Assembly (NCBI GenBank): GCA_016199625.1
Contig: JACQGI010000039.1
Coordinates: 2,379-66,378 of the forward strand
Reading direction: 5' to 3'
Source: Acidobacteriota bacterium
GTDB lineage: Bacteria; Acidobacteriota; Vicinamibacteria; Fen-336
DNA: 64,000 nucleotides
Part shown: in pieces, positions 1 through 64,000 of the stretch
Layout of the letters: the number at the start of each line of letters is the position of its first letter
How positions within the stretch are numbered: position 1 is the stretch's first letter
Translations under genes and position numbers: made by a program
Notes under the pieces: model-generated
Told to the model about the DNA's origin: nothing
The model's database searches: none
Seen by the model: the letters and a program-made list of their open reading frames with translations, nothing else

Positions 1-1310
1 CCGCCGCCGCCCACGCGACCGCTCACGCGGTCGGGAGACGACTCGGTGATCGAGAGCTCGGGCAGATCCACTCGCACCTCGCCGGGGCGGGCGGAGGCCA
101 CCAAGTCGAAGCGGCTTCCCCCGGGGACCTCGAGGCGGATCGCTCCGTGAACGCAGGACACTTGCAGCGGATCGGTGAGGGGAGCTTCGGGAACGAGCTC
201 CGCGCCGCCGCGCCGGTTCTCGACGACCACGGCGCCCTGAAATCCCTCGAGGACGACGTCGTCCCCCGCGGCCTCGACCCGCGCCCCCCTGCGGAGGTTC
301 CGGCCCCGCACGCCGCCGTGCTCGACCTTCACGTCCACCGGCCCGCCGATCGACGAGAGGACCACGTCGTTGAAGCTCGCCCGGGCGGTGACCGCGCCCT
401 GGATCTCGGACGCCGCGACCTCGCCGTGCTGCGCGGCGAGCTCCGCATCGCCGCTCACGCGGGTGACTTGCACGTCGCGATAGTCGGTGGCGATCCGCGC
501 GCGGCCGGCCACGTCGGCGGCCCGGACGGCGGCGTGGCGGCCCTCGACCTCGAGGTCGCCCCGCACCTCCTCGGCGACCAGGTCACCGTACGAGACCTGG
601 ACCGAGAGCGCGGCGGAACGAGAGACCGCGACGTCGCCGTGGGACACCTCGAGGGCCGTCCGGCCGCCGACGTCCTTCGCCTCCACGTCGCCGTGCCGGT
701 TGCTGAGAGAGAGCGCCCCGCCTACTGACGAAGCGGCGATCGACCCGTGGCGGTTGCTCGCCCGCGCGTCACCCGCCACGCGGTCGACGGTGACGGAGTC
801 GTAGGAGCTCTCCAGGTCGGCCGAGGCCACGTCGCGAACGTCCACGCGTCCGTGCTCGTTGCGCACCCGCACGACAGTTCCCGGCGGCACGGCCACGGAG
901 AGGTGGGTCTCGAGACCCACGTCGCGCTCGTCGAGCTCCTTCCTGTTGGTGGAAACCCGCACCGTGTCTGCATCGGCGGCCGCCACCGTACGCACGCGCC
1001 GTGAGAACGAGCGCGCCGCATCCTCCGTCGGGAGGAATACGACGGTGCGCAGGCGCGTGCGAACCTCGCCCGGCGCTCCCGCCCAGACCTCGACCGCCCC
1101 GAAGGCGTTCGTCACCTCGACCAACGCGCCCTCGGGGGACGCCACGCGGCCCTCGGTCTCGAAGGCGTACGAAGGGCCGTAGAAGCGACCGCCGAGGATG
1201 CGGCATCCGGTGGCGCCCAGGTGGAGCTCCCCCCGAACGGTCCACGCCACCTCGAGGAAGCCGCCGAAGGCGAGGAGCAGCAAGAGGACGACGACCTTTC
1301 GGGCCCTCAT
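1..1310 (-). CDS. DUF4097-like (LiaF C-terminal-like, beta-helical repeat) membrane-anchored stress protein. Partial: runs off the window start. Absent from the ORF track because no stop codon lies inside the window.
   Basis: Hand translation from the ATG at 1310: MRARKVVVLLLLLAFGGFLEV..., an N-terminal membrane anchor followed by repeated HGDV/HGxV...V motifs typical of DUF4097. Third-position GC is high. Its ATG overlaps the stop of the upstream gene (ATGA). Confidence 0.5.
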   Translation of the reverse strand, partial: MRARKVVVLLLLLAFGGFLEVAWTVRGELHLGATGCRILGGRFYGPSYAFETEGRVASPEGALVEVTNAFGAVEVWAGAPGEVRTRLRTVVFLPTEDAARSFSRRVRTVAAADADTVRVSTNRKELDERDVGLETHLSVAVPPGTVVRVRNEHGRVDVRDVASADLESSYDSVTVDRVAGDARASNRHGSIAASSVGGALSLSNRHGDVEAKDVGGRTALEVSHGDVAVSRSAALSVQVSYGDLVAEEVRGDLEVEGRHAAVRAADVAGRARIATDYRDVQVTRVSGDAELAAQHGEVAASEIQGAVTARASFNDVVLSSIGGPVDVKVEHGGVRGRNLRRGARVEAAGDDVVLEGFQGAVVVENRRGGAELVPEAPLTDPLQVSCVHGAIRLEVPGGSRFDLVASARPGEVRVDLPELSITESSPDRVSGRVGGG

Positions 1311-1498
1311 CGCGTCCCCCGCCGCGACAGAGTGTTGTACAGCTCCAGCGTGCCCCAGAGGACGAGCGTCGTCGGCCACCAGGTCCTCAGCGTCGCCAGG
1401 AGATCGATCCGCCCGAGGTTGGCCAGCGTCCAGAGCACGCCCAGGGCGACGAGGGCGGAGCCGATGACGACGTTCTCGGGCCTAGGGACGACCGGCAT
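1307..1498 (-). CDS. Small membrane protein (DUF5668/LiaF-TM-like motif W-P-x-L-L-I-x-x-G).
   Basis: Hydrophobic 63-aa ORF that shares the WP..LL..G motif with the C-terminus of the upstream protein. It sits in the sigma/anti-sigma operon. The start is uncertain. Confidence 0.35.
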   Translation of the reverse strand: MPVVPRPENVVIGSALVALGVLWTLANLGRIDLLATLRTWWPTTLVLWGTLELYNTLSRRGTR

Positions 1499-2066
1499 CG
1501 CCCGCGTCCTTCCGGCGCCGGACCGAGCCGTAGAGCAGGACCCCGCCCGTCACGATGAGGAGCACCGGCCAGTAGTCCCTCAGGGCGGCGAGATTGAGGT
1601 ATCCGAGGTTGTTCAGGAGCAGGAGCAGCCCGAGGAGCACGAGGCCGCCGCCCCACGCGGGCGACTCCAGGGCGTCCTCCTCCGCGACGGCCGCCCCGCC
1701 TGCCGCGCGGGCGTTCAGGACGTCGGCGCTGCGATAGGCGTCGAGGATGTTGTAGAGATAGAGGAACGGGATCAGGAACGCGAACGGAAAGGGGCCGATC
1801 TCGGCGGTGGCGTAGATGCTCCCCACCAGTCCGAAGAAGAAGACGAGAGCCTTGGCCGGCTGGCCGTTGTAGACCTGTCCGATCCCCGGGAAGATCACGG
1901 AGAGCAACAGCGCGAGGCCCGGCGCCTTCTGCGTTCGAGTCGGTGGGAACGGTCCGGCCGGCGGCGCAGGAAGCGGCGGCATGGGTGGGATCGGCTGCGG
2001 CTTCTCCTCTGCGGCGACGAGATCATCGGTCATTGAGGACGCTCCTTCGACTTCACGAGTCTTCAC
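1482..2066 (-). CDS. Membrane protein with a Pro-rich N-terminus, a TM2-like segment (FPGIGQVYNGQ) and a LiaF/PspC-like C-terminal TM domain.
   Basis: Translated motifs read by eye. Its position directly after the anti-sigma gene, 4-nt overlap at 2063-2066, supports operon membership. Confidence 0.5.
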   Translation of the reverse strand: MKTREVEGASSMTDDLVAAEEKPQPIPPMPPLPAPPAGPFPPTRTQKAPGLALLLSVIFPGIGQVYNGQPAKALVFFFGLVGSIYATAEIGPFPFAFLIPFLYLYNILDAYRSADVLNARAAGGAAVAEEDALESPAWGGGLVLLGLLLLLNNLGYLNLAALRDYWPVLLIVTGGVLLYGSVRRRKDAGDAGRP

Positions 2067-2737
2067 AAGCTACGAGTCCCGTGGGTGGGATGTTCTGGAA
2101 AAGGGCCCGCGGCCGACCGCGTCCCGAGGTCCCCGTGCGGCTCGCGGCCGGTCTTTTTCGAGTCCTGCTCCGCGGCGCGGCGACGCTCGAGGAGCCTGCG
2201 GTAATCCTCCACGCGGTCGTTGACGCGATCGAGGCGGCTGCCGAAGGCGGTCCCGACCACGACGCGGAGGATGCGGAAGTCCTCCACGAGCCGCTCCCTC
2301 CGCTCGGCCAGGTACACCGTCGCGTTGACGGTCCGCTCTTTGAGCCGATCCGCCGCCCGCGTCGCTCCGTCGGACGTCGCGGCGAGCACGAGGCCCGTCA
2401 GGGCGAACGCGGCCGCCGCCGCCACGGCCTGGAGCGGCGCCGGCACGAGCGCGAAGCGCCACGCGATCTCGGGCCGGCGCCACACGCGGCGGACCCGGGA
2501 CGCGACCCCCTGGCGGGACCGCGCCAGAGCCGCCGCAGCCGCGCGCTCGGCCAGCCCGGCGGGGGGCTCGAGGACCGGGTGTGCCCGCAGGGCGGCCACG
2601 ACCTCGCCGACGGCCTCCGACAGCTCGCGACAGGCCGCGCAGGAGACGAGGTGACCCGCGAGCTCCGAGCACAGGGGCTCTTCCAGGAGGCCCTCGCGGT
2701 GATCCGACAGCAACTCCTCGACCCTGCGACAGTCCAT
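2063..2737 (-). CDS. Anti-sigma factor with an N-terminal zf-HC2 putative zinc finger.
   Basis: N-terminus MDCRRVEELLSDHREGLLEEPLCSELAGHLVSCAACRE, the classic H..C..H..CxxC pattern. One central TM segment. ATG at 2737 is preferred; 2752 is an alternative start. Confidence 0.65.
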   Translation of the reverse strand: MDCRRVEELLSDHREGLLEEPLCSELAGHLVSCAACRELSEAVGEVVAALRAHPVLEPPAGLAERAAAAALARSRQGVASRVRRVWRRPEIAWRFALVPAPLQAVAAAAAFALTGLVLAATSDGATRAADRLKERTVNATVYLAERRERLVEDFRILRVVVGTAFGSRLDRVNDRVEDYRRLLERRRAAEQDSKKTGREPHGDLGTRSAAGPFPEHPTHGTRSL

Positions 2738-2744
2738 CGTGGCG

Positions 2745-3311
2745 TCACGCATAGTCGGCCTGGCGTCCGAGCAGGCGCTTCGCCAGCTCGAGGCGTCCGC
2801 GGTTGATGCGGCTCTTGACGGTTCCGAGGGGGAGGCCGAGGGTCTTCGCGATCTCGTCGTACGACAACCCTTCGAGGTCGCAGAGCACGACAGGCTCGCG
2901 GAGCTCCGCTGGCAGGGCCCGCAGGCCGCGGTGAACGAAGCGGACGCGCTCGTCCCGCTCCAGGCTCCGGAGCGGGCTGTCGCCCGGAGCGCGCAGGCCC
3001 TCGAGCATCGCCGGGTCTTCCACCTGCCGCCTCAGCTCCTCTCTGCGCCGCCTGTAGTCGTCGATGGCTTGATGGCGCGCGACGGTGAGCAGCCACGCCC
3101 CGAAGCTGCCTCCCGACTCACGAAAGCCGTCCAGGCTCTGATACACCTTGACGAAGATCTCCTGCGTCAGGTCCTCGGCGGCGTCCACTCGCCCGGTGAA
3201 CCGGTACGCCACGGCGAAGACGCGCCGGGTGTAGCGGGCCACCACCTCTCGCCAGGCCGTCTCGTCTCCCCTCCGACACCGGAGAAGGAGGTCGCCGTCG
3301 GTCTCAGTCAA
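2745..3311 (-). CDS. ECF (sigma-70 family, group 4) RNA polymerase sigma factor.
   Basis: Region 2 (DLTQEIFVKVYQSL) and region 4 (LSYDEIAKTLGLPLGTVKSRINRGRLEL) motifs are present. It lies upstream of the anti-sigma gene. Confidence 0.85.
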   Translation of the reverse strand: MTETDGDLLLRCRRGDETAWREVVARYTRRVFAVAYRFTGRVDAAEDLTQEIFVKVYQSLDGFRESGGSFGAWLLTVARHQAIDDYRRRREELRRQVEDPAMLEGLRAPGDSPLRSLERDERVRFVHRGLRALPAELREPVVLCDLEGLSYDEIAKTLGLPLGTVKSRINRGRLELAKRLLGRQADYA

Positions 3312-3351
3312 GAGGTCGGTCTCTCCCGGCGGCCCGTCGTTCGTCAGGGGG

Positions 3352-3377
3352 AACGCGACGGCGGGCCCCAGGGTTCA
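3352..3377 (-). promoter_or_regulatory. Candidate autoregulated ECF-type promoter (GAACC-N16-CGTT on the - strand).
   Basis: The reverse complement of 3352-3377 reads GAACCctggggcccgccgtcgCGTT, about 40 nt upstream of the sigma start. Confidence 0.25.
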
Positions 3378-3401
3378 GAATTCTCCACGTTTCAGCCGTG
3401 T

Positions 3402-3431
3402 TTGACCCTCCGGCGGAGGCTGTAGTACAGT
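3402..3431 (+). promoter_or_regulatory. Candidate sigma-70 promoter, TTGACC-N18-TACAGT.
   Basis: Read directly in the divergent intergenic region upstream of the UPF0104 gene. Confidence 0.25.
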
Positions 3432-3507
3432 GCGCTCCTGCTCGTCCTCGCGCAGCGGGGGCTATCAAATCCATGAAGAAAAAGGCTTTGCGCGGAGAGA
3501 CTCGAGG

Positions 3508-4623
3508 GTGAGCGGGTCCCGCCGCGGGCGCCTTCTGGCGGCCGGGCTCCTGGCGCTGCTCCTGCTGGGCCTCTTCTTCCGCGGCGTCGACTGGCACGAG
3601 CTGGTCCGGGCGCTGAGGACCGCTCACCCGGGTTGGCTCGCGGCCGTGGTCCTGTCGACGATCCTCGTGTACGCCGCGCGGGCCTGGCGCTGGGGGTACC
3701 TTCTCGCCCCTCTGGCGCGCGTTCCCTTCCCCAGGCTGTTCTCCGCGACGGTGGTCGGCTTCATGACCGGCCTGGTCGTGCCGCGTGCCGGTGAGGTCGT
3801 GCGGCCGTACCTGGTCGCCCGCCGCCACGCCCTCCAGGCGTCCGCCGCCTTCGCATCGATCATCATCGAGCGCCTGGTGGACCTCATCACCGTCCTCGTC
3901 CTGTTCAGTCTCTACCTCTACGTTCTGCCCACGCCGGGGGTTCAGAAGGAGGGGGCGTTGACGACGGAGTTGAAGAGGGCGGGAGTGCTCGTCGCCCTCG
4001 CGGCCATCGCGGTGCTCGCCGTGCTCGTGACCTTCCACGTCCACGCGGAGCGCGCCCTGTCGGTCGTCGACCGGATCCTGCGACGCCTCCCGGAGCGGCT
4101 GGCCGCGCCCGTGAACCACGCCCTGCGGTCCTTCGGCGAGGGGCTCGCGGTGCTCCAGGCGCCCGGGAGGCACCTCGCCGGCATCTTCGCCCAGTCGGTG
4201 CTCGTCTGGCTGCTCATCGCCCTCGGGATCTGGGCCAACAACCGGGCCTTCGGCCTGGACCTGCCGTTCCACACGACTTTCCTGATGCTGGGGTTCCTCA
4301 CCGTCGGAGTGGCCGTCCCGACGCCCGGGATGGTGGGGGGCTTCCACGTGGCCTACCAGCTCGCCCTCACGAAGCCCTACGGTGTCGACCGGGACGTGGC
4401 GGCCGCCGCCGGGATCGCGTGTCACGCCCTCACGAACCTCCCGGTCCTCGTTCTCGGTCTCTGGTTCCTCGGTCGCGAGGGGCTCACGATGGGCCGCGTG
4501 GCGGAGATGGCCGACGACGCTGCGCACAGGGGAAAGGACCACGACGACTCTCACACGGGAAGGCACGAGCATTCGGCTTCCATCCCGGCCCTCGGAGATA
4601 CGAGCGGAGGAGCGGATCGATGA
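3508..4623 (+). CDS. UPF0104 / lysylphosphatidylglycerol-synthase transmembrane-region (flippase-like) family membrane protein.
   Basis: Multi-TM protein with the conserved pattern ...RWxYLLxPL...GFxTGLVVPRAGEVVRPYLVARR... A GTG at 3508 is the likely start. The track ORF 3430 extends upstream into the promoter. Confidence 0.6.
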   Translation: MSGSRRGRLLAAGLLALLLLGLFFRGVDWHELVRALRTAHPGWLAAVVLSTILVYAARAWRWGYLLAPLARVPFPRLFSATVVGFMTGLVVPRAGEVVRPYLVARRHALQASAAFASIIIERLVDLITVLVLFSLYLYVLPTPGVQKEGALTTELKRAGVLVALAAIAVLAVLVTFHVHAERALSVVDRILRRLPERLAAPVNHALRSFGEGLAVLQAPGRHLAGIFAQSVLVWLLIALGIWANNRAFGLDLPFHTTFLMLGFLTVGVAVPTPGMVGGFHVAYQLALTKPYGVDRDVAAAAGIACHALTNLPVLVLGLWFLGREGLTMGRVAEMADDAAHRGKDHDDSHTGRHEHSASIPALGDTSGGADR

Positions 4624-5078
4624 AGTGCCCCTTCTGCGGCCACCTCGAGGACAAGGTCGTGGACTCCCGGGAGAGCAAGGAGGGCGAGGTCATCCGTCGC
4701 CGGCGCGAGTGCCTCGGCTGCGGCAAGCGCTTCACCTCCTACGAGCGGATCGACCAGATCCCCCACATGGTCGTCAAGAAGGACGGCCGCCGGGAGCGCT
4801 TCGACCGGGAGAAGGTCCTCGCGGGACTCCTCAAAGCCTGCGAGAAACGCCCCGTTCCCATCAAGGCCCTCGAGGCGATCGCCGACCGCGTGGAAGCCCG
4901 CGTGCAGGAGAGCCCGGACCGGGAGGTCCCCACGGCGGAGGTGGGGGAGTTTCTCATGGAGCAGCTCCGGGAGCTGGACAAGGTAGCCTTCGTCCGGTTC
5001 GCCTCCGTCTACCGCGAGTTCAAGGACGTGGACCAGTTCATGGCCACGCTGAAGGGGCTGCTGGAGACCCGGGAGTAG
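4620..5078 (+). CDS. nrdR: Transcriptional repressor NrdR.
   Basis: MKCPFCGHLEDKVVDSRESKEGEVIRRRRECLGCGKRFTSYER, the zinc ribbon plus ATP-cone arrangement. ATGA overlap with the previous gene. GGAGG sits 10 nt upstream of the ATG. Confidence 0.85.
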   Translation: MKCPFCGHLEDKVVDSRESKEGEVIRRRRECLGCGKRFTSYERIDQIPHMVVKKDGRRERFDREKVLAGLLKACEKRPVPIKALEAIADRVEARVQESPDREVPTAEVGEFLMEQLRELDKVAFVRFASVYREFKDVDQFMATLKGLLETRE

Positions 5079-5097
5079 GGCTTCCCGGCCGCCCGCC

Positions 5098-6438
5098 TCA
5101 TTCCCGCTTCTGGTTCATGCGGAACTGGAGGTACGTCTCGCCGACCTTGATCACGTCGCCCTCGGCCAGCGGGTGCTTGGCCACGCGACGCTCGTTCACG
5201 AACGTGCCGTTGGTGCTCTTGAGATCCAGGAGCACGTAGCGCCCGTCCTCGGGGCGGATGCGGCAGTGCTCGCTCGAGACCGAGACGTCCTCGAGGACGA
5301 TGTCGTTGAGCTTGGCGCGGCCCAGTGACGTGGCGCTCTGGCGGTTGAGGCTGAACACCATCCCCGATCCCGGCCCGCTGGTGACCGCCAGCACCGGCTG
5401 CTCGCGCAGCGTGACCGTTTTCTCGAGGTACTCCTCGGTGAGGTCCATCCGCGCGAGCACCGTGTCGGGGATCTCGTCCCCGCGGCGTGTGCGGCCCTCC
5501 CCGAGGCCATCGACGGGCGCCGAGGCGCCCGTCGAGCAGAACGCACAGGCGGCGTGGGGGCCCGCGAGCGGGCGGCCGCACGTCGCGCACGGAGGCGCCG
5601 GCCGGCGTCGCAGGGCGAGGACGCCGACGGCGGCCACGCCGAGCACGAGCCCGACCCCGACGGCGAGCCACGGCCAGGCCGTCCGGTGCCGGGCGCCGAT
5701 CGGAGGGGTGGCGGGCCCGCCCGCCGACGCTGCGTGCGGCTCGGCCGCTCCGGACGCGTGCGCGGTCGCGCTCCGCCCGTCGGCCGGCGTGGTGCCCGCG
5801 GACTCGGGCGCCGCGAGCAGACGCGCCGCCAGCACCGCCCCCGTGGCCTCCGGGCCCGGCAGGTATTCCCCGGCCGTGAGCTTGGCGATGCGCCGCAACA
5901 CGCGTTCGCGCACGCGGCCGATGCCGACGGTGAACACCGGGATCGACGTCTGCTGGGCGACGGCGAGGGCGTCTTCGAGCTGGAGCGCGCTGTTCTCGTC
6001 CTTTCCGTCGGTGACGAGGAGGATCGCCCGGCGCGGCGAGGGCGCGTCGCGGAGGTAGCGGCTCGCGTCGTACAAGGCATCGTGGAGTGCCGTGAAGCGC
6101 CCGGAGATCGTGACGTGCTCGATCGCGGCGCGAACCTCCTCGGCGCGCGACGTCCGAGGGAGCACGAGGCGGGCCGCGTCGTCGAAGGTGAAGACGGCGA
6201 CCTCGCTCCCGGAGGGGAGGCTCTCGAGAAGCCCCGCCGCCAGAGCCCGCGTCCGCTCGAGGTCCTCGAGACGCAAGCTGCCGGAGGTGTCGAGGACGAG
6301 GCCGACGACGACCGGTGGCCCCTCGTCGCTCGGCGCCGGGAAAGCGCTCAAGGCAAGGAGGGCCAGGCCGAGGAGGACGCCTCGCCGCAGCTCGTGCCGC
6401 CTCCCAGCGCATGTCACGGAACTACAGTGTCTTAGCAC
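5098..6438 (-). CDS. VWA domain - TM - zinc ribbon - FHA domain transmembrane signalling protein.
   Basis: Signal-like N-terminus. VWA MIDAS motif DTSGS in VVVGLVLDTSGS...LLVTDG. TM segment WPWLAVGVGLVLGVAAVGVLAL. CATCGRPL...CAFC ribbon. C-terminal FHA domain (GRAKLNDIVLEDVSVSSEHCRI...TNGTFVN). Confidence 0.7.
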   Translation of the reverse strand: MLRHCSSVTCAGRRHELRRGVLLGLALLALSAFPAPSDEGPPVVVGLVLDTSGSLRLEDLERTRALAAGLLESLPSGSEVAVFTFDDAARLVLPRTSRAEEVRAAIEHVTISGRFTALHDALYDASRYLRDAPSPRRAILLVTDGKDENSALQLEDALAVAQQTSIPVFTVGIGRVRERVLRRIAKLTAGEYLPGPEATGAVLAARLLAAPESAGTTPADGRSATAHASGAAEPHAASAGGPATPPIGARHRTAWPWLAVGVGLVLGVAAVGVLALRRRPAPPCATCGRPLAGPHAACAFCSTGASAPVDGLGEGRTRRGDEIPDTVLARMDLTEEYLEKTVTLREQPVLAVTSGPGSGMVFSLNRQSATSLGRAKLNDIVLEDVSVSSEHCRIRPEDGRYVLLDLKSTNGTFVNERRVAKHPLAEGDVIKVGETYLQFRMNQKRE

Positions 6439-6570
6439 GCCCCCCTCATCAGCGTCAACGCCGCGTCCTTGGGGCAGGTGTGGCTGCCAAGCTACAATGG
6501 ACCGCTTCGCCCGTTCCCGGCCCGAGGTCGTGGAGGGCCCCAGGTTCTCACGGCTCCAAGGACGGGGTGA

Positions 6571-8787
6571 GTGATCGGGCGCACGTCACCGATGGCCTCG
6601 CGCCCTTCGTTCCGGAACAACGCCCGTCTGGTTCTCCTCGCCACACTCGGGGCGCTCGGCGTGTTCCTCCTGGTCGAGGTCCTGCTCCGGAAGAGCCGCG
6701 ACTTCTCCCCGGACTTTCTCGCCTCGGTGCTCCTGTACGGGCTCACGGTCCTGAACCTGACGCTGCTCCTCGTCCTTCTGTTCGTGCTCGGCCGGAACCT
6801 CGTCCGTGTGCTCATGGAGCGCCGACGCGGCGTTCTCGGGGCGCGATTCCGCATGCGCCTCATGCTGGTCTTCCTGCTGATGGCCATCGGACCGTCGCTG
6901 CTGCTGCTCGTCGTCGGAAGCGACCTCATCCAGCAGACCGTGGATCGATGGTTCAACGTGGACGCCGAGCGCCTGCTCTCCTCCTCGAAGGCCCTCGAAG
7001 CCGCCCTCCGGCACACCTCGCTGGAGCGCTGCCGCGTGCTGGCGCGCGTGCTGGCTCGCGAGGTGGAAGCCCGGCGGCTGCTGGAGCCGGCGGGGCAGGG
7101 ACGCCTGCGGCGCACGATCGAGGTACGCCGGCGCGAGCTGCACATCGACATGGTCAACGTCGTCTCTCGCGACGGCGAGCTCCTGGCGGTGGTGGACCCG
7201 CGGCTCTCGGGCCTGCCCCTGGACACCGCTTCGGGGGACCCCGTCGTCGAGGTCGCTCTCTCCGGACGAGAGGTCACGGCCTCGATGCCCGGCGGGGCGG
7301 GGGAGCTCGTGCGGGCGGGCGCGCCGGTCCGGGACGGCTCAGGTACGGTTCGGGGCGCCGTGCTGGTCTCCATGCTGCTCCCCGCCGAGGTCGCGGCGGA
7401 GGCGCGGGAGGTGCAGGAGCGTTACGACAAGTTCCGCAAGGCACAGGCCTTCCGCGAGCCCATCAAGGCGGTGTACCTGTCCCTGTACCTGTTCCCGGCC
7501 CTGCTCATCCTCTTCGGAGCCGTGTGGCTGTCGCTCTACCTGGCCCGGAGGATCACGGTGCCCCTGAGGCTCGTGGCTGAGGGGGCCGAGCGCATCGCCG
7601 CGGGCGAGCGCGGCGTGCGGGTGGACTTCCCGGCGGGAAACGACGAGTTCGCCGCCCTCATCGCCTCCTTCAACCGGATGTCGGAGCGCCTCGCGCGCAG
7701 CGAGGAGGAGGTGGAGCACAGCCGCGCCGGTCTCCAGAGGAAGAACGAGGAGCTCGAGGAACGACGGCGTCTCATGGAGACGGTCCTCGAAACCGTCGGC
7801 ACGGGAGTTGCGGTCGTGGACGCCGAGTCCACCGTGACGGCGGTCAACGCGGCCGCCTGCCGGCTCCTCGGCGTGGACGCGGAGATCGTCGGCCGCCGCG
7901 CCGAGGAGGCGCTGACAGGACCGGGGCGCGGCGAGATCCTCTCTCTCGTCCAGCGCCTGCTGTCGGGACGCACCGGCCGCCAGGAGCGAGAGGTTCAGCT
8001 CCCGTCCCGCGGGAGGGACCGACACCTGGCGGTGACCGTCGTACCGCTGCCGGGCCCGCCGGGGGCTCCGCCCGGGGCCGTCCTCGTCCTCGACGACCTC
8101 ACGCCTCTCATGCGAGCGCAGAAGGTGGCCGCTTGGGGAGAGGTGGCCCGCAAGCTGGCTCACGAGATCAAGAACCCCCTGACGCCCATCCAGCTCTCGG
8201 CCCAACGGATCCGCAAGGCCCACCTGAAGTCCGCCCCCGACTTCGAGAAGGTGGTAGCCGAATGCACCGCCTCGATCGTGCAGGAGGTGGACGCCCTCAA
8301 GAACCTCGTGGACGAGTTCGCCCAGTTCGCCCGTCTGCCGGCGGCGAACCTCGTCCCGTCCTCGCTTCACGACGTGGTGGACCAGGCGCTCTCCCTCTAT
8401 GACGGCCTGTTCGCCGACGTCCGGTTCGACCGTCGCTACGCCCCCGACCTGCCGGCGCTGCGCCTCGACGCGGACCAGATGAAGCGCGTCGTCATCAACC
8501 TCGTGGACAACGCCATCGAGGCCACGGGGAGGAAGGGGAGCGTCGTGATCTCCACGGAGTACGACCGGGAGCAGGGCCGCGTGCGGCTGGGGGTCGCCGA
8601 CGACGGGCCCGGCATCCGCCCCGAGGACCGCGACAAGCTCTTCGTCCCCCACTTCTCCACGAAGAAGCGGGGCAGCGGCCTGGGCCTGGCCATCGTCAGC
8701 CGCATCGTCCAGGAGCATCACGGCGTCATCCGCCTGGAGGACAACGTGCCGCGTGGGGCGCGGTTCGTCGTGGAGTTCCCGGCATGA
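6571..8787 (+). CDS. ntrY: NtrY-like sensor histidine kinase (TM, HAMP, PAS, HisKA, HATPase).
   Basis: HisKA H-box HEIKNPLTPIQLSAQ, HAMP and PAS-like segments, and G1/G2 ATPase boxes (DDGPGI, GSGLGLAIV). The start may be the internal MASRP. Confidence 0.75.
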   Translation: MIGRTSPMASRPSFRNNARLVLLATLGALGVFLLVEVLLRKSRDFSPDFLASVLLYGLTVLNLTLLLVLLFVLGRNLVRVLMERRRGVLGARFRMRLMLVFLLMAIGPSLLLLVVGSDLIQQTVDRWFNVDAERLLSSSKALEAALRHTSLERCRVLARVLAREVEARRLLEPAGQGRLRRTIEVRRRELHIDMVNVVSRDGELLAVVDPRLSGLPLDTASGDPVVEVALSGREVTASMPGGAGELVRAGAPVRDGSGTVRGAVLVSMLLPAEVAAEAREVQERYDKFRKAQAFREPIKAVYLSLYLFPALLILFGAVWLSLYLARRITVPLRLVAEGAERIAAGERGVRVDFPAGNDEFAALIASFNRMSERLARSEEEVEHSRAGLQRKNEELEERRRLMETVLETVGTGVAVVDAESTVTAVNAAACRLLGVDAEIVGRRAEEALTGPGRGEILSLVQRLLSGRTGRQEREVQLPSRGRDRHLAVTVVPLPGPPGAPPGAVLVLDDLTPLMRAQKVAAWGEVARKLAHEIKNPLTPIQLSAQRIRKAHLKSAPDFEKVVAECTASIVQEVDALKNLVDEFAQFARLPAANLVPSSLHDVVDQALSLYDGLFADVRFDRRYAPDLPALRLDADQMKRVVINLVDNAIEATGRKGSVVISTEYDREQGRVRLGVADDGPGIRPEDRDKLFVPHFSTKKRGSGLGLAIVSRIVQEHHGVIRLEDNVPRGARFVVEFPA

Positions 8788-8796
8788 GGAGTGTGC

Positions 8797-10206
8797 ATGC
8801 GTGAATCCATCCTGATCGTCGACGACGAGACGGGCGTGCGGACCTCGCTCCAGGGGATCCTCGGAGACGAGGGGTACCAGGCCGACGCCGTGGAGAGCGG
8901 TGAGGCGTGCCTCGCGGCCCTCGAGAAGGGCCGGTACGATCTGGTGCTCCTCGACGTGTGGCTGCCCCAGATGGACGGCCTGACGACCCTCTCGCGGATC
9001 CGGACCCTCGACCCGGACCTCCCGGTCGTCGTCATCTCGGGACATGGGAGCATCGAGACCGCAGTCAAGGCCGTGCGGATGGGGGCCCAGGACTTCGTCG
9101 AGAAGCCCCTCTCCCTCGAGAAGACGCTCCTCGTCGTCAGGAACGCCCTGCGACAGCGGAAGCTCGAGGCCGAGAATCGCGCCCTCAAACAGCAGGTCGA
9201 GCACCGCTGGGTCATGGTGGGCGAGAGCGCAGGGCTGCGGGCGCTCCGGGCGGAGATCGCACAGGCGGCCCCCTCCAACGGCCGCGTCCTCATCTACGGA
9301 GAGAACGGCACCGGCAAGGAGCTCGTGGCGCGCAACATCCACGTCGGGAGCCTCCGGGCCGACGGCCCCTTCGTCGAGGTGAACTGTGCGGCGATCCCCG
9401 AGGAGCTCATCGAGAGCGAGCTGTTCGGCCACACCCGCGGGGCTTTCACCGGCGCCCTCACGACCAAGAAGGGGAAGTTCGAGCTGGCCGACGGGGGGAC
9501 TCTGTTCCTCGACGAGGTGGGGGACATGAGCCTCAAGACCCAGGCCAAGGTCCTGCGGGTCCTCCAGGAGCAGAAGGTGGAACCGGTGGGCGGGACCAGC
9601 TCGATCACCGTCGACGTCCGCGTCATCGCCGCCACCAACAAGCGCCTCGAGAACGAGATCCGCAAGGCGGCCTTTCGCGAGGACCTCTACTTCCGCCTGA
9701 ACGTCATCCCGTTCCAGGTGCCGCCCCTGCGGGACCGCCGCGAGGACGTCCCGCTCCTCGCGCGCCACTTCATCGCCGAGCTCTCGGCCGAGTACGGCAA
9801 GCGCCCGAAGGACCTCGCCGCGGAAGCCCTCGACGTCCTTCTGGCCCATCACTGGCCGGGCAACGTGCGTGAGCTCCGGAACATCATCGAGCGGCTCGTC
9901 ATCATGACTCCCGGCGATCGGATCGAGGCCCGCCACCTGCCCGGCGGACTGCTCGCCGGGACCCCGCCTGGAGAGCCGTCGGCGTCCGGAGGCTCCCCGC
10001 CACCTCTCCTCGGCGAGTTCCCGTCGCTGGCCGCCGCCCGCGAGGATTTCGAGAAGCGCTACATCTGGAAGAAGTACCAGGAGTGCGGCGGCAACATGAG
10101 CCGCACCGCCGAAATGCTGCAAGTGGAGCGTTCGAACCTCTACAGGAAGATGAAGGCCTACGGGCTCCTGCCTGCGCGGCGAGGAGAGGCCCTCGAGTCC
10201 GCCTGA
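8797..10206 (+). CDS. ntrX: Sigma-54-dependent response regulator (NtrX/NtrC family).
   Basis: Receiver domain (ILIVDDE...D54-like). AAA+ domain with the GAFTGA motif (GHTRGAFTGAL) and a Walker A box (GENGTGKE). C-terminal Fis-type HTH. GGAG sits 6 nt upstream of the ATG at 8797. Confidence 0.8.
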   Translation: MRESILIVDDETGVRTSLQGILGDEGYQADAVESGEACLAALEKGRYDLVLLDVWLPQMDGLTTLSRIRTLDPDLPVVVISGHGSIETAVKAVRMGAQDFVEKPLSLEKTLLVVRNALRQRKLEAENRALKQQVEHRWVMVGESAGLRALRAEIAQAAPSNGRVLIYGENGTGKELVARNIHVGSLRADGPFVEVNCAAIPEELIESELFGHTRGAFTGALTTKKGKFELADGGTLFLDEVGDMSLKTQAKVLRVLQEQKVEPVGGTSSITVDVRVIAATNKRLENEIRKAAFREDLYFRLNVIPFQVPPLRDRREDVPLLARHFIAELSAEYGKRPKDLAAEALDVLLAHHWPGNVRELRNIIERLVIMTPGDRIEARHLPGGLLAGTPPGEPSASGGSPPPLLGEFPSLAAAREDFEKRYIWKKYQECGGNMSRTAEMLQVERSNLYRKMKAYGLLPARRGEALESA

Positions 10207-10286
10207 CGACGCCTGCGCCCGTCGGGGCGAACCTCCCCCCTGGCGCGTCCTTCGCTCAGGTGCTGCCTCCTCAAGCACTTCGGCCT

Positions 10287-10316
10287 TGAAACGGAGCTGC
10301 GCTTTTCCCCATAATG
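10287..10316 (+). promoter_or_regulatory. Sigma-70-like promoter, TTGAAA-N18-CATAAT.
   Basis: Read directly in the sequence. A GGGGGAGG Shine-Dalgarno and a TTG start at 10346 lie about 25 nt downstream. Confidence 0.35.
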
Positions 10317-10345
10317 GGCCCGGAGCACGGAGGATCGGGGGAGGC

Positions 10346-10894
10346 TTGGAGGCGAGCCGGGAGGACCGGATCCGGAACCTGCGCACCGAAGGCTGGACTC
10401 TTCTCGACGCGGGCCGGAGCCGGGAGGCTGCCGACGCCTTCGGACGCGTCGTGCTCCAGGACCCCGCCGACGCCGAGGCGCGACGGGGCCTCGACGATGC
10501 TCGCGCGGCGGTAGCCGAAGAGGCCCGACTGCTGGACCAGCTCCTCGACCAGGCGATCCGCGCCACCGACACCGGCGACCGGGGGCAGGCGCGCCAGCTC
10601 CTGGAAGACGTCATCGTGCGTGGCGGGGATCGTGACCGGGCTCTCGCACTGCTCGACCGCCTCGAGGACCACGTCGGCCGGGTCGAGGCCAGACCGCCCG
10701 CCGGTGAGGCTGCGGCTTCCTCGCCGGTCCCGGCCGCGCGGCGCGCGCGCTCCCGGTCGCGGCGGATCTTCGCCGTGGCCTGGGCGTGTCTGTTCGCCTT
10801 GCTCGCCGCCGGGATCGCGGTGAGCTGGGAGCGGCTCCTGGAGAACCTGGTCCGTACGCCCGGCCCCAGGTCCCAGGCAGGGGATCGCCGGTGA
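10346..10894 (+). CDS. TPR-like helical protein with a C-terminal TM anchor (hypothetical).
   Basis: A TTG start with a strong RBS. TPR-like helix pairs are followed by the hydrophobic segment IFAVAWACLFALLAAGIAV. The stop overlaps the next gene start (GTGA). Confidence 0.4.
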   Translation: MEASREDRIRNLRTEGWTLLDAGRSREAADAFGRVVLQDPADAEARRGLDDARAAVAEEARLLDQLLDQAIRATDTGDRGQARQLLEDVIVRGGDRDRALALLDRLEDHVGRVEARPPAGEAAASSPVPAARRARSRSRRIFAVAWACLFALLAAGIAVSWERLLENLVRTPGPRSQAGDRR

Positions 10895-11835
10895 GCTGCC
10901 CCGCCTGCGGCGGCGCACTCAAAGGCGGCCAGGACCGCTGCCCCGCGTGTGGCACCATCGTCTCGCCGCCCGTCGAGGGCTCCCTCGCTCCCGATCCCCT
11001 GGCCGGCGCCCCTCCCCGCGAGAAGGTCGAGCCCCTGCGGGAGATCCCGGGGCTCAGGAAGCGCGAGAAGACCTGGAAGGACGAGGTGCGTGAGCGGGTC
11101 CGGCAGCGTCGCCGAACCCGCACCGGTGAGGAGGATCTCCCCCTTTTCCGCGAGACCCAGGACGAGGACTCGCCCGAGGAGCCCGGCGCACCTCGGCCCC
11201 GGCCGAGCGAGTCGGCGCACCCGGATCCCTATGCCGTCACCGAGCGCGTCCAGCTCGAGCGGCTGGACGAGATGGTGGCCGACCTCGCGCTCCGACCGGA
11301 GCCGCGCCCCACCCTGGACGAGGACGCCGTCGGCGACGGGTCCGCCGAGGAAGGAGACGTCGGGCGTTCACCCGCGGCGGACTGGCCACGCGGAGTCGAG
11401 GTCGCGCCGGCGTTGCCTCCCGTCGAGCGGCCGGCTCATCCGGGCGAACGGCTCCAGGCGGCCGTCGTGGATCTCGCGTTGCTCGTCGCCCTATGGTCCG
11501 TGGTCGTCTACTTCGCCGGTCGTGCCGCCCAGGTTCCCGTCGAGGAGCTGCTCCCTGCCTGGCCGTACCTCGGCGCGTACCTCGCGACCCTCGGCCTCGT
11601 CTACGCCGCGTATTTCACCGGGACGACGGGTCAGACGCTCGGCAAGATCGTGACCGGGCTGCGCGTCGTGGACACGGCAGGCCGACCTCCCGGATACGCC
11701 CGCGCTTTCCTCCGTGCCGGCGTGGCAGCGCTGGGGATCCTCACGGTTGGCGCCGGGCTCCTCCCCATGCTCGTCGACCCCGCCCGGCGGGCCCTTCACG
11801 ATCGGCTGCTCCGCACCCGGGTCGTGAAGTTCTGA
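10891..11835 (+). CDS. RDD-family membrane protein with an N-terminal double-CxxC zinc ribbon.
   Basis: CPACGGALKGGQDRCPACG ribbon, an acidic/Pro-rich linker, and a C-terminal RDD domain (ERLQAAVVDLALLVALW...HDRLLRTRVV). Confidence 0.6.
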   Translation: MSCPACGGALKGGQDRCPACGTIVSPPVEGSLAPDPLAGAPPREKVEPLREIPGLRKREKTWKDEVRERVRQRRRTRTGEEDLPLFRETQDEDSPEEPGAPRPRPSESAHPDPYAVTERVQLERLDEMVADLALRPEPRPTLDEDAVGDGSAEEGDVGRSPAADWPRGVEVAPALPPVERPAHPGERLQAAVVDLALLVALWSVVVYFAGRAAQVPVEELLPAWPYLGAYLATLGLVYAAYFTGTTGQTLGKIVTGLRVVDTAGRPPGYARAFLRAGVAALGILTVGAGLLPMLVDPARRALHDRLLRTRVVKF

Positions 11836-11857
11836 CGACTCGGCGCGCTCGCCCCAC

Positions 11858-13498
11858 GTGGACGCACTCACACTCGACCGGCTCCTCGCCGAACTCCGAC
11901 CCGCTCTCTGCGGCCGCCATCTCGGCCGGCCGCGCGGCGTCGGCCCCCACGCGGTAGCCTTCGAGATCTCGGGAAGCAGGGACCGGCGGCTCTGGCTCGA
12001 CGTGTCGCGGGGCACCGCGGGCCTCTACCTGCTCTCCCGCGACGAGGTCCGCGCACTCGAGGACACGGACGAGGAGAGCTGGCCCGGCCGGACGCGCCAG
12101 GCGATCCTCCTTCTACGGAAGCACGTCGGCGGGACCCGCATCCGGGAGGTCCTGCGTGTGCCCGGAGAGCGCGCGCTCCTCGTCGAGGCCGGCGACGTCC
12201 GGCTCTCCCTCCGGATCTCGGGCCCCGCGCCCGCCCTGACGCTCGCCGTCGCCGAGGTTCCAGTGGCGACGCTGGGCGACGGGCCACCGGCCTGGCCGCC
12301 GCGCCCCCCGGCCCCGGAGCGGGAGTGGGACCGCGTGGACCCGGAAGCGGTGGCCGCCGCGGCGGCGGCGGCCACCGCGAAAGGGCACACGCGCCGACGG
12401 GCCGTGCTGTCGGCCTGTCCGTCCTTCGGCCCGCTGCTGGCCGGCCTCGTCGGCGAGTCGCCTGCGAGCGTCTCGGCCCTGCGCGCTCGCCTCGCCACGC
12501 CGCGGCCGACCGTCCTGCTGCCGGGACCGCTGCAGGACTGCCACGACGCCGACCTGGCCGACGGCCCGGCCGATCTCGGGCCGATTCCGATCGAGGGCCG
12601 TGTGGCGCACCACCCGCCCTCCTGGACCGAGGCCGCCGCGACGTTCCTCTGCCTGCGCCGCCGGGGGGAGCTCTTCGGGCGGGCGCGGCGCACGGCACTG
12701 GAGTCGGCGCGGCGCGAGATCCGGCGCCTCGTCCGGCTCGAGGCTCACCTCGGCCGCGACGTGGCCGGATTGGCGGATGCGGCTGCCCTGAGGCGCCAGG
12801 GTGAGGCGATCCTCGCGTCGCTCGCCGTGCTGGCTCCGGGTGTCCCTGAAGCGGAGCTGCGCGACCCGTACGAGCCGAGCAGACGGGTGAAGATCTTCCT
12901 GGACCCCCGGCTGAGCGCCCCGGCCAACGCGGACCGCCTGTTCGAGAGGGCCCGTCGCGTCGATCGGGCGCGAGCCCGCATCGCGGATCGGCTCGACGAG
13001 ACACGCCGCGCTCTCGAGGCGGCCCATGCCCACGAGAGGCGCGCCCTCGAGGCCCGGGATCTCCCGGCCCTCCGTTCCGGGGAGAGTCGGGGTCGCCGCT
13101 CGGCGCGGCCGGGGGCGAGCGCGGGCGGCGGACGGCTGCGCTATCTCACCTCGCGCGGGCTGCCCGTCCTCGTGGGCCGAGGGGCCAGGGAGAACCACGA
13201 GCTGACCTTCGGCGTCGCCCGGCCCGACGACCTCTGGCTCCACGTCCGCGATCGCCCCGGAGCGCACGTGATCCTCCGTGACGAGGAGGGACGCGCCGGC
13301 ACCGACGACGTGCGGGAGGCGGCCGAGGTGGCCGCGTTCCACAGCGAGGCGCGGGGGGAGGCGAGCGTGGACGTGCACGTGGCGCGCCGCAAGCACGTGC
13401 GGCCCGCCAGGGGCGGCCCCGGGCGGGTCCTCGTGGGCCACTCCGACACGCTGCGCGTCGCCCCCCGTGACCCTGCGGGTCGGCTCCGGCGGAGGTGA
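11858..13498 (+). CDS. NFACT / RqcH (Rqc2, FbpA)-like protein with a C-terminal DUF814-like domain.
   Basis: The C-terminal region RYLTSRGLPVLVGRGARENHELTF...DLWLHVRDRPGAHVIL matches the NFACT-R/DUF814 pattern. GTG start. The assignment is inferred from motifs alone. Confidence 0.5.
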   Translation: MDALTLDRLLAELRPALCGRHLGRPRGVGPHAVAFEISGSRDRRLWLDVSRGTAGLYLLSRDEVRALEDTDEESWPGRTRQAILLLRKHVGGTRIREVLRVPGERALLVEAGDVRLSLRISGPAPALTLAVAEVPVATLGDGPPAWPPRPPAPEREWDRVDPEAVAAAAAAATAKGHTRRRAVLSACPSFGPLLAGLVGESPASVSALRARLATPRPTVLLPGPLQDCHDADLADGPADLGPIPIEGRVAHHPPSWTEAAATFLCLRRRGELFGRARRTALESARREIRRLVRLEAHLGRDVAGLADAAALRRQGEAILASLAVLAPGVPEAELRDPYEPSRRVKIFLDPRLSAPANADRLFERARRVDRARARIADRLDETRRALEAAHAHERRALEARDLPALRSGESRGRRSARPGASAGGGRLRYLTSRGLPVLVGRGARENHELTFGVARPDDLWLHVRDRPGAHVILRDEEGRAGTDDVREAAEVAAFHSEARGEASVDVHVARRKHVRPARGGPGRVLVGHSDTLRVAPRDPAGRLRRR

Positions 13499-14010
13499 CC
13501 CTGGGCTATCATCGGGCCATGTCCACCACGGAGGCATCGGCCACGCCGCGCCCCCTCTCCGCGGCGGCGACGGCGCTCGCCACGGGGTTCGGGTCCGGCT
13601 ACTCTCCCTTCGCCCCCGGCACCGCGGGGTCGGCGGTGGGGCTGCTCTTGTTCTGGCCCCTCCAGGCGCTCCCGCCCGCCCAACAGGTCGTTGCCGTCGC
13701 GGTCGTCTTCTTCCTGGGCGTCGCCGCCTCGACCCACGTGGCTCGCCGCGCCGGGCTCGACGACCCGGGCTGCGTCGTGGTGGACGAGGTGGTGGGGCAG
13801 TGGGTGACGCTGCTCTTCCTGCCGTGGACGCCCGGAGTCGCCCTCGCCGGGTTCTTTCTCTTCCGCGTCATGGACGTGATCAAGCCGTACCCCGCCCGGG
13901 ACCTCGAGGCGCTCCACGGGGGCTGGGGCATCATGGCGGACGACCTGGTCGCGGGGATCTACGCGAACCTGCTGGTGCGGGTCGGCCTCATCGTGTGGCC
14001 CGCCTCGTGA
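13495..14010 (+). CDS. pgpA: Phosphatidylglycerophosphatase A.
   Basis: ALATGFGSGYSPFAPGTAGS...VVVDEVVGQW...FRVMDVIKPYPAR, the PgpA signature. The start may instead be the ATG at 13519. Confidence 0.7.
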   Translation: MTLGYHRAMSTTEASATPRPLSAAATALATGFGSGYSPFAPGTAGSAVGLLLFWPLQALPPAQQVVAVAVVFFLGVAASTHVARRAGLDDPGCVVVDEVVGQWVTLLFLPWTPGVALAGFFLFRVMDVIKPYPARDLEALHGGWGIMADDLVAGIYANLLVRVGLIVWPAS

Positions 14011-15275
14011 ACGCTGGCGGACGGGCGCTCCGCGCCGAGATCCTCGCCGTCGGCAGCGAGCTGCTCATGCCGGGGCGCGCGGAGACGAACGCCGTCTTCC
14101 TGACGGGGAGGCTTCTCGAGGTCGGCATCGCGGTCGGTGCACGGGTGACCGCGGCCGACGAGCCGGCCCTCCTCGAGTCGGCCTTCCGCGCGGCCCTCGC
14201 CCGGGCAGACGTCGTCCTGGCCACCGGCGGGCTCGGCCCGACCGAGGACGACCTCACCCGCGAAGCCGCCGCCGCGGCACTGGGGCTCCGGCTCCGGCGC
14301 GACCCCGGCATTCTCGAAGCCCTGAGGGCTCGGTTCGCGGGGTACGGACGGGTCATGGCGCCCGTGAACGAGAAGCAGGCCGACGTCCTCGAGGGGGCCG
14401 AGGTCCTTCCCAACGCGCGCGGGACGGCTCCAGGCCTGTGGCTCGAGGTCGCCGGGCGCGTCCTCATCCTCCTCCCCGGACCGCCTCGGGAGATGGAGCC
14501 GATGTTCGACCAGCACGCCCTGCCGCGGCTGCGCGCGCGCGCCGGGGGCACGGTGCTCGCCACCCGTGTCCTGCGCATCGCGTCCATGGGCGAGAGCGAC
14601 GTGGAACAGGTCGTGGCTCCAGTCTACAAGCAATACGGGAACCCGCGCACCACGATCCTCGGGGGCGCTGGCCAGACGGAGCTGCATCTCACGGCCGAGG
14701 CGGCGTCGCGCGAGGCAGCGGAGGCCCGTCTCGAGGAGCTGGCCGCGCGGATCCGCGCGGTGCTCCCCGGCCGGATCTTCAGCGAGGACGGTCGCGAGCT
14801 GCCCGAGGTGGTGGCCGCGCTGCTCCGCGACCGCGGTCTGACCCTGTCCGTCGCCGAATCCTGCACCGGGGGCCTGCTGTCCGCCCGCCTCACGGCGACC
14901 GCGGGGGCCAGCGCCTTCCTCGAACGTGCCTACGTCACGTACAGCAACCGGTCCAAGACCGAGCTCCTCGGCGTTCCGGCGGACCTGATCGCTTCCGCCG
15001 GCGCCGTGTCGGAGGAAGTGGCGCGGGCGATGGCGGCCGGGGCGCGACGCGCGGCGGGGACCGACATCGCGGTGGCGATCACCGGCATCGCCGGCCCCGA
15101 CGGCGGCACGGCCGAGAAGCCGGTGGGCCTCGTGTTCCTGGCCGTCGAAGGTGCGGCCGGCGACCGGGTGCGCCGGGCCCTTTTCCCCGGCGACCGGGAG
15201 CGCGTCCGCCACCAGGCGAGCCAGGCGGCTCTCGAGATGATCCGCCGCGGCCTCCTGGGACTCGCCCCGGCGTGA
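14007..15275 (+). CDS. cinA: Competence/damage-inducible protein CinA (MoCF-binding domain plus nicotinamide-nucleotide amidohydrolase domain).
   Basis: N-terminus AEILAVGSELLMPG...TGGLGPTEDD. C-terminus LSVAESCTGGLLSARLT...GIAGP. GTG start overlaps the pgpA stop. The longer track ORF 13278.. is in another frame across pgpA. Confidence 0.8.
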   Translation: MNAGGRALRAEILAVGSELLMPGRAETNAVFLTGRLLEVGIAVGARVTAADEPALLESAFRAALARADVVLATGGLGPTEDDLTREAAAAALGLRLRRDPGILEALRARFAGYGRVMAPVNEKQADVLEGAEVLPNARGTAPGLWLEVAGRVLILLPGPPREMEPMFDQHALPRLRARAGGTVLATRVLRIASMGESDVEQVVAPVYKQYGNPRTTILGGAGQTELHLTAEAASREAAEARLEELAARIRAVLPGRIFSEDGRELPEVVAALLRDRGLTLSVAESCTGGLLSARLTATAGASAFLERAYVTYSNRSKTELLGVPADLIASAGAVSEEVARAMAAGARRAAGTDIAVAITGIAGPDGGTAEKPVGLVFLAVEGAAGDRVRRALFPGDRERVRHQASQAALEMIRRGLLGLAPA

Positions 15276-15841
15276 CGCGCGGGGCGACCGGGATCGCGAC
15301 GGTCCGGGCCTTCGTGGCCCTCGAGGTGGACGACGCGATGAGGGCCCGCGTCGCCGGGAGCATGGAGCAGCTCCGGGAGCAGATCCGCGGCGTGCGATGG
15401 GTGGCGAGGCAGGCGATCCACGTGACGCTGCGCTTCCTGGGGGAATCCACCCGCGAGGCGCTGGACCGCGTCGCTCGCGACCTCCGGGCCGTCGCCGCGG
15501 CGTGCCCGCTGGCCGAGGCGCGCGTCGCCGGGCTCGGGGTCTTCCCCGAGCGCGGGAGCCCGCGGGTGCTCTGGCTGGGCCTCGACCTCCCGCCCTCCGT
15601 GCTCGAGATGCAGGCGCAGTGCGAACGCGCGGCTGTGGCCGCGGGCTTTCCCCGCGAAGACCGTCCCTTTCAATCCCACCTGACCCTGGGTCGCTGGCGC
15701 GACCGCGCACAGCGCCCGACCCTGCCCCGCCTCGACCTCGGCGTCACTGCCCTCGATGCGGTGGTCTTGTTCCGCAGTGAGCTTCGGCCCACGGGTGCGG
15801 TCTACACCCCGATCGAGACCTTCCGCCTCGGCACGGGGTAG
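15272..15841 (+). CDS. thpR: RNA 2',3'-cyclic phosphodiesterase (2'-5' RNA ligase family, ThpR/LigT).
   Basis: Two H-x-T/S-x motifs (HVTLRFLG and HLTLGRW). GTG start overlaps the cinA stop. Confidence 0.7.
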   Translation: MTRGATGIATVRAFVALEVDDAMRARVAGSMEQLREQIRGVRWVARQAIHVTLRFLGESTREALDRVARDLRAVAAACPLAEARVAGLGVFPERGSPRVLWLGLDLPPSVLEMQAQCERAAVAAGFPREDRPFQSHLTLGRWRDRAQRPTLPRLDLGVTALDAVVLFRSELRPTGAVYTPIETFRLGTG

Positions 15842-15852
15842 AGTAGTCGCCG

Positions 15853-16449
15853 ATGCTTCTCGGCCTCGTCCTCCTCGGCGCCTATCTCCTCGGATCGGTT
15901 CCCTTCAGCTACCTCGTGGCGCGCCGCTGGGGGATCGAGGACGTGCGCTCGGTCGGGAGCGGGAACGTCGGCGCCACCAACGTCCTGCGTTCCGCCGGCA
16001 AGGTCGCCGGCCTGCTTGCTTTCGCCCTCGACGCCCTCAAGGGGGCGGCCGCGGTGCTCGTCGCACGGGCATTCGGAGCGGTCGCGCCTGCGGACGCTCT
16101 CGCAGCGGCTGCGGCCGTCGTGGGACACATGTACCCTGTGTGGCTGGGCTTCCGCGGCGGGAAGGGCGTCGCCACCGGGGCCGGGGCCTTCCTGCCCCTC
16201 GCGCCGGCGGCCACCGCGGCCGCACTCGTCGTCTTCGCCCTGACCGCCGCCGCGACGCGCTACGTCTCCCTCGGCTCCGTGGCGGGCACCGTGGCCCTGG
16301 CCGCCGTCGCGTTCCTCCGCGGTGCGCCGGCGCCCGTCGCCTGGACCGCCGCAGCCGTCGGCGCCCTCATCGTGTGGAGGCATCGCGGCAACCTCGAGCG
16401 GATCTTCCGGGGGACGGAGAACCGGTTGGGCGCCCCGAGGCAGCCGTGA
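15853..16449 (+). CDS. plsY: Glycerol-3-phosphate acyltransferase PlsY.
   Basis: GSGNVGATNVLRSAG...HMYPVWLGFRGGKGVATGAG, the PlsY signature. Confidence 0.85.
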   Translation: MLLGLVLLGAYLLGSVPFSYLVARRWGIEDVRSVGSGNVGATNVLRSAGKVAGLLAFALDALKGAAAVLVARAFGAVAPADALAAAAAVVGHMYPVWLGFRGGKGVATGAGAFLPLAPAATAAALVVFALTAAATRYVSLGSVAGTVALAAVAFLRGAPAPVAWTAAAVGALIVWRHRGNLERIFRGTENRLGAPRQP

Positions 16450-17432
16450 AAGTCGCAGTCCTGGGCGGGGGCTCCTGGGGCACCGCGCTCGCTGCCCACC
16501 TCGTGCGCGCCGGCAACGGCGTGCGTCTCTGGGCCCGGGAGCCCGAGATCGCCCGGCGGATCCGCGAGGCCTGCGAGAACCCTCGCTATCTGCCCGGCGT
16601 CGTGCTCCCGGCAGGGCTCGGGGCGACGACGGACCTCCGTGAAGCGGCGGACGGCGCGGAGACCGTGCTGGTGGTGGTCCCGTCGGAGTTCTGTCGCGGC
16701 GTCTACCGGGCGCTTCGGCCGCTCGTGGCTCCGGGCGTCGCCCTGGTCTCGGCCACGAAGGGGATCGAGCCGGACTCCCTCGCGCGCATGACCGAGGTCG
16801 CCGCCGCGGAGGCTCCCGGCCATCGGCTCGCCGTGCTGTCCGGCCCCTCGTTCGCACTCGAGGTGGCCCGGGAGCAGCCGACGGCCGTCGTCGTGGCGTC
16901 GCGCGACATCGGCCTCGCCGAGTCGCTGCAGCGTGCCCTGTCGACCCGTGCGTTCCGCGCCTATTCGACCGACGACGTGGTGGGCGTCGAGCTGGCCGGA
17001 GCCCTCAAGAACGTCGTCGCCATCGCGGCGGGGATCATCGACGGCCTCGGCCACGGCCACAACACCGTGGCCGCGCTCATCACGCGGGGCCTCGCCGAGG
17101 TGACGCGCCTGGCGGTGGCCCTCGGCGGACGGGCCGACACCTTGGCCGGCCTCGCCGGCCTGGGGGACCTGGTCCTGACCTGCACCGGCGCGCTTTCGCG
17201 CAACCGGCGCCTCGGCCAGGCCCTGGGCCGCGGCCGGAGCCTCGCAGAGGCCGTGCAAGAGACGGCGATGGTCGCCGAGGGCGTCCGGACGACCCTCGCC
17301 GCCTGCGCGCTGGCCGAGCGGGCCGGCGTCGACATGCCCATCTCGCTGGCGATGAAGGCGGTCCTGTACGGCGGAAAGAGTCCCCGGGAAGCCGTGGAGG
17401 AATTGATGTTGCGGAGCCTCAAAAGGGAGTAA
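16446..17432 (+). CDS. gpsA: NAD(P)H-dependent glycerol-3-phosphate dehydrogenase.
   Basis: VKVAVLGGGSWGTALA...GALKNVVAIAAGI...GDLVLTC, the GpsA signature. GTG start overlaps the plsY stop. Confidence 0.9.
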   Translation: MKVAVLGGGSWGTALAAHLVRAGNGVRLWAREPEIARRIREACENPRYLPGVVLPAGLGATTDLREAADGAETVLVVVPSEFCRGVYRALRPLVAPGVALVSATKGIEPDSLARMTEVAAAEAPGHRLAVLSGPSFALEVAREQPTAVVVASRDIGLAESLQRALSTRAFRAYSTDDVVGVELAGALKNVVAIAAGIIDGLGHGHNTVAALITRGLAEVTRLAVALGGRADTLAGLAGLGDLVLTCTGALSRNRRLGQALGRGRSLAEAVQETAMVAEGVRTTLAACALAERAGVDMPISLAMKAVLYGGKSPREAVEELMLRSLKRE

Positions 17433-17462
17433 ACTAAGGGACCGCGGCCGTTTGCCCGAATC

Positions 17463-19139
17463 ATGTATCGCCTCATTTACCAGGACGGCGAGAGCCCCCA
17501 GAGCCACACCTTCACGTCGGGGGAGGTGGTGATCGGGCGCTCGCCCGAGTGCCAGGTCGTCCTCAAGGACTTCGGGATCTCGCGCCAGCACGCCAAGGTC
17601 GTCGTGGACGAGGACGGCGCGCGAATCATGGATCTCAAGTCCAAGAACGGCACCCAGGTCAACGGCGTGCCGGTGGTCGAGGCGCCTCTCAAGGACGGCG
17701 ACCGCATACTTCTGGGGAAGTTCCAGCTCACCTTCAGCAAGAGCCTCGAGGGGAAAGTGGTCCTCGACGAGGCGAAGCCGCTCTCCGAGGAGGCGGGCAC
17801 CATCATCCGGAGCGTCGGCGAGCTGTCGAAGCTGCTCTCGGCCACGGACACCTCCGCTGGCGTTCAGGCCGCGGCCGACGCCAAGAAAGCCCCGGCCGAC
17901 GTCCAGGAGATCGAGAAGTCCAACCGGATCCTGAAGGTCTTGACCAAGGTGGCCGAGACCCTGATCGCCGTGCGGCCGGTCGAAGAGGTTCTCCAGCAGG
18001 TCATGGACATCGTCTTCGACCACGTTCCGGCTGACCGCGGCTTCCTCATGCTCCTCGAGGAGGGTGACACGAAGCTCGTCCCCATGGTGATCAAACACAA
18101 GAACCCCGCTCTCGCCGACTCTGCGAAGATCACCATCTCCAAGACGATCGCCGACCGCGTGATGAAGGACCGTGTCTCGATCCTCACCTCGGACGCCATG
18201 GTGGACCCGCGCTTCGGCGCCGGCGACTCCATCCGCTTCCACGGGATCCGGAGCGCCATGTGCGCGCCGCTCTGGAACAAGGACCAGGTCATCGGGATCA
18301 TCCACGTGGACTCGCCGATGCTGACCAACTGTTTCACCCTCAACGACTTGGATCTGCTCACGGCCCTCGCAAACTACGCCGCCGTGGCGGTCGAGCGGGC
18401 GCGGCTCAACCAGAAGATCCTCGCCGAAGAAAAGAAGCGCGAGCGCCTGGGTCGCTTCCTGTCCCCGCAGGTCACGAGCCGGATCCTCGCCACCTCCGAT
18501 TCCCAGGGTGCGGCCCTGGGCGTCCCGGAGGAAAAGCACGTCTCGATCCTGTTCGCCGACATCGTGGGCTTCACCAGCATGTCGGAGAAGATGAGCCCGG
18601 CTGCCGTGGCGCTGCTGCTCAGCGACTACCTTTCCCGGATGACCGACATCGTCTTCAAGTACGAGGGGACGCTGGACAAGTACATCGGCGACGCGATCAT
18701 GGCGGTGTTCGGCGCGCCCCTCGACATGCCCGACCACGCCGAGAGGGCGATCCGGGCCGCCCTGGAGATGCAGGAACGCCTCGCCGAGTTCAACTCCGAG
18801 CGCAAGGAGGGCCCCCACCTGCGGATTCGCATCGGGATCAACAGCGGGAAGGTCGTGGCGGGCGAGATCGGCAGCGTGAACAAGAAGGAGTACACCGTTC
18901 TCGGCGACACGGTGAACACGGCGAGCCGCCTCGAGAGTTCCGTGGCCAAGCCCGGGATGGTCGTGGTGGGTGAGAACACTTACGAGGCCGTCAAGCAGCT
19001 CTTCCAGTGCAAGAGCCTGGGCAAGGCCACGCTCAAGGGCAAGGAGAAGGAGGTGGCGGTCTACGAGGTCGTGGCCCCCGTGGGCGCCAGCGACTCGACC
19101 CCGGCCCCCGCCCCGGACGCCGCCTCGCGGGAGGCCTGA
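17463..19139 (+). CDS. FHA - GAF - class III adenylate/guanylate cyclase.
   Basis: N-terminal FHA domain (GRSPECQVVLKDFGISRQHAKV...KNGTQVNG). Central GAF domain. C-terminal cyclase motifs (ILFADIVGFTSMSEK, KYIGDAIMAVFGAP, GINSGKVVAGEIGS, VLGDTVNTASRLE). Confidence 0.8.
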   Translation: MYRLIYQDGESPQSHTFTSGEVVIGRSPECQVVLKDFGISRQHAKVVVDEDGARIMDLKSKNGTQVNGVPVVEAPLKDGDRILLGKFQLTFSKSLEGKVVLDEAKPLSEEAGTIIRSVGELSKLLSATDTSAGVQAAADAKKAPADVQEIEKSNRILKVLTKVAETLIAVRPVEEVLQQVMDIVFDHVPADRGFLMLLEEGDTKLVPMVIKHKNPALADSAKITISKTIADRVMKDRVSILTSDAMVDPRFGAGDSIRFHGIRSAMCAPLWNKDQVIGIIHVDSPMLTNCFTLNDLDLLTALANYAAVAVERARLNQKILAEEKKRERLGRFLSPQVTSRILATSDSQGAALGVPEEKHVSILFADIVGFTSMSEKMSPAAVALLLSDYLSRMTDIVFKYEGTLDKYIGDAIMAVFGAPLDMPDHAERAIRAALEMQERLAEFNSERKEGPHLRIRIGINSGKVVAGEIGSVNKKEYTVLGDTVNTASRLESSVAKPGMVVVGENTYEAVKQLFQCKSLGKATLKGKEKEVAVYEVVAPVGASDSTPAPAPDAASREA

Positions 19140-19143
19140 CCCG

Positions 19144-20955
19144 GTGCCCGTCCCGGTCGCGAGACGGCGCGGCCGCATCCTCTACGCGCTCCTACTCCTC
19201 CTCTTCGCCCTCGGCGTCGTCCCCCTCCTGTGGACGTCCTACGCCCTGGTGTCGGGTGCCCGCGAGACCCTCGAGCTCTACCAGAAGGGGATCCAGCTCG
19301 ACAAGGCCCGGAGCCTCTCCCAGCAGGTGGCCACCTACGTGCGCAGCCTCCAGTCACAGGTCACGGCGGTCGCCCGCACCCTCGAGGTCGATGCTGCTCC
19401 CGGCCAGTTCGCCTCGCGGGTGGGCCGCATCCGGGAGCAGGAGGCCCTGAAGAGGTACGTCGAGGGGACGAGCCCCTTCAACTACATCAGTGTCGTCGAC
19501 GCCAAGGGCTCCGGCGCCCGCTCGGGCGTGCAGCTTCCGGAACCGGCCATCCAGCAGCTCCTCGAGGAGGGCTTCCACCGCGGTCTCGAGGGCAAGCGGA
19601 TGATGAGCCACCCGGTGATCGCCCTCTCGATCAAGGAGCCGGTGATCATCCTCGCCGAGCCCGTGACGCTCCGGGACCCGAAAGCCAGCGACGGCGAGGG
19701 TGTGAAGGTGGAGGGTGTAGTCCTGGCGGTGGTGACCCTAGGCCCCCTCTGGACCATGACCCAGCAGATGGCCCAGGAGGGCCTCGTGGACGTCTACGTC
19801 GTGGACGGCCGTGGGCACCTCGTGGCCCACTCCGACCCGCACCGCCTCAGCCCCGAGGAAGGCGAGCCGGACCTCGACGTCTCCAACGTCGAGATCGTCC
19901 GGAAGTTCCTCGAGTCGCGTGGCCGGGCCTCGTCCACCGAGCCGTTCACGCTGCCCACCAAGGACGGCGTCCTCAAGATGCTGGGGACTTACACCCGCGT
20001 CCCGGACTCGGGCTGGGGCGTCATCGTCCAGGTGGACCTGGACAAGGCGTACTACACGGCCATCAAGATGAGGAACGAGTCCCTCCTCCGTGTGGCACTC
20101 GTGACCGTCCTCTGCGTGTTCCTCGGGAGGCTCTTCGCCGGCCAGATCAGCCGGCCCATCCAGGAGCTGGCCCGGGGCGCCCGCCGGCTCGCCGGCGGCG
20201 ACTACGCCACGAGGGTCCAGATCCGCAGCGGCAACGAGGTCGGGGAGCTGGCCGACGCCTTCAACCACATGGGGTCGGAGATCCAGAAGGCCATCGAGAA
20301 GATCCGGGAGCAGGCCGCCGTCAACAAGGAGCTCTTCATGGGCTCCATCAAGATGCTGGCCAACGCCATCGACGAGAAGGACGTGTACACCCGTGGCCAC
20401 TCCGAACGCGTCGCCTACTACTCCATGGTCATCTCCAAACACATGGGGATGCCCGCCGACGAGGTGGAGCGGGTCTACCTCTCCGGGATCATCCACGACG
20501 TGGGGAAGATCGGCATCGAGGACAAGATCCTGCGGAAGCCCGCAGCCCTCACCGATGAAGAGTACGAGATCATGAAGCAGCACCCCAAGAAGGGGGAGCA
20601 CATCCTCGAGGCCGTCCCCATGCTCAAGGCGATGGCGGGCGCCGGGCTCATGCACCACGAGAACGTGGACGGCAGCGGCTACCCCGACGGCCTCAAGGGT
20701 GACGCGATCCCACTCCTCGGGCGGATCGTGAGCGTCGCGGACGCGTTCGACGCCATGACCACGGATCGCCCCTACTCGAAGGCCATGACCTTCGAGGCAG
20801 CGCTCGCCCGCCTGCGGTTCCTGGCGGGGAAGAAGTTCGATGCCACGTGCGTCGGGGCCATGGAGAAGGCCGCGGCGGCAGGGGACCTCTCTCCGGCCAA
20901 GGCGCGCCGCGCCGCCGTCGCGGCGCGCCAGCAGGCGGTCCCGACCTCGTCATGA
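19144..20955 (+). CDS. Membrane sensor - HAMP - HD-GYP phosphohydrolase.
   Basis: Two TM segments flank a periplasmic sensor of about 290 aa, followed by a HAMP domain. HD-GYP motifs read HSERVAYY...IIHDVGKIGI...HHENVDGSGYPDGL. The GTG start lies 5 nt after the cyclase stop. Confidence 0.8.
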   Translation: MPVPVARRRGRILYALLLLLFALGVVPLLWTSYALVSGARETLELYQKGIQLDKARSLSQQVATYVRSLQSQVTAVARTLEVDAAPGQFASRVGRIREQEALKRYVEGTSPFNYISVVDAKGSGARSGVQLPEPAIQQLLEEGFHRGLEGKRMMSHPVIALSIKEPVIILAEPVTLRDPKASDGEGVKVEGVVLAVVTLGPLWTMTQQMAQEGLVDVYVVDGRGHLVAHSDPHRLSPEEGEPDLDVSNVEIVRKFLESRGRASSTEPFTLPTKDGVLKMLGTYTRVPDSGWGVIVQVDLDKAYYTAIKMRNESLLRVALVTVLCVFLGRLFAGQISRPIQELARGARRLAGGDYATRVQIRSGNEVGELADAFNHMGSEIQKAIEKIREQAAVNKELFMGSIKMLANAIDEKDVYTRGHSERVAYYSMVISKHMGMPADEVERVYLSGIIHDVGKIGIEDKILRKPAALTDEEYEIMKQHPKKGEHILEAVPMLKAMAGAGLMHHENVDGSGYPDGLKGDAIPLLGRIVSVADAFDAMTTDRPYSKAMTFEAALARLRFLAGKKFDATCVGAMEKAAAAGDLSPAKARRAAVAARQQAVPTSS

Positions 20956-21710
20956 GAAGGAAGACCATGATCAGAGCCTCGTCCCTCGCCCTCGCCCTCG
21001 TCGGCCCGGTTCCCGCCCTGGCCCAGGCGGGGCCGGCCGCCGACCCGGAGATCGCCTTCAGCGTGGGGCTCACCCACCTCCGGGAAGGGCGCTGGCAGCT
21101 GGCCCTCGAGGAGCTCAGGAAGGCGGTCAAGCAGGATCCGAAGAACCCGTACTTCCAGAAAGGGCTCGGCCAGGCCTGTCTCAGCCTCAACAAGCTGGGC
21201 GACGCCGAGAAGGCGTTTCGCAGGGCCCTCGAGCTGAACCCCTACTACGTGGACGTCCACAACGACCTCGGCACCACGCTCCTTCTCCAGGGGAAGCGCG
21301 AGGAGGGCAAGAGGGAGTACCTCACGGCCTTCAACGACCCGATGAACCCCACGCCCGAGCTCACCGCCCGGAACCTCGGCCACGCCTACTTCGACGAGAA
21401 GAACTATCCCGAGGCCCTCAACTGGTTCCGGACGTGCATGGCGCGGAACAAGTTCTACCCCGACTGCCCGATCCGTCTCGCCGACACCCTGGTGGTCCTG
21501 GGCCAGATGGACGACGCCGTCGCGCAGCTCGAAGCCGCCCACAAGGCGATGCCCGACGAGCTGGCGGTGACACTGGCCCTGGGTGAGGCGTACTACCGTG
21601 CCGGCCGGTTCAACGACGCTCGCGGGACGCTCGAGCAGGTGGCGGGCAAGGACCCCGCTGGGCCTCACGGCCGCAGAGCCGCGGAGCTGCTCGAGAACTT
21701 CCCCAAGTAG
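20952..21710 (+). CDS. Secreted TPR-repeat protein.
   Basis: Signal peptide MIRASSLALALVGPVPALA followed by several TPR motifs. ATGA overlap with the HD-GYP stop. Confidence 0.6.
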   Translation: MRRKTMIRASSLALALVGPVPALAQAGPAADPEIAFSVGLTHLREGRWQLALEELRKAVKQDPKNPYFQKGLGQACLSLNKLGDAEKAFRRALELNPYYVDVHNDLGTTLLLQGKREEGKREYLTAFNDPMNPTPELTARNLGHAYFDEKNYPEALNWFRTCMARNKFYPDCPIRLADTLVVLGQMDDAVAQLEAAHKAMPDELAVTLALGEAYYRAGRFNDARGTLEQVAGKDPAGPHGRRAAELLENFPK

Positions 21711-21720
21711 GCCGCTCCCC

Positions 21721-22074
21721 GTGCCCTACCAGTCGATACTCGATGAGCTGGTGCGCTCCGTCGACGGAGCTCAGGGAGCGCTCCTCCTGGACGCCTTGGG
21801 CGAGGTCGTGGTGGAGTCCGGGGCCCGCGACGAGCGGCACCGGCTCATCGGCGCCTACCAGGGGATCGCGTTGGCTTCGGCGCGGAAGACCTCCGCGCGC
21901 TACGAAGTCGGAGACGTGCACTACATCCTCTGCCGCTACGCATGGGGTCACGTCATCCTCCGTCCCCTGAAGGACGGCTACTACCTCGTCGTGTCCCTCG
22001 CTCCCGAAGCCAACGTCGGCGAGGGCGTCCACCGCTCGGCGCTCACCCAGGAGCGCATGGACGGCGCCATCTGA
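21721..22074 (+). CDS. Roadblock/LC7 (MglB-like) domain protein.
   Basis: Roadblock-like pattern over about 117 aa: SILDELVRSVDGAQGALLLDALGEVVVESG...ARYEVGDVHYILCRYAWGHVILRPLKDGYYLVVSL. GTG start 11 nt after the previous stop. Confidence 0.5.
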   Translation: MPYQSILDELVRSVDGAQGALLLDALGEVVVESGARDERHRLIGAYQGIALASARKTSARYEVGDVHYILCRYAWGHVILRPLKDGYYLVVSLAPEANVGEGVHRSALTQERMDGAI

Positions 22075-22093
22075 GGGGGCGAGGCGCGGAACG

Positions 22094-23011
22094 ATGAGCG
22101 GCCCGTCGGTCCTGGAACGGCTCCGCAAGGGTCTCACGCGCACCCGCAACGTCCTCGAGATGCCCATCGAGGACCTGGTCCGCGGCCGCCGCCCCCTCGA
22201 TTCCGCGGACCTCGATGCCGTGGAGGAGGCCCTTCTCGCCGCCGATCTGGGGCTCCCCGCGGTCGCGGAGGCCATGAAGGTCCTTCGAGAGCGGAGCGGC
22301 GAGCTCGCCGCCGGCGGTCTTCCGGCGATGCGGGCGGCGCTCCGGGACGAGATTCGGCGGGCCGTCGAGCGACCCGCGCCCGTCCAGCAGTTCTCGGCCC
22401 GACCCTGGGTCGCGTTCGTCGTGGGGGTGAACGGCGCGGGCAAGACCACGACGATCGGGAAGCTCGCGAGAGCCTGGTCAGCCGAAGGAAAGTCCGTGCT
22501 CCTCCTCGCTGCCGATACGTTCCGTGCGGCGGCCGCCGAGCAGCTCGCCGTGTGGGCCGAGCGGACCGGCAGCCCGTTCCACAGGGGAGCGGAAGGCGCC
22601 GACCCCTCGGCCGTTCTCACCGACGGCCTGCGGGCGGCGCGGGCTCGCGGCTACGACGCGGCGCTCGTGGACACGGCCGGACGGCTCCACACCAAGGGCA
22701 ACCTCATGGCCGAGCTGGCCAAGATGTCGCGGGTGGCGGGCAAGGAGGTCCCGGGCGCGCCCCACGAGACCCTCCTGGTCCTGGACGCCACCACCGGAAG
22801 CAACGGCCTGGCCCAGGCGCGGGAGTTCTCCCGCGCCGGAGGCCTCACCGGCCTCGTGCTCACGAAGCTCGACGGAACGGCCAAGGGGGGCGTCGCCGTG
22901 GCGGTGGTGCGGGAGCTGGGCGTGCCCATCCGCTACGTGGGAGTCGGCGAATCCGCCGAGGACCTGCTTCCCTTCGACGCCGCCGCCTTCGCCGAATCGC
23001 TATTCTCATGA
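22094..23011 (+). CDS. ftsY: Signal recognition particle receptor FtsY (short NG-domain form).
   Basis: GVNGAGKTTTIGKLA, DTAGRLH and GLVLTKLDGTAKGG motifs. Confidence 0.9.
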   Translation: MSGPSVLERLRKGLTRTRNVLEMPIEDLVRGRRPLDSADLDAVEEALLAADLGLPAVAEAMKVLRERSGELAAGGLPAMRAALRDEIRRAVERPAPVQQFSARPWVAFVVGVNGAGKTTTIGKLARAWSAEGKSVLLLAADTFRAAAAEQLAVWAERTGSPFHRGAEGADPSAVLTDGLRAARARGYDAALVDTAGRLHTKGNLMAELAKMSRVAGKEVPGAPHETLLVLDATTGSNGLAQAREFSRAGGLTGLVLTKLDGTAKGGVAVAVVRELGVPIRYVGVGESAEDLLPFDAAAFAESLFS

Positions 23012-24129
23012 AACCCGACGACGAACGCTGGATGCGGCGGGCGTTGGAGCTGGCGGCTCGCGGCGCAGGAGAGACCAACCCCAATCCCATGGTGGGCTGC
23101 GTCGTCGTTCGAAGCGGGCGCGTCGTGGGCGAGGGCTGGCACCGGCGCGCCGGCGGCCCACATGCCGAGGTCACGGCGCTGCGGCGGGCCGGAGCCCGTG
23201 CTCGCGGCGCGACCCTGTACGTGACCCTCGAGCCCTGCGCCCACCAGGGGCGGACGGCGCCCTGCGCGCCGCTCGTCGCAGCCGCGGGGGTCCGTCGCGT
23301 GGTCGCAGCCGTTCGCGACCCGAACCCCCTCGTGAACGGCCGTGGCCTCGGTCTGGTGAGGCGCCGGGGTCTCGAGGTCTCCCACGGCGTCCTCGCCGCG
23401 GAGGCGGAGCGCCTGAACGTGCGTTTCCTCACCGCCGCGCGCGCCCGCCGGCCTTTCGTGCTCCTCAAGGCGGCGATCACCCTGGACGGCCGGATCGCCA
23501 CCGCACGGGGGGAATCCAAGTGGATCACGAGCGCGGCGCAGCGGCGTGCCGCGCGATCCCTCCGTCGGCTCCATGACGCCGTGGCGGTGGGGATCGGCAC
23601 GGTCCTCGCGGACGACCCGCTGCTGCTGCCCCGGCCGGCCGTCGCACGGCCCTTCCATCGAGTCGTCTTCGACTCGCGCCTCCGCCTGCCGCTGCGCTCG
23701 CGCCTGGTACGAACGGCCCGTCGCGCGCCGGTCCTGCTCCTGTGCCACAGCGCCTCGCCGGCACGGCGACGCGCCCTCGAGGCCCGGGGCGTGACGGTGG
23801 TGCCGTGCCCCGGACGGGACGGCCGTGTCTCCCTGTCGCGGGCCCTCGACGCGCTGCGGGAGCGCGGCATCGGGAGCCTGATGGTGGAGGGCGGGTCGGA
23901 GCTCTTGGGCTCTTTCCTGGGCGCGCGCCTCGTGGACCAGGTCGCTCTCTTCCGTGCCCCGCTGCTCCTCGGCGGCCGCGGAGGGCGCCCGGCTTTCGGT
24001 GGCCCGGATCCCCCCCGCCTCGGCGACGCCTTGCCCCTGCATCGGGTGCCGAGCCCGGGCGATCACTACGAGCTCTGGGAGCCCGTCGGCTCCTCAGCCG
24101 GGAGACGCGCGGGACGCAACCGGGGATAG
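23008..24129 (+). CDS. ribD: Bifunctional riboflavin biosynthesis deaminase/reductase RibD.
   Basis: The deaminase motif reads HAEVTAL...LYVTLEPCAH. The reductase domain follows. ATGA overlap with ftsY. Confidence 0.9.
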   Translation: MKPDDERWMRRALELAARGAGETNPNPMVGCVVVRSGRVVGEGWHRRAGGPHAEVTALRRAGARARGATLYVTLEPCAHQGRTAPCAPLVAAAGVRRVVAAVRDPNPLVNGRGLGLVRRRGLEVSHGVLAAEAERLNVRFLTAARARRPFVLLKAAITLDGRIATARGESKWITSAAQRRAARSLRRLHDAVAVGIGTVLADDPLLLPRPAVARPFHRVVFDSRLRLPLRSRLVRTARRAPVLLLCHSASPARRRALEARGVTVVPCPGRDGRVSLSRALDALRERGIGSLMVEGGSELLGSFLGARLVDQVALFRAPLLLGGRGGRPAFGGPDPPRLGDALPLHRVPSPGDHYELWEPVGSSAGRRAGRNRG

Positions 24130-24187
24130 GGTCCGCCGCGCGGCCTCGCCCTTTGTGTCCTCCCCGCCTTTGTGGTGAACTGGGCTC

Positions 24188-24790
24188 GTGTTCACCGGGA
24201 TCGTCGAGGAGACCGGAACCGTGGATGCTGCGGTGCGGCGGGGCGGCATCCTGGCCTTGCGCGTCGCCGCCCAGCGCATCCTGGGCGACCTCCCCCTCGG
24301 AGGCTCCATCGCCGTCGACGGCTGCTGCCTCACCGCGGTCGAGGTGGACCGGCGCGGCTTCGTGTGCGAGCTGACCGAAGAGACCCTGCGCAGGACGGCC
24401 TTCGAGGAGCGCCTTCGACCCGGCGTCCGCGTGAACCTCGAGCGCCCGCTCCGCGCCGACGGACGCTTCGACGGCCACATCGTCCAGGGGCACGTCGACG
24501 GCGTGGGCCGCATCCTCGAGATGCGGCGGCTCGGCACTTCGGCCGAGATGTCGGTAGCGATCGGCGAAGACCTCGAGCCTTACCTCGTGCCCAAGGGCTC
24601 CGTGGCGGTGGACGGCGTCTCCCTCACCGTGGCCGTCCTGGCCCCGGGCGCCTTCACCGTCGCCCTGATCCCGTATACACTGGACCATACGAGCCTGGGG
24701 GACGCGCGCCCCGGTGACCGCGTGAACCTCGAGGCGGACGTCGTGGCCAAATACGTGGAGAGGCTCCTCGCCCCCCACCGTCACCGGTAG
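24188..24790 (+). CDS. ribE: Riboflavin synthase alpha subunit.
   Basis: MFTGIVEETGTV start and the duplicated lumazine-binding repeat. Confidence 0.9.
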   Translation: MFTGIVEETGTVDAAVRRGGILALRVAAQRILGDLPLGGSIAVDGCCLTAVEVDRRGFVCELTEETLRRTAFEERLRPGVRVNLERPLRADGRFDGHIVQGHVDGVGRILEMRRLGTSAEMSVAIGEDLEPYLVPKGSVAVDGVSLTVAVLAPGAFTVALIPYTLDHTSLGDARPGDRVNLEADVVAKYVERLLAPHRHR

Positions 24791-24802
24791 AGAGAGCACT
24801 CG

Positions 24803-26011
24803 ATGCCGTTCAGCAGCATTCCGGAAGCCATCGAGGACATCCGGGCCGGCCGGATGGTCATCGTGGTCGACGACGAGGACCGGGAGAACGAAGGCGACCT
24901 CACCATCGCCGCGGAGAAGGCGACCCCCGAGGCCGTCAACTTCATGGCGCGCCACGGCCGCGGCCTGATCTGCCTGCCCATGACCGGCGAGCGACTCGAC
25001 GAGCTGCGCATCCCCCTCATGGTGCGCGACGAGCAGAACGACGCCAAGTTCGGGACCGCCTTCTGCGTCCCCATCGAGGCCAAACAGGGCACCACCACGG
25101 GGATCTCGGCGGCCGATCGCGCCCGCACGGTCCTCGCGGCGGTCGACCCGGCGACGAAGCCGTCGGACCTGGCGCGCCCCGGCCACATGTTCCCCCTCCG
25201 CGCGATGCCCGGGGGCGTGCTCCAGAGGGCCGGCCAGACCGAGGCGGCGGTCGATCTCGCGAGGCTGGCGGGGCTCCATCCCGCCGGAGTCATCTGCGAG
25301 ATCATGCACGAGGACGGGACGATGGCCCGGGTCCCGCAGCTCGAGGACTACTGCCGGACCCACGGTCTCCGGATGATCACCATCAAGGATCTCATCCAGC
25401 ACCGGATGAGGACCGAGCGGCTCATCCGGAAGATCGCCGAGGCCAACCTGCCGACCCGCTACGGGCCCTTCCGCATCCACGCCTACGAGAGCCTCACCGA
25501 CGGCCGGCACGACGTGGCCCTGGTCATGGGCGAGATCAGGCGCCAGGATCGCGTGATGGTGCGCGTCCACTCCCAGTGCCTCACCGGCGACATCTTCAGC
25601 TCGACGCGCTGCGACTGCGGCGACCAGCTCCACACGGCCCTCGAGGTGATCGGCAAGGAGGGGAAGGGCGTCCTCCTGTACCTTCGCCAGGAGGGGCGCG
25701 GCATCGGACTCGTCCACAAGATCATGGCGTACCAGCTCCAGGACCAGGGCAAGGACACCGTGGAGGCCAACGAGGCGCTCGGGTTCAAGGCCGACCAGAG
25801 GGATTACGGGATCGGCGCCCAGATCCTGGCGGAGCTCGGCGTCCACAGGATGCGCCTGCTCACGAACAACCCTCGGAAGTTCGTGGGCCTCGAGGGCTAC
25901 GGCCTGGAGATCGTCGAGCGGATCCCCATCGAGGTGCCCGCCAGCGACGCCAGCCGGCGCTACCTCAAGACGAAGAAGGAGAAGCTCGGGCACCTGTTGC
26001 GGAGCGTCTAG
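24803..26011 (+). CDS. ribBA: Bifunctional 3,4-dihydroxy-2-butanone-4-phosphate synthase / GTP cyclohydrolase II.
   Basis: [17 protein letters not shown] motif of DHBP synthase, and the CDCG zinc site with RQEGRGIGL of GTP cyclohydrolase II. Confidence 0.9.
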
Positions 26012-26032
26012 GCAGGTCAGCGGAGCGAGAGC

Positions 26033-26493
26033 GTGATCGAGGAGTTCCTGCGGAGCGTTCCGCTGTTTCGCGACATGGACGACGAAGAGCTGGCCCAGGT
26101 GCTGATGGTCGGGATCGTCCGGCGTCATCGGGAAGGGGCGACGATCCTCACCGAGGGGACCCCCGGCGGCCAGCTCCACGTGATCCACGAGGGCAGGTCC
26201 GGATCAGCAAGGTCGTCCCCGGGATCGGAGAGGAGGCCCTCACGATCCTGCACGGCGGGGACTTTTTCGGCGAGGTGGAGTTCTTCGACGGGGCTCCGTC
26301 CTCCGCCCACGCCATCGCCCACACGGATTGCGAGGTGCTGGCGTTGCCGCACACGGAGATCGCGGAGCTCATGGGCCGCCGGCCGGAGCTGGCCGCCAAG
26401 TTCCTGTGGGCGTTCGGCCGGACGCTGGCCGCCCGGCTTCGGGATACGAACCACAAGATGGCGACCCTGTTCGCCATCTCCCGGGTGTTCTGA
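26033..26493 (+). pseudogene. Stand-alone cyclic-nucleotide-binding domain protein with an apparent -1 frameshift near 26196-26202. This is either a disrupted gene or a single-base sequencing error in a G run.
   Basis: Frame A reads MIEEFLRSVPLFRDMDDEELAQV...LHVIHEGR. The expected continuation, VRISKVVPGIGEEALTILHGGDFFGEVEFF...RLRDT, is in the neighbouring frame (track ORF 25576..26493). Inserting one G at cagg|tcc restores a canonical cNMP domain. Confidence 0.55.
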
Positions 26494-26522
26494 GGGCGCC
26501 TAACCCCCACGGAACCCGAGGT

Positions 26523-26552
26523 TTGACAAGACCGGGCCCGTTGCCCTAAAAT
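26523..26552 (+). promoter_or_regulatory. Near-consensus sigma-70 promoter, TTGACA-N18-TAAAAT, upstream of ffh.
   Basis: Read directly. It lies about 75 nt upstream of the ffh ATG. Confidence 0.5.
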
Positions 26553-26629
26553 CAACCGTTACTTTGGTTTGCCCTGCGCGGACGTCGGCGGCCCTCGGCC
26601 ACGCCGCGCGACGCTTGGGGTCTGGCCTC

Positions 26630-27970
26630 ATGTTCGAGACTCTCACCGAAAAGCTCCAAGGGGCCTTCCGCTCCCTCCGGGGCCAAGGCACGCTCACGCC
26701 CGGTCACGTCGAGGGCGCCTTGCGCGAGATCCGGCTCGCCCTCCTCGAGGCGGACGTCCACTTTCGAGTCGTAAAGGACTTCCTCGAGAGGGTCCGTGTC
26801 CGGGCGACCGGCGAAGACGTCCTCAGGAGCTTGACGCCGGACCAGGCGGTCCTTCGGGTCGTCCGGGACGAGATGGTCTCCCTGCTGGGAGGCGAGGGCG
26901 TCGTGCGCCTCGAGACGGGCTCGCGGCCTCCGTCGGTAGTCCTGATCACCGGGCTCCAGGGGTCGGGCAAGACGACCTCGGCCGCGAAGCTGGGCCGCTG
27001 GCTGGTGAACCGGGGACACCACCCCCTCCTGGTCTCGACGGACGTCCATAGACCCGCCGCGCGCGAGCAGCTCCGGAGCCTGGCCGGCAAGGCGGGCCTC
27101 GAGGTCCACCATCCCGAGGGCGACGACCCGGAGGCGATCCTGCGCTCGGCCCTCTCCGAGGCCCGGGCGGTGGGGCACGACGTGCTCCTCGTGGACACGG
27201 CCGGGCGGCTCCACGTCGACGACGAGCTCATGGCGGAGCTGGCCCGGCTCAAGGGTGTCGCAGCGCCGACGGAGATCCTCTACGTGGCCGACGCGATGAC
27301 GGGACAGGACGCCGTGAAGAGCGCCGACGAGTTCCACAAACGCGTGGGACTCACGGGCCTCGTCCTCACCAAGCTGGACGGCGACGCCAGAGGCGGCGCG
27401 GCCCTCTCCGCCGCCGCCGTGACGGGCCGCCCGGTGAAGTTCGCCGGCGTGGGCGAGAAGGTGGACGACCTCGAGCCCTTCCAGGCCGAGCGGATGGTCT
27501 CGCGGATCCTGGGCATGGGCGACGTGCTCTCGCTCATCGAGCGCGTCGAGGAGGCCGTCGACCACGAGAAGGCCGAGGAGATGGTCCGGAGGCTCCGCAG
27601 GAGCGAGTTCACCCTGGAGGACTTCCGGGAGCAGATGCGCCAGCTCCGCAAGATGGGTCCCCTGGACCAGATCCTCGGCATGCTCCCCGGCATGGGCTCC
27701 CTGAAGGGGGTCGACACCGAGGCGGGGGAGCGCGAGATGAAACGCTCGGCGGCCATCATCGACTCCATGACGCCTCTCGAGCGGCGGGAGCCGTCGGTGA
27801 TCAACGGCAGCCGGCGGAAGAGGATCGCCCAGGGCAGCGGGACCACCGTCGAGGACGTCAACCGCCTGCTCAAGCAGTTCGCGCAGACGCGGAAGCTCAT
27901 GAAGAACATGGGTGGGGGCGGCGGCAGGGCCATGAAGCGCCTGGCCGCGCGGCTCCCGCAATTCCGATGA
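26630..27970 (+). CDS. ffh: Signal recognition particle protein Ffh.
   Basis: MFETLTEKLQ start. GLQGSGKTT, DTAGRLH and TKLDGDARGG motifs. Met-rich M-domain. Confidence 0.9.
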   Translation: MFETLTEKLQGAFRSLRGQGTLTPGHVEGALREIRLALLEADVHFRVVKDFLERVRVRATGEDVLRSLTPDQAVLRVVRDEMVSLLGGEGVVRLETGSRPPSVVLITGLQGSGKTTSAAKLGRWLVNRGHHPLLVSTDVHRPAAREQLRSLAGKAGLEVHHPEGDDPEAILRSALSEARAVGHDVLLVDTAGRLHVDDELMAELARLKGVAAPTEILYVADAMTGQDAVKSADEFHKRVGLTGLVLTKLDGDARGGAALSAAAVTGRPVKFAGVGEKVDDLEPFQAERMVSRILGMGDVLSLIERVEEAVDHEKAEEMVRRLRRSEFTLEDFREQMRQLRKMGPLDQILGMLPGMGSLKGVDTEAGEREMKRSAAIIDSMTPLERREPSVINGSRRKRIAQGSGTTVEDVNRLLKQFAQTRKLMKNMGGGGGRAMKRLAARLPQFR

Positions 27971-28028
27971 AGAGTAGCCACGGAGAGACGCAGACGTGGC
28001 GAGTTTTCGAGAGAGACAAGGACGAGAC

Positions 28029-28274
28029 ATGCTTTCGATTCGACTGAGACGGGCCGGGACCACCAAGAAGCCCCACTACCGCGTGGTCGTAGCCGACTCC
28101 CGCGCGTGGCGTGACGGGCGCTTCGTGGAGGTCCTGGGCTCCTACGACCCCCGCAAGGACCCCGTGGTGGTGAAGATCGACGCCGAGCGGGCGCAGTACT
28201 GGATCAAGAAGGGGGCGCGGCCCTCCGACACGGTCCGGAGCCTGCTCAAGAAGCTCGCAGGGACCTCGGTGTGA
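28029..28274 (+). CDS. rpsP: 30S ribosomal protein S16.
   Basis: [41 protein letters not shown]. The conserved ffh-rpsP order supports the call. Confidence 0.85.
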
Positions 28275-28501
28275 GGGAACTCCTCGCCACGCTGGCCCGG
28301 GCGCTCGTGGAGCAGCCCGACCGTGTGCGGGTGAGCGAGCACCCCGAGGACGAGGGGACCCGCCTGGAGCTCGAGGTGGCGCCCACGGACCGGGGCAAGG
28401 TGATCGGCAAGGGCGGGCGCACGGCCGACGCGCTCCGCGTCGTCCTCGACGCGGTGGCTCGCCGCCGGGGCCTGCGCTGCCGGATGGAGATCCTGGATTG
28501 A
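28271..28501 (+). CDS. KH-domain RNA-binding protein (YlqC/UPF0109 family).
   Basis: [13 protein letters not shown], the KH GXXG loop. It sits between rpsP and rimM as in many bacteria. Confidence 0.7.
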
Positions 28502-29019
28502 GGGCTTTCGCGGACCTCGTGGCGATCGGTCGCGTGGTCAAGCCGCAGGGGCGGAAGGGTGAGCTGCTCGTCGAGCCCCTCTCCGACCGCCCCGACCGCT
28601 TCCCGAGCCTGCGCCGGGCGTTCGTGCCGGCGCCCGGTGGCGGCGCGCGCGAGGTGGCGGTCACCGCCTGCTGGCCCCACAAGGGCCGCTGGGTCCTGAA
28701 GCTCGAGGGCTCCGATTCCATCGACGCGGCAGAGCCCTATCGTGGCGTGGAGCTGCGGATCGGTGAAGAGGAGCTCGAGACGCTGCCCGCCGGATCCTAC
28801 TATCACCACCAGCTCCGGGGGCTTCGGGTCGAGGACCCCAAGGGGCGCGTGCTCGGGGCGGTGGCGGACGTTCTCGACACGGGGGGTAGCGCCCCGGTGC
28901 TGGTCGTACGCGGAGCGGCGGGGGAGACTCTCATTCCCCTCGCCGAAGCCTTCGTCAGGGCAGTGGATCTCGCCGGCGGCCGTCTCCTCGTGCGAGCCGC
29001 CGAGGCGGTGGAATGCTGA
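28498..29019 (+). CDS. rimM: Ribosome maturation factor RimM.
   Basis: GRVVKPQGRKGELLVEPLSD plus a PRC barrel. TTG start overlaps the KH protein stop. Confidence 0.85.
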   Translation: MRAFADLVAIGRVVKPQGRKGELLVEPLSDRPDRFPSLRRAFVPAPGGGAREVAVTACWPHKGRWVLKLEGSDSIDAAEPYRGVELRIGEEELETLPAGSYYHHQLRGLRVEDPKGRVLGAVADVLDTGGSAPVLVVRGAAGETLIPLAEAFVRAVDLAGGRLLVRAAEAVEC

Positions 29020-29768
29020 GGATCGACGTCGTCACGATCTTCCCGCGAATGGTCGAGGCTCCCCTCGCCGAGGGCATCGTCCGCCGCGCCGCGGAACGCG
29101 GGATCGTCGGGATCCGCGTCCACGACCTGCGCGATTTCACCGACGACCGGCATCGCAGCGTGGACGACTCGCCCTTCGGTGGCGGGCCTGGAATGGTCAT
29201 GAAGGCCGAGCCTTTCCTGCGCGCCGTGCAGGCGGTCCTTCCCGGCGGCGCGGGCCCGCGCGACGCCGTCGTGCTGTTGTCACCCCGGGGTCGGCGGTTC
29301 GACCAGGCGGCGGCGGCGCGCTACGCAGGCGGCGATCGCCTGGTGCTCCTCTGCGGTCGATACGAGGGGATCGACGAGCGGGTGCAGGCGGCGGCCGCTA
29401 CCGAGGAGGTCAGCCTCGGGGACTTCGTCCTGACCGGAGGCGAGGTGGCCGCGCTCGCCGTGGCCGAGGCCACGGTCCGGCTCCTCCCGGGAGCTCTGGG
29501 CGACGAGGAGTCCGCCGGGGCGGACTCCTTCGCCGATGGCCTCCTGGACTTCCCCCATTACACGCGCCCGGCCGCGGTGCGCGGCCTCGCGGTTCCTGAG
29601 GTCCTGCTCTCGGGGGACCATGGGAGAGTCCGCCGCTGGCGGCGGAAGGAGGCCCTCCGCGCCACCCGTCAGCGCCGCCCGGACCTCCTCGCTTCGGCGC
29701 GGCTCACCGCCGAGGACGAGGCCCTGCTGCGCGAGATCGAAGACGAAACCGCACTTGTTCACAGATAG
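29013..29768 (+). CDS. trmD: tRNA (guanine37-N1)-methyltransferase.
   Basis: [13 protein letters not shown] start. [12 protein letters not shown] and [10 protein letters not shown] motifs. Confidence 0.9.
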
Positions 29769-29778
29769 GAATGGAACC

Positions 29779-30183
29779 ATGAATCCCATCGAGACGATCG
29801 AGGCATCGGATCTGAAGAAGGGCCTGCCGCGGATCACGGCGGGCGACACCGTCCGCGTCCACGTCCGTGTGAAGGAGACCGCCGTCAAGGAGGAGATCAA
29901 GGGCAAGCCCAAGGAGACCGAACGCGAGCGTGTCCAGGTCTTCGAGGGGGTGGTCATCGGGCTCCGCGGCACGGGTGCCCGCAGCACCATGACCGTGCGG
30001 AAGATCTCCTTCGGCACGGGCGTCGAGAGGATCTTCCCGCTCCATGCGCGGACCATCGAGAAGATCGAGGTGGTCAAGCACGCGAAGGTGCGTCGGGCGA
30101 AGCTGTACTACCTCCGCGAGCGGAAGGGCAAGGCGGGTCGCATGAAGGAGAAGCGGGCCGAGGCGCCGCTGCGCGGAGCCTAG
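29779..30183 (+). CDS. rplS: 50S ribosomal protein L19.
   Basis: Typical L19 sequence: [12 protein letters not shown]...[11 protein letters not shown]...[26 protein letters not shown]. Confidence 0.9.
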
Positions 30184-30258
30184 GGCGGCGCACAGCGCCC
30201 AGGGAAGGGCTCGTCGTCTCTCGTCTTCGGGATCCGCGAGGCGGATTCCTGGAGGTCC

Positions 30259-30930
30259 ATGGCGCCACGCAGTGCGAGGGCCGGTCGGAACCGTCGTCCT
30301 CTGGTGCACCGGGGGCGCGAGCTGCGTTGCACAGCTGCGTTCGAGGAAGAGGCCCGGGCCCGAGGATTCGCCGCCGTCGCGGGGGTGGACGAGGTGGGCC
30401 GCGGGGCCCTCTGCGGGCCCGTGGTGGCCGCGGCGGTGATCCTCGGCGCCGGCTTCCACTCCGAGGGGGTCGACGACTCGAAACGGCTGACCCACCGCCA
30501 GCGCGAGCGCCTCGCCGAGCGCATCCGCCACGACGCCTGCGCCTGGGCCATAGGCGCGGCCGGCCCCGAGGAGATCGACCGCATCAACATCCTGAGGGCG
30601 ACGCAGCTGGCGATGCGGCGGGCCGTCGAGGGTCTCGTCCTCGCCCCGGACCTCCTGCTCGTGGACGCCCTGACGGTTCCGGGGGTCGCCGTCGAGCAGC
30701 AGCCCATCGTCAAGGGCGACGCCCTGTCGATCTCCATCGCCGCGGCCTCCATCGTGGCCAAGGTCGCCCGGGACGAGATGATGGAGGAATGGGATCGGCG
30801 CTACCCCGGCTACGACCTCGCCCGGAACATGGGTTACGGCAGTCGGGACCACCGCGAAGCGCTCCGCCGCCTGGGCCCGTCCGTCATCCACCGTCGTTCT
30901 TTCCAGGGCACCCAGGCGTGGTTATTCTAG
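30259..30930 (+). CDS. rnhB: Ribonuclease HII.
   Basis: GVDEVGRGALCGPVVAAAV and DDSKRLT motifs. The start may lie a little downstream of the GTG at 30259. Confidence 0.8.
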   Translation: MAPRSARAGRNRRPLVHRGRELRCTAAFEEEARARGFAAVAGVDEVGRGALCGPVVAAAVILGAGFHSEGVDDSKRLTHRQRERLAERIRHDACAWAIGAAGPEEIDRINILRATQLAMRRAVEGLVLAPDLLLVDALTVPGVAVEQQPIVKGDALSISIAAASIVAKVARDEMMEEWDRRYPGYDLARNMGYGSRDHREALRRLGPSVIHRRSFQGTQAWLF

Positions 30931-30946
30931 GGGTCGAGGGGTAGCG

Positions 30947-33900
30947 GTGGCCAAGATCAACCCGATCAAAGTCAAGCAGGAGGCCGACAAGGCCGAGAAG
31001 GCCGGGAAGGTCGACCAGGCCATCGGGTTGTACCGCCAGATCGTCGACGACAACCCCCGCGACTGGAACACCATCAACAAGATCGGCGACCTCTACGCGA
31101 AGCTGAACAAGTTCCGCGAGGCTTCCCTCGAGTACGCCAAGGTCGCCGACTTCTACGCGAAGGACGGGTTCCTCCTCAAGGCGATCGCCATCTGGAAGAA
31201 GATCAACAAGCTCGACGCGTCGGCACTCGAACCCTACCTCAACCTGGCCGACCTGTACGCGAAGCAGGGCCTCATGATGGAGGCCAAGAGCCAGTACCAG
31301 ATCGTCGTCGACGAGTACATCAAGCGCGGCAAGATGCGGGACGCCGGGGACGTCCTGAAGAAGATGGCGGAGATCGACCCCGGCGACCTCAAGGTCCGCA
31401 GCAAGCTCGCCGACCTCTACACACGCGACGGCAACGCCGCCAAGGCGGTTGAGGAGCACGTCGCGATCGCCGACGAGCTCACGAAGAAGGGCCACCTGGC
31501 CGAGGCCCTGCAGGTCCTCGAGAAGGGCCTGAAGCTCGACGCGAAGAGCAACCGGATCCGCCTCGAGCTGGCGCGAATCCACCTGGTCCAGAAGAATTGG
31601 GAGAAGGCCTCCTACTACCTCGAGGAAGCGGTCCAGCGCGCGCCCAGCGACACGCAGGCCCTCGGGCGCCTCGGCGAGGCCTACCTCGGCGGGAAGAAGA
31701 TCGAGGAGGCCGAGGCCATCTTCAAGCGCCTGCTCGAGCTGGACCCCAACGACCAGGACAGCCGCGTGCAGATGGCCCGGGTATACACCTTGCAGGGCCA
31801 GCTCGACCGGGCCTTCGAGAAGCTGGTCCCCCTCGTCGACAGGATGATCGAGCGCAAGGACGCCGACAAGGCCGCCGGCGTCCTCCAGCAGCTCGTCCAG
31901 GCGGACCCCTCGCACGTGCCGACGCTCCTCAAGCTCGTGGAGATCTACCGCGTCCTCCAGAACGACGCGGCTGTGGTCAGCTCGTATTCCCAGCTCACCG
32001 AGGCCTACATCAACCAGGGGCAGATGGCCCAGGCCGCGGGGGTCCTCGAGGTCCTCGTGTCCATGGAGCCCCAGAACCAACAGCACAAGACGAAGCTCCA
32101 GTTCGTGAAGGGGAAGCTGTCGGGCGGACCGGCAGCACCGGTCCCGCGCCCCGCTCCGTCGGCCACGGCGCCCGAAATCGAGGAAGAGGAGTTCGACCTC
32201 ACGACCCCCTCCGAGGCGCCGGCCTTCGCGGACTTCGAGGCGCCCGCGACGCCGGCGCTATCGATGCCGCGCGGCCCCGCGCCGGCGTCGGCAGCCGTGG
32301 CGCGGCCGCAGATCGAGGTGACGGGTCCGCTGTCGGAGGAGGACAGGGAGTTCATCGAGGAGCATCTCGCCGAGGGGCGCGTGTTCCGCAAGTACGGTCT
32401 GGTAGACAAGGCAGCGGACCAGTTCGAGTCGATCCTTGCCCGCTTCCCCGATCACGCCGACGCTCGGCAGGAGCTCCGGGACGTCTACAAGGAGAAGGGG
32501 CAGAACGCCAAGGCGGCGGAGCAGTGCCTGGCCCTCGCCGAGATCCTCCGCCTCAAGGGCGACGAGGCTCAAGCGGAGGCCTTCGAGGCCGAGGCGCGCA
32601 GCCTCGCCCCGGAAGCGGCCCCGGCCCGTCCGGCGGCCTCCAAGGTCGCGCCGGCGCCGAAGCCGGCGCCGCCCAGGCCCGCTCCTCCGCCTCCGGCGCC
32701 CGTGGAGGCGGCCGAAGAAGAGATCGCGCTTCCCGAGGCCGACGAGGAGATCCCTCTCGAAGTGGAGGAGGCGGGCCTCGAGAGCGAGTCCCTCGATGCG
32801 GGATCCGAGGGCGCGGCGGAGCTGCCGTCCCTCGACCTTGGGGAGGAGATCGGGGCCGAGGCTCCCGGCGAGCTGCCGGCCCACTTCGTCGAGGAGGAGC
32901 CCGCCGCAGAGGAGTTCGACCTGGGCACCGAGGAGCCGGCCGCGCCGCCCCCTCCGCCGGTGCGCGCCGTGCCGCCGCCGAAGCCGGTGCCTTCCGCGAA
33001 GCCGGCGCCCCCTCGGAAGCCCGCGCCGCCGCCCCCTCCCGTCGAGGAGGTGCCCCTCGATCTCGGGGGCGAGGAGTTCCCCCTCGAGGAGCCAGCCCCG
33101 CCGCCACCCCCCGCGCCTCTCAAGGCCGTGGCCCCTAGGCCGCCGCTCGCCCAGGCGCCCGCGCGGCCGGCTCCCGCCGCCCCCGTCGCTCCGTCGCTCC
33201 CGCACGACCTGCGGAAGGTCCTCGACGAGGTGGACTCGTACGTCTCCCTGGGCTTCGTGGACGACGCCAAGGAGGCTCTGCGGGAGGTGGGAACGCGCTA
33301 CCCCGGCCACCCGGCCATCCTCGAGAAGATCGGAGAGCTCGGCTTCGACCAGGAGGTCGTGGAGGAGGAGGCTCCGGCGGTCGAGGAGCCCTTCGGTCTC
33401 GGCGCAGAGGAAGAGCTGCCCCCGCCGCCCGCCGCGGAAGAACCCTCGCCTCTCGACGAGGCGCTCGGGGACCTGGACCTGCCCGAGCCCGAGGCGCCGC
33501 CGCCGCCCGAGCCGTTCCTCCAGGAGCCGGTCGGCGGGGAGACGGGTGGTGTCGACCTGGGCGCCGAGCTGGGCGAGCTGTTCGGCGCCCAAGCCGCCGT
33601 CGAGGAGCCCGCCGCCGAGGCGGCCTCCACGGAGCTGGGCGACGCGGGCCTCGCGGAGATCTTCAAGGAGTTCAAGAAAGGCGTCGACAAGCAGCTCGGC
33701 AAGGAGGACTACGACACACGCTACAACCTCGGCATCGCCTACAAGGAGATGGGCCTCATCGACGAGGCCATCGCCGAGTTCCAGCTCGCCGCGAAGGACG
33801 AAGGCCGGCTCCTCGAGTGCGCCAGCATGCTCGGCATCTGCTTCGTGGAAAAGGGTATGCCGAAGCTGGCCGTGAAGTGGTTCGAGAAGGGGCTGAAGGC

Positions 33901-34075
33901 GCCGGGGCGCTCCGAGGAGGAGTATCAGGGCCTGCGCTACGACCTCGCCATGGCCCTCGAGGCCGCGGGGGAAGCCGACAAGGCCCTTTCGATCTTCACC
34001 GAGCTCTACGGCCAGGACGCCAACTTCCGCGACGTGGCCACGAAGGTGCGGGAGTTGAAGGCGGCCCTGCGCTGA
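30947..34075 (+). CDS. 1042-aa cytoplasmic TPR protein. An N-terminal TPR array and a C-terminal TPR domain are separated by a long Pro/Ala/Glu-rich disordered region of about 400 aa. The architecture resembles SgmX.
   Basis: There is no signal peptide. The first 380 aa contain more than 8 TPR-like helical pairs. The core holds repeats such as PAPKPAPPRPAPPPPAP and PPPKPVPSAKPAPPRKPAPPPPPV plus acidic stretches. C-terminal TPRs read DYDTRYNLGIAYKEMGLIDEAI.... GTG start, with GAGGG 8 nt upstream. Confidence 0.7.
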   Translation: MAKINPIKVKQEADKAEKAGKVDQAIGLYRQIVDDNPRDWNTINKIGDLYAKLNKFREASLEYAKVADFYAKDGFLLKAIAIWKKINKLDASALEPYLNLADLYAKQGLMMEAKSQYQIVVDEYIKRGKMRDAGDVLKKMAEIDPGDLKVRSKLADLYTRDGNAAKAVEEHVAIADELTKKGHLAEALQVLEKGLKLDAKSNRIRLELARIHLVQKNWEKASYYLEEAVQRAPSDTQALGRLGEAYLGGKKIEEAEAIFKRLLELDPNDQDSRVQMARVYTLQGQLDRAFEKLVPLVDRMIERKDADKAAGVLQQLVQADPSHVPTLLKLVEIYRVLQNDAAVVSSYSQLTEAYINQGQMAQAAGVLEVLVSMEPQNQQHKTKLQFVKGKLSGGPAAPVPRPAPSATAPEIEEEEFDLTTPSEAPAFADFEAPATPALSMPRGPAPASAAVARPQIEVTGPLSEEDREFIEEHLAEGRVFRKYGLVDKAADQFESILARFPDHADARQELRDVYKEKGQNAKAAEQCLALAEILRLKGDEAQAEAFEAEARSLAPEAAPARPAASKVAPAPKPAPPRPAPPPPAPVEAAEEEIALPEADEEIPLEVEEAGLESESLDAGSEGAAELPSLDLGEEIGAEAPGELPAHFVEEEPAAEEFDLGTEEPAAPPPPPVRAVPPPKPVPSAKPAPPRKPAPPPPPVEEVPLDLGGEEFPLEEPAPPPPPAPLKAVAPRPPLAQAPARPAPAAPVAPSLPHDLRKVLDEVDSYVSLGFVDDAKEALREVGTRYPGHPAILEKIGELGFDQEVVEEEAPAVEEPFGLGAEEELPPPPAAEEPSPLDEALGDLDLPEPEAPPPPEPFLQEPVGGETGGVDLGAELGELFGAQAAVEEPAAEAASTELGDAGLAEIFKEFKKGVDKQLGKEDYDTRYNLGIAYKEMGLIDEAIAEFQLAAKDEGRLLECASMLGICFVEKGMPKLAVKWFEKGLKAPGRSEEEYQGLRYDLAMALEAAGEADKALSIFTELYGQDANFRDVATKVRELKAALR

Positions 34076-34090
34076 GGGCCTCACGCGCCC

Positions 34091-34318
34091 GTGGCCGTTT
34101 TCCTGTCCGTGCTCAGCACCCTCCTCGTGGGGCTGATCCTCGTCGTGGCGCCCTGGACCGACTGGTGGGACGCCAACTACCTCCTGCACCCGGCCGTCCG
34201 CTCTCTGGTGCTCAACGCCTTCACCCGCGGCGCCGTGACGGGCCTCGGGCTCGTCAACATCCTCCTGGCCCTCTCCGAGACGCGCGAACACCTGGCGGGG
34301 CGTGGTGACCACGCCTGA
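34091..34318 (+). CDS. Small hydrophobic membrane protein (hypothetical, 75 aa).
   Basis: GTG start. Two predicted TM helices. Third-position GC is very high. Confidence 0.4.
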   Translation: MAVFLSVLSTLLVGLILVVAPWTDWWDANYLLHPAVRSLVLNAFTRGAVTGLGLVNILLALSETREHLAGRGDHA

Positions 34319-34379
34319 GCGGCGGTCACGGAGGCCCCGCAGCGCGAGCCCGCCGGCGGACGATCCGGCGGAACCCTGA

Positions 34380-35852
34380 GTGATGGCCAACACCTGGCTG
34401 CTCGTCCCGGTCACACTGGCCTCACTCCTCGCCCTCGCACGCCTCGCGCGGCTGCGACCCGCGTTCCGTCCGTTGCTGGCCCCGTTCGCCTTGACGTCGG
34501 CCGCGGTCGTGGGCTGGGATCTGATCACGGGGCGCCCCCTTCCCGCCGAGGGCTGGGCGGCTCTCGTCTTCCTGGTCCCCCTCCTGATCCTGCTCGTGCG
34601 GGTGACGGTGCTCGCCTTCCAGTGGCTCTTCGAGCGGCGCAACCGGCAGCGGGCGCCCGCTCTCCTCGAGAGCGTCGTCTCGGTGCTCCTCTACGGCGTC
34701 GGGACCGGGATGATCGCACACCACTGGTTCGGCGTGGAGTTGACCCCGTTCCTCGCGACGTCGGCGGTCGTCGGGGCCGTGGTCGGCCTGGCGCTGCAGG
34801 AGACCCTCGGGAACCTCTTCTCCGGGATCGCCCTCCACACCGAATCGCCGTTCCGCGTCGGAGACTGGGTGCGGATCGGAGACCGGGACGGGCGAGTGGA
34901 GCAGGTCTCGTGGCGGGCCATGCGCCTCCGCACGTGGGATGGCGACACCCTCACGATCCCGAACAACGACGTCTCGCGGCACGCGATCCTCAACTACAGC
35001 CTTCCGGGCTCCCCCCACTCGCGAGTGCTGGTGATGGGGGTCAACTACAACACGCCCCCCAACACGGTGATCTCGGTGCTGCGGAGCCTCCTGGACGAGG
35101 TGAAGGCCGTCGTCCAGGACCCCCCGCCGGTCGTCCGCGTCATCGGATACGCGGACTTCGTGATCCAGTACGAGGTCCGCTACTTCATCCGGTCGTACGA
35201 GGACTACCGGACGGCCGAGGGAGAGGTCTTCCGTCTCATCTGGTACCACTTCCGTCGTCACGGCATCGAGATCCCGTTCCCGATCCGGAACGTCTACCTG
35301 CACCCGGTCGAGAAGGCTGCCGACGCCGCGCCTGCGGGGCTGTCGCGCCTCGAGCGGGCGCTGCGGGCCATCGACCTCTTCCGCCCCCTGTCCGACGACG
35401 AGCTGCGGACCGCAGCGGCCTCGTTCCGCCTGCTCCACTATGCCGCCGGCGAGAAGATCATCGAGGAAGGCGCGCCCGGCGACAGCTTCTTCGTCATCGA
35501 CCGGGGCGACGTCGAGGTGTCGAAAGTCATCGGGGGCACGCGCCGCCCGCTGGCGCGGCTCATGGAGGGGCAGTTCTTCGGGGAGATGGCCCTGCTCACG
35601 GGAGAGCAGCGGAGCGCGACGGTGGTCGCCGTGACCGACGTGGACGTGCACACCATCGACAAGGCGGGCTTCGAGCGGATACTCGTGGCCAACCCCGCAG
35701 TCACCGTGGACATCTCCACGATCCTCGCGGAGCGGCGCGAGGCCCTGTCCCAGGCCACCCACGACATCACGGCGCGCTTCGAGCCCGCTGCGTCGAGCGG
35801 CGAGCTGAAGCAGCGGATATTGGACCGCATCCGGAGCTACTTCGGCCTCTGA
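34380..35852 (+). CDS. MscS-family mechanosensitive channel fused to a C-terminal cyclic-nucleotide-binding domain.
   Basis: The MscS pore/beta domain reads LQETLGNLFSGIALHTESPFRVGDWVRI...GRVEQVSWRAMRLRTWDGDTLTIPN. The C-terminal cNMP domain reads FVIDRGDVEV...FFGEMALLTGEQRSATVVA. Confidence 0.8.
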   Translation: MMANTWLLVPVTLASLLALARLARLRPAFRPLLAPFALTSAAVVGWDLITGRPLPAEGWAALVFLVPLLILLVRVTVLAFQWLFERRNRQRAPALLESVVSVLLYGVGTGMIAHHWFGVELTPFLATSAVVGAVVGLALQETLGNLFSGIALHTESPFRVGDWVRIGDRDGRVEQVSWRAMRLRTWDGDTLTIPNNDVSRHAILNYSLPGSPHSRVLVMGVNYNTPPNTVISVLRSLLDEVKAVVQDPPPVVRVIGYADFVIQYEVRYFIRSYEDYRTAEGEVFRLIWYHFRRHGIEIPFPIRNVYLHPVEKAADAAPAGLSRLERALRAIDLFRPLSDDELRTAAASFRLLHYAAGEKIIEEGAPGDSFFVIDRGDVEVSKVIGGTRRPLARLMEGQFFGEMALLTGEQRSATVVAVTDVDVHTIDKAGFERILVANPAVTVDISTILAERREALSQATHDITARFEPAASSGELKQRILDRIRSYFGL

Positions 35853-35880
35853 GAGGCCGCGACGGGCGGGCGAAGGATCC

Positions 35881-36654
35881 ATGGCAGCCGAGCGTGAGGC
35901 CGGGACCGACGCGCTCTTCGCCGAGCTCCTGCGCGCGGGCGAGAGCGCAACGGGGATCGCGGGGTTCCTGGCGGGTCACGACCTGGACGACGCAGCGATG
36001 GTGGCCCTGCTGCGCAAGCCCGTGCCGGTCCGCTTTCTGGAGCGCGTGGCCTCGGCACCCCCGTGGTCCGATCGCCCGCGCGTCCTCGGCGTCCTGGTCC
36101 TGAACCCGCGAACGCCGCGCACCCTGGCGCTGCGCCTCCTTCCGGGCCTCTACTGGCACGACCTCGCAGAAGTGGCCGCGAGCCCCCGTGTTCCGAGCGC
36201 CATTCGCGTGCGCGCAGAGGCGCTCCTGCAGGACATGCTCCCGGAGCTGCGCCTGGGCGAGCGGATCGCCCTGGGCCGGATGGCCACCCCGGTGGTCCTG
36301 CGCCTCCTGCTCGAGGACGCGGAGCCCATGGTGGTGAGGGCGGCCCTCGACAACCCCAGGCTGCGCGAAGAGGACCTGCTCCTGGTCCTGCGGCGAGACA
36401 CGGTGCCGCCCGGCCTCGCGCTTCTCAGGGAAATCGCCGGGTCGCGGCGCTGGCTGGCGTGCTATGCGGTGCGCCTGGCTCTGGTGCTGCAGCGGCGGAC
36501 GCCGCTGCCCATCGCCCTCGCGCAGCTCACGTCGCTCGTCGGGCGCGATCTGCTCCGCATCGCGCAAACCCCCGACCTCATTCCTCTCCTCCAGGCCGCG
36601 GCGGTCCGCGTGGCCCAGGAGCGGGGAGGCGGAGACCGGGGGCCAGCCGCCTGA
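35881..36654 (+). CDS. Helical-repeat (leucine-rich repeat variant / HEAT-like) protein, hypothetical.
   Basis: NPRTP and NPRLREEDLLLVL repeat motifs. GAAGGA sits 5 nt upstream of the ATG. Confidence 0.45.
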   Translation: MAAEREAGTDALFAELLRAGESATGIAGFLAGHDLDDAAMVALLRKPVPVRFLERVASAPPWSDRPRVLGVLVLNPRTPRTLALRLLPGLYWHDLAEVAASPRVPSAIRVRAEALLQDMLPELRLGERIALGRMATPVVLRLLLEDAEPMVVRAALDNPRLREEDLLLVLRRDTVPPGLALLREIAGSRRWLACYAVRLALVLQRRTPLPIALAQLTSLVGRDLLRIAQTPDLIPLLQAAAVRVAQERGGGDRGPAA

Positions 36655-36665
36655 GCCACAAAGAT

Positions 36666-36695
36666 TTGACACGTTTCGTGGCGGTCCGATAGAAT
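36666..36695 (+). promoter_or_regulatory. Near-consensus sigma-70 promoter, TTGACA-N18-TAGAAT, upstream of rodZ.
   Basis: Read directly, about 60 nt upstream of the rodZ ATG. Confidence 0.5.
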
Positions 36696-36757
36696 CCGCC
36701 TGTTCCTCCGTCCGCGGACTCCTGAAACGGTGAACGCAGGCGAGCCTCGGGGCACCC

Positions 36758-37513
36758 ATGGCCTCCTTCGGTGAAAATCTCCGCAGGGAACGCGAGCTTC
36801 GGGGGATCGGCCTGCGTGACATCGCCGACGCCACCAAGATCAGCATCCGTTTCCTCCAGGCTCTCGAGCAGGACCGCGTCGACGTCCTGCCCGGCGGCAT
36901 CTTCCGTCGCGCTTTCGTGCGCCAGTACGCGCGTTACGTGGGCCTGGACGCCGAGCGCATCGTGGCGGAGTTCCTCTACGCGCACGGCGAGGAGCCCGCC
37001 CCGAAGCCGCCCGAGGCCGACCCCAAGCCGCCGGGACGACGGGGCGGACTGGTCGTCGTGGGCCTTCTCCTCGCCGGTACCGTGATCCTGGCTCTCCTCG
37101 GGCGCCGCGACGCGCCGGTCCCCGAGGCCGGGGCGGCGACCCCCGTGGCCCCCGTGGCCCATGCCGACGACCGCGTGTACCCCCCTCCGTCGTCCCAGCC
37201 CGAGCCCGAGGAACCGGAGGGCCTCGTGCTCACCCTGAGCGCGCGGCAGAGCTGTTGGGTCGCGGCGCAGGTGGACGGCGCGACCGTGCTGAACCGCGTG
37301 ATGAACGAGGGCGAGACGGAGACACTGGAGGCCGCGGGGGAGATCGTCCTCTCGGTGGGCAACGCCGGCGGGCTGACGTTCAGCGTCAACGACAAGCCGG
37401 GTGTCCCTCTGGGGCGCAGCGGCGAGGTGCGGCGCAACATCGTGATCACGCCCCAGAGCCTCCCGTCCCTCGTGCAGGACTCTCCGTCGCCCCAGGCTTC
37501 CCACAGCAGCTGA
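36758..37513 (+). CDS. rodZ: Cytoskeleton protein RodZ-like (HTH_XRE - TM - DUF4115).
   Basis: N-terminal HTH (LRRERELRGIGLRDIADATKISIRFLQALE). A single TM segment (GGLVVVGLLLAGTVILALL). A C-terminal DUF4115-like beta domain (LVLTLSARQSCWVAAQVDG...LSVGNAGGLTFSVND). Confidence 0.7.
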   Translation: MASFGENLRRERELRGIGLRDIADATKISIRFLQALEQDRVDVLPGGIFRRAFVRQYARYVGLDAERIVAEFLYAHGEEPAPKPPEADPKPPGRRGGLVVVGLLLAGTVILALLGRRDAPVPEAGAATPVAPVAHADDRVYPPPSSQPEPEEPEGLVLTLSARQSCWVAAQVDGATVLNRVMNEGETETLEAAGEIVLSVGNAGGLTFSVNDKPGVPLGRSGEVRRNIVITPQSLPSLVQDSPSPQASHSS

Positions 37514-37519
37514 TCCCCC

Positions 37520-38617
37520 ATGGCCGAGCCCCGGGCCGCCAACCCCCTGGTCGACGAGTTTCGCAAGGGCGGCGTCCCGAAGGAGCTTCGTGTGATGGCC
37601 GCCCAGGGGGCGCTGCCTCTCAAGCCCGAAGACCTGGTCGACCTGCTCCACCACCTCCTCGGGGATCCCGACGAGAGCATCCGGCAGGCCGCGGAAGGCA
37701 GCCTGATGGCCTTCCCGGTGGACGAGATGCTCCCGATCCTGCGGGACCGCGCGACGCCGCCCGCGGTGCTCTCCTGGGGACTCGCCCACCGCGTCGAGCG
37801 CGAGCTGCGCGAGGTCGCCCTCCAGAACACTTCGACGCCCGACGAGGCCGTCGAGGCCACGGCACCCTCGCTCCCCGAGGCCCTGGCCGAGCTGGTGGTG
37901 ATCAACCAGGTGCGCCTGCTCCGGCGGACGTCCCTCCTCGAGGCCATCGAGTCCAACCCCGAGCTCAACAACGACCAGCGCCGCCGCCTGCGGGAGCTGC
38001 GCGAGACCTTCCGCATCGGTGAGGAGGCGGAGCCGGCGGCCGCCGTCCCGCAAGCCCCCCCCGCGCCCGCCGAGGCTGCGCCGGAGGAGGCGCCGGCCGA
38101 GGAGACCTTCGAGGAGCTGCCGCTCTCGGAGGAGGAGGCCGTGGTCCGCTACCTCTCCGAGGAGGAGCGCCAGCAGACCGAGAAGGTGGGCGCCGTCCAG
38201 AAGCTCTACCGTCTCAACACCGCCGAGAAGGTCATCACCGCCCTCAAGGGCACCCGCGAGGAGCGGGCCATCCTCGTGCGCGACCCGAACCGGATCGTGG
38301 CCACCGCGGTGCTCGGGAGTCCCAGGATCACCGAGGCCGAGATCGAGAGCTTCGCCTCGATGAAGAACGTCTCCGACGCGATCCTCCGCCAGATCGGGAC
38401 CAATCGCGACTGGACCAAGCGGTACGGCGTGGTGGCCAGCCTCGTGAAGAACCCCCGGACGCCCCTGGCCATTTCCCTGGGCATGGTTCCGCGCCTCAAC
38501 CCCAGGGACATCAAGAGCATCGCCGTGGACCGCAACGTCCCCGAGGCGATCCGCAAGCAGGCCCAGCGCTTCATCCGGGCGGCGCAGAGCGGTCCGGGCG
38601 AGAGGAACAAGCACTGA
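37520..38617 (+). CDS. LRV/HEAT-like repeat protein with an acidic central linker (hypothetical).
   Basis: The C-terminal repeats KNPRTPLAISLGMVPRLNPRDIKSIAVDRNVPEAIRKQA share the NPRTP motif with the 35881 gene. The ATG lies 7 nt after the rodZ stop. Confidence 0.45.
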   Translation: MAEPRAANPLVDEFRKGGVPKELRVMAAQGALPLKPEDLVDLLHHLLGDPDESIRQAAEGSLMAFPVDEMLPILRDRATPPAVLSWGLAHRVERELREVALQNTSTPDEAVEATAPSLPEALAELVVINQVRLLRRTSLLEAIESNPELNNDQRRRLRELRETFRIGEEAEPAAAVPQAPPAPAEAAPEEAPAEETFEELPLSEEEAVVRYLSEEERQQTEKVGAVQKLYRLNTAEKVITALKGTREERAILVRDPNRIVATAVLGSPRITEAEIESFASMKNVSDAILRQIGTNRDWTKRYGVVASLVKNPRTPLAISLGMVPRLNPRDIKSIAVDRNVPEAIRKQAQRFIRAAQSGPGERNKH

Positions 38618-38620
38618 TCC

Positions 38621-39238
38621 ATGGCGGACTACTACGACATCCTCGGCGTGTCGCGCGGGGCGAGCAGCGGCGAGATCCGCCAGGCCTACCTGCGCCTGGC
38701 CCGCGAGAAGCACCCGGACCGCTTCGCCGACCCGGGCGAGAAGGAGAAGGCGCAGAGCCTCTTCCAGGACGCGACGGCCGCCTTCAACACCCTGTCGAAC
38801 GAGCGGAGCCGGCGGGAGTACGACGCGGAGCTGGCGCGGCCGAAGCTGACGACCCCGGAGGAGATCGCCAGGGACGCTTACGCCCGCGGGCTGCAGAGCC
38901 TCCAGGCCCGCGACTACCAGTCCGCCGTCGAGCTGCTCCGCAACGCGGTCCACCACGTGGCCGACGACGCCCGCTACCGCGCCGCCCTCGCCCAGGCCCT
39001 CGTGCGGAACCCCCACTGGGTCCGCGACGCCATCCACGAGATGGAGAAAGCCATCGAGATCGCTCCGCTGCAGGCGCCCTACCACGCGCAGCTCGCCGAG
39101 ATGTTCCACGGCCAGGGGCTGCGTCTCAGGGCGCGGAAGGCCCTCGAGAGGGCCGCGGAGCTCTCTACCGACGATCCGGAGGTCCGTCGCGTCTCGGCGC
39201 TCCTCGGCGAGGACGCCGGCGAGGCGGACCGGCGGTGA
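38621..39238 (+). CDS. J-domain (DnaJ-like) protein with C-terminal TPR-like helices.
   Basis: DYYDILGVSRGASSGEIRQAYLRLAREKHPDR carries the HPD motif. TPR-like pairs follow. Confidence 0.7.
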   Translation: MADYYDILGVSRGASSGEIRQAYLRLAREKHPDRFADPGEKEKAQSLFQDATAAFNTLSNERSRREYDAELARPKLTTPEEIARDAYARGLQSLQARDYQSAVELLRNAVHHVADDARYRAALAQALVRNPHWVRDAIHEMEKAIEIAPLQAPYHAQLAEMFHGQGLRLRARKALERAAELSTDDPEVRRVSALLGEDAGEADRR

Positions 39239-39311
39239 GCCGCGGGGCTTGCCTGGGGCCGCCTTTCGGTGTCTACTCAGTGGCCGCGGCCCCCCAACGG
39301 TTCCGAGGACG

Positions 39312-40076
39312 ATGAAGATCACCTACCAGGCGCTCACCGACGTCGGCAGGAAGCGCAAGGGGAACGAGGACAGCCTCTTCGTCAACCCCGAGCAGAACCT
39401 CTTCGTCGTGGCCGACGGCATGGGCGGCCATGCCGCGGGGGAGGTGGCCTCCAAGGTCGCCGTGGAGTCCATCAACGAGTTCGTCTGCCTCACGAGCGGG
39501 GACGAGGAGATCACCTGGCCCTTCGGGCTGGACGAGAACATCTCCTACGACGGAAACCGCCTCAAGACGGCCGTCCGCTACGCAAACCGAAAAGTCCTCG
39601 AGGCGATGAAGGAGCGGACCGAGTACGAGGGGATGGCCACGACGGTCGCCGCCGTGCTCGTGGACGCCGACACGGCCAATCTGGCCCACGTGGGAGACAG
39701 CCGTGTGTACCTATTCCGTGACGGCGCCCTCAGCCAGCTCACCAGCGACCACTCGTGGGTCAACGAGCAGATCCAGAGCGGCATCATCTCCGCCGACCAG
39801 GCCCGCACCCATCCGCTCCGCAACGTCGTGACCCGCGCCCTCGGGGGGAAGCCCGATCTGCAGGTGGACATGCAGTCCCACAAGATGCAGGCGGACGACC
39901 TCCTCCTGCTCTGCTCCGACGGCCTCACCACCATGGTCTCCGACGAGGAGATCGCACGGGTCGTCTCCGAGGCGGCCCTCGACGTGGAGGCCGGCGCCAA
40001 GAACCTGGTGGCCGAGGCCAACGCCCGGGGCGGCGAGGACAACATCACCGTCCTGCTCATCCGCTTCCAGGAGTAG
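39312..40076 (+). CDS. PP2C-family Ser/Thr protein phosphatase.
   Basis: GRKRKGNEDS, VADGMGGHAAGE, CSDGL and GGEDNITV motifs. Confidence 0.85.
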   Translation: MKITYQALTDVGRKRKGNEDSLFVNPEQNLFVVADGMGGHAAGEVASKVAVESINEFVCLTSGDEEITWPFGLDENISYDGNRLKTAVRYANRKVLEAMKERTEYEGMATTVAAVLVDADTANLAHVGDSRVYLFRDGALSQLTSDHSWVNEQIQSGIISADQARTHPLRNVVTRALGGKPDLQVDMQSHKMQADDLLLLCSDGLTTMVSDEEIARVVSEAALDVEAGAKNLVAEANARGGEDNITVLLIRFQE

Positions 40077-40080
40077 CCCC

Positions 40081-42198
40081 GTGGTTCCCGCCGGCGAGAC
40101 CGCCGCCCGCCCGCGCAAGCGCATCGGCAAGTATCTGGTGACCGGGCGCATCGGCCGCGGCGGGATGGGGATGGTCTACCGGGCCTGGGACGAGGTCCTC
40201 GAGCGCGAAGTGGCCGTCAAGACCCTCACCGTCGAGGGGACCCTCGACGAGGAGAGCCGCAAGCGATTCGAGATCGAGGCGAAGGCCGCTGCCCGGCTGC
40301 AGCACCCCAACATCCTCACGGTGTTCGAGCTGGGAGAGGACCGCGGCGTCCCCTTCATCGCCATGGAGCTCCTGCCCGGCATCGACCTCGAGGCGCTCCT
40401 GCGGTCGGCGGAGGAGATCCTGCTCCAGGAGAGGCTGGACGTGGTCGTGCAGGTCTGCCGCGGCCTCGCCTACGCCCACGAGCATCGGATCGTCCACCGC
40501 GACATCAAGCCCTCGAACATCCGGATCCTGGACGACGGCAGCGTCAAGATCATGGACTTCGGTATCGCCAAGCTCCAGGGGACCGGCGTCACCAAGGCCG
40601 GGATGATGGTGGGGACGGTCCACTACATGAGCCCGGAGCAGATCCGCGGCAAGAGCCTGGACGGACGCAGCGACGTCTTCTCCGTCGGAGTGATCCTCTA
40701 CGAGATCCTCGCAGGCCGGCGCCCCTTCTCGGGGGAGACGGCTACGGAAGTGCTCTACCGGATCGTCCATGAGCCTGCGGCGCCGCTTCCGCTGCCCGAG
40801 GATCTCGGGTCCGCCGGACCGCGGCTCCAGGAGATCGTGGACCGCGCCCTGGCCAAGGAGCCCGACCAGCGCTTCTCGAGCGCGACGGAGATGGCCGACG
40901 CCGTCGCAGGGGTCCTCCTTGCTCACCGGCGCCCCGGCGCCGACCCGGCGCAGGAGCAGGAGGCCGTCGCCGCCGCACGGCGGCTCCTCAAGGAGGGCCG
41001 TGCCGAGGAGAGCCTGCGGCACCTCCGCGAGCTGGCCGAGAGGCGCCCGGACTCCCTGGACCTGCGCCGCGCGCTCCGCGCGGCCACCCGCGAGACCCAG
41101 CGGCGCCAACGGGCCGCCGAGCCCGCCGCGGAGGAGTTCCCGGAGCTCGATGCGACTTTCCAGGCGCCCCCGACGCAGATGAGCCCCGAAACGGCGACGG
41201 TGCTGCAGCCGACGGAGCTGGCGGCGCGCCACTCGGCGGTCGGCCCGCCGCGGATCGGAGTGTGGATCGCCGTCGGTGTGGGTGCGGCACTCGTCGTGGG
41301 GGGGGGCCTCGCGGTCCTGCTGCGTGGGGGTCCGGGGGAGGACGTCGTGGGGGGGCCCGTGAAGGTTGCCGTCCGCTCTCGGCCGCCGGGTGCCGTGGTG
41401 CTGCTGGACGGCAAGGAGACCGGCGTCGTCACCGACGGCGAGGTGTTGCTCCCCGAGCCTCGGCGCGGCCTCGTCCGTCTGACGTTCCGCAAGGACGGGT
41501 TCCGGGAGGAGACGCGGACCATCGCGCTGCCGCTGCCCGACGGCGAGGTCGTGTCCGTCACCCTCGGCCCTGCGCCCGCCGCCGTCGCAGTGGTCACCGA
41601 TCCGCCCGGCGCCAGCGTCACCCTCGACGGCCAGCGCGTCCCAGGCACGACGCCCCTCGACCTCCGCGTCGACCCCTCGGCAGAGCATCGCCTGACCCTC
41701 GCCCTCGACGGCCACGCGTCCCAGGAGGTGCGCCTCGCGGCCGGCCGCGTCCCGCCCCAGGTCCGCGTGGGGCTGTCGCCGTCGGGTCCCATGGGCTCGG
41801 TCACCGTCACTGCGAGCTACCCTGTGGACGTCGTCTGGCGCGGGCGGATTCTCGCGAGGGGCCAGACTGCGCCGCGCGTGAGCGTCCCCCAAGGGCGCCA
41901 AGTGCTGACCCTGCTCTCTCCCGGCGTGTTCCTCCGTGCCAACGTCACGGTGGAAGTCCGCCGCGAGACGGCCGTGGCGGCCCCTCCCCTGGGCACGCTG
42001 AACATCCGCGCGACGCCCGACAACTGCGAGGTGTTCGTCGACGGCGCCTCGGTGGGCTACCTCCCGATCCTCGACAGGCCCGTCAGCGCCGGTCGTCACG
42101 CCGTGCTCTTCCGTTGGCCCGACGGCGGCCGCAGCGAGGACGCCGTCGAGGTGGTGGCGGGACGCCCCGCCTTCGTCGTGGGGCGGAGGGACCCATGA
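40081..42198 (+). CDS. Hanks-type Ser/Thr protein kinase with a TM segment and two C-terminal PEGA domains.
   Basis: GRGGMGMVYRA...VAVK, HRDIKPSNI and DFGIAK motifs. A TM segment (IAVGVGAALVVGGGLAVLL). Two RSRPPGAVV.LDG / TDPPGASVTLDG PEGA-like beta domains. Confidence 0.85.
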   Translation: MVPAGETAARPRKRIGKYLVTGRIGRGGMGMVYRAWDEVLEREVAVKTLTVEGTLDEESRKRFEIEAKAAARLQHPNILTVFELGEDRGVPFIAMELLPGIDLEALLRSAEEILLQERLDVVVQVCRGLAYAHEHRIVHRDIKPSNIRILDDGSVKIMDFGIAKLQGTGVTKAGMMVGTVHYMSPEQIRGKSLDGRSDVFSVGVILYEILAGRRPFSGETATEVLYRIVHEPAAPLPLPEDLGSAGPRLQEIVDRALAKEPDQRFSSATEMADAVAGVLLAHRRPGADPAQEQEAVAAARRLLKEGRAEESLRHLRELAERRPDSLDLRRALRAATRETQRRQRAAEPAAEEFPELDATFQAPPTQMSPETATVLQPTELAARHSAVGPPRIGVWIAVGVGAALVVGGGLAVLLRGGPGEDVVGGPVKVAVRSRPPGAVVLLDGKETGVVTDGEVLLPEPRRGLVRLTFRKDGFREETRTIALPLPDGEVVSVTLGPAPAAVAVVTDPPGASVTLDGQRVPGTTPLDLRVDPSAEHRLTLALDGHASQEVRLAAGRVPPQVRVGLSPSGPMGSVTVTASYPVDVVWRGRILARGQTAPRVSVPQGRQVLTLLSPGVFLRANVTVEVRRETAVAAPPLGTLNIRATPDNCEVFVDGASVGYLPILDRPVSAGRHAVLFRWPDGGRSEDAVEVVAGRPAFVVGRRDP

Positions 42199-43679
42199 GG
42201 CGGGCCGCGGCGTACGCCGCCTGTGCGATGCTGCTCCTCGCGGGATCCGCTTCGGCCCAGTCCTCCCCCGATGAGCAGGCCCGGAGGCTCCTCGAGGACG
42301 GGAAGCAATACTTTGGCAAGGGGCAATACAAGCAGGCCCTCGACAACTTCAACACCATCGCGACGGGCTTCTCGGCCACCGATTCCGTGGACGACGCGCT
42401 CCTCGAGATCGGCCGATATCACCTCGAGGTGGACGGCGACGTGGAGAAGGCCCGCGCCTCATTCGAGCAGGTCGCCCAGCGGTACCCCCAGAGCGACGGC
42501 GCCCCCGGCGCCTACTACTACCTCGGCTGGCTCACCATGACGCGCGCGGCCGGTGCGGCGGAGCTCGACGACGCTCTGGCGCAATTCGACCGGATCCGGA
42601 CCCTCTACCCGCGGAGCGACTGGGTCGCCCGGGCCTTCTACGCCTCGGGCCTCGTCCACCGCAAGGCGGGCCGCTTTGCCGAAGCGGTGGAGGCGGAGCG
42701 CCGCGTGGCCCTCGAGTACCCCACGAGCGAGGCCGCTCCCGCGGCCCAGTTCCAGATCGGACACTGCCTCGCCCTCATGGGCGAGCACGGCGTCGCCATG
42801 GAGGAGTACCAACGCGTCCGCAACCGGTTCCCCGAGAGCGAGTGGGCCGCCCGGGCCCTCGACCGCACCACGACGCTCTACCGGCTCTACGCAACCGCGA
42901 GCCCGACCTTCGCCCCCGACCCGTCCGTGTCCTTCGGGGCCGGGGACGTGCTGCGGGACGTCCGCGCGATCCTCATGACGCCCGATCGCACGCTCTGGGT
43001 GGCCTCCGACAAGACCCGCAGCGTGGTTCCCTTCGACGCCGAGGGCAAGATCGGCTCGAGCATCCCCGCCGAGAACATCCGGGCGCTGTCGTTCTCCGCC
43101 AAGGGGGAGCTCCTCGTCGCGGCGAGGTCCGCCGTCCGCATCGGCCCGAAGGACATCAAGTCCTTCGCCGTTCCGACGGACAAGCCGGGCGTGCCGGAGC
43201 CCCTGGAGGACATCGGGGCCGCCGTCATCACCGCCGGCGGCAACATGCTGATCGCCGACGGGAAGAGGAACCGCGTCTACCGGTACGACCGGCAGTTCCA
43301 GTTCCTGGGCACCTGGCCCGACGGGAAGGAGCGCGAGGTGCGACGCCTCGTCCTCGACGGTGAAGGGGCCGTCGTCCTCCTCGACGCCAAGGACAAGACC
43401 GTGCAGGTCTACGACGAGTCGGGGCGGCTCCTGCGCTCGTTGGGGGGCAGGGGTACGGCGTCCGAGTTCCGCAAGCCCGTGGACGTGGCCGTGGACGCCG
43501 CCCGCAACCTGTACGTCGCCGAGGAGGAGGGCCCGGTGCGGATCTTTTCCCCGGACGGAAGGCTCCTCGGCTCCCTGGCCAGCGACGAGGTGCGGCGGCC
43601 CCGGGCCCTGACCCTGGATCCCTCGGGGGCCGTGCTCGTGTACGACGACAAGGCCCAGAGGGTGATCCGCTTCAAGTGA
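42195..43679 (+). CDS. Secreted TPR (YbgF-like) - NHL/beta-propeller repeat protein.
   Basis: Signal peptide MRRAAAYAACAMLLLAGSASA. N-terminal TPRs. C-terminal repeats of the type NLYVAEEEG.VRIFSPDGRLLGSL. ATGA overlap with the kinase stop. Confidence 0.65.
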   Translation: MRRAAAYAACAMLLLAGSASAQSSPDEQARRLLEDGKQYFGKGQYKQALDNFNTIATGFSATDSVDDALLEIGRYHLEVDGDVEKARASFEQVAQRYPQSDGAPGAYYYLGWLTMTRAAGAAELDDALAQFDRIRTLYPRSDWVARAFYASGLVHRKAGRFAEAVEAERRVALEYPTSEAAPAAQFQIGHCLALMGEHGVAMEEYQRVRNRFPESEWAARALDRTTTLYRLYATASPTFAPDPSVSFGAGDVLRDVRAILMTPDRTLWVASDKTRSVVPFDAEGKIGSSIPAENIRALSFSAKGELLVAARSAVRIGPKDIKSFAVPTDKPGVPEPLEDIGAAVITAGGNMLIADGKRNRVYRYDRQFQFLGTWPDGKEREVRRLVLDGEGAVVLLDAKDKTVQVYDESGRLLRSLGGRGTASEFRKPVDVAVDAARNLYVAEEEGPVRIFSPDGRLLGSLASDEVRRPRALTLDPSGAVLVYDDKAQRVIRFK

Positions 43680-43686
43680 GCATGCG

Positions 43687-45858
43687 ATGAAGGTGTGGCT
43701 CCTCGGCCTGGCCCTCCTCGCGGCACCGCCCGCCGCCGCGCAGCAGACGACGCCGCCCGCGGACCCCGCCCAGAAGGAGCTGCAGGCCGTCCAGGATCTC
43801 CTCGGCAGGGCCACGGCCGACTTCGAAGGGGCACAGCAGAGCCGTTCGATCGTCCTCCTCGATGAGATCATCACGCGGCTCGAGACCCTGCGGAGGATGG
43901 AGAGCCTGGCGCCCCGCGGGCGCGAGATGCTGGCCCAGGCCTACGAGATGCGCGGCCGGGCGTACTTCAACATCGGTTTGCAGGAGAAGGCCTCGGACAG
44001 CTTCCGCTCCCTGGTCCAGCTCCAGCCCCAGTACGCGCTCTCGAAGGAGAAGGTCTCCCCGAAGATCGTGGAGTTCTACGCGTCGGTGAAGAAGGGCCTG
44101 GTGGGCTACCTCGCCGTCTCCTCGAAGCCCGCCGGCGCCAGGGTCACGTTGAACGGCGAGTTCCTGAGCGTCACCGACTTCTTTCCCCTGGAGGTCCTCG
44201 CGGGGGACTACGCCGTCGAGGTCTCCCGTGAGGGCTACCGGAGCGAGGCGCGCACGGTCAGCATCGCGCCCCGGGCCACGGAGGCTCTCGACGTACCCCT
44301 CACGCGGGTCTCGGCGAGCTACTTCTTCCTCACCGAGCCCGCCGGCGTCGAGGTCTGGGTGGACGGGGAGCTGAAGACGACCACCTCGGGAGCACTCGCT
44401 CCGGACCAGGCCGAGGAGGTGCGCGGCAGGGGCGTCGACCCGGCGCGGTCGTCGACCTGGACCGAAGTGGCGAACCTCTCCCTGGGAACGCACATGGTCG
44501 AGCTGCGGAAGAAGTGCCACGAGCCGGTCAAGCTCACACTGGACGCCGCGGAGCCCAGGGACTACAACGCCGAGCCGATGCGGATGGAGGAGTCGCTGGC
44601 CTCGCTCCGGCTCGAGTCGGATCCGCCCGGAGCGCGGATCCTCATCGACGGCGAGTCCATGGGGCTGACGCCGAAAGAGCTCGACAACCTGTGCTCGGGC
44701 CGGCACCGGATCGAGGTGAAGCACGCCTCGGGCAAGTTCATCCAGGACGTGGTTCTGGCCAAGGACGAGGCCCTCTCGCTCAAGTGCCCGATCCGTCCGA
44801 GCCTCGCATTCCTCGGCGTGGTGGCCGAGAGCGCCGGTGCGGAGCGCGTCGCTGCCGACGCGGAGGAGAAGCTCCTCCAGAACCTGTCGCGGATCACGAC
44901 GCTGAACTTCGTCCCGGCGCCCAGGGAGACGGTCGACCGCATCCTCGAGGGAGAGAAGCTCACGCGCGGTGGGCTCATCCCCGGCGCGGGGACGGACCCC
45001 GACCTGGTCCGGAAGGTCACCGAGAAGCTGGCCTCGACCCTCGAGGTCCAGGGCTTCCTGATCGCGCTGCTCCCCGAAGAGCGGCTCCAGCGGACGGCGA
45101 TCCTGCATCTCCTGGCGGCGGGGAACACGGTGACGGATCGCTGGGACGTCACTTTCGGCGAGGCCGCGTCGTACCTTCGCTTCCTCTCCGCAGTGGACCA
45201 GAGGGTGCCGCTCTACCGCCCCTGGACCGGTCTCGTGACGGTGGACACGCACCTCCACGACGGCGTCCCCGTGCTGCGGGCGGCGCCCGGGAGCCCGGCC
45301 GCCGTTGCGGGGATACAGCCCGGCGAGGTCCTCTACGCCGCCGACGGCCGGCCCGTCAAGCGCACGGCCGACCTGCTGGCCATCGTGGACGCCAAGCGGC
45401 CGAAGGAAAAGGTCGCGCTCCACCTCAGGGGAGCTTCGGGAGATCGCGCCGTGGAGGTCACCCTCGCGCAGACCCCCCAGGAGATCCCCCTGAACGACCC
45501 GACGCTGCTCTACAACAAGATCATGGTGGACCTGCGCCAGGAGGTCGAGGGATACCCCGGCACGGAGTCGGCGGCCTTCGCGAGGCTCAACCTCGCCCTG
45601 TGCGCCATGCACTTCGGCGACTATGCCGCCGCCCACGAACATCTGCTCAAGGCCCGGGCTGAGCTGCCCAACCGGCCCGGCCTCTCGCAGGGCACGGCCC
45701 TGTACTACCTGGGCGTGGCCTTCGAGCGCCTCGGGGACAAGTACCGCAAGGAGGCCGGAGACGCCTATCGCGCCGCGGCGGGCTTCAAGGACGCCACGCT
45801 CTTCGACAACGACGGGCCGGCCGTGGCGCCTCTCGCCGCCCGCCGGGTGGGGTCGTAG
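43687..45858 (+). CDS. Secreted multidomain protein: TPR - PEGA x3 - PDZ - C-terminal TPR.
   Basis: Signal peptide MKVWLLGLALLAAPPAAA. PEGA-like segments (SSKPAGARVTLNG, TEPAGVEVWVDG, ESDPPGARILIDG). A PDZ domain (GIQPGEVLYAADGRPV). Confidence 0.65.
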   Translation: MKVWLLGLALLAAPPAAAQQTTPPADPAQKELQAVQDLLGRATADFEGAQQSRSIVLLDEIITRLETLRRMESLAPRGREMLAQAYEMRGRAYFNIGLQEKASDSFRSLVQLQPQYALSKEKVSPKIVEFYASVKKGLVGYLAVSSKPAGARVTLNGEFLSVTDFFPLEVLAGDYAVEVSREGYRSEARTVSIAPRATEALDVPLTRVSASYFFLTEPAGVEVWVDGELKTTTSGALAPDQAEEVRGRGVDPARSSTWTEVANLSLGTHMVELRKKCHEPVKLTLDAAEPRDYNAEPMRMEESLASLRLESDPPGARILIDGESMGLTPKELDNLCSGRHRIEVKHASGKFIQDVVLAKDEALSLKCPIRPSLAFLGVVAESAGAERVAADAEEKLLQNLSRITTLNFVPAPRETVDRILEGEKLTRGGLIPGAGTDPDLVRKVTEKLASTLEVQGFLIALLPEERLQRTAILHLLAAGNTVTDRWDVTFGEAASYLRFLSAVDQRVPLYRPWTGLVTVDTHLHDGVPVLRAAPGSPAAVAGIQPGEVLYAADGRPVKRTADLLAIVDAKRPKEKVALHLRGASGDRAVEVTLAQTPQEIPLNDPTLLYNKIMVDLRQEVEGYPGTESAAFARLNLALCAMHFGDYAAAHEHLLKARAELPNRPGLSQGTALYYLGVAFERLGDKYRKEAGDAYRAAAGFKDATLFDNDGPAVAPLAARRVGS

Positions 45859-45860
45859 GA

Positions 45861-46184
45861 GTGCCCGCCGCGCGCCTGGTCTGGGAGCGAGGCGACGGCT
45901 CCCGGGTCGAGTTCCCCCTGACCGCCGACGTGCTGGTCGTGGGGCGCGACGAGGAGGCGGACATCCGCGTCGACGAACCCCTCGTCTCCCGGAACCACGC
46001 GCGCCTCGAGCGCCGGGGCGAGGCCTGGGTGGTCCTCGACCTGGGCTCGACCAACTACACCCGCGTGAACGGCGAGGTGGTCTCCGAGCGCGCGCTGCGA
46101 CACGGGGACGAGGTGCGCTTCGCCCGCGCGCGGTGCACCTTCCTCGCCGCAGCGGGCGCCGATCCCGTCGCCGGAGGGGTGTAG
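45861..46184 (+). CDS. Small stand-alone FHA-domain protein.
   Basis: VVGRDEEADIRVDEPLVSRNHARLERRGEAWVVLDLGSTNYTRVNG. GTG start 3 nt after the previous stop. Confidence 0.7.
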   Translation: MPAARLVWERGDGSRVEFPLTADVLVVGRDEEADIRVDEPLVSRNHARLERRGEAWVVLDLGSTNYTRVNGEVVSERALRHGDEVRFARARCTFLAAAGADPVAGGV

Positions 46185-46185
46185 C

Positions 46186-47769
46186 TCAGGGTCCCGCTGC
46201 GCGGGGCTGCGGGCGGACGTCGTAGAGGACGTAGTCGCCGCGATCGTGGGCCACGGGGTAAGGAAGCTCCAGGCGTGGCGTGCGGGCGCGGTCGACGAGC
46301 ACGTGGGTGACGCGCCAGCGCTGCAGGATGGCCCCCCGCGTCGCGAGATCCGCGCGCGGGTCCAGGAAGCGATCGACGTCCAGCACGCGCTGCCAGCCAC
46401 CCGCCGCCACCAGGAAGAGGTCGGGGTGCTGGGGTGCGACGACCTTGCGCCCGGCGAGTCCCGCGACGCCGTTGGCCGTGTCGCGGTCCGCGAGGACCAC
46501 GGCATCCTCCGGGGTGAGGCGTGCCACGAAGGCCAGGTCGGGCCTCTCCTGGCCGAGGAGCCAGCGCACACGTGCCCCCATCGAGAGGGCGCCGGCGGCG
46601 AGGAGTCCCACGGCCAGAGCACGCCCCCACCGGCCCCGCGCCCACGCGAGGTCGAGGAGGACCGCGGCGCCGATCTGCAGCGGGAGCGCCGCGAAGAAGA
46701 CGAAGCGCTCCCGCAGCGGGAGCACCGGGCAGAGGGCCAGCGCGACGTCCACGGCGAACCAGGCGACGAGGAAGGCGCGTCCGGACCCCGATACCAGCAC
46801 CGCTCCCACCAGGCCGAAGACGGCCGGCCCCAGGACGGCCACGAGCGGGACCACGAACGCCGCGGGATCGAGGGCTAGGGCGGCGCTGCTGACGAGGGCG
46901 GCCCCGCCTGCCGGCGGCACGCTCACGAGGCCTCCGGGGGCGGTCTGGCGCAGGCCGGGGTGGGCCGCGGCCTCGAGCAGGCCCAGGACAGGGTAATACG
47001 GCCACAGCGCCGCGAGGGCCAGGCCGGCCACGGGCAACCCGACGAGGAAGGCGGTCCGCGGCGCGCTCGCGGTGCGCCGGGCGAGGCCGACCCCCCCGAG
47101 TGTGACCAGGGCCGCCGCCAGGGCGAGAGCCGTCAAGGGGTGCGTGGCCACGAGGGCCGCCGTGAGCGCCACGGCGGCCGCGAGGGCGTGCGGTCGCGGC
47201 AGGCCCCGCTCGCCTCCGGGCGGAGGGAGGACGAGGCGCAGCACGAGGAGGAACAGCACCAGGCCGGCCTGGTGCGGGTAGAAGAAGTTCTGGGCGTCGG
47301 CGAGGGACGTCGTCCCCGGCCATCGCCAGGACGGCCACGAGATCGTGGCTCCGGGCCACGGTCCCCAGAGCAGCACCGCCGCGAGCAGGGACCATTGAGC
47401 CGCTCCCTCGCCGGCGAGTCGCGCCGTCGTGGCGCGCAGCGCGAGGGCGAACGCCAGGAGGTTGGCGAGGCCCGCAGCGTAGAGCAGATGGAGGGGATCC
47501 GTCCCCGTGAGGCGCGCCATGGCCCCCAGGAGGACGAGGTAGGGGCCGTAGTGACCCTGGGGGAGCCCCTCGTGCACGACGAGGTTGTGTTTCGGAGGGA
47601 ACTCGCCTTTGGCCAGCTCGCGAACCGCGGCCATGTGGTGCATGGCGTCGGTTCCGAGCCCGGCGCGCAACGGTGCATCGGCGTAGTACAGGGCCGCCAG
47701 GGAGACGCCGGCGAGGGCGACGCAAGCGGGGTAGAGCCCGTCGGTTCGCGAGGGACGGCCCGGCTTCAC
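46186..47769 (-). CDS. Polytopic integral membrane protein with a C-terminal soluble domain (possible ArnT/PMT-like glycosyltransferase; function uncertain).
   Basis: More than 10 hydrophobic helices. GTG start at 47769 overlaps the upstream EAL gene stop (GTGA). The family assignment is a guess. Confidence 0.5.
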   Translation of the reverse strand: MKPGRPSRTDGLYPACVALAGVSLAALYYADAPLRAGLGTDAMHHMAAVRELAKGEFPPKHNLVVHEGLPQGHYGPYLVLLGAMARLTGTDPLHLLYAAGLANLLAFALALRATTARLAGEGAAQWSLLAAVLLWGPWPGATISWPSWRWPGTTSLADAQNFFYPHQAGLVLFLLVLRLVLPPPGGERGLPRPHALAAAVALTAALVATHPLTALALAAALVTLGGVGLARRTASAPRTAFLVGLPVAGLALAALWPYYPVLGLLEAAAHPGLRQTAPGGLVSVPPAGGAALVSSAALALDPAAFVVPLVAVLGPAVFGLVGAVLVSGSGRAFLVAWFAVDVALALCPVLPLRERFVFFAALPLQIGAAVLLDLAWARGRWGRALAVGLLAAGALSMGARVRWLLGQERPDLAFVARLTPEDAVVLADRDTANGVAGLAGRKVVAPQHPDLFLVAAGGWQRVLDVDRFLDPRADLATRGAILQRWRVTHVLVDRARTPRLELPYPVAHDRGDYVLYDVRPQPRAAGP

Positions 47770-48995
47770 TCGGGGCCGGGGTCGGGCCGCGCCAGATAGA
47801 AGCCCTGGCCATAGTCGACCCCCATGGACTGCAGCGCCCGGCACTCCTCCTCGGTCTGGATCCCCTCGGCGATGACCGTGGCGCCGATGCCGTGGCCGAG
47901 GGAGATGATGGCCTTGACCATCTCCCGGTTGACCACGCTCGAGTGCACGTCCCGGATGAGCGAGGTGTCGATCTTGAGGAAATGGGGCTTGAGCCGCGCG
48001 ATGGCCTCGAGGCCGGAGTAACCCGCGCCCACGTCGTCGACGGCGAAGGACATCCCGAGGTCGGTGAAGTAGGCCATGGTCTCGCGGAAGAGGCCGTAGT
48101 TCTCGATGACGAGCTTCTCGGTGATCTCGATGACGATCCTGTCGGGGGAGACCTGGGCCCGGTCGAGGAACTCGATGAGGGGCCGGCCCCGGAACTGCGG
48201 ATCGCGGATCGTGGCCGGCAGCGTGTTCACGAAGAGTCGCGCGTTCGAAGGCACCCGTCCCGACGAGAGCAGGGCTCGAGCGCGGCAGAGCCGGTCCAGC
48301 TCCACCATGAGGCCGTGCTCTTCGGCGGCTCCGAAGAGCCCATCGGCCGTCTCGAGGCCCGTGCCGCGCGCCCCACGGGACAGGGCCTCGAAGCCCAGCA
48401 CGGTGCGGTCCTTCATGAGGAGGATGGGCTGGTAAGCCGTCACCACACGCTCCCGCACGATGAGGTCCTGCAGCCGCTCCCGGACCTGGATCTCCTCGGT
48501 CTTCCGGTGATGGCCGGCCTGGTCCAGTGCGCTCCGGAAGGCCTGGCTCACGATGCGGTCCGTCCCGACCAGGGGGTTGTAGAGGGCGATGGCGTAGCCG
48601 AGGTCGATCCGCGGCGGCGTCTTGAGGTAGGGGAACGCCGTGCGCGCCACGTTCGGCGCGAGGGACGTCAGCAGGCGCGTCCAGACGGCCCTGAGGTCGG
48701 TGAGGGACAGCGAGAGGTTCTTCCGGCGCTTGCGCTCGAGGAAGATCAGGAGCCGGAGCCCACGGGGCTCGTCGAGGGCGAGGATGTCTCCGCCGCGGAA
48801 GTCCTTGCCGCGCTGTTCCCGGAGCAGCTTGAAGAGGCGCTGGCGCACCTCCTCGTAGGCCTCGGACCCGTACGTGGACTCTACTATTCCGAGGGACGAC
48901 GCGTCCATGATGACGAGCCCGAGGTTGCCCCGCTCGGCGAGCTGCGCCTGGAGCTCCGGGACGCGCTCATGGTAGGTGGGGACCGGCTCGGTCAT
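47766..48995 (-). CDS. EAL-domain c-di-GMP phosphodiesterase with a degenerate GGDEF-like N-domain (paralog B).
   Basis: YQPIL, EAL(SR), NARLFVN, EITE, DDVGAGYSGL and KIDTSLIR motifs. ATG at 48995 overlaps the stop of paralog A (ATGA). Confidence 0.8.
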   Translation of the reverse strand: MTEPVPTYHERVPELQAQLAERGNLGLVIMDASSLGIVESTYGSEAYEEVRQRLFKLLREQRGKDFRGGDILALDEPRGLRLLIFLERKRRKNLSLSLTDLRAVWTRLLTSLAPNVARTAFPYLKTPPRIDLGYAIALYNPLVGTDRIVSQAFRSALDQAGHHRKTEEIQVRERLQDLIVRERVVTAYQPILLMKDRTVLGFEALSRGARGTGLETADGLFGAAEEHGLMVELDRLCRARALLSSGRVPSNARLFVNTLPATIRDPQFRGRPLIEFLDRAQVSPDRIVIEITEKLVIENYGLFRETMAYFTDLGMSFAVDDVGAGYSGLEAIARLKPHFLKIDTSLIRDVHSSVVNREMVKAIISLGHGIGATVIAEGIQTEEECRALQSMGVDYGQGFYLARPDPGPE

Positions 48996-50326
48996 GCGGC
49001 CCCGTCCACGGGCACGAGCACCGGCGGGGCGAGGTACCGCCCCTGCCCCAGCTTCACTCCCATGTCGCGGAGGGTCCTGAACTCGGACTCGGCCTCGATC
49101 CCCTCGGCGATGACCTCTGCGCCGATCTTCTCCGAGAGCTCCACGAGGGTCTCGAGGAGGCTGCGCTTGATGAGGCTGCGATCGATGTTCCGCACGAGCG
49201 AGATGTCGAACTTGAGGTAGTCGGGCTCGATCTCGACCACCGCCTGCAGGCTCGAATAACCGGCCCCCATGTCGTCGATGGCGATGCCGAAGCCCTCGGC
49301 CTTGAGGGTGCGCAGGACCTCCTGGTACGCCTGGCGCTCCCCGACGGCCACGCGTTCGGTGATCTCGAGGATCACGTCGGCGTGGTCGAGCCCCTGGCGC
49401 TCGACCTCCTCGATGAACCCCGGGCCGGCGACCTCGGGGTCCCGCAAAGCCCCCGCAGAGGTGTTCAGGAAGAGTTTGTTGCCCCTCCGGAGGTGCCGGC
49501 GAGCCGAGGCGAGGGCCCGGCTCCGGCAGAGGCGCTCGAAGTCCACCAGCCGGCCGGTGCGCTCCGCGAGGACGAACAGGCCCTCGGCGTCCTCGAAGGC
49601 GCTCCCCGCGGGGCCGCGGGTGAACACCTCGTGGCCCAGGACCGTGAGGTTCCGGAGGTCGAGGATGGGCTGGTACAGGGTGACCACCTGTCGGCTCCGG
49701 ATCAGGTCGTCCAGGCTCTGGGCCCGCCGGTCCTCCTCGCGGCTCCGATCCTTGAGGCACATGAACATGGCCTCGTCCAGCGCGCGGTGCACCGATCGCT
49801 CCGCGCGGAGCATCGGGTCGCGGTAGAGGAGAGCGTGGCCCTCGTGGAAGAGCAGCGGCACCGGGATGCCGTCGGGGAGGTGGCGGGGCAGCAGCGTGTC
49901 GAGGCGCTCGCGGAGCCGCGCGGCGAGGGCGTCCACGCCGGGGCGGTCCAGGGCGGCGGGGCCGGGGCCTCCGGCGCAGAGCAGGAACTTGTCGCCCCGC
50001 ACCGCGAGGACGGCGATGATGTCACGGGGGCCGAGCAGGCCTTCGGGGCGCAGGGCACCCAGGGCCTGCGAGAAGCCCCGCACGACCTCGTCGTAGGCGT
50101 GCCAGCCGTGTAGGGACTCGATGGGCGCGTTGGCCCCGAGGTCGAGGTACACGAGGCCGAGGGTGCCCCGCTCCTCGACCAGGCGCCGGACGTCGTCGAG
50201 GACGGCGGCCAGGGTCGGAAGCTCCGTGTTGGTGTCGAAGACGTGGTTCTTGAAGCGCAGCCACTCGCCGCGGAGCCTGAAGTATTCCTGCTCCTCCGGG
50301 CCGGTGCGCGCCATGGCCATGCTCAC
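48992..50326 (-). CDS. EAL-domain c-di-GMP phosphodiesterase with a degenerate GGDEF-like N-domain (paralog A).
   Basis: YQPIL, EVF(TRG), NKLFLNTS, EITE, DDMGAGYSSL and KFDISLVR motifs. The start overlaps the receiver gene stop. Confidence 0.8.
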   Translation of the reverse strand: MSMAMARTGPEEQEYFRLRGEWLRFKNHVFDTNTELPTLAAVLDDVRRLVEERGTLGLVYLDLGANAPIESLHGWHAYDEVVRGFSQALGALRPEGLLGPRDIIAVLAVRGDKFLLCAGGPGPAALDRPGVDALAARLRERLDTLLPRHLPDGIPVPLLFHEGHALLYRDPMLRAERSVHRALDEAMFMCLKDRSREEDRRAQSLDDLIRSRQVVTLYQPILDLRNLTVLGHEVFTRGPAGSAFEDAEGLFVLAERTGRLVDFERLCRSRALASARRHLRRGNKLFLNTSAGALRDPEVAGPGFIEEVERQGLDHADVILEITERVAVGERQAYQEVLRTLKAEGFGIAIDDMGAGYSSLQAVVEIEPDYLKFDISLVRNIDRSLIKRSLLETLVELSEKIGAEVIAEGIEAESEFRTLRDMGVKLGQGRYLAPPVLVPVDGAA

Positions 50327-50718
50327 GAGGCCGTCTTGCCGCCCGCGTCCATCTGGGCGAAGATCGCCTCGATCTTGCCGAGCAGCTCCTGGAGGGAGAA
50401 CGGCTTGCAGATGTAGTCGATGGCTCCTTCCTGGAGCCCCTGGACGCGGTCCTTGGCCTCGGTGCGGGCCGAGAGCATCGCCACGGGGATGTGGGCGGTC
50501 TCCTCGTCCACGCGGAGGAGCTTCAGGACCTCCCAGCCGTCCATCTGGGGCATCATGATGTCCAGGAGCACGAGGTCCGGTCTCTCGAGCTGCGCCCGCG
50601 TGAGCGCCTCGTGACCCCCGGAGGCCGTGACGACCTCGTAGCCCTTCTCGCGCAGCACCAGCTCCAGGAAGTGGAGGATGTCGTCTTCGTCGTCAACGAC
50701 CAGGATCTTCTTCTTCAT
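50323..50718 (-). CDS. Single-domain response regulator (CheY-like receiver, 131 aa).
   Basis: MKKKILVVDDEDDIL...LVLLDIMMPQMDG...KPF. ATG at 50718 overlaps the kinase stop. Confidence 0.85.
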   Translation of the reverse strand: MKKKILVVDDEDDILHFLELVLREKGYEVVTASGGHEALTRAQLERPDLVLLDIMMPQMDGWEVLKLLRVDEETAHIPVAMLSARTEAKDRVQGLQEGAIDYICKPFSLQELLGKIEAIFAQMDAGGKTAS

Positions 50719-53057
50719 AGTGCCGCCGGCCCCGTTCCCTCCGCAGTTGCGCCGATGTGGCGTCGGACCTCGGTGATGAGGGCTCGGACCTCGAAGGGCT
50801 TGCTCATGTACTTCCGGGCCCCGAGCGCCAGCCCCTTCTGCGCGTCCACGTCGTCGCCGCGCGCCGTCAGGACCACCACGGGGATCCCCGCGGTGGCCTC
50901 GTTGCGGCCCATGGCCTCCAGAACCTCGAACCCCGACAGCTCCGGCATCATGATGTCCAGAAGGATGAGGTCGGGACGCTGCCGTGCCATGACGTCCAGG
51001 GCCTGCCGGCCGTCGTAGGCCACGAGGACCCGGAACCCCTCGGTGCGCAGCGTGTCCCGGATGAAGTCCACGGTGTCGGTCTCGTCGTCCACCACGAGGA
51101 CCGTCGGCTCGCGGCCGGCGGAGCCGTTCAAGAGACGCTTCACCCTCGAGACGATCGAGAGGCGGTCCACCGGCTTCATGAGGCACTCCGCTGCGCCGAG
51201 GGAGAGGGCTTTCGGACTGTCGTTGGCGATGGAGACCACGAGGACGGGGATGCCGCGGGTGCCCGGATCCTCCTTCAGCGAGCGGAGGAGGTCGAGGCCG
51301 CTGCGGTCGGGGAGGAGCAGGTCGAGGAGGATGACGTCGGGGTGCCGGCGGGACGCGATCTCGGCCCCCTCGCCGGCCGTCATGGCCGTGAGGACCGAAA
51401 AGCCCTCCTCCTCGAGGTAGGTCCTCATCACCCGGAGGAAATCGGGCTCGTCGTCCACGACGAGGACGACGCCCTGGGGTCCCTTGCCGTGGCTGCGCTC
51501 TTCGCGGCTCACGGCCTGGCCCTTCTCCTGGACGGGCAGGGGGAAGTGGAAAGCTGTCCCGCGTCCCTCCTCGCTCTCCACGGCGATGGCGCTCCCGTGG
51601 GCGTCGAGGATGCTCTTGACGATCGCGAGGCCCAGCCCGACGCCGCCGAAACGCCTCGTGGTCGAGCCGTCCACCTGGTGGAAACGGTTGAAGATCTTCC
51701 CGATCTGGTCGCGGGGGATCCCGATACCCGTGTCCACCACGCTGATCGCGGCGGAAGCCCGCCCGGTGGCCACGACTCGCTGCGCCGAGACAGTGATGTG
51801 GCCCCCTTCCGGTGTGAACTTGAGGGCGTTGATGACCAGGTTCTCGATGACCTGGGAGATCTTCTCCCGATCCGCGATGACCGGGGGCAAGTCGGCCGCG
51901 ATCTGCGACCGGAACGTCAAGCCCTTCTTCTCCAGCTCGGACCTCAGCGTCGTGAGGATCTGGTCCACGAGTTGGGCGAGGGAGAAGGGCTGGATGTTGA
52001 GGACGATGCGCCCCACGTCCATCCGCGAGAAGTCGAGGAGCGCGTTGATGGACTTCGAGAGGCGCTCGAGGTTCCTCTGCACGACCACGAGGCCCTTCTC
52101 CTGCTTATCGGTGATGACGCCGAGCTTGCGGTCCAGGATGTAGTCCGTGTACCCCTTGATGGCGGTGAGGGGCGTGCGCAGCTCGTGGCTGACGTTGGCG
52201 AGGAGGTCGGACTTCATCCGGTCGAGCTCCTTCAGTTCCTCGTTGACCATGGCCAGCTTCTTGTTGGATTCCTCGAGCTGCTCGACGTTCTCTTTGAGCC
52301 GCTCGGTCATGTAGTTGAAGGCCTCGGCGAGGATCTGCAGCTCGTCTCCAGAGCGGATGGAGAGCCGTCGGTCGAAGTGGCCCTCGGCGATGGACTGGGC
52401 GCCCCGGGTGAGCTCCTCGAGGGGCCGCGTGATGCGCGTGGCCAGAGCCACCGCCACCAGCACCGAGGCCAGGATCGAGAGGAGGGTCAGGCCCCCGGTG
52501 GCGTAGATCAGCTTCTCGATGTTGGGGCGGAGGTTCTTGTAGGAGACGTGGTACGAGACCGAGAGCCGGTGGCGTCCCCAATCCTCGATGTAGGGGGCGA
52601 TGATCTCGAGGGTCTCGGTCCCGGCCGGGTCCCGTCCCCGGATCGTCGTGGGCTCGAGGCGCTTGATGGCCTCCAGGCGCTCGGCGTCCTCCACCCACCG
52701 CTCGGCTGCGGCCCCCTCGCCGTGGGGGCTGGCCTCGTCGAGCTCCGTGGAGTCGAAGAGGATCTTCCCGTTCACGTTGATGATGAGGATCCGCTCCACG
52801 TCCTCTTCGAGACGGAGATGGTCCCGCATGAGCTCCCGGAACTTGTAGAAGCCCGAGGCGTAGTAGGTCTCGTAGCCGACGCAGATGGGGGTGCGGGTGA
52901 GCAGCGCGAAGAGGTAGGCCCGGTTCTCGATGTCCCGGCGCAGCTCCTTCCGCTTGGTGAGGATCAGGTAGACGGCGTTGGCCACCAGGATGACGACGAT
53001 TACCGACGCGATGGCGAGCGCCGTGCGCGTCTTGAGGCTGTTGAGCCTGAGGGCCAT
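50715..53057 (-). CDS. Hybrid sensor histidine kinase (sensor - HAMP - HisKA - HATPase - REC - REC).
   Basis: H-box LANVSHELRTPLTAIKGY. N, G1 and G2 boxes. Two receiver domains (VVLVVDDEPDF...LLDLLLPD and VLVVDDETDT...LLDIMMPE). ATG at 53057 with an N-terminal TM segment. Confidence 0.85.
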   Translation of the reverse strand: MALRLNSLKTRTALAIASVIVVILVANAVYLILTKRKELRRDIENRAYLFALLTRTPICVGYETYYASGFYKFRELMRDHLRLEEDVERILIINVNGKILFDSTELDEASPHGEGAAAERWVEDAERLEAIKRLEPTTIRGRDPAGTETLEIIAPYIEDWGRHRLSVSYHVSYKNLRPNIEKLIYATGGLTLLSILASVLVAVALATRITRPLEELTRGAQSIAEGHFDRRLSIRSGDELQILAEAFNYMTERLKENVEQLEESNKKLAMVNEELKELDRMKSDLLANVSHELRTPLTAIKGYTDYILDRKLGVITDKQEKGLVVVQRNLERLSKSINALLDFSRMDVGRIVLNIQPFSLAQLVDQILTTLRSELEKKGLTFRSQIAADLPPVIADREKISQVIENLVINALKFTPEGGHITVSAQRVVATGRASAAISVVDTGIGIPRDQIGKIFNRFHQVDGSTTRRFGGVGLGLAIVKSILDAHGSAIAVESEEGRGTAFHFPLPVQEKGQAVSREERSHGKGPQGVVLVVDDEPDFLRVMRTYLEEEGFSVLTAMTAGEGAEIASRRHPDVILLDLLLPDRSGLDLLRSLKEDPGTRGIPVLVVSIANDSPKALSLGAAECLMKPVDRLSIVSRVKRLLNGSAGREPTVLVVDDETDTVDFIRDTLRTEGFRVLVAYDGRQALDVMARQRPDLILLDIMMPELSGFEVLEAMGRNEATAGIPVVVLTARGDDVDAQKGLALGARKYMSKPFEVRALITEVRRHIGATAEGTGPAAL

Positions 53058-53205
53058 GGCCAGCCTTGAACCACCGGCGCGCGCGCCCCCCCAATTCTCC
53101 GGATCCGAAGGCGGGTGGCCGAGGCGACTCGGATGATAGCCGGTTCCCCGGTGCCGCACAAACCCCCGGCACCGGCTAGAATACCAGCCCCGCGGAGGTT
53201 CGCCC

Positions 53206-54225
53206 TTGCCCATCCTGGCCCGGTTCCTCAAGGACCGGGGCATCGTCACCGAGAGGCAGCTCGAGGAGGCGATCCAGCACCAGGTGCTCTACGGGGGCCG
53301 CCTGGGGACCAGCCTCTACGAGCTGGGCTTCATCACCGAAGAGCGCCTGCAGGAAGCCCTGGGACGCGTCCACGGCGTGCCCACGACCGCCGTGGACCTG
53401 CGGGAGGTGCAGCAGGAGGCCGTGGCCCTGGTCCCCAAGGTGCTGGCGGCCAAGCACAAGGTCTTCCCATACCGCATCCGCGGCAAGACCCTCGACCTGC
53501 TGATGGTGGACCCGCAGGACCACGCCACCGTCGCCAAGGTGGGCTACTCCATCGGCTACATCGTCCGGCCGCTGGTCGTCCCCGAGTTTCGGATGATCCA
53601 GCTCCTCAAGGACTACTACGGCGTGGACGAGCGCTGGCGGTTCAGCGACACCCACCGGCCCGCCGCGCCAGCCGCGGCGCCCCTCGAGGCGTTGGCGCCG
53701 GAGAGTGCAGCGGCACGGATCGAATCCGCCACGACCCGCGACGAGGTCGTGGAGGCGCTGCTGGCCCTCTGCGCCCGGACGTTCCGGCGGGTCGTCTTTT
53801 TCATCGTGCGTGAGCCCTGGGTCATCGGCTGGAGCGGCGCCGGCGAGGGCATGGACCGGGCCCTGGCGTCGAGCCTCCGCATCCCCCTGGACCAGCCGTC
53901 GGTCTTCCAGACGGTCACGCGGGACAAGACCGTGTTCGTGGGACGCTTCGGCCCCGAGGAGGAGAACCAGCGCTTCCTGAAGGCCGTGGGCAAGCGGCCC
54001 ACGACCAACGCCGCGCTCTTCCCCCTCGCCGTGAAGGGGCGGGTGGTGAATCTGGTCTACGGCGACGCCGGCGCCACGGGGAACGTCAAGGCCAACCTCG
54101 GGGACCTCATGGTCGACGTGCAGAAGGTCCCCCGGGCGTATCTGAGGATCATCCGCCGGAGGATCGCGGAGACCCGCAAGGCCGCAGGCGTCGCCCCCGA
54201 AGGTGCGGAAGACGGCGAAGACTAG
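53206..54225 (+). CDS. T2SSE_N (GspE/PilB N-terminal)-domain protein with a C-terminal DUF4388-like region.
   Basis: ARFLKDRGIVTERQLEEAIQHQ...GGRLGTSLYELGFITEERLQEAL matches the GSPII_E_N pattern. TTG start preceded by GGAGG. Confidence 0.55.
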   Translation: MPILARFLKDRGIVTERQLEEAIQHQVLYGGRLGTSLYELGFITEERLQEALGRVHGVPTTAVDLREVQQEAVALVPKVLAAKHKVFPYRIRGKTLDLLMVDPQDHATVAKVGYSIGYIVRPLVVPEFRMIQLLKDYYGVDERWRFSDTHRPAAPAAAPLEALAPESAAARIESATTRDEVVEALLALCARTFRRVVFFIVREPWVIGWSGAGEGMDRALASSLRIPLDQPSVFQTVTRDKTVFVGRFGPEEENQRFLKAVGKRPTTNAALFPLAVKGRVVNLVYGDAGATGNVKANLGDLMVDVQKVPRAYLRIIRRRIAETRKAAGVAPEGAEDGED

Positions 54226-54524
54226 GGTGTTCCGCCCCGGAACCACCGGGCGAGGGCGTACAGGACGAACACGAGACCCACGGTCAGGAGGCTCGACCAG
54301 GCCAGCCAGGCCGTGAGCCGGCGCTGCTGGGTCTCGTCCCAGGGTACCTCGACACGGCGTCGCGTCTCGGGCCGACCCGCGATCTCCACCTCGTAGGCCG
54401 CCGCGCCGCCCCGTCCCTCCAGCGGCCGGCTGCGCACGATCGCGGCGCACGCGGGGCACCGCGTGAGGGCGACCTCGAGGCTGCGATCCAGCACGGCGCC
54501 ACAGCCCGGGCAGGCGAACGGCAC
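54222..54524 (-). CDS. Small zinc-ribbon protein with a C-terminal TM helix (hypothetical).
   Basis: CPGCGAVLDRSLEVALTRCPACAAIV ribbon and the LTAWLAWSSLLTVGLVFVLYALARWF helix. Third-position GC is very high. GTG start. It is the tail of the long antisense track ORF 54222..55727. Confidence 0.35.
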   Translation of the reverse strand: MPFACPGCGAVLDRSLEVALTRCPACAAIVRSRPLEGRGGAAAYEVEIAGRPETRRRVEVPWDETQQRRLTAWLAWSSLLTVGLVFVLYALARWFRGGTP

Positions 54525-54569
54525 CCCCGGAGTATAGTGCCGGCGTGGCGTGGTAGGATCCGGCTCCGT

Positions 54570-55916
54570 ATGCGAGCCCACGCTTGGTTGTCCGCCACGC
54601 TGCTGCTGTCCGCCCCTGCGGCCGGTGGCCCCATCCTCGAGGAGCGCGACCGGGCGCTCTCGGCGCGCGGAGGAAGCCGGCACGTCTTCGTGGTCATGCT
54701 GGACGGGACGCGGCCCGATGCCTTGCGCCGCGCCCAGGCACCGGCCCTCCAGGGCCTGGCCGCCGCCGGCGTGACCTACCTGCAGGCCCGCACGCAGTAT
54801 CCCTCCCAGACGCGCGTCTCCTTCGTGACGCTGCCCACGGGGTCCTACCCCGACGGCCACGGCATCGTCGGCGGCGACGAGTACAAGGACGAGTCGTGGA
54901 ACACACAGTCCCTGGGGGCGACCGGAGACCCCGTCCCCGCCCAAGCCCTCGTCCGTCGGCCCACGATGTTCGAGGAGCTGACCGCCGCGGGCCTCACCTC
55001 CCTCTACGCAGCCATGAAGGGCTACGAGCTCGTGGGGGCGCGCGGCGCGACGTGGACCATCAACGGCAAGAACACGCTGGATGCCACGGCCTACGCGACA
55101 CGCTACCAGGCCGAGGTGGCCGGGAGCGCCGATCTCGCCCTGGGCTACAAGCTGCTCCTCGGCCGTCAGCTCCTGGACCAGACCCTCGAGATCGTCCGTC
55201 GCGAGCGCCCGAGCCTGGTCGTCGTCAACCTCGGGTCGGGGGACTACGCCGCCCACTCCTTCGGCCCCGACGACCCGCGCTACCTGCGCGCCCTCGAGTA
55301 CGGCGACGCCCTCCTGGGCGACCTCGTGAAGGCCGTGGAGGCACTCGGGATCCGGGACCGCTCGGTCTTCGTGATCTCCGCCGACCACGGCTTCACGCAG
55401 GTGGACGGCCGGCGGGTGGTAGCCCCGAAGTCCGATCACGACGGCCATCGTCTCGAGGTCCTCGCCGCACGGGGCATCGAGCACTTCGTCACCAACGCCG
55501 GCGGTGCCGCCATGGGGGTCTACGTCCGGGACCGCGCCCGCCTCGTCGAGGCGGCGAGCGCCCTGCGCGGCGAGACGTGGTGCGCCTCTCTCTACTGCGA
55601 GGACCCCAAGGCGGGCTGCGACCGCAGCCTGCGCTCGCTCCGCGCCTACTTCCCGGGGCGCTCCCCCGACCTCATGGTGGACCTCGACGACGACTACGCC
55701 CTCAACTACGCCCAGGCCGGCCAGCACGGCAGCCTGCGCGACGAGGACATGAACATCCCCCTCGTCCTCTCCGGAGCCGGCGTGGCCCAGGGGAAGGTCC
55801 TTGGCAAGGCGAGCCTCGTGGACGTCGCGCCGACCGTGCTGCGCCTCCTCGGGCTCACGCCGAAGCTCCTGCGGGCCGACGGGCGGGTCCTCGAGGAGGC
55901 TCTCGTGGCGCCGTGA
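54570..55916 (+). CDS. Secreted alkaline-phosphatase-superfamily enzyme (nucleotide pyrophosphatase/phosphodiesterase, ENPP-like).
   Basis: Signal peptide MRAHAWLSATLLLSAPAAG. HVFVVMLDGTRPDAL with a metal/Thr nucleophile region. SADHGF. Confidence 0.7.
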   Translation: MRAHAWLSATLLLSAPAAGGPILEERDRALSARGGSRHVFVVMLDGTRPDALRRAQAPALQGLAAAGVTYLQARTQYPSQTRVSFVTLPTGSYPDGHGIVGGDEYKDESWNTQSLGATGDPVPAQALVRRPTMFEELTAAGLTSLYAAMKGYELVGARGATWTINGKNTLDATAYATRYQAEVAGSADLALGYKLLLGRQLLDQTLEIVRRERPSLVVVNLGSGDYAAHSFGPDDPRYLRALEYGDALLGDLVKAVEALGIRDRSVFVISADHGFTQVDGRRVVAPKSDHDGHRLEVLAARGIEHFVTNAGGAAMGVYVRDRARLVEAASALRGETWCASLYCEDPKAGCDRSLRSLRAYFPGRSPDLMVDLDDDYALNYAQAGQHGSLRDEDMNIPLVLSGAGVAQGKVLGKASLVDVAPTVLRLLGLTPKLLRADGRVLEEALVAP

Positions 55917-57133
55917 GCGGTCGTCGAGCGCTCCCCGGGTTTCTGGGGGCGTTCGCCTCCCGCAACTACCGGCTCCTCTGGATCGGAGCCTTCCTGAGCA
56001 GCGTCGGGAGCTGGACCCAGGACGTCGCGCTCAACTGGCTCATCCACACCCGCTTCGTCGATCCGCGCTACCTGGGCTATCGCTCCTTCGCCGCGGAGCT
56101 GCCCCTCATCGCGTTCATGCTGCTGGGCGGCGCCGCGGCCGACCGGACCGACCGCCGCCGGATCCTCCTGGTCTCCCAGGTGCTGCAGATGTCCTTCGCC
56201 GCCACCCTCGGCCTGCTCTACGTCACGGGCCACCTGGGCGTCGCCGCGATACTGGGCCTGGCCATCCTCACGGGCCTGGCGCAGTCGCAGTCGGCACCCA
56301 CGTACCAGGCCGTGATCACGAGCCTCGTGCCGCCCCCGCAGATCCAGAGCGCCGTGGCGCTGAACTCGCTGCAGTTCAACCTGTCGCGGGCCATCGGTCC
56401 CGTGATCGCGGCACTGCTGCTCGCGGGTGCGGGCACCGGCTGGTGCTTCGCCGTGAACGCGGGGTCGTTCCTGGCGGTGATCGTGGCGCTCTGGCGGATC
56501 GAGATCGCGTCCCCGGGCCTCGGAGGCAAGGAGAGCCTGGCCCGGAGCCTGGCCGCCGGCCTGAGGCACGTCAGGGAGAACCACGTGCTCGCCGTCCTCG
56601 TCGCCCTGGCGGCCGCCGGGAGCTTCCTCGCGTATCCGCTCCTCACGTTCCTGCCCGTGATCGCCGGCGACGTCCTGCGCACGGGCGCGGCAGGCTACAG
56701 CCAGCTCCTCTCGAGCTTCGGCGTCGGCGCCATCGTGGGCGCAGTGGTCACGGCGCAGCGCGGTCACGTGCCGGGCCGCGGCCGCATCCTGAACGGCGCC
56801 TTCGTTCTCTACGGTCTGGCGACCCTCGGCGCGATGGTGTCGCGCCGGCAGGGCCTCTCGATGGCGCTGCTCTGCGCCGCGGGCTTCTTCCTGGTGTGCG
56901 CCTTCTCCATCGTGAACTCCCTCGTCCAGGAGAACGCGCCCGACGAACTGCGGGGGCGCGTCGTGAGCATCTACGGCCTCGCCTTCCGCGGCGGGATGCC
57001 GCTGGGCAGCCTGGTAGCCGGCTTCCTCGTGGGTCCCTTCGGCGCGCCGGCGGTGATCGGCTCGTTCTCGGCTCTCCTCGTCGTCCTCTCCGCCACCCTC
57101 TTCGCGCGCAGCGCGCGCCTCCGTTTGGCGTGA
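55913..57133 (+). CDS. MFS transporter (EntS/DUF894-like).
   Basis: Twelve TM helices. N-terminus YRLLWIGAFLSSVGSWTQDVAL. GTG start overlaps the previous stop. Confidence 0.8.
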   Translation: MSGRRALPGFLGAFASRNYRLLWIGAFLSSVGSWTQDVALNWLIHTRFVDPRYLGYRSFAAELPLIAFMLLGGAAADRTDRRRILLVSQVLQMSFAATLGLLYVTGHLGVAAILGLAILTGLAQSQSAPTYQAVITSLVPPPQIQSAVALNSLQFNLSRAIGPVIAALLLAGAGTGWCFAVNAGSFLAVIVALWRIEIASPGLGGKESLARSLAAGLRHVRENHVLAVLVALAAAGSFLAYPLLTFLPVIAGDVLRTGAAGYSQLLSSFGVGAIVGAVVTAQRGHVPGRGRILNGAFVLYGLATLGAMVSRRQGLSMALLCAAGFFLVCAFSIVNSLVQENAPDELRGRVVSIYGLAFRGGMPLGSLVAGFLVGPFGAPAVIGSFSALLVVLSATLFARSARLRLA

Positions 57134-57142
57134 CGCGCGGCG

Positions 57143-57170
57143 GCGAAATCGCTCCTGCGAAATCGTTCCT
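57143..57170. repeat. Tandem direct repeat, 2 x 14 nt (gcgaaatcgYtcct), immediately upstream of a promoter-like element. Possible operator.
   Basis: gcgaaatcgctcct followed by gcgaaatcgttcct, read directly. It abuts TTGACC-N18-TAAGCT (57170-57199). Confidence 0.4.
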
Positions 57171-57199
57171 TGACCCGCGCGGCGGGCGCGGCGTAAGCT
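57170..57199 (+). promoter_or_regulatory. Candidate sigma-70 promoter, TTGACC-N18-TAAGCT.
   Basis: Read directly. It lies upstream of a GGAGAG RBS and the ATG at 57243. Confidence 0.3.
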
Positions 57200-57242
57200 G
57201 GCCTCAGGTCCTGCGTCCTGCGTCGGGACGTCGGAGAGAGAA

Positions 57243-57413
57243 ATGAAGCACCCGGCCGGTGCCCTCACCCCGCGCCCGACGAGCTCGCCATACCGACCGG
57301 GGACGTACCTGCGCTGCGCGGCCTGCGGGAAGCTCCTGAAGATCGAGTGGGCGACGCGGAGCATCGTGTGCGCCTGCGGCGCGCGCATCCCGGCCACCCC
57401 CTCGGGGAAGTAG
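57243..57413 (+). CDS. 56-aa zinc-ribbon protein (CxxC...CxC), hypothetical. Absent from the ORF track.
   Basis: MKHPAGALTPRPTSSPYRPGTYLRCAACGKLLKIEWATRSIVCACGARIPATPSGK. GGAGAGAGAA RBS 3-5 nt upstream of the ATG. Confidence 0.35.
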   Translation: MKHPAGALTPRPTSSPYRPGTYLRCAACGKLLKIEWATRSIVCACGARIPATPSGK

Positions 57414-57452
57414 CTGGACCGACCGGCGCGGCTCACCCTCGACGCGGCGGTC

Positions 57453-59975
57453 GTGCCGGGCCTCCTCCTCCTCGTCGCGCGCGACCTCCTCGTGCACGAC
57501 CCGCCGCGAGTGCTCGCGTGGCGAGCTCTCCACGACCCGCGCCTCTCGAGCCTGCCGGCCTGGCTCGCGCCGCTCCTGCCGCGACCCCGCCCCGAGCTGG
57601 ATGCCGACCCCGTCGCGCTTCTCCTCGGGGCCCTCGCCATCGGCTTCGCCGCCGCCTATCTTTTCGCCGCGCTGCGCGGCGCGCGGGTCGTCCTGCGCGC
57701 GGCGCTCGTGGCCGCGTCGGCCGCTACGCTCGTCGTCCTCCCGACGGCGGCCTTCGTCGGCCTCGGCATCGCGACGGATCGGCCGTTCGGGCAGGACGGC
57801 GGCGTCGTGCAGCTTCCCCTGGCCCTCGACAGGCTCCTCGCCGGCGAGAGCCCGTACGGCGCCGACTACTCCGACAGCATCCTCGGCAAGGAGGCGCGGG
57901 CCTCGGACTTCTGGAGCGCCCACGGCGGCAACCCGATCCTGCGGCACCACGCCTACCTGCCGGGGACCCACCTTGCGATGATGCCTTTCTACCTGTACGC
58001 GCGTGCGCTGGGGGCCTCTTTCGACCCTCGGGCCGTCACGCTCCTCGGGTGGCTCCTTGCGGTCGGCCTCGCCGTGCGCCTCGTCGAACACGTCTCCGCG
58101 CGGCTCGCCGCTGCGGCAGTCGTCGCCCTGAACCCGCTCGTCTACTGGCACCAGATCTTCGGTGCCAACGACCTGCTGGTCGTGGCCATGGTGCTGGCGG
58201 CGGTCCGGCTCGCCACGGCAGGACGCCCCCTCGCCTCGGGGGCGTTGCTCGGCCTCGCGTGCGCCACCAAGCAGCTCGCCTGGCCGTTCGCGCCCTTCCT
58301 TCTGGTCCACCTCTCCGGTGCGGGCACCTTCGGCGAGCTCGCCGGCCGCACCGCCCTCCGCCGGCTCGCGGGGCCGTCCCTCGTCGCGACGGGAGTCTTC
58401 GCCGCGATCGTCGCTCCCGTGGCGGCGCTGGACCTCGCCCGGTTCTGGGGCGACATCGTCGTCTACAACGTCGGGCTTCCCGGCGCGGACAACTATCCTC
58501 TCGGCGGAACGCCGGGCTTCGGCTTCGCCAACTACCTCGTCTACTTCGGCACGGTGGCGAGCCTGCAGGAACACGCTCCCCTGGCCGGCTTCTACCTCCT
58601 CCTGGTGCCCGTGGGGCTCCTGCTGCTGCGCCACCAGATGCGCAGCGGCGCCGCGGCGACGGTGCTGGTCACGGGGAGCGCGGCGCTGCTGGCGTCGCTG
58701 TACTTCTCCCGGGTGGTCCACGCCAACTACCTGGTGCTGCCCGCGATCCTCCTTCCGCTGGGATTCCTCATGGGGGAGCGCCGGTCCGCCGACGTGGCCG
58801 CCGTGCCGCTGCTGCTCCTCGCCCTCGCCGTAGAGGTGGCCGAGGGCGAGCTGTTCCGTGCAGCGTGGGAGGACGCGGTGAACGCGCGCCTGCCGCGCTA
58901 CCTCGAGGGGCTCGCGGCGACGCTGGCTCCGCGGGCCGGCCCCGACCTCACCCAGGACCCTCTGGGCCTGCTCGTGAGCGCCACGGCCGCGGGGCTGGGC
59001 GTCGCGTACGTCGTGGCCGGAATCCTCGGTGCGTCGGTCCGCGCGCGCGTCGCCGTGGTCGTGGCAGGGGCGCTGCTCGTCGTGGCGCTCCCCACGCGCG
59101 CGCTCGTGCGCATCGGCGAGGCCACGGGGACTCCCCGCGTCCAGGCGTCCTTCGCGGCGTCGGTGCTGGCGGGGATGCGCGCCTCCGACGCGCCGCCGGT
59201 GCGGGAGGCGTGGAGCGCGAGCTTCCGGAGGGACCCGCCCCGGCGGCTCGAGGCCGACGTGCCGTCTCCCGCGGCGCCGGCGCTGGGCCGCCTGTTGCGG
59301 GCCCTCGGGCTGCGCGACCCGCGGCCCCTGGCGCTGGTGGCGTTGGCCGTCTCCCTGATGCTGCTCGTCGTTCTGGTTCCGCAGCCGGCTGTCCCCCTCG
59401 TGTCGGGGATCGCGCTCCTCGCTCCGCCGGCAGCCGTCGGCGTCGCGTTCGGCTCCGGCGACGTCCTGGTCCTTGCGGCGGCCCTCGGCGCGCTCCTCCT
59501 GCGCGCCCGCGGTCGATCCCTGGCCTCGGGGGTCGTCCTGGGCTGCGTAATCCCCCTCGCGCCTCTCGCCGTTCTGCTCTCGCCGCTCGTGCTGTCACCG
59601 GACCGTCTGTTCGCCCGGCGTGCCCTCGGTGGTCTCGCTCTCGGTGCCGCGATCATCACGGGAGCGGCGCTGCTCCTCGACCCGGAGGGCTTCGCGGACG
59701 GGTGGACGCTCGCGGGGCCCGGCTCCGGACTAGGGAACCTCCTCCTCTACTTCGGGGCCGGAGACGCCTCCCTGCGCCTGGCGACGCTCGCCCTCGGGGC
59801 GGCGGTCGTGGCCCTCGTCGCCTTCGCGATGGGTCGCGGCCGGAGGGCCGAGGTCAGAGCGGCGGCGGCTGTGGGGGCCGCGGCGCTCGTGGCGGGCGCG
59901 GTCCTCGCGCCCTGGAGCTCGCCCCACGACCTCGCCGTGCCGCTCGCCCTGCTGGCTGTCGCCAGCGCGGACTGA
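57453..59975 (+). CDS. 840-aa polytopic membrane protein (possible DUF2029/GT87-like glycosyltransferase; function uncertain).
   Basis: More than 20 hydrophobic segments. The [15 protein letters not shown] motif resembles mannosyltransferase-like membrane proteins. GTG start. Confidence 0.55.
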
Positions 59976-60071
59976 CCTCCGCGAACGGTTCTGGCGGAGC
60001 CGATGTCCTCTCCCCTCGTTCGACCGACGAGGTCAGGGGATTCCTGAGCTCCGTTTACGGTCATCTGGGCC

Positions 60072-60088
60072 GCGGGCCGATGGCCCGC
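60072..60088. terminator. GC-rich hairpin (gcgggcc-gat-ggcccgc) between the membrane-protein gene and the tRNA. Possible bidirectional terminator.
   Basis: Perfect 7-bp stem with a 3-nt loop. No U-tract, so this is weak. Confidence 0.2.
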
Positions 60089-60095
60089 AAGTGTG

Positions 60096-60180
60096 TGGTG
60101 CCGGAGGCGGGACTCGAACCCGCATGGGTTTCCCCACACGCCCCTCAAACGTGCGTGTCTGCCAATTCCACCACTCCGGC
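60096..60180 (-). tRNA. tRNA-Leu (anticodon GAG), class II with a long variable arm, CCA encoded.
   Basis: Folded by hand. Acceptor stem GCCGGAG/CUCCGGC. D stem GUG/CAC. Anticodon stem CACGU/GCGUG with loop UUGAGGG (U33, GAG, purine 37). Variable arm of 13 nt. T stem GCGGG-UUCGAGU-CCCGC. Discriminator A plus CCA. Total 85 nt. Confidence 0.85.
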
Positions 60181-60207
60181 ACGGAACGGTGGCGAACGGA
60201 ACTCCGG

Positions 60208-60236
60208 ATTTTAGAGGCCTGGAGCGGCCCTGTCAA
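60208..60236 (-). promoter_or_regulatory. Consensus sigma-70 promoter, TTGACA-N17-TAAAAT, driving tRNA-Leu.
   Basis: Reverse complement of 60208-60236. The -10 element ends about 27 nt upstream of tRNA position +1. Confidence 0.5.
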
Positions 60237-60381
60237 TCCGGGCCCCCTCGGGCCAGCGGAGCCCTTCCCGAACCGCGGCGGAAGCCTTCCCGAGCTCACC
60301 GCACGTGCGAACGACGGATCAACGACTTGCAGCCTCCGGCGCACGGCACGCCCGTTGCCTCAGAGGGTGGCGGAGGGACGC

Positions 60382-60549
60382 ATGGACCGACACGGCGGGA
60401 ACTTGAGCTTCGGCGAGGTCGCGGGCGGGCTCACGGCGCGAACAGGGTGGACCTGGGACGAGGGGCCGGAGCCGACCGCGGACGGACGAGAGGAGGCCAG
60501 CGGCGCGGAAGGCGCCCCTGCGGCGTCGGAGCCGGGAGACCGGTCGTGA
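60382..60549 (+). CDS. 55-aa acidic, disordered small ORF (hypothetical). Absent from the ORF track.
   Basis: A GGAGGG Shine-Dalgarno sits 5 nt upstream of the ATG. Third-position GC is high. Its stop overlaps the next ORF start (GTGA). Confidence 0.3.
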   Translation: MDRHGGNLSFGEVAGGLTARTGWTWDEGPEPTADGREEASGAEGAPAASEPGDRS

Positions 60550-60860
60550 GCCGCCCGCGCCGCTTCGTGTTCATCGACGGCCGCGAGGTCGAGGCTGATT
60601 CCCCGGTGGCGCTGCTCGAGGCGCTTCGCGGCAGCGAGCACCTCCCCCCGGCGACCCTCGATCGCTACCTGGACCTGCTCCACAGCCGCGGCGCCCTCGG
60701 CTTCGGCCTGCGGCTCGACGTGGGAGCGCCCGGTGAGGCCATCGAGGCACGCTGCCACAGAGCCCTTGGCAGCCTCATCGCCTTCGGCTGGGTGCGACCC
60801 GTCGCCTCGGCGCGCCGGCGTGTTGCCGGTCGGTGCGTCCCGATCAGGACAGGTCCCTGA
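60546..60860 (+). CDS. 104-aa hypothetical protein (tail of track ORF 60093..60860).
   Basis: VSRPRRFVFIDGREVEADSPVALLEALRGSEHL... Third-position GC is about 85%, well above the genome average. It overlaps the convergent oxidoreductase gene end by 17 nt. Confidence 0.35.
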   Translation: MSRPRRFVFIDGREVEADSPVALLEALRGSEHLPPATLDRYLDLLHSRGALGFGLRLDVGAPGEAIEARCHRALGSLIAFGWVRPVASARRRVAGRCVPIRTGP

Positions 60861-62418
60861 GGATCTCCCGCGCGGCGTTGGCGCCCGGGCCCCCCGTGAC
60901 GCCGCCGCCGGGATGCGTCCCGGCGCCGCAGAGGTAGAGCCCCTCGACGGGCGTCCGGTAGCGTCCCCAGCCCAGGAGGGGGCGCATGGCGAAGAGCTGA
61001 CCGAGGGACGGCTCCCCGTGAGAGGGGTGACCGCCGGTGAGGGCGTAGGTGCGCTCGAGGTCGAGGGGCGTGAGGACGTGACGGTCGAGGACGAGGCCGG
61101 CGAGGCCGGGGGCGTACGCCTCGAGCGTCCGCAACACGGCGTCGCCCACCTCGTCGCGACGCGCGTCCCAGCTTCCCTCGCGCAGGCGGTAGGGCGTGTA
61201 CTGGACGTACACCGACATCACGTGACGGCCGCTGGGTGCGAGGCTCGGGTCGGTCAGGGTGGGGATCGTGACGTCGAGGTACGGAAGTCGCGAGATCCCG
61301 CCGTACTTGGCGTCGTCGTAGGCGCGCTCGAGGGCGTCCACGCCCGGCCCCACGTGGATCCGTCCTGCGAGCGTCGCGGCCGGGTCTCGCCCGTCGAGGC
61401 CCTCGAATGCGGGGAGCGCCGAGAGCGCGAGGTGGACCTTGGACGCCATCCCTTGGGCTTGGTAGCCCCGCACTCGTCGCAGCTCCTCGGGATCGAGGAG
61501 CGCCGGATCCAGGAGGCCCAGGACCGTCCGGCACGGGTCGGCGCCCGAGACGACGGCGCGAGCCACGACCTCCTCCCCGCCCGCGAGGACGACCCCGGTA
61601 GCGCGTCCGTCCGAGGCCGTGATGCGCGCAACCTCGGCTCCCGTGCGGACCTCGACCCCCAGGCGACGTGCGGCGCCCGCCAGGGCTTCGGAGAGAGCGC
61701 CCAGGCCGCCTTTCACGAGGACGGTGGATCCGGCGCCGTTGCCGTCTCCGGCGGCAGCCGAGAGGAGCAGGTTCGCCGTCGTGCCGGCGGACCAGGGCCC
61801 CGCGAAGACGCCCGAGATTCCGCGAGCGCAGACCATCGCGCGGAGCAGCTCGGTCTCGAACCACTCGGCGGCGAAGTCCGCGACCGCCATGGGCCCCCAG
61901 CGTAGCAGCCGCTGGGCGTCCTCGCGCCCGAGGCCGCGGAAGGCGAGGCCCGCCCCGAGGAGCCCCCACAGGTCGCGCGGGCCCGGCGCGTCCAGGTCCG
62001 GCGGCGTCATCTCGAGGACGCGGGCGAGCATCCGTGCGATGCGTGTCAGGGAGAGGTGGAAGGCCGCGTAGCGGTCGGCGTCGCGCGTCGAGAACGGCCG
62101 GATCTCCGCGGCACAACGCACCGGGTCGCCGAAGAGCGCCAGGCCCCGCCCGTCCGGGAGCGGCGCGAAGAACCGGGGCTCGGGCTCGACCGTCTCCACC
62201 GCGAGCCCCAGCTCGCGGACGACAGCGGCGCGGAGTGGACCGGCCGTGTGGGCGAGGCTCGACACGCGGAAGCCGGGGGCGAACTCCTCGGTGACGGCGG
62301 CGCCGCCGACGCGGTCGCGCCGCTCGAGGAGCAGCGTCCTGAGCCCGCCCTTCGCGAGCAGCGCCGACGTCACGAGGCCGTTCACGCCTCCGCCGATGAC
62401 GACGACGTCGGGTCTCAC
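60844..62418 (-). CDS. Phytoene-desaturase-family (CrtI-like, COG1233) NAD(P)/FAD-dependent oxidoreductase, paralog 2.
   Basis: N-terminal Rossmann motif VVVIGGGVNGLVTSALLAKGG...LERRDRVGGAAVTEE. C-terminal GTHPGGGVTGGPG. GTG start overlaps the paralog 1 stop (GTGA). Confidence 0.8.
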   Translation of the reverse strand: MRPDVVVIGGGVNGLVTSALLAKGGLRTLLLERRDRVGGAAVTEEFAPGFRVSSLAHTAGPLRAAVVRELGLAVETVEPEPRFFAPLPDGRGLALFGDPVRCAAEIRPFSTRDADRYAAFHLSLTRIARMLARVLEMTPPDLDAPGPRDLWGLLGAGLAFRGLGREDAQRLLRWGPMAVADFAAEWFETELLRAMVCARGISGVFAGPWSAGTTANLLLSAAAGDGNGAGSTVLVKGGLGALSEALAGAARRLGVEVRTGAEVARITASDGRATGVVLAGGEEVVARAVVSGADPCRTVLGLLDPALLDPEELRRVRGYQAQGMASKVHLALSALPAFEGLDGRDPAATLAGRIHVGPGVDALERAYDDAKYGGISRLPYLDVTIPTLTDPSLAPSGRHVMSVYVQYTPYRLREGSWDARRDEVGDAVLRTLEAYAPGLAGLVLDRHVLTPLDLERTYALTGGHPSHGEPSLGQLFAMRPLLGWGRYRTPVEGLYLCGAGTHPGGGVTGGPGANAAREILRDLS

Positions 62419-64000
62419 CGGATCCTCCCGCGATCCCAGTCGCGCAGGATCTCGAAGGCCGCGAGCCGTCCCGGGGCCCCCATGATCCCGCCGCCGGGGT
62501 GCGTGGCCGACCCGCACATGTACAGGCTGCGCACCGGCGTCCGGTAGCGGGCCCAGCCCGGCACGGGCCGGAGGAAGAAGAGCTGCTCGAGGCTCAGCTC
62601 GCCCTGGAAGATGTTGCCCTCTGTGAGGCCCCATTCCCTCTCGAGGTCCAGGGGCGTGAGCACTTGGCGGTGGAGGACGAGGCTCTTCAGGTTCGGGGCG
62701 AACTCCGAGAGGGTGTCGATCACCGCGTCGCCGAAGGCGTCGCGCTTCTGGTCCCAGTTCCCTTCCCGCAGCTTGTAGGGGGCGTACTGCACGAAGCACG
62801 ACATCACGTGCTTGCCCGGGGGGGCGACGCTCGGGTCCGTGAGCGACGGGATCACGACGTCCATGTAGGGCCGGCGCGAGAAGTCGCCGTACTTGGCGTC
62901 GTCGTAGGCTCGCTCCATGTACTCGACGCTCGGCGAGATGGAGATCGCGCCGCGCAGGTGGGGCCCCGGGCCGGGAAGACACGTGAAGTCGGGAAGGCCG
63001 TCCAGGGCCAGGTTCACCTTCCCCGACGAGCCCCTCAGCTTGTACCGCCGCACCTCGCCGAGGAAGCTCTCGTCCAACGCCCCCGGCTCGACCATCTTGA
63101 GGAAGGTGCGGTGGGGGTCGACGCTCGACACCACCACGGTCGCGTCGATCTCCTCGCCGCCCTCGAGGACGACGCCCGTCGCGCGCTCGTCGCGGACCTT
63201 GATCCGCTCGATGGCGGCCTTCGTCCGGATCTCGACCCCCGCCTCGCGAGCCGCGCCGGCGATCGCCTCGCTGATGGCCCCGGTTCCGCCCCGGGAGAGT
63301 CCCCAGGAGCGGAAGACGCCGTCGATCTCCCCCATGTAGTGGTGCAGGAGCACGTAGGCGGTGCCCGGCGAGCGCACGCCCAGGAACGTGCCGATGATGC
63401 CGCTCGCCGACATCGTGGCCTTGAGCACGTCGGTCTCGAACCACTGGTCCAGCATGTCGGCGGCGCTCATGGTCATGAGCTGGATCAGGTTGTGCTGGTC
63501 CCGGCGGGGGAGCCGCTGGAAGCGGCGGCCGAGGCCGGCGAGGCGCGCGAGGCCCAGGATGTCGAGGGAGAGCGGGTCCGGGGGGACCATGGCGAGGATG
63601 GGCTTCACGAAGCGCGCCATCTCCACCATGGCCTTCGCGTAGTCGTCGTAGGCCTCGGCGTCGGTGGGCGAGTGGCGGTAGATCTCGCGCCGTGTCCGGC
63701 CGTGGTCGCTCATCCTCCAGAGATGGTCGCCGTCGGGCATCGGCGTGAACGTGCCGTCGAGGGGGAGGATCTCCAGGCCATGCCGCGGCAGGTCCAGCTC
63801 CCGGATGATCTCGGGGCGCAGGAGCGAGACGACGTACGAGCAGACGGAGTACTTGAACCCGGGGAAGATCTCCTCGGTGACCGCGGCGCCTCCGACCAGG
63901 TGGCGCCTCTCCAGGACGAGGACCCGGCGGCCGGCCTTGGCCAGGTAGGCCGCGCTCACGAGGCCGTTGTGGCCCCCACCGACGACCACCACGTCGTAGC
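62415..64000 (-). CDS. Phytoene-desaturase-family (CrtI-like) NAD(P)/FAD-dependent oxidoreductase, paralog 1. Its 5' end probably continues beyond the window.
   Basis: VVVGGGHNGLVSAAYLAKAGRRVLVLERRHLVGGAAVTEE...GSATHPGGGIMGAPG. The reading frame stays open to position 64000. Confidence 0.8.
   Translation of the reverse strand, partial: YDVVVVGGGHNGLVSAAYLAKAGRRVLVLERRHLVGGAAVTEEIFPGFKYSVCSYVVSLLRPEIIRELDLPRHGLEILPLDGTFTPMPDGDHLWRMSDHGRTRREIYRHSPTDAEAYDDYAKAMVEMARFVKPILAMVPPDPLSLDILGLARLAGLGRRFQRLPRRDQHNLIQLMTMSAADMLDQWFETDVLKATMSASGIIGTFLGVRSPGTAYVLLHHYMGEIDGVFRSWGLSRGGTGAISEAIAGAAREAGVEIRTKAAIERIKVRDERATGVVLEGGEEIDATVVVSSVDPHRTFLKMVEPGALDESFLGEVRRYKLRGSSGKVNLALDGLPDFTCLPGPGPHLRGAISISPSVEYMERAYDDAKYGDFSRRPYMDVVIPSLTDPSVAPPGKHVMSCFVQYAPYKLREGNWDQKRDAFGDAVIDTLSEFAPNLKSLVLHRQVLTPLDLEREWGLTEGNIFQGELSLEQLFFLRPVPGWARYRTPVRSLYMCGSATHPGGGIMGAPGRLAAFEILRDWDRGRIR

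Follow-up and report, generated by a model that had tools for sequence, protein, structure and literature searches.

A predicted type I membrane protein family of Acidobacteriota with an extracytoplasmic VWA domain and a cytoplasmic FHA domain

Introduction

The H1-type VI secretion system (H1-T6SS) of Pseudomonas aeruginosa includes PpkA, a Hanks kinase with a periplasmic VWA sensor that signals to the FHA protein Fha1 (PMC3224232). In Sulfolobus acidocaldarius, the zinc-finger-FHA protein ArnA and the vWA protein ArnB are soluble and bind each other via the phosphorylated C-terminal helical domain of ArnB (PMC6509490). GltG of the Myxococcus gliding machinery is bitopic and combines a cytoplasmic FHA domain with a long periplasmic tether (PMC11761067). 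Finally, vWA-MoxR conflict or chaperone systems comprise an adjacent MoxR-type AAA+ ATPase and a third component (Kaur et al. 2020, PMC7159879).

Here we describe a gene in a 64,000-nucleotide stretch of acidobacterial DNA (the window, to which all positions refer). Its product, termed VWA-FHA protein, may be regarded as analogous to PpkA, GltG and ArnA/ArnB; no characterised VWA-TM-FHA protein turned up in a search of the literature. As in PpkA, a single membrane pass and a periplasmic VWA domain are predicted to go together with Ser/Thr-phosphorylation/FHA signalling (PMC3224232). PpkA, however, is oriented N-in and has a cytoplasmic kinase domain, whereas the VWA-FHA protein carries its own C-terminal FHA reader after a predicted signal peptide. 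A Pkinase search of the VWA-FHA protein gave no match at E ≤ 1, so it does not qualify as a PpkA-type receptor kinase, and T6SS genes were found near its gene neither in the window nor in related loci.

With ArnA/ArnB the protein shares a MIDAS-bearing vWA domain, a predicted Cys4 zinc finger just ahead of the FHA domain, and an FHA domain predicted to be competent for phosphothreonine (pThr) binding (PMC6509490). Whereas the Arn pair consists of separate, soluble proteins of the cytoplasm, the VWA-FHA protein is a single polypeptide with a predicted transmembrane helix between the vWA and zinc ribbon-FHA halves, which therefore cannot meet. Orthology with ArnA/ArnB was rejected, as similarity was found at the domain level only (PDB 8s05_A, VWA, E 2e-4; ArnA 5a8i, E 8e-3).

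GltG and FhaB/FipA (Rv0019c) are similar in having a cytoplasmic FHA domain, one transmembrane helix and a long disordered linker to the extracytoplasmic part. Their FHA domain is N-terminal, however, they lack a signal peptide, and their external domain is TonB-C-like or absent; the VWA-FHA protein has the reversed order and an external VWA domain. Assignment to either family was rejected: the FhaB/FipA model (NCBIfam NF049868, FhaB_Rv0019c) scored 73.5 bits where 125 are needed and matched the FHA part only (profile positions 65-157 of 158), and the GltG model (NCBIfam) gave an FHA-only match of 34.7 bits against a cut-off of 650. A vWA-MoxR system was likewise rejected: no MoxR gene was found in the window flanks or related loci, and the genes that adjoin are ntrY/ntrX, nrdR and LPG_synthase_TM.

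Results

The VWA-FHA protein (446 aa) is encoded on the reverse strand by an open reading frame at 5098..6438 with a GC3 of 0.89, in the order signal peptide-VWA-linker-TM-zinc ribbon-linker-FHA. GTG 6438 was chosen as start codon, with GAGGGGGG lying 1-8 nt upstream of it; a second candidate, GTG 6417 (residue 8), also retains the signal peptide. Comparison with GenBank yielded an entry of 100% identity, P0001, and 533 homologues. The deposited model P0001 begins at TTG 6351 (L30), 29 codons downstream of the full start, and consequently loses the signal peptide; if TTG 6351 were correct, export of the VWA domain would be impossible. The GenBank start is placed too late. Other deposited models of such genes probably also lack the signal peptide, and automated topology or localisation calls on the deposited, signal-peptide-less model would be wrong. 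The missing signal peptide of the deposited model had been overlooked in an earlier, sequence-only reading of this DNA.

The domain layout is supported by Pfam searches, AlphaFold2 (AF2) and Foldseek, and by about 140 homologues; conservation columns were derived from 60 sequences. Residues 1 to ~32 (6343..6438, reverse strand) resemble a signal peptide according to hydropathy and an AF2 helix at residues 14-30, with RRHELRR as n-region and GVLLGLALLALSAF as h-region. The hydrophobic segment spans residues 19-36 and is preceded by four Arg. Of 129 members whose N-terminal sequence is long enough to judge, 127 have such a segment, preceded by 2.3 K/R on average.

The VWA domain (5809..6318, reverse strand) was recognised by the Pfam models VWA, VWA_2 and VWA_3, with PF00092 matching residues 47-186 (E 1.2e-16; 61.8 bits, cut-off 23.8). 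In the AF2 model it adopts a Rossmann-like alpha/beta fold in which strands alternate with helices (pLDDT 95-98). The MIDAS motif D50-T-S52-G-S54 lies at 6277..6291 on the reverse strand, and DxSxS was found in 120 of 121 homologues. D50, S52 and S54, as well as the remaining MIDAS residues T116 (nt 6091-6093) and D144 (nt 6007-6009), both also on the reverse strand, are invariant across 60 homologues, so that the MIDAS is complete. Foldseek matched the domain to BatB (3ibs), 4jdu and CMG2, the first two being the top structural matches. Both the BatA/BatB proteins and the acidobacterial VWFA family TIGR03436 are of the bacterial membrane-associated or exported VWA type to which this domain belongs (NCBIfam E 2.8e-14), but neither family has an FHA domain or zinc ribbon; membership in TIGR03436 was rejected at 53.3 bits against a cut-off of 81.25 (profile positions 62-224 of 324).

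Between the VWA domain and the membrane, residues 211-253 (5680..5808, reverse strand) form a predicted disordered, Pro/Ala/Ser-rich periplasmic stalk (AF2 pLDDT 42-56, no secondary structure) of about 45 residues, which is P-rich in consensus and non-conserved in the 60-sequence alignment. It is followed by a single predicted transmembrane helix (residues ~254-278, WPWLAVGVGLVLGVAAVGVLAL; 5605..5679, reverse strand), identified by hydropathy and an AF2 helix at 256-277, and then by RRR. In essentially all members, a hydrophobic helix of ~22-24 uncharged residues separates the VWA and FHA halves. The number of K+R in the 15 flanking residues averages 4.8 after the helix versus 2.4 before it (138 members); more were found after the helix in 92% of the members and fewer in 0.7%. 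The features of a type I bitopic protein, i.e. signal peptide, one transmembrane helix and positive-inside bias, were thus obtained from hydropathy and charge statistics on 138 members. A periplasmic VWA and a cytoplasmic FHA domain are predicted, and well supported by family-wide evidence, because of the positive-inside rule, the near-universal signal-like segment, and the position of the Cys4 ribbon and FHA domain after the helix; the assignment combines hydropathy and charge bias with the logic of the domains.

On the predicted cytoplasmic side, a membrane-proximal, predicted Cys4 zinc ribbon (C284-A-T-C287-x10-C298-A-F-C301; 5536..5589, reverse strand) is modelled by AF2 as short strands with pLDDT 86-90. 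Its four cysteines are invariant in the 60-sequence alignment, while no Pfam zinc-ribbon model matched at E ≤ 1. The ribbon was kept in 116 of 121 close homologues and is missing from members L016, L027-29, L031, L034, L035 and L041. By sequence comparison it is facultative within the family, a trait that had previously been overlooked.

A predicted disordered linker (residues 302-332; 5443..5535, reverse strand; AF2 pLDDT 40-57) leads to a conserved Thr motif, L333-TEEYLEKT341VTL344 (5407..5442, reverse strand), located directly before FHA strand 1. E336, T341 and L344 are invariant and T334 is conserved to at least 90% in the 60-sequence alignment. The family consensus [LI]-[DE]-x-T-x-x-[LIVF] was found in 137 of 141 members, including ribbon-less ones and ones at 25-35% identity. 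T341 and its surroundings are a candidate phospho-acceptor site and FHA ligand; the motif could also have a purely structural role, extending the FHA fold at its N-terminus.

The FHA domain itself comprises residues ~345-441 (5116..5406, reverse strand), with a PF00498 match at 370-433 (E 3e-20; 72.8 bits, cut-off 20.7). Its pocket residues G373, R374, S388, H391, N410 and G411 show no variation among 60 homologues and fall on the same residues of GarA in the PDB match (E 8e-14). Foldseek placed the domain close to GarA, OdhI and FhaA (TM 0.87-0.94, rmsd ~1 A; AF2 pLDDT 85-98). It is a canonical FHA domain with a beta-sandwich fold by these comparisons and is predicted to be pThr-competent.

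The sequence-only reading had described 5098-6438 as one polypeptide with a signal-like N-terminus, a VWA domain with an intact DTSGS MIDAS motif, one transmembrane helix, a CxxC...CxxC ribbon and a C-terminal FHA phosphothreonine-binding domain, with VWA outside and ribbon plus FHA inside. The open reading frame is a real gene, and each of these elements, as well as the proposed topology, agrees with the data above. Of the checks that this reading had suggested, the domain search returned strong Pfam matches for both VWA and FHA, and the AF2 model shows VWA, transmembrane helix, small ribbon and FHA. Neither outcome that would have spoken against this reading, both domains on one side of the membrane or a lack of VWA/FHA HMM matches, was observed.

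The family is large and spans Acidobacteriota, with ~1,515 clusters at 50% identity matching the VWA-FHA protein at E ≤ 1e-30. Its architecture persists at 25-35% identity in Thermoanaerobaculia, Holophagae, Aminicenantes and one spirochaete MAG. Domain swapping, in which TM-zinc ribbon-FHA would be joined to other periplasmic domains, was rejected, as the matches spanning just residues 277-445 were all full-length SP-VWA-TM-FHA proteins. PADLOC gave no matches, and an anti-phage defence role was therefore rejected.

The gene is convergent with nrdR, as had been noticed before. nrdR (4620..5078, forward strand; translation MKCPFCGH...) encodes a zinc-ribbon/ATP-cone repressor; the two stop codons are 19 nt apart, and syntenic orthologues of nrdR (tblastn identity 84-98%) carry the Pfam domains Zn_ribbon_NrdR and ATP-cone. 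On the other side, a block at 6571..10206 (forward strand) diverges from the VWA-FHA gene across a 132-nt intergenic region. It consists of genes for an NtrY-like histidine kinase (6571..8787, forward strand; orthologues with Pfam NtrY_N/HAMP/PAS/HisKA/HATPase) and an NtrX-like sigma-54 activator (8791..10206, forward strand; orthologues with Pfam Response_reg/Sigma54_activat). The order ntrX-ntrY, divergent VWA-FHA gene, convergent nrdR recurs in ~16 loci of Vicinamibacteria; the VWA-FHA proteins encoded there share only 45-54% identity with the query. In those genomes, the whole block of >20 kb is syntenic, housekeeping genes included, and the ntrYX adjacency is therefore not specific. The linkage is missing from L016-L018 and from all Thermoanaerobaculia, Holophagae and Aminicenantes homologues; the neighbourhood of ntrYX and nrdR is lineage synteny only. 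Further neighbours in Vicinamibacteria are genes for PgpA, LPG_synthase_TM and ECF sigma/LiaF-like proteins (phospholipid and envelope-stress genes), and those of distant homologues encode a MogA-like protein, AsnRS, an M20 peptidase, LuxC, DUF3187 and GAF. In ~40 related loci, tblastn and all-against-all clustering revealed no conserved kinase, phosphatase, MoxR or other partner beside the gene.

Searches of the window for FHA domains with phmmer --max against all six translated frames, with an FHA HMM built for the purpose and with Pfam agreed on two further FHA proteins, an FHA-GAF-cyclase (17463..19139) and a small FHA protein (~45.7-46.18 kb), not the three or more that the sequence-only reading had counted. 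The Hanks kinase that it had reported is present as a Pkinase+PEGA protein at ~40081..42198 (forward strand), the only kinase in the window and 34 kb from the VWA-FHA gene. The implied tie to these proteins found no support: their genes lie 11-40 kb away, and homologues have no conserved partner at their side.

Discussion

Domains, conserved residues, family and topology indicators are established here; from them we infer export as such, the identity of ligand and phospho-partner and the direction of signalling. The most reasonable reading is that an extracytoplasmic ligand-binding domain is coupled to Ser/Thr-kinase signalling, and we hold with fair confidence that the VWA-FHA protein acts as an adaptor or receptor of type I membrane topology, joining a periplasmic ligand to Ser/Thr-phosphorylation signalling. 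In this diderm acidobacterium it would cross the inner membrane once in type I orientation (N-out, C-in), with a Sec-type signal peptide exporting the N-terminal VWA domain to the periplasm. VWA and integrin I domains bind ligands through a metal-coordinated acidic side chain, and the intact MIDAS would bind its ligand in this way, while the flexible stalk of ~45 residues would tether the VWA domain to the transmembrane helix. The cytoplasmic face would present the Cys4 ribbon (optional in the family), the disordered linker, the near-universal T-x-x-[LIV] motif and the canonical FHA domain. The latter may dock where Hanks-type kinases have produced phosphothreonine, be it in other proteins or, in trans, in the T341 motif of the protein itself. 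A periplasmic binding event would thereby be physically linked to Ser/Thr-phosphorylation-dependent assembly in the cytoplasm.

A structural role is unlikely, but it is the alternative that survives best. The protein would then be a tether or scaffold of an envelope-spanning machine, bound constitutively and not regulated by phosphorylation, with the FHA domain holding a complex in the cytoplasm and the VWA domain anchoring a component of the periplasm or outer membrane, after the model of GltG in Myxococcus gliding, YscD/PrgH in type III secretion and TolA-like connectors. YscD/PrgH proteins of type III secretion systems (T3SS) have an N-terminal cytoplasmic FHA-like domain and C-terminal periplasmic ring-building domains, and are encoded in T3SS gene clusters. 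The Pfam model Yop-YscD_cpl (PF16697) does match the VWA-FHA protein (E 2.2e-18; 66.7 bits, cut-off 33.2), and NCBIfam matches to GltG and TagH were obtained with the FHA part only. Consistent with a scaffold are also the long disordered, GltG-like periplasmic stalk (PMC11761067) and the strictly vertical, single-copy-like synteny in Vicinamibacteria beside PgpA, LPG_synthase_TM and the ECF sigma/LiaF-like genes. However, the PF16697 match overlaps the FHA match, the orientation is opposite to that of GltG and YscD with their N-terminal cytoplasmic FHA domain, and the periplasmic domain is a VWA; assignment to YscD/PrgH was rejected on these grounds and on the lack of T3SS genes nearby. Moreover, no secretion, pilus, gliding or Tol-like genes adjoin the gene in the window or in ~40 related loci, and the FHA domain has lost none of its pThr-binding residues, in contrast to the degenerate FHA domains of scaffolds.

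A functional tie to the divergent NtrY/NtrX pair, for example as accessory sensor or as a target co-regulated via the 132-nt region, is improbable. The arrangement is conserved in those ~16 loci at just 45-54% VWA-FHA identity, but so is the >20 kb block with its housekeeping genes, and the linkage is missing from the other loci and classes named above. Neither in the window nor in 12 syntenic loci does the intergenic region contain a sigma-54 -24/-12 element with at least 9 of 11 consensus bases; a TGGCAG-N5-CCTGC string in it has a spacing one off for sigma-54, and a search for a sigma-70-like promoter found none.

Very improbable is a fused, fully cytoplasmic ArnB-ArnA-type module in which the hydrophobic segments are not membrane-spanning, or in which the GenBank start is right and keeps the VWA domain inside: the domain trio of Sulfolobus ArnB (vWA) and ArnA (zinc finger plus FHA) (PMC6509490), the weak PDB matches given above, a Foldseek match to the ArnA FHA domain (E 1.3e-9) and the signal-peptide-less GenBank model speak for it, but essentially all members have the uncharged helix with its strong positive-inside bias and nearly all the signal-like segment, the FHA domain is far nearer to GarA/OdhI than to ArnA, the VWA domain is nearer to BatB/4rck than to 8s05, and the protein has no ArnB-type C-terminal helical phospho-domain.

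The adaptor or receptor reading can be extended by comparison with the anthrax toxin receptors CMG2/TEM8 and integrin I-domain receptors, which share a signal peptide, an external MIDAS VWA domain, a transmembrane helix and a cytoplasmic signalling tail with the architecture predicted here. These receptors are eukaryotic, however, and their tail has neither FHA domain nor zinc ribbon; the VWA domain has Foldseek matches to CMG2 (1sht, 1t6b; E ~1e-9), and the resemblance is architectural, at ~20% identity. It is a doubtful proposal that the VWA-FHA family is the equivalent, in bacteria, of bidirectional receptors of the integrin/CMG2 type. Outside-in, clustering of the MIDAS-VWA domain by ligand would drive phosphorylation of T341-x-x-L and FHA trans-oligomerisation; inside-out, how the VWA domain oligomerises and adheres would be determined by kinase activity. 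If true, this would be a kinase-less, phosphothreonine-read transmembrane device core to acidobacterial envelope biology.

Both the single domains and the logic behind them are familiar, and annotation pipelines already flag the architecture, which makes the finding incremental, not surprising. Acidobacteriota are abundant in soil and have almost no genetics. With an invariant MIDAS, an invariant FHA pocket and a candidate T-x-x-L phosphosite, the family is a clean, testable example. A vertically inherited, phylum-wide pThr reader behind a periplasmic MIDAS-VWA domain would compactly connect the envelope to Hanks-kinase signalling.

Gene model and domain architecture

The VWA-FHA gene is encoded on the minus strand of a window with a G+C content of about 71%; its open reading frame of 446 codons runs from GTG 6438 to a TGA at 5100-5098. 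Its codon-position G+C (GC3 0.89, GC2 0.56) follows the profile typical of real genes in the window, and the other-frame open reading frames overlapping it are high-GC artefacts. A 100% identical MAG protein is deposited in GenBank as 'FHA domain-containing protein [Acidobacteria bacterium]'. That model (P0001, 417 aa) starts at the TTG coding for L30 and so lacks, within 6351..6438 (-), a signal peptide kept by 127 of 129 homologues. Based on the N-termini of homologues, on tblastn matches to homologues which reach back to residues 1-8, and on the presence of GAGGGGGG just upstream of GTG 6438, the long form is favoured, and GTG 6438 is better supported as start codon than the TTG of GenBank.

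[quoted passage not shown] Pfam, hydropathy and AlphaFold2 together bore this out. The Pfam matches are VWA at residues 47-186 (E 1.2e-16; VWA_2 and VWA_3 match too) and, at 370-433, FHA (E 3e-20). The MIDAS string DTSGS occupies residues 50-54 and CATC-x10-CAFC residues 284-301. Between them, at about 254-278, 22-24 uncharged residues make up a hydrophobic stretch, and RRHELRR precedes a further hydrophobic segment at the N-terminus (19-36). The AlphaFold2 model, built from 60 homologues (mean pLDDT 82), comprises (i) a VWA fold at residues 41-210 (pLDDT 95-98); (ii) a disordered stalk at 211-253; (iii) a helix at 256-277; (iv) a small structured ribbon at ~280-305 (pLDDT 86-90); (v) a disordered linker at 306-334; and (vi) an FHA sandwich at ~344-445 (pLDDT 85-98). 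In Foldseek searches against the PDB, the FHA domain matched GarA, OdhI and FhaA (TM 0.87-0.94, rmsd ~1 A); matches of the VWA domain were BatB, 4jdu and CMG2, the anthrax-toxin receptor. On this evidence the protein holds a MIDAS-competent VWA domain and a phosphothreonine (pThr)-competent FHA domain with one TM helix between them.

Family and conservation

Among the candidates scored, 533 were homologues at E<=1e-5; the top 120 are all 390-500 aa long and share the same Pfam pair (VWA and FHA). DxSxS is kept in 120 of 121 sequences, and the TM helix together with CxxC-x10-CxxC in 116 of 121. Four groups of columns are invariant in a 60-sequence alignment: the MIDAS residues D50, S52, S54, T116 and D144; all four ribbon cysteines; G373, R374, S388, H391 and N410 of the FHA pThr pocket; and E336, T341 and L344, which belong to a motif shortly before FHA strand 1. 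Searching 1.84 billion 50%-identity representatives with a profile yielded 1,515 proteins at E<=1e-30, and most of the best 150 matches are full-length, single-stretch proteins of 400-470 aa. Scanning GTDB species representatives revealed full-length members in Vicinamibacteria (45-54% identity), in Thermoanaerobaculia, Holophagae and Aminicenantes (30-35%), and in one spirochaete MAG (25%). The family is large, phylum-wide and uncharacterised, and literature searches retrieved no characterised VWA-TM-FHA protein. Its parts are familiar and unsurprisingly combined, and pipelines already label such proteins 'FHA/VWA domain-containing protein'.

Membrane topology

Topology was judged from family statistics (hydropathy, K+R counts and N-terminal segments). 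In 138 members, the 15 residues beyond the TM helix contain on average 4.8 K+R and those before it 2.4; the count is higher after the helix in 92% and lower in 0.7%. By the positive-inside rule, this bias places the C-terminal side in the cytoplasm. A hydrophobic segment at the N-terminus, with a mean of 2.3 K/R ahead of it, is found in 127 of the 129 members with at least 22 residues ahead of the MIDAS. Many of these segments end Ala-x-Ala-like (e.g. ...LLAPAVAA/HS or ...PARA/ADG), as Sec signal peptides do. Moreover, the predicted Cys4 metal site and the pThr reader are biochemically meaningful only in the reducing cytoplasm, where the kinases are, and both lie on that side of the helix. These independent lines agree on a periplasmic VWA domain with zinc ribbon and FHA domain in the cytoplasm, which is the best-supported prediction and the orientation proposed originally.

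The putative zinc ribbon is an optional accessory

The ribbon is present in ~60% of diverse full-length representatives (about 59/95). It is missing in the homologue loci L016, L027-29, L031, L034, L035 and L041, which keep signal peptide, VWA domain, TM helix, Thr motif and FHA domain. Since several ribbonless lineages retain all other parts, the ribbon is an optional accessory and the core architecture is SP-VWA-stalk-TM-linker-Thr motif-FHA. Located close to the membrane, the ribbon may offer a further surface for protein docking or dimerisation. Combinations of a zinc finger with an FHA domain are also known from ArnA (PMC6509490) and EsrG variants.

Genomic neighbourhood

As the sequence-only reading had stated, the gene and nrdR (~4620..5078, +) converge; their stop codons lie 19 nt apart. 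Between the two genes, a 6-bp inverted repeat, CCGGGA-N8-TCCCGG (5069..5088), overlaps the stop codon of nrdR. A T-run is absent and the terminator scan did not call the repeat, which may be a weak bidirectional hairpin or due to chance. On its other side the gene is divergent from the ntrY/ntrX pair (6571..10206). The region between ntrY and the VWA-FHA gene (6439..6570) yielded no sigma-54 or sigma-70 consensus promoter. It holds TTGGCAGCCACACCTGCC, which resembles a sigma-54 -24/-12 element but spaces GG and GC one base too far apart, and in 12 syntenic loci no acceptable sigma-54 site was conserved.

The order ...RDD-FTCD-ntrX-ntrY <> VWA-FHA >< nrdR-LPG_synthase_TM <> ECF sigma-anti-sigma-LiaF-like-DUF4097... 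is kept in ~16 Vicinamibacteria loci, within a block of >20 kb that includes housekeeping genes and reflects general synteny. In 1..17429 of the window and in the Vicinamibacteria loci L001-L015, the gene is surrounded by phospholipid genes (PgpA, PlsY-like, GpsA, LPG_synthase_TM), the ECF sigma/anti-sigma/LiaF-like/DUF4097 envelope-stress set, ntrYX and nrdR. These envelope-related neighbours are suggestive, but other classes do not retain them. The linkage is gone in L016-L018 and in every distant homologue, whose neighbours are a MogA-like protein, AsnRS, an M20 peptidase, LuxC, DUF3187 or a GAF protein. Across the loci compared, no kinase, PP2C, MoxR or secretion gene consistently adjoins VWA-FHA genes, and PADLOC returned no match. 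The gene's behaviour is that of one that stands alone and is inherited vertically.

A Hanks kinase and at least three other FHA proteins had been noted in the window. The kinase, which carries a PEGA domain, was confirmed at ~40081..42198 (+). The FHA count is the one exception to an otherwise essentially correct observation: --max phmmer, a custom FHA HMM run on the six-frame translation and Pfam agreed on only two further FHA proteins. One is an FHA-GAF-adenylate/guanylate cyclase (17463..19139, +), directly followed by a dCache-HAMP-HD (HD_5, HD-GYP-like) protein (ORF 18970..20955, +; true start probably later); the pair (17463..20955) resembles a unit for cyclic-nucleotide signalling with phosphothreonine gating. 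The other is a small FHA protein (~45.7-46.18 kb, +), which forms a cluster (40081..46181, +) with the kinase and a TPR-PEGA-PDZ protein (43687..45858). The suggested tie of the VWA-FHA protein to these FHA proteins and the kinase found no support, as this sole kinase-FHA neighbourhood of the window is 34 kb away and no adjoining kinase is conserved.

Comparison with known systems

PpkA is a Hanks kinase that has a VWA domain in the periplasm and activates an FHA protein (PMC3224232); GltG places its FHA domain in the cytoplasm and has a TM helix and a long tether in the periplasm (PMC11761067); and ArnA/ArnB are a ZnF-FHA protein plus a vWA protein (PMC6509490). Together with CMG2 and integrins, which are eukaryotic type I MIDAS receptors, they are functional analogues. 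Unlike PpkA, the VWA-FHA protein has no kinase domain; compared to GltG and FhaB/FipA, its orientation is opposite and its external domain different; and whereas ArnA and ArnB are two soluble partners, it is one polypeptide split by the membrane. NCBIfam scores were far below the cut-offs for GltG (34.7 vs 650 bits) and FhaB/FipA (73.5 vs 125 bits), and below that for TIGR03436 (53.3 vs 81.25 bits). The protein thus fails each of PpkA, GltG, FhaB/FipA, ArnA/ArnB and TIGR03436 on at least one defining feature.

A conserved threonine motif and a possible mechanism

In front of FHA strand 1 stands the motif [LI]-[DE]-x-T-x-x-[LIVF] (LEKT341VTL; residues 333-344, window 5407..5442, -), which 137 of 141 members carry, ribbonless ones included and down to 25% identity; the four exceptions keep T-x-x-[LIV] at the same place. 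The motif matches T-x-x-(I/L/V), the classical ligand preference of FHA domains. T341 lies three residues from strand 1, at the sandwich pole opposite the binding loops. Once phosphorylated, it could only be bound in trans, which would point to phospho-dependent oligomerisation. T341 is thus, speculatively, a candidate phospho-acceptor; the motif may also be no more than structural.

We infer a role as type I membrane adaptor or receptor; the general signalling idea of the sequence-only reading is the best-supported interpretation of these predictions. In the periplasm, the VWA domain would recognise a protein or polymer ligand via a metal-coordinated carboxylate; in the cytoplasm, the FHA domain would dock on pThr sites made by Hanks kinases. 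Both binding events would thereby be coupled spatially or allosterically, e.g. by clustering. The most useful by-products are the correction of start codon and signal peptide, the optional nature of the zinc ribbon, and the conserved T-x-x-L motif, which provides a concrete handle for experiments.

Follow-up and report, generated by a model that had tools for sequence, protein, structure and literature searches.

A conserved acidobacterial gene block encoding a Hanks-type kinase and two exported PEGA, NHL and PDZ proteins, a probable envelope-monitoring system

Do the genes for a Ser/Thr kinase, a phosphatase, an FHA protein and two exported proteins that lie side by side in an acidobacterial genome form one signalling system, and if so, what does it read? 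The window, i.e., the whole stretch of 64,000 nucleotides that was analysed, comes from a soil acidobacterium. According to the original prediction, positions 38621-46184 hold a module of seven genes in which a kinase/phosphatase/FHA triad is hard-wired to two exported proteins. GC3 frame analysis and ORF listing gave six genes there, all co-directional on the + strand, and the domain calls for the six listed genes were all verified (Table 1). The intergenic gaps are 73 nt between G1 and G2 (or 10 nt, should G2 start at the TTG at 39249; the reading frame is open from there, and orthologue alignments begin at the ATG at 39312), 4 nt between G2 and G3, 7 nt between G4 and G5, and 2 nt between G5 and G6, while G3 and G4 share a 4-nt ATGA overlap. 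The six genes are thus real, but the interval cuts the unit, since rodZ and a gene for a HEAT/alpha-repeat protein upstream had been missed. From rodZ to fha, the spacing is at most 7 nt or a 4-nt overlap throughout, with the exception of the 73-nt gap.

Table 1. Features of the gene block and its upstream region, in window coordinates
Feature	Position	Strand	Details
Alpha-repeat protein with 'NPRTP' repeats, 257 aa, cytoplasmic	35881..36654	+	GC3 0.88
Promoter-like site, sigma-70-type, TTGACA-N18-TAGAAT	36666..36695	+	63 nt upstream of rodZ
rodZ: cytoplasmic HTH, one TM helix, periplasmic RodZ_C	36758..37513	+	Pfam HTH_25 74.8 bits, RodZ_C 57.8 bits
HEAT/alpha-repeat protein, 365 aa, cytoplasmic	37520..38617	+	Pfam HEAT_2 29.7 bits
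G1: J-domain and TPR, co-chaperone-like	38621..39238	+	Pfam DnaJ 65.2 bits, TPR_19, TPR_14
G2: PP2C Ser/Thr phosphatase, Stp1/IreP family	39312..40076	+	NCBIfam NF033484; Pfam PP2C_2, PP2C
G3: bitopic Hanks-type Ser/Thr kinase	40081..42198	+	Pfam Pkinase 174 bits, PEGA 66 bits
G4: CpoB/BamD-like TPR, then six-bladed NHL beta-propeller	42195..43679	+	Signal peptide, ASA-QS site
G5: TPR, three PEGA-type beta-sandwiches, alpha/beta, HtrA-type PDZ, C-terminal TPR	43687..45858	+	Pfam PEGA 76.6 bits, PDZ_6, PDZ_2
G6: FHA-only protein, 107 aa	45861..46184	+	Pfam FHA 69.2 bits

The promoter-like site ahead of rodZ matches 11 of 12 consensus positions, where 0.3 such sites are expected per 18.5 kb. Thirteen loci share these hexamers at this position, with spacers that are not conserved, and a -10 box (TAGAAT/TACAAT) is found at this place in six further loci. 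Because of this conserved promoter the operon start was placed at rodZ, and the data suggest an eight-gene operon at 36758-46184, namely rodZ and the genes for the HEAT/alpha-repeat, DnaJ-TPR, PP2C, kinase, TPR-NHL, TPR-PEGA-PDZ and FHA proteins. rodZ (36758) opens the conserved block, unless a paralogous repeat protein is counted, which moves the start to 35881. This 257-aa protein has no Pfam or NCBIfam match and is paralogous to the HEAT protein's C-terminal half (BLASTP vs 37520-38617, E 4e-10); it is a co-conserved upstream neighbour, encoded ahead of the predicted promoter and present in every long Vicinamibacteria locus. The wider neighbourhood of the block is of a housekeeping kind (ffh, ftsY, rib, rnhB).

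Gene-neighbourhood conservation, which had been proposed as a check, proved to be strong in Vicinamibacteria genomes and metagenome loci. About 20 of 20 long Vicinamibacteria genome loci contain the whole block, and among metagenome contigs long enough to show the gene in question, FHA was found in 67/67, G4 in 49/49, the kinase in 30/30, PP2C in 22/22, G1 in 18/18, the HEAT protein in 15/15, RodZ in 13/13 and the 257-aa repeat protein in 12/13. In the Vicinamibacteria loci the flanks vary around this constant block, e.g., only some of them have an MscS gene, and different genes lie downstream. Chance falls far short of explaining the arrangement, given its presence in over 100 independent loci.

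The kinase G3 consists of a kinase domain (residues 20-269), a helical, Thr-rich juxtamembrane region, a TM helix (391-416) and periplasmic PEGA-type modules (418-705). Its Hanks-type catalytic motifs, i.e., GxGxxG (GRGGMG), VAVK, HRDIKPSN, DFG and SPE, are all present, and its orthologues retain DFG and S/APE in 27/27 cases and HRD in 25/27 (strict regex). Degenerate catalytic residues, which had been considered as a point against the module, were therefore not found; in PP2C and FHA, too, the motifs are intact both here and in the orthologues. The ectodomain comprises four modules of roughly 70 aa each, which, when scanned as separate pieces, scored 25.1, 33.3 and 17.5 bits against Pfam PEGA for three of them, with no match for the fourth; two modules are thus over the threshold and one is below it. 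To our knowledge, PEGA has no established ligand. T171/T179 of the activation loop as well as T359/365/371/378 of the juxtamembrane region are conserved in 55 orthologues, and within the extracellular part of the kinase, conservation is highest in modules 3-4. The kinase domain has its nearest relatives in the Stk1/PknB family: PknB_PASTA_kin (NF033483) is the top NCBIfam match, at 324.8 bits vs a cut-off of 450, and this match is confined to the kinase part (residues 16-319; profile positions 7-307 of 563). Membership in the Stk1/PknB PASTA kinase family was rejected on the whole-protein score, which is under the cut-off, and on the lack of any PASTA match in Pfam.

The phosphatase G2 passes the Stp1/IreP model NF033484 with 267.3 bits against a cut-off of 230, and carries the metal-binding motifs DGMGGH, GDSR, SDG and EDN, which are retained in 20-22 of 22 orthologues. 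G6 possesses all the FHA residues, namely GR (28-29), SRNH (43-46) and N64; its orthologues retain GR (29/30), SRxH and N, and it is OdhI/FhaB-like by NCBIfam, with scores under the cut-offs. On these grounds it is a putative phospho-threonine reader. G1 contains the HPD motif of its J-domain. At the head of the operon, the N-terminal HTH, the single TM helix (residues 94-117) and the periplasmic RodZ_C domain identify a predicted RodZ, which scores far under the cut-offs of the species-level NCBIfam equivalogs, as is to be expected for so distant a phylum. In the HEAT/alpha-repeat protein, an acidic linker joins an N-terminal HEAT_2 region to a C-terminal module of NPRTP repeats; the protein has no PDB relative detectable by sequence. 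These two proteins are the only concrete clue to the output of the system; mreB, pbp2, rodA, tol-pal and bam are absent among the annotated ORFs of the window.

Both partner proteins of the kinase carry signal peptides. In G4, the NHL repeats form a six-bladed beta-propeller, which most closely resembles a known kinase sensor domain. The signal peptide of G5 has an AAA-QQ site; two of its three beta-sandwich modules are over the PEGA threshold, and the alpha/beta domain (383-503) precedes the PDZ domain (516-592) in a protein modelled by AlphaFold2 at a pLDDT of 75.6. The PDZ domain matches DegP-family PDZ domains (E 4e-13 in a PDB profile search), and the match to DegP, DegQ and HhoA is limited to it (profile positions 530-605). 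An HtrA/DegP serine protease was dismissed as an identity for G5, as neither Trypsin_2 nor Peptidase_S1 matches before the PDZ domain. The G5 family numbers 380 representatives at E<1e-30.

On balance, this chromosomal operon probably encodes a Ser/Thr phospho-signalling system that spans the membrane and monitors the condition of the periplasm or cell envelope; we infer envelope sensing from the localisation and the domain types of the proteins. G4 and G5, predicted to be soluble periplasmic proteins, would dock onto the kinase ectodomain and serve there as co-sensors or adaptors; the PDZ domain of G5 would bind a peptide C-terminus, and the propeller and the PEGA modules would recognise a ligand, either a glycan or a protein. 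Once ligand is bound, the oligomerisation of the kinase would change, leading to autophosphorylation of the activation loop (T171/T179) and the juxtamembrane region (T359-T378). In the lineage of the window, the Stp1-type PP2C would reset this phosphorylation and the small FHA protein would read the phospho-threonines. The RodZ, HEAT/alpha-repeat and J-domain/TPR proteins may well be the cytoplasmic targets or adaptors, and the proposed physiological output would therefore be control of the elongasome and of cell-wall growth.

The signal may also run from the cytoplasm to the envelope, with G4 and G5 being envelope-biogenesis scaffolds like CpoB, BamD or NlpI-Prc, whose position or activity is controlled by the kinase ectodomain, or which anchor the kinase. 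The TPR region of G4 falls just below the cut-offs for YbgF/CpoB (TIGR02795, 86.7 vs 90.1) and BamD (TIGR03302, 78.0 vs 81.4), and such narrow misses indicate a related TPR type, but do not establish membership. The HtrA/Prc type of the G5 PDZ domain, the TPR arrays, which are typical of scaffolds, and the position of rodZ at the head of the operon fit this view as well. However, G4 and G5 possess no lipobox, CpoB coiled-coil, protease or other catalytic domain, no tol-pal, bam, prc or PBP genes are adjacent in the loci examined, and the propeller is most similar to a sensor domain of a kinase. A scaffold function is accordingly considered unlikely.

More distant loci show which part of the block is the oldest. 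In nine of nine such loci (L030-L038), with a G5 identity of 24-40% and a GC content of 36-69%, the genes for the PEGA kinase, the exported TPR-NHL protein and the exported TPR-PEGAx3-PDZ-TPR protein keep their order, and all three proteins align over their full length. The ancient core thus appears, from these comparisons, to be these three genes only. Neither PP2C, FHA nor rodZ lies within reach of the trio in L032, L034, L035, L037 and L038, and the PP2C/FHA/J-domain part is a lineage-specific addition that occurs in loci with a G5 identity of about 40% or more. Of the proposed hard-wiring of a triad to two exported proteins, the linkage between the kinase and the exported pair is therefore the deepest-conserved part, whereas PP2C and FHA are not universal. 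Since rodZ is absent beside the trio in five distant loci, a link to RodZ cannot account for what the core does in general. In L031, genes for three FHA proteins and for a T2SSE ATPase that carries an MshEN domain lie ahead of the trio, which indicates a different output there.

These L031 neighbours, together with an MshEN-domain protein (53140-54225) and two further FHA proteins in the window, would fit a module that regulates a pilus, secretion or motility ATPase via FHA proteins (cf. PpkA/Fha on the T6SS) rather than cell-wall growth. This is deemed improbable, as no secretion or pilus ATPase lies in or beside the block in the window and the clade loci, the trio stands alone in five distant loci, and the MshEN gene is 7 kb away, past variable convergent genes downstream of fha. 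It is very improbable that the gene order merely reflects descent, with genes that act independently: most loci are from one class, the Vicinamibacteria, in which some synteny is expected, but the trio is still arranged in the same order and direction in loci with 24-31% G5 identity, a GC of 0.36-0.69 and entirely different flanks, within the clade the block stays constant between variable flanks, there are overlapping start and stop codons, and the promoter has been conserved. Least credible of all is a role in phage defence as a Ser/Thr kinase-based system like PD-T4-6 or MADS, because the PADLOC matches (PD-T4-6 and mad6 for the kinase domain, PDC-M21C for PP2C) cover generic catalytic domains only, the other six proteins (G1, G4, G5, G6 and the HEAT protein included) have none, and the block is stably and vertically conserved in a housekeeping neighbourhood and has exported components.

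The signalling reading of the operon invites comparison with the PASTA modules of monoderms, i.e., PknB/PstP/FhaA/FhaB with rodA-pbpA in Actinobacteria and PrkC/PrpC or StkP/PhpP in Firmicutes. Common to both are a bitopic Hanks kinase, a PP2C and a small FHA protein, a co-located cell-elongation gene (here rodZ), and conserved Thr residues in the activation loop and juxtamembrane region. The proposed RodZ output also has a parallel there, as PrkC phosphorylates RodZ (bioRxiv 10.1101/2020.08.28.272336). Unlike PASTA kinases, G3 has an ectodomain of four PEGA-type modules and resides in a diderm host, the operon contains no rodA or pbpA, in contrast to the actinobacterial locus, and the obligatorily linked, exported G4 and G5 have no counterpart in monoderm PASTA systems. 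Tentatively, and as a possibility that we hold to be somewhat doubtful, the trio may be a tripartite periplasmic receptor, a diderm counterpart (Acidobacteriota-wide, possibly broader) of the PASTA kinases that senses a peptidoglycan- or outer-membrane-derived ligand, and in Vicinamibacteria it may tune the RodZ/MreB elongasome directly via Thr phosphorylation and a dedicated FHA protein.

The T6SS threonine-phosphorylation pathway of diderms (PpkA/PppA/Fha1; TagQRST in Pseudomonas aeruginosa, RtkS in Serratia marcescens) likewise combines a Hanks kinase, a PP2C and an FHA protein, and its kinase is activated via separately encoded periplasmic proteins, with which the exported G4 and G5 may be compared. 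Unlike PpkA, G3 lacks a vWA-type ectodomain, and the domain content of G4 and G5 is unrelated to that of TagR/Q/S/T or RtkS. Membership in this pathway was rejected, given that no T6SS families occur among the annotated ORFs of the window or the Pfam-annotated relative loci and that G6 is not a TagH-type FHA protein (TagH/VI_FHA, TIGR03354: 28 bits vs a cut-off of 120). In PknD of Mycobacterium tuberculosis (PDB 1RWI/1RWL), an NHL beta-propeller is the fused extracellular sensor of a Hanks kinase, whereas here the propeller and a TPR array together make up an exported polypeptide of their own, and the kinase bears PEGA modules instead. The arrangement had been regarded as undescribed, and this appears to hold for these particular components only, not for the principle, as separate periplasmic activators that bind the ectodomain of the Hanks kinase PpkA (TagQRST/TagR, RtkS) are known (PMC6082577). 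With this combination of components, the operon probably gives a double-membraned bacterium a means, so far undescribed, of monitoring its envelope.

The window has a G+C content of about 71%, and a long run of plus-strand genes, with third-codon-position GC values of 0.88-0.96, extends from 30947 to 46184. ORF and third-position GC gene calls placed six genes (G1-G6) between 38621 and 46184, one fewer than the original prediction had counted, with successive gaps of 73, 4, -4 (an ATGA overlap), 7 and 2 nt; every domain that it had named was found to be present.

Features of the window, with the number of metagenome contigs that carry a gene among those that extend to its expected position
Feature	Position	Strand	Content	Metagenome contigs
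ECF group	1482-3374	-	ECF-type sigma factor adjoining LiaF-like membrane protein and DUF4097 protein
VWA-FHA gene	5098-6585	-	VWA-FHA protein
NtrY-like group	6571-10206	+	NtrY-like histidine kinase with sigma-54-dependent response regulator
Cyclase gene	17433-19139	+	FHA-GAF-adenylate/guanylate cyclase
MscS-cNMP gene	34380-35852	+	MscS-type mechanosensitive channel fused to cNMP-binding domain
257-aa gene	35881-36654		Alpha-repeat protein	12/13
Promoter-like site	36666-36695		TTGACA-N18-TAGAAT
rodZ	36758-37513		HTH_25, TM helix, RodZ_C	13/13
HEAT gene	37520-38617		HEAT/alpha-repeat protein, 365 aa	15/15
G1	38621-39238	+	DnaJ domain with HPD motif, TPR	18/18
G2	39312-40076 (ORF open from 39249)	+	PP2C	22/22
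G3	40081-42198	+	Hanks kinase with PEGA ectodomain	30/30
G4	42195-43679	+	TPR-propeller, export signal	49/49
G5	43687-45858	+	Signal peptide, TPR, PEGA, PDZ
G6 (fha)	45861-46184	+	FHA only, 107 aa	67/67
Facing stops	46182-46188		Stops of fha (46184) and convergent ORF, 1 nt apart
Convergent ORF	46186-47844		552 aa, multi-TM
EAL gene	48992-50326	-	EAL phosphodiesterase
Hybrid kinase gene	50715-53249	-	HAMP hybrid histidine kinase, two receiver domains
MshEN gene	53140-54225	+	MshEN-domain protein

With 267 bits, the phosphatase G2 exceeds the curated Stp1/IreP cut-off of 230 bits, and the kinase domain of G3 (174 bits) retains every catalytic motif. G3 has a single TM helix (residues 391-416) and an ectodomain of four modules of about 70 aa each, of which modules 1 and 2 exceed the PEGA threshold; module 4 (17.5 bits) falls below it, and module 3 gave no match. 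The propeller protein G4 was modelled with AlphaFold2 using 7 database homologues. G5 opens with a signal peptide and TPR-like helices; next come three beta-sandwich modules, of which two exceed the PEGA threshold, an alpha/beta domain (residues 383-503) to which no family could be assigned, an HtrA-type PDZ domain, and finally a C-terminal TPR. A 100% identical database record, from an Acidobacteria MAG, is annotated as a PEGA domain-containing protein, and records of close relatives bear the label Vicinamibacteria. G6 keeps the canonical FHA residues G-R, S-x-x-H, and N.

The block extends further upstream. The HEAT gene ends 3 nt before G1, rodZ lies 6 nt before the HEAT gene, and rodZ is itself preceded by a near-consensus promoter-like site that matches 11 of 12 consensus positions, a quality expected 0.3 times in the 18.5 kb scanned. 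The TTGACA and TAGAAT hexamers occur in the same place in 13 related loci, with unconserved spacers, and the remaining six have a TAGAAT or TACAAT -10 box at the corresponding place. Because the upstream genes are tightly spaced and the promoter site before rodZ is conserved, the sequence indicates that the transcription unit likely comprises eight genes, from rodZ to fha. The G1-G6 part of the unit originally proposed stands, while its 5' limit does not, as rodZ and the HEAT gene probably belong to it. Just upstream of the promoter lies the gene for the 257-aa protein, which is co-conserved with the block and paralogous to the HEAT protein's C-terminal repeat module (BLASTP, E 4e-10). Both are cytoplasmic alpha-repeat proteins that flank rodZ and share a module of approximately 70 aa containing 'NPRTP'; for neither was a useful family assignment found, nor a PDB relative (for the HEAT protein, by sequence search).

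In 29 species-representative genomes, all Vicinamibacteria/Acidobacteriota with G5 59-75% identical, every sufficiently long locus contains the whole block, with its gene order (257-aa protein, RodZ, HEAT, DnaJ/TPR, PP2C, kinase, G4, G5, and FHA) and orientation unchanged. The metagenome counts in the table are from 80 contigs (G5 41-76% identical, GC 0.62-0.75), and one more distant contig (L033; G5 40% identical, GC 0.60) carries the full upstream block through G5, where it ends. On this recurrence in genome and metagenome loci, a chance juxtaposition of genes was rejected. The original prediction had named a lack of co-conservation and degenerate kinase catalytic residues as grounds against it; neither was found, since the block is co-conserved and the catalytic motifs are intact in G3 and its orthologues alike.

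The flanks of the block differ among relatives. The MscS-cNMP gene, located between a gene for a 1042-aa TPR protein and the block, is present in some relatives and missing from others (loci L008, L009, L017, L019, L022, L027, and L028), and therefore marks a variable boundary. Convergent genes downstream vary as well; the convergent ORF of the window has no Pfam match and is patchily conserved, and with 1 nt between its stop and that of fha, an intergenic terminator would not fit after fha. Genes for the EAL phosphodiesterase and the hybrid kinase are found near the block in many relatives, not all.

Beyond this clade, an exhaustive profile-free search for G5 returned 380 representatives of its architecture at E<1e-30, and more than 100 clusters of the family (50% identity level) align over the full length with 24-46% identity; all members inspected have signal peptides. 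In nine distant loci (L030-L038; G5 24-40% identical, GC 0.36-0.69 for the seven with a measured value), the PEGA kinase, the TPR-propeller protein, and the TPR-PEGA-PDZ protein occur in that order in 9/9, with full-length alignment for all three, and the G4-like protein of one of them (L036), used as a query, gave 17 matches. In five (L032, L034, L035, L037, and L038), no PP2C, FHA, or rodZ gene is within reach and the neighbours are unrelated. From the presence of the trio in all nine loci, five of them without these genes, we infer that the trio is the ancient functional unit; judging from gene content, the surrounding rodZ, HEAT, J-domain, PP2C, and FHA genes are a stable addition specific to the lineage.

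Individual distant loci differ around the trio. Upstream of the trio in L030 (a 963-kb ENA contig) lie genes for a PP2C, another kinase, and two FHA proteins; at 6777-10004 the kinase and G4-like gene of this locus are split into several short ORFs in different frames and G5 is intact, so that the copy is either decaying or affected by indel errors of long-read assembly. In L031 (1-9972; GCA_016190995.1, an Acidobacteria MAG), genes for three FHA proteins, an MshEN-domain (c-di-GMP-binding type) T2SSE ATPase, and a 187-aa protein precede the trio and those for two kinases of about 1300 aa follow it; the locus may represent other output wiring on the same sensor core. In L034 (12233-14398; contig GC 0.43), a second Hanks kinase with a PEGA ectodomain lies directly 3' of the trio.

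The regulatory threonines of G3, a bitopic kinase of the RD type, are strongly conserved. Across 55 orthologues, the activation-loop residues T171 and T179 are kept in 100% and 98%, respectively, and the juxtamembrane positions T359, T365, T371, and T378 are S/T in 84-95%. In the same set, mean column identity is higher in the membrane-distal modules 3-4 (residues 576-705; 0.60-0.70) than in the canonical PEGA modules 1-2 (0.37-0.51). G4 and G5, both with export signals, may bind the ectodomain of the kinase and serve as co-sensors or adaptors, and ligand binding would then drive autophosphorylation. The putative partner of the G5 PDZ domain is a peptide C-terminus; for the propeller and the PEGA modules, either a glycan or a protein is proposed. 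Docking of the PDZ domain on the C-terminus of G3 or G4 was considered and set aside; both termini are conserved, yet each also forms the final beta-strand of a domain, and their conservation is therefore no evidence for docking. Inside the cell, the FHA protein would dock on phospho-threonines and PP2C would reset the system, with RodZ, the HEAT protein, and the J-domain protein as candidate outputs in the lineage of the window.

Other regulators are encoded in the window. The VWA-FHA and FHA-GAF-cyclase proteins might also read Thr phosphorylation, which the latter could link to cyclic-nucleotide signalling. The ECF/LiaF-like/DUF4097 and NtrY-like groups are further regulators of the envelope or stress type.

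To our knowledge, monitoring of the cell wall by Hanks kinases is well understood in monoderms only, where these kinases use PASTA domains, and little has been described of the coupling of envelope state to growth in diderms other than Proteobacteria. Acidobacteriota are abundant in soil and poorly studied. A kinase invariably encoded with two exported partners is a concrete, testable sensor candidate in diderms, the cassette would give the PEGA domain a first functional context, and the rodZ-headed operon leads directly to the hypothesis that phosphorylation controls a diderm elongasome.

A full-text search, covering literature outside subscription, turned up neither an account of a PEGA kinase acting with such partners nor a paper combining 'PEGA domain' with kinase and FHA. 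A defence-system reading was rejected, as PADLOC matched only generic catalytic domains; the neighbourhood is housekeeping (ftsY, ffh, riboflavin genes, rnhB). The PpkA pathway has detached periplasmic inputs, as proposed for the block, but membership in this T6SS pathway was likewise rejected, since the block lacks T6SS genes and its score for the TagH model is too low. G4 falls narrowly under the cut-offs of both CpoB and BamD, and G5 shares the HtrA-type PDZ but lacks a protease domain. The block would work like the PASTA-kinase/PP2C/FHA morphogenesis module, and the best family match of the G3 catalytic domain is the Stk1/PknB PASTA-kinase model; however, this match (325 bits, under the cut-off of 450) is confined to the kinase part and G3 has no PASTA repeats, so it is not a member. 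A stronger proposition, in which it fills the role of PASTA kinases in diderms and controls RodZ, is less likely than not.

Follow-up and report, generated by a model that had tools for sequence, protein, structure and literature searches.

In RocS1/RocR and PvrS/PvrR of Pseudomonas aeruginosa and in VieS/VieA of Vibrio cholerae, a sensor or hybrid kinase controls an EAL phosphodiesterase through a receiver domain. Caulobacter PdeA (CC3396) and the P. aeruginosa proteins ProE, RbdA, and RmcA carry a GGDEF-like domain in tandem with an EAL domain. LapD and FimX share this domain order, but their catalytic EAL residues have been lost. In Escherichia coli, NfrB/DgcJ is described as a system in which a glycosyltransferase is under local c-di-GMP control via an MshEN domain (PMC8669469); NfrB is a GT2 enzyme to which the MshEN domain is fused, and its partner is a cyclase. 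A TM core followed by a C-terminal soluble domain is found in the STT3, PglB, and AglB oligosaccharyltransferases, ArnT, AftA, and DPY19. The operon described here is made of such familiar parts, but their arrangement is without prior study.

The window, a 64,000-nucleotide stretch of DNA from an Acidobacteriota bacterium, holds five consecutive genes on the minus strand (46186-53057), and third-position GC profiles agree with these calls. They encode a 780-aa hybrid histidine kinase (HK; 50715-53057), a 131-aa CheY-like single-domain receiver (RR; 50323-50718), the two EAL proteins EAL-A (48992-50326; 444 aa, GTG start) and EAL-B (47766-48995; 409 aa), and a polytopic membrane protein (46186-47769; 527 aa, GTG start). 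The public annotation contains identical 409-aa EAL-B and 527-aa membrane-protein products. A preliminary description had reported the same chain of genes, all of which are present, but had given the membrane protein 528 aa, a length that includes the stop codon. As it had also stated, all four junctions are 4-nt overlaps in the sequence: ATGA between HK and RR (50715-50718), GTGA between RR and EAL-A (50323-50326), ATGA between EAL-A and EAL-B (48992-48995), and GTGA between the EAL-B stop and the membrane-protein start (47766-47769). The order HK-RR-EAL-EAL-membrane protein was found again in nine independent acidobacterial (Vicinamibacteria-type) loci, where 4-nt overlaps are retained at most junctions and are nearly always the same. 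Six of the nine were compared with the window by protein identity; RR is the best conserved of the five proteins (85-92%), and the other four range from 46 to 74%.

The HK consists of TM1, an extracytoplasmic region of ~150 aa, TM2, HAMP, HisKA (H291), HATPase_c, and two receiver domains, REC1 (D579) and REC2 (D701). Pfam matches were obtained for HAMP (5.6e-16), HisKA (2.7e-16), HATPase_c (2.5e-28), and Response_reg (1.3e-52, split over two stretches). The H-box and the phospho-acceptor residues are intact, the reading frame is backed by GC3, and the orthologues (57-73% identical) have the identical start residue. RR is a REC domain alone (Pfam Response_reg 7.3e-31) with D9/D10, D53, S83, and K105 all intact. 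No HPt domain was found in the HK or at the locus. Compared with the RocS1, PvrS, and VieS systems, the operon additionally includes a GT-C protein, and its kinase has two REC domains and no HPt. The receiver is a protein of its own, whereas in RocR, PvrR, and VieA it is fused to the EAL domain, and the EAL proteins, of which there are two paralogues, carry a degenerate GGDEF domain where those regulators have REC. RocR was among the sequence matches, an NCBIfam match to PvrR was found below threshold, and the catalytic residues are intact here as they are in those enzymes.

Both EAL proteins match Pfam EAL (EAL-A, 5.8e-50, residues 203-435; EAL-B, 1.6e-52) and contain, in order, EVF/EAL, R, N, EITE, DDxGAGYS, KxD, EGxE/EGxQ, and QG. 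The canonical catalytic, metal-binding, and loop-6 residues (E, R, N, ExxE, DD, loop-6 GAGYS, KxD, E, and QG) are invariant in 6/6 EAL-A orthologues and 127/127 EAL-B sequences, and they align with those of the active enzymes VcEAL, BlrP1, TBD1265, and MucR. The alignment to active enzymes that the preliminary description called for thus bears out its claim of apparently intact catalytic motifs. The sole deviation is in EAL-B, which has Q/H for the second Glu of EGxE. In ProE the equivalent residue, E509, touches c-di-GMP and, by a homology model, belongs to the dimer interface; its Ala mutant retained reduced activity, below 55% (PMC7290235). EAL-A and EAL-B are, therefore, predicted from their residues to be c-di-GMP-degrading enzymes. 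The two are 35% identical over their full length (25.6% in the N-terminal domain and 42.3% in the EAL domain), which agrees with the tandem duplication proposed earlier. The duplication is ancient and is not universal; one locus, L012, has EAL-B only, so the EAL pair is not essential.

The N-terminal domains are too diverged for Pfam to detect a GGDEF-like domain. EAL-A begins with a conserved helix, YFRLRAEWLRFKNHVF, and has the signature R[SGA]DKF without RxxD. EAL-B has the signature RG[LH]xF, and at its I-site position R67-x-x-D70 is invariant, with RxxD in 127/127 sequences. In a Foldseek search with the AlphaFold model of EAL-B (pLDDT 89.1), the top 16 matches were all full-length GGDEF-EAL tandems, including RmcA, RbdA, DosP, MorA, and LapD (E 2e-27 to 1e-19). 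A profile of the N-terminal domains aligned over its whole length with the GGDEF domain of DosC, at a weak E=0.09. Together, the fold matches and the weak profile match suggest that both N-terminal domains are degenerate GGDEF folds, as had been suspected. RmcA and RbdA are the best full-length structural matches of EAL-B, and the EAL domain here is predicted to be active, as in that group of phosphodiesterases. PdeA differs in that its signature is GEDEF, whereas RGLRF or RxDKF here means that the GGDEF signature is wholly lost. At the positions that align, by eye, with the guanine-binding Asn and Asp of PleD, Glu and Glu/Asp are found here (E39, E48), which makes a PdeA-like activation by GTP doubtful.

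Another possible explanation is that at least one of the two EAL proteins does not serve in bulk c-di-GMP hydrolysis but is a c-di-GMP-sensing receptor or "trigger" protein, like LapD, FimX, and PdeR, and acts by contact on a partner: the GT-C protein, the HK, or the MshEN-like protein encoded beside the operon. A degenerate GGDEF followed by EAL is the LapD/FimX architecture, and both of these were among the fold matches. Such a role is conceivable for EAL-B, since it has the invariant RxxD, lacks the second Glu of EGxE, directly overlaps the membrane-protein gene, and is the paralogue that is never lost. In contrast to LapD and FimX, both EAL families have fully invariant metal-binding, substrate-binding, and loop-6 residues, which is the pattern of active enzymes, and neither protein has the transmembrane/HAMP module of LapD or the REC/PAS module of FimX. 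We consider this explanation unlikely as an account of the locus. Trigger enzymes hydrolyse the ligand that they sense, and the explanation therefore overlaps with the phosphodiesterase explanation that we prefer and does not exclude it.

No Pfam or NCBIfam family matches the membrane protein, even at E<10, and thus none of the Pfam GT-C families does so at threshold; some members of its own family weakly match DUF6541, DUF6798, PTPS_related, and DUF2142. Its AlphaFold model (pLDDT 87.2, pTM 0.89) is polytopic; it shows the GT-C glycosyltransferase fold, and an alpha/beta domain forms its C terminus (~residues 410-527). Foldseek against the PDB returned STT3, PglB, AglB, AftA, DPY19, and ArnT (E 1e-6 to 2e-4, TM about 0.5, probability 1.00), although sequence identity to these enzymes is just 11-17%. 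The model supports the earlier suggestion of a possible glycosyltransferase-like protein; its family is undescribed. In the first external loop, R35, H45, R50, and E51 are invariant, as is H210 elsewhere. No single Asp is invariant in this loop, with D41 missing from one subgroup, and so this GT-C protein is at most a putative glycosyltransferase.

It is also possible, though again improbable, that the membrane protein does not serve as output of the chain and is instead a co-sensor, membrane anchor, or scaffold for the HK or the soluble EAL proteins, or a housekeeping GT-C enzyme that just shares their transcript. It is the least conserved member of the operon (46-51% identity to its orthologues), its first external loop lacks a universally conserved Asp, and no sugar-activation or polysaccharide-export genes are conserved beside the operon in the acidobacterial loci. 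Its distant homologues in archaea have GT4 glycosyltransferases, a polysaccharide pyruvyl transferase, and DUF2206 as gene neighbors, and distant homologues also occur without any c-di-GMP genes. On the other hand, the GT-C fold match is confident and spans the whole protein, the invariant polar residues are those expected of an active site, and none of the loci examined has lost the 4-nt overlap with EAL-B. The location of distant homologues in polysaccharide clusters also favors a role as output. The link to polysaccharide comes solely from these archaeal homologues.

Upstream of the operon, and divergent from it, is a gene for a 339-aa MshEN-like protein (53206-54225, plus strand, TTG start; Pfam MshEN 1.2e-11, residues 56-142), which was absent from the preliminary description. 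It adjoins the operon in the window and in L001, L003, L004, L012, L016, and L017. MshEN domains are established c-di-GMP receptors with a defined binding motif (PMC5013675), and one is reported to be fused to a glycosyltransferase (PMC8669469). The protein has two 24-residue motifs with a 5-residue spacer between them. The second retains RLG...G[FL]I...L...L and lacks the terminal Gln; the first is degenerate, without the Arg and usually without the Gly. Binding of c-di-GMP is uncertain because of these deviations, yet this protein is the best candidate receptor at the locus. The intergenic region (53058-53205) measures 148 bp in the window, against 64-112 bp in relatives. Its only invariant block is TAGAAT on the plus strand (53177-53182), which resembles a -10 box and precedes the MshEN start codon by 23 nt; TTCTAG is invariant among seven aligned intergenic regions, and GGAGG is present at 53194-53198. 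A generic sigma-70 promoter scan found nothing. At the other end, a convergent gene for a 107-aa FHA-domain protein (45861-46184, plus strand; Pfam FHA 4.1e-19), whose stop codon is 1 nt from that of the membrane protein, neighbors the operon in all relatives. Beyond it, a cluster on the plus strand (36758-45858) encodes, by Pfam, RodZ-like, HEAT, DnaJ-TPR, PP2C phosphatase, Ser/Thr kinase with PEGA, TPR/NHL, and TPR-PEGA-PDZ proteins, in an order identical in L001, L003, L004, and L015. We treat this cluster as genomic context of the operon. No diguanylate cyclase is encoded in the window.

The preliminary description had called the operon fully translationally coupled. In our own gene calls, 4-nt overlaps occur at 10/41 (24%) of the other same-strand junctions within the window (71% GC), and the chance of four running is about 0.24^4 = 0.0035 per position. 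Because such overlaps are common, the run of four is just mildly unusual and is not proof of obligatory translational coupling; the overlaps and the conserved tight packing stand, and coupling itself we infer from a feature frequent in the genome. Conservation provides stronger evidence than the overlaps that the operon is not due to chance. An incidental arrangement of unrelated neighbors in a compact, high-GC genome would fit these usual overlaps and the uninformative promoter and terminator scans, but it is very improbable and effectively refuted by synteny, since the five-gene order and the flanking MshEN-like and FHA/PEGA-PDZ genes recur in nine independent loci whose protein identities (46-74%) are not those of near-identical strains. 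The overlaps and the gene order conserved across loci bear out a single tightly packed unit and confirm that the five genes form a real operon, which is conserved among Vicinamibacteria, a class of Acidobacteria, from soil.

The domain assignments of the operon proteins are solid; the wiring we infer. We give about an even chance to a reading in which a two-component system controls a c-di-GMP-degrading module, and this module is coupled to an enzyme of envelope glycosylation. A cue from the envelope or from outside would set the level of HK autophosphorylation at H291. The phosphoryl group would most likely pass directly to D53 of the free receiver, since the locus has no HPt domain, and the kinase's own receiver domains (D579, D701) may compete as sinks or serve in autoregulation. 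The free receiver, whose sequence is more constrained than any other in the set, would then bind and switch the EAL enzymes, which may form homo- or heterodimers via their degenerate GGDEF domains and would lower c-di-GMP. EAL-B may itself sense c-di-GMP because it retains RxxD at the I-site position. The change could be read locally by the MshEN-like protein and/or through contact of EAL-B with the co-translated GT-C enzyme. The outcome would be altered transfer of a sugar from a polyprenyl-phosphate carrier to a protein, lipid, or glycan acceptor in the envelope, and we hypothesize, as had been proposed, a c-di-GMP-controlled envelope or exopolysaccharide circuit. As at NfrB/DgcJ, one locus brings together an enzyme of c-di-GMP metabolism, a module of the MshEN type, and a membrane glycosyltransferase-like protein; unlike there, the glycosyltransferase-like protein has a GT-C fold, the enzymes are phosphodiesterases, and the MshEN-like protein is separate, with a partly degenerate motif. 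This combination of genes suggests local signalling to glycan synthesis.

The window derives from a metagenome-assembled genome of Acidobacteria and has a GC content of about 71%, so plain ORF lists are crowded with spurious frames, and the genes of the operon were delimited by third-position GC. On the minus strand, they encode a hybrid histidine kinase (HK, 50715-53057), a response regulator (RR, 50323-50718), two EAL proteins (EAL-A, 48992-50326; EAL-B, 47766-48995), and a polytopic membrane protein (MEM, 46186-47769). The starts of EAL-B (409 aa) and MEM (527 aa) are those of the public annotation, in which MEM is identical to the NCBI entry 'hypothetical protein HY317_05680 [Acidobacteria bacterium]'. 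Third-position GC, the gene overlaps, and the public starts for MEM and EAL-B all agree with the coordinates and gene content in the preliminary description; only its length of 528 aa for the membrane protein needs correction to 527 aa, as the stop codon had been counted. Each of the four junctions has a 4-nt stop/start overlap (ATGA, GTGA, ATGA, and GTGA). By our own gene calls, such overlaps also occur at 10 of the 41 other same-strand junctions of the window and are, by themselves, poor evidence for a unit. Conservation of the gene order was the deciding evidence for the operon.

The comparison drew on other acidobacterial MAGs and metagenomes, in which nine independent loci were examined (L001=L007, L003, L004=L008, L009, L010, L012, L015, L016, and L017). 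The order HK-RR-EAL-EAL-MEM recurs across them, except that L012 is without EAL-A, and this synteny ruled out a chance arrangement of genes. All four junctions carry the 4-nt overlap in five loci (L001, L003, L009, L016, and L017), the truncated L015 has it at those junctions present, and in L004 and L010 one or two junctions show a short gap instead. The EAL-B/MEM overlap was retained in every locus examined. Identity to the window proteins, calculated for six loci, was 85-92% for RR, 57-73% for HK, 66-69% for EAL-A, 68-74% for EAL-B, and 46-51% for MEM; the sequences indicate that the compared loci are diverged lineages rather than strains. In L012 (8560-8769, MAG_453_bin-14), which keeps HK, RR, EAL-B, and the membrane protein, about 190 bp of non-coding DNA stands in place of EAL-A.

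HK contains Pfam HAMP, HisKA, and HATPase_c domains followed by two Response_reg stretches, while RR (131 aa) is a Response_reg domain alone. The kinase has its H-box (SH291ELRTP) and both ATP-binding boxes, G1 (DTGIGI) and G2 (GGVGLGL). All three receiver domains have the acidic pocket, the phospho-acceptor Asp, the T/S, and the K (REC1: D535/536, D579, S609, K628; REC2: D657/658, D701, T731, K753; RR: D9/10, D53, S83, K105). Judged by these residues, HK and RR qualify as a hybrid histidine kinase and a two-component partner. Residues ~35-185 of HK, between two predicted transmembrane segments, form an extracytoplasmic region that matched no family. No HPt domain was found with Pfam in HK or in the 23 proteins scanned between 30947 and 63992, a scan confined to that part of the genome, and a multistep His-Asp-His-Asp phosphorelay with an HPt between the HK receiver and RR is therefore incomplete within it.

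Both EAL proteins gave Pfam EAL matches of 1e-50 to 1e-52, and their best sequence matches among solved structures were active enzymes: the stand-alone EAL protein of Vibrio cholerae (VcEAL, 6ifq), BlrP1, TBD1265, and MucR. Active-site residues were counted in an alignment of 6 EAL-A and 127 EAL-B sequences, with EAL-B numbering and with residue roles taken from published work (PMC7290235). The EAL motif and its Arg read E-V-F-T-R in EAL-A and E203-A-L-S-R207 in EAL-B; the E and R were present in 6/6 EAL-A sequences and in 126/127 (E203) and 127/127 (R207) EAL-B sequences. The metal-binding Asn (N257), the ExxE Glu (E290), the DD pair (D320/D321), and the first Glu of EGxE (E377) were invariant in both families, as were the catalytic K341 and D343 (KxD) and Q397 and G398 (QG). 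Loop 6 reads DDMGAGYSS in EAL-A and DDVGAGYSG in EAL-B, with G323, G325, Y326, S327, and the stabilizing E293 (the second E of ExxE) invariant; the residue after DD is M or V, compared to F in DFG(T/A)GYSS. The only systematic difference between the two families is the second Glu of EGxE, which EAL-A keeps and EAL-B replaces with Gln or His. In ProE, mutation of the equivalent residue, E509, lowered activity to below 55% of wild type, and the authors' homology model places it at the dimer interface in contact with c-di-GMP (PMC7290235). The preliminary description had called the EAL motifs apparently intact. This was borne out, as neither loop 6 nor the catalytic Glu residues were lost in either family, and N257, E290, D320/D321, and E377 line up with their equivalents in VcEAL, BlrP1, and TBD1265. 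Because loop 6 and the catalytic residues are retained, EAL-A and EAL-B are predicted to be catalytically competent, and we consider it quite likely that both are active c-di-GMP phosphodiesterases.

The N-terminal domains of the two EAL proteins matched nothing in Pfam, GGDEF included, even at E<10, and nothing in NCBIfam. Searched by itself against a protein database, the N-terminal domain of EAL-B found just 14 matches, mainly short or incomplete sequences from its own family. In the AlphaFold model of EAL-B (pLDDT 89), the secondary-structure elements N-terminal to the EAL domain follow the order of a GGDEF domain, beta-alpha-alpha-beta-beta-alpha-beta. The top 16 PDB matches of this model in Foldseek were all full-length GGDEF-EAL tandems (RmcA/PA0575, RbdA/PA0861, DosP, MorA, and LapD), aligned over ~406-440 columns with E-values of 2e-27 to 1e-19, and EAL-only chains ranked below at 3e-19 and weaker. 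Against PDB sequences, a profile of 13 N-terminal domains scored best with diguanylate cyclases. DosC came first with a weak match (E=0.09), followed by two 4wx chains, which we take to be SadC, and then a diguanylate cyclase (4urg/4urs). The alignment to DosC covers the domain from end to end, with RGLRF beneath GGDEF, and is weak sequence evidence on its own. Together, the topology of the EAL-B model, the tandem matches, and the DosC profile match support a degenerate, non-catalytic GGDEF fold for these domains, as had been proposed.

At the GGDEF position, EAL-B has R-G-[LH]-x-F and EAL-A has R-[SGA]-D-K-F. Diguanylate cyclase activity was excluded since the GG(D/E)EF signature is lost. The guanine-binding Asn and Asp of PleD, aligned by eye, presumably correspond to Glu and Glu/Asp in the N-terminal domains, which makes PdeA-type activation by GTP doubtful. 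Where DosC carries its RxxD inhibitory site, 127/127 EAL-B sequences have R67-x-x-D70, and EAL-A has lost the Arg. EAL-A and EAL-B share 35% identity overall, with 25.6% for their N-terminal domains and 42.3% for their EAL domains. A recent tandem duplication was rejected at this identity, and the sequences therefore indicate an old duplication.

MEM matched no Pfam or NCBIfam family, even at E<10, and its family profile matched no PDB sequence, so that fold comparison alone was informative. A structure model built from 41 homologues had a pLDDT of 87.2 and a pTM of 0.89, and all 25 of its PDB fold matches (Foldseek, E<=1e-3) were GT-C enzymes: the oligosaccharyltransferases STT3, PglB, and AglB, and also AftA, DPY19, and ArnT. 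These matches had E-values of 1e-6 to 2e-4 and a TM of about 0.5. The C-terminal domain separately matched the C-terminal globular domain of AglB; hydropathy and a positive-inside count gave no clear membrane side for this domain. In the model, MEM has the multi-helix transmembrane core and the long first external loop with short helices of a GT-C enzyme. This loop comprises residues 30-75, with modelled helices at 32-35 and 41-53, and R35, R50, E51, P58, P59, and the H73-Y-G-P76 block are invariant in it. E51 was found in 41/41 family sequences and in three archaeal-type homologues, and H45 in 40/41 and in the archaeal-type homologues. D41, within a DAxHH motif, was found in most sequences and in the archaeal homologues and is absent from a subgroup with a shorter loop. 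A few family members gave sub-threshold matches to DUF6541, DUF6798, PTPS_related, and DUF2142, all of which we take to be GT-C-type membrane families.

An exhaustive profile search returned 1069 cluster representatives of the MEM family at E<=1e-3, 529 at 1e-10, and 44 at 1e-30, with clusters formed at 50% identity (about 1000 clusters). The acidobacterial subfamily accounts for only a handful of the 1069. Among ten distant representatives, none reached a Pfam GT-C threshold, one had a sub-threshold PTPS_related match, and one had an N-terminal MacB_PCD domain. Distant homologues with 25-28% identity lie in ANME-1 and Methanosarcinales contigs, next to three or four GT4 genes and genes for a DUF2206 membrane protein, a polysaccharide pyruvyl transferase, and a radical SAM enzyme. 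These neighborhoods support a role of the family in glycan assembly, independent of a c-di-GMP context. Two contigs with these homologues, one binned as Deltaproteobacteria (L013:6073-12814, EthSRB1) and one from Methanosarcinales (L014:1-8790), share 82% nucleotide identity over 5.4 kb, common GT4, DUF2206, and GT-C-like genes, and a GC content of about 30% each. Their likeness reflects either mis-binning or gene transfer between syntrophic partners.

Divergent from HK lies a gene (53206-54225, plus strand, TTG start) for a 339-aa protein with a Pfam MshEN match of 1.2e-11 at residues 56-142. The protein is conserved at 64-71% identity. Its gene is adjacent and divergent in 6/9 relatives (L001, L003, L004, L012, L016, and L017), displaced by ~1.5 kb in L010, and beyond the contig end in L015; it was not found in L009. 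MshEN domains bind c-di-GMP through two tandem 24-residue motifs, RLGxx(L/V/I)(L/V/I)xxG(L/V/I)(L/V/I)xxxxLxxxLxxQ, with a 5-residue spacer (PMC5013675). Both 24-residue spacings and the 5-residue linker (VLYGG) fit the N-terminus of the protein. Motif 2, RLGTSLYELGFITEERLQEALGRV, keeps R, L, G, G-F-I, L, and L, with a final V/F/L in place of Q, and motif 1, ILARFLKDRGIVTERQLEEAIQHQ, keeps G-I-V, L, I, and Q, with I/L for R and mostly A for G. Both motifs depart from the consensus, and binding of c-di-GMP by this protein is plausible but uncertain.

The intergenic region between the two divergent genes is 148 bp long in the window and 64-112 bp in relatives, and TTCTAG is its only invariant block. 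On the MshEN strand, this block reads TAGAAT (53177-53182) and resembles a -10 box, 23 nt ahead of the TTG start codon. A scan for sigma-70 promoters and intrinsic terminators gave no signal above shuffled sequence. Just upstream of the box, inside an insertion absent from relatives, is a perfect 9-bp inverted repeat at 53148-53175 (CCGGTGCCG, 10 nt, CGGCACCGG). Downstream, between the MshEN-like and MFS_3 genes of relatives, a very basic ORF of 37-48 aa (MIERxKEIRRRRKRK...AAIAAAxKKPAKK) is conserved (L001:3565-3681, L003:3497-3643, L016:2472-2585, and L017:2538-2654); it was not found in the matching stretch of the window (54226-54540).

The surroundings of the operon were also surveyed. No GGDEF cyclase motif was found in a six-frame translation of the window, and Rfam detected no riboswitch in it, the c-di-GMP riboswitch included, with a tRNA as the sole match. 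A 603-aa HD-GYP protein (19144-20955, plus strand; HDVGKIGI ... HHENVDGSGYPDGL) is predicted to be a second, unrelated type of c-di-GMP phosphodiesterase. About 4 kb from the operon, an 840-aa protein (57453-59975, plus strand) has a match of 1.2e-09 to GT87, which is of GT-C type, and a type I phosphodiesterase/nucleotide pyrophosphatase gene lies at 54537-55916. Both are missing at that position in relatives, where MFS_3 directly follows the MshEN-like gene. Converging on the operon is a plus-strand cluster (36758-46184) that encodes RodZ-like, HEAT, DnaJ-TPR, PP2C, Ser/Thr kinase with PEGA, TPR/NHL, TPR-PEGA-PDZ, and FHA proteins. It is alike in logic to the actinobacterial FhaA/FhaB/PstP/PknA/PknB cell-envelope module and is syntenic with the operon in L001, L003, L004, and L015, the relatives whose fetched DNA reaches that far. 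Just upstream of this cluster is a gene for an MscS-type mechanosensitive channel fused to a cyclic-nucleotide-binding domain (34380-35852, plus strand). The operon and the FHA gene (45861-46184) meet stop-to-stop, 1 nt apart in the window (46182-46188) and overlapping by 4 to 49 nt in relatives (L001:11533-11536, L015:6668-6671, and L017:10518-10566). These ends leave no room for terminators, and therefore the 3' ends of both transcripts would overlap as antisense RNA.

The domain assignments of the operon proteins are very likely correct. The scheme that we propose to connect them, from HK through RR and the EAL enzymes to a c-di-GMP reader and the GT-C enzyme, has about an even chance of being correct as a whole. 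HK would sense an extracytoplasmic cue and, because no HPt domain is present in the locus, would phosphorylate the free RR directly, with its own two receiver domains acting as sinks or autoregulators. RR would then switch the EAL enzymes through their degenerate GGDEF domains; its conservation of 85-92%, compared to 46-74% for its neighbors, fits a protein with several partners. Falling c-di-GMP may be read by the MshEN-like protein, the RxxD site of EAL-B, or both, and, as the output, the co-translated GT-C enzyme would change in its activity toward an envelope acceptor. Direct control of the GT-C enzyme by c-di-GMP or EAL-B is an unlikely form of this last step. In the fullest version, c-di-GMP would control MEM directly and locally, a first for a GT-C glycosyltransferase, with EAL-B docked on MEM as a trigger phosphodiesterase, which we likewise regard as improbable. 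EAL-B, with its I-site-like RxxD, would be made stoichiometrically via the conserved stop/start overlap and have its activity set by the split receiver; a second reader would be the MshEN-like protein.

In its working, the operon may be likened to the two-component systems with an EAL response regulator, RocS1/RocR, PvrS/PvrR, and VieS/VieA. In contrast to these systems, its receiver and EAL domain are on separate polypeptides. The architecture of the EAL proteins is like that of PdeA, ProE, RbdA, and RmcA, which combine a degenerate GGDEF domain with EAL; LapD and FimX differ decisively, since the catalytic residues are retained in EAL-A and EAL-B. Cytoplasmic-face glycan synthases of the GT2 and GT4 types are controlled by c-di-GMP in BcsA, PgaCD, PelF/PelD, and NfrB. 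The combination of MshEN and a glycosyltransferase at this locus recalls NfrB/DgcJ, but NfrB is a GT2 enzyme with a fused MshEN domain, and its partner enzyme is a cyclase (PMC8669469). Our literature search yielded no paper that connects a GT-C enzyme with c-di-GMP, nor, with Vicinamibacter as the subject, any about c-di-GMP signalling in Vicinamibacteria.

The locus is real and conserved. It is built of familiar domain families and would therefore hold no great surprise for a specialist. What is new is the split receiver/EAL design, the ancient and retained EAL pair, the conserved overlap with a GT-C-like protein for which Pfam has no family, and the MshEN-like neighbor. The compact module joins a sensor kinase that faces the envelope to the breakdown of c-di-GMP and, probably, to glycosylation. 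If the proposed wiring fails, what is left is an ordinary two-component/EAL operon with a correct annotation. Vicinamibacteria are Acidobacteria that abound in soil and of which few have been cultured. If the wiring holds, it would define a path from input to output for the control of surface glycans or biofilm in these organisms. The operon would then also exemplify the action of a receiver on EAL enzymes in trans and offer a first functional entry point to a GT-C-like family of about 1000 clusters (50% identity). Should direct control of the GT-C enzyme be true, c-di-GMP control of glycan synthesis would reach periplasmic-face, polyprenyl-phosphate-dependent glycosylation, and a function would be assigned to this family, which is without a Pfam model.
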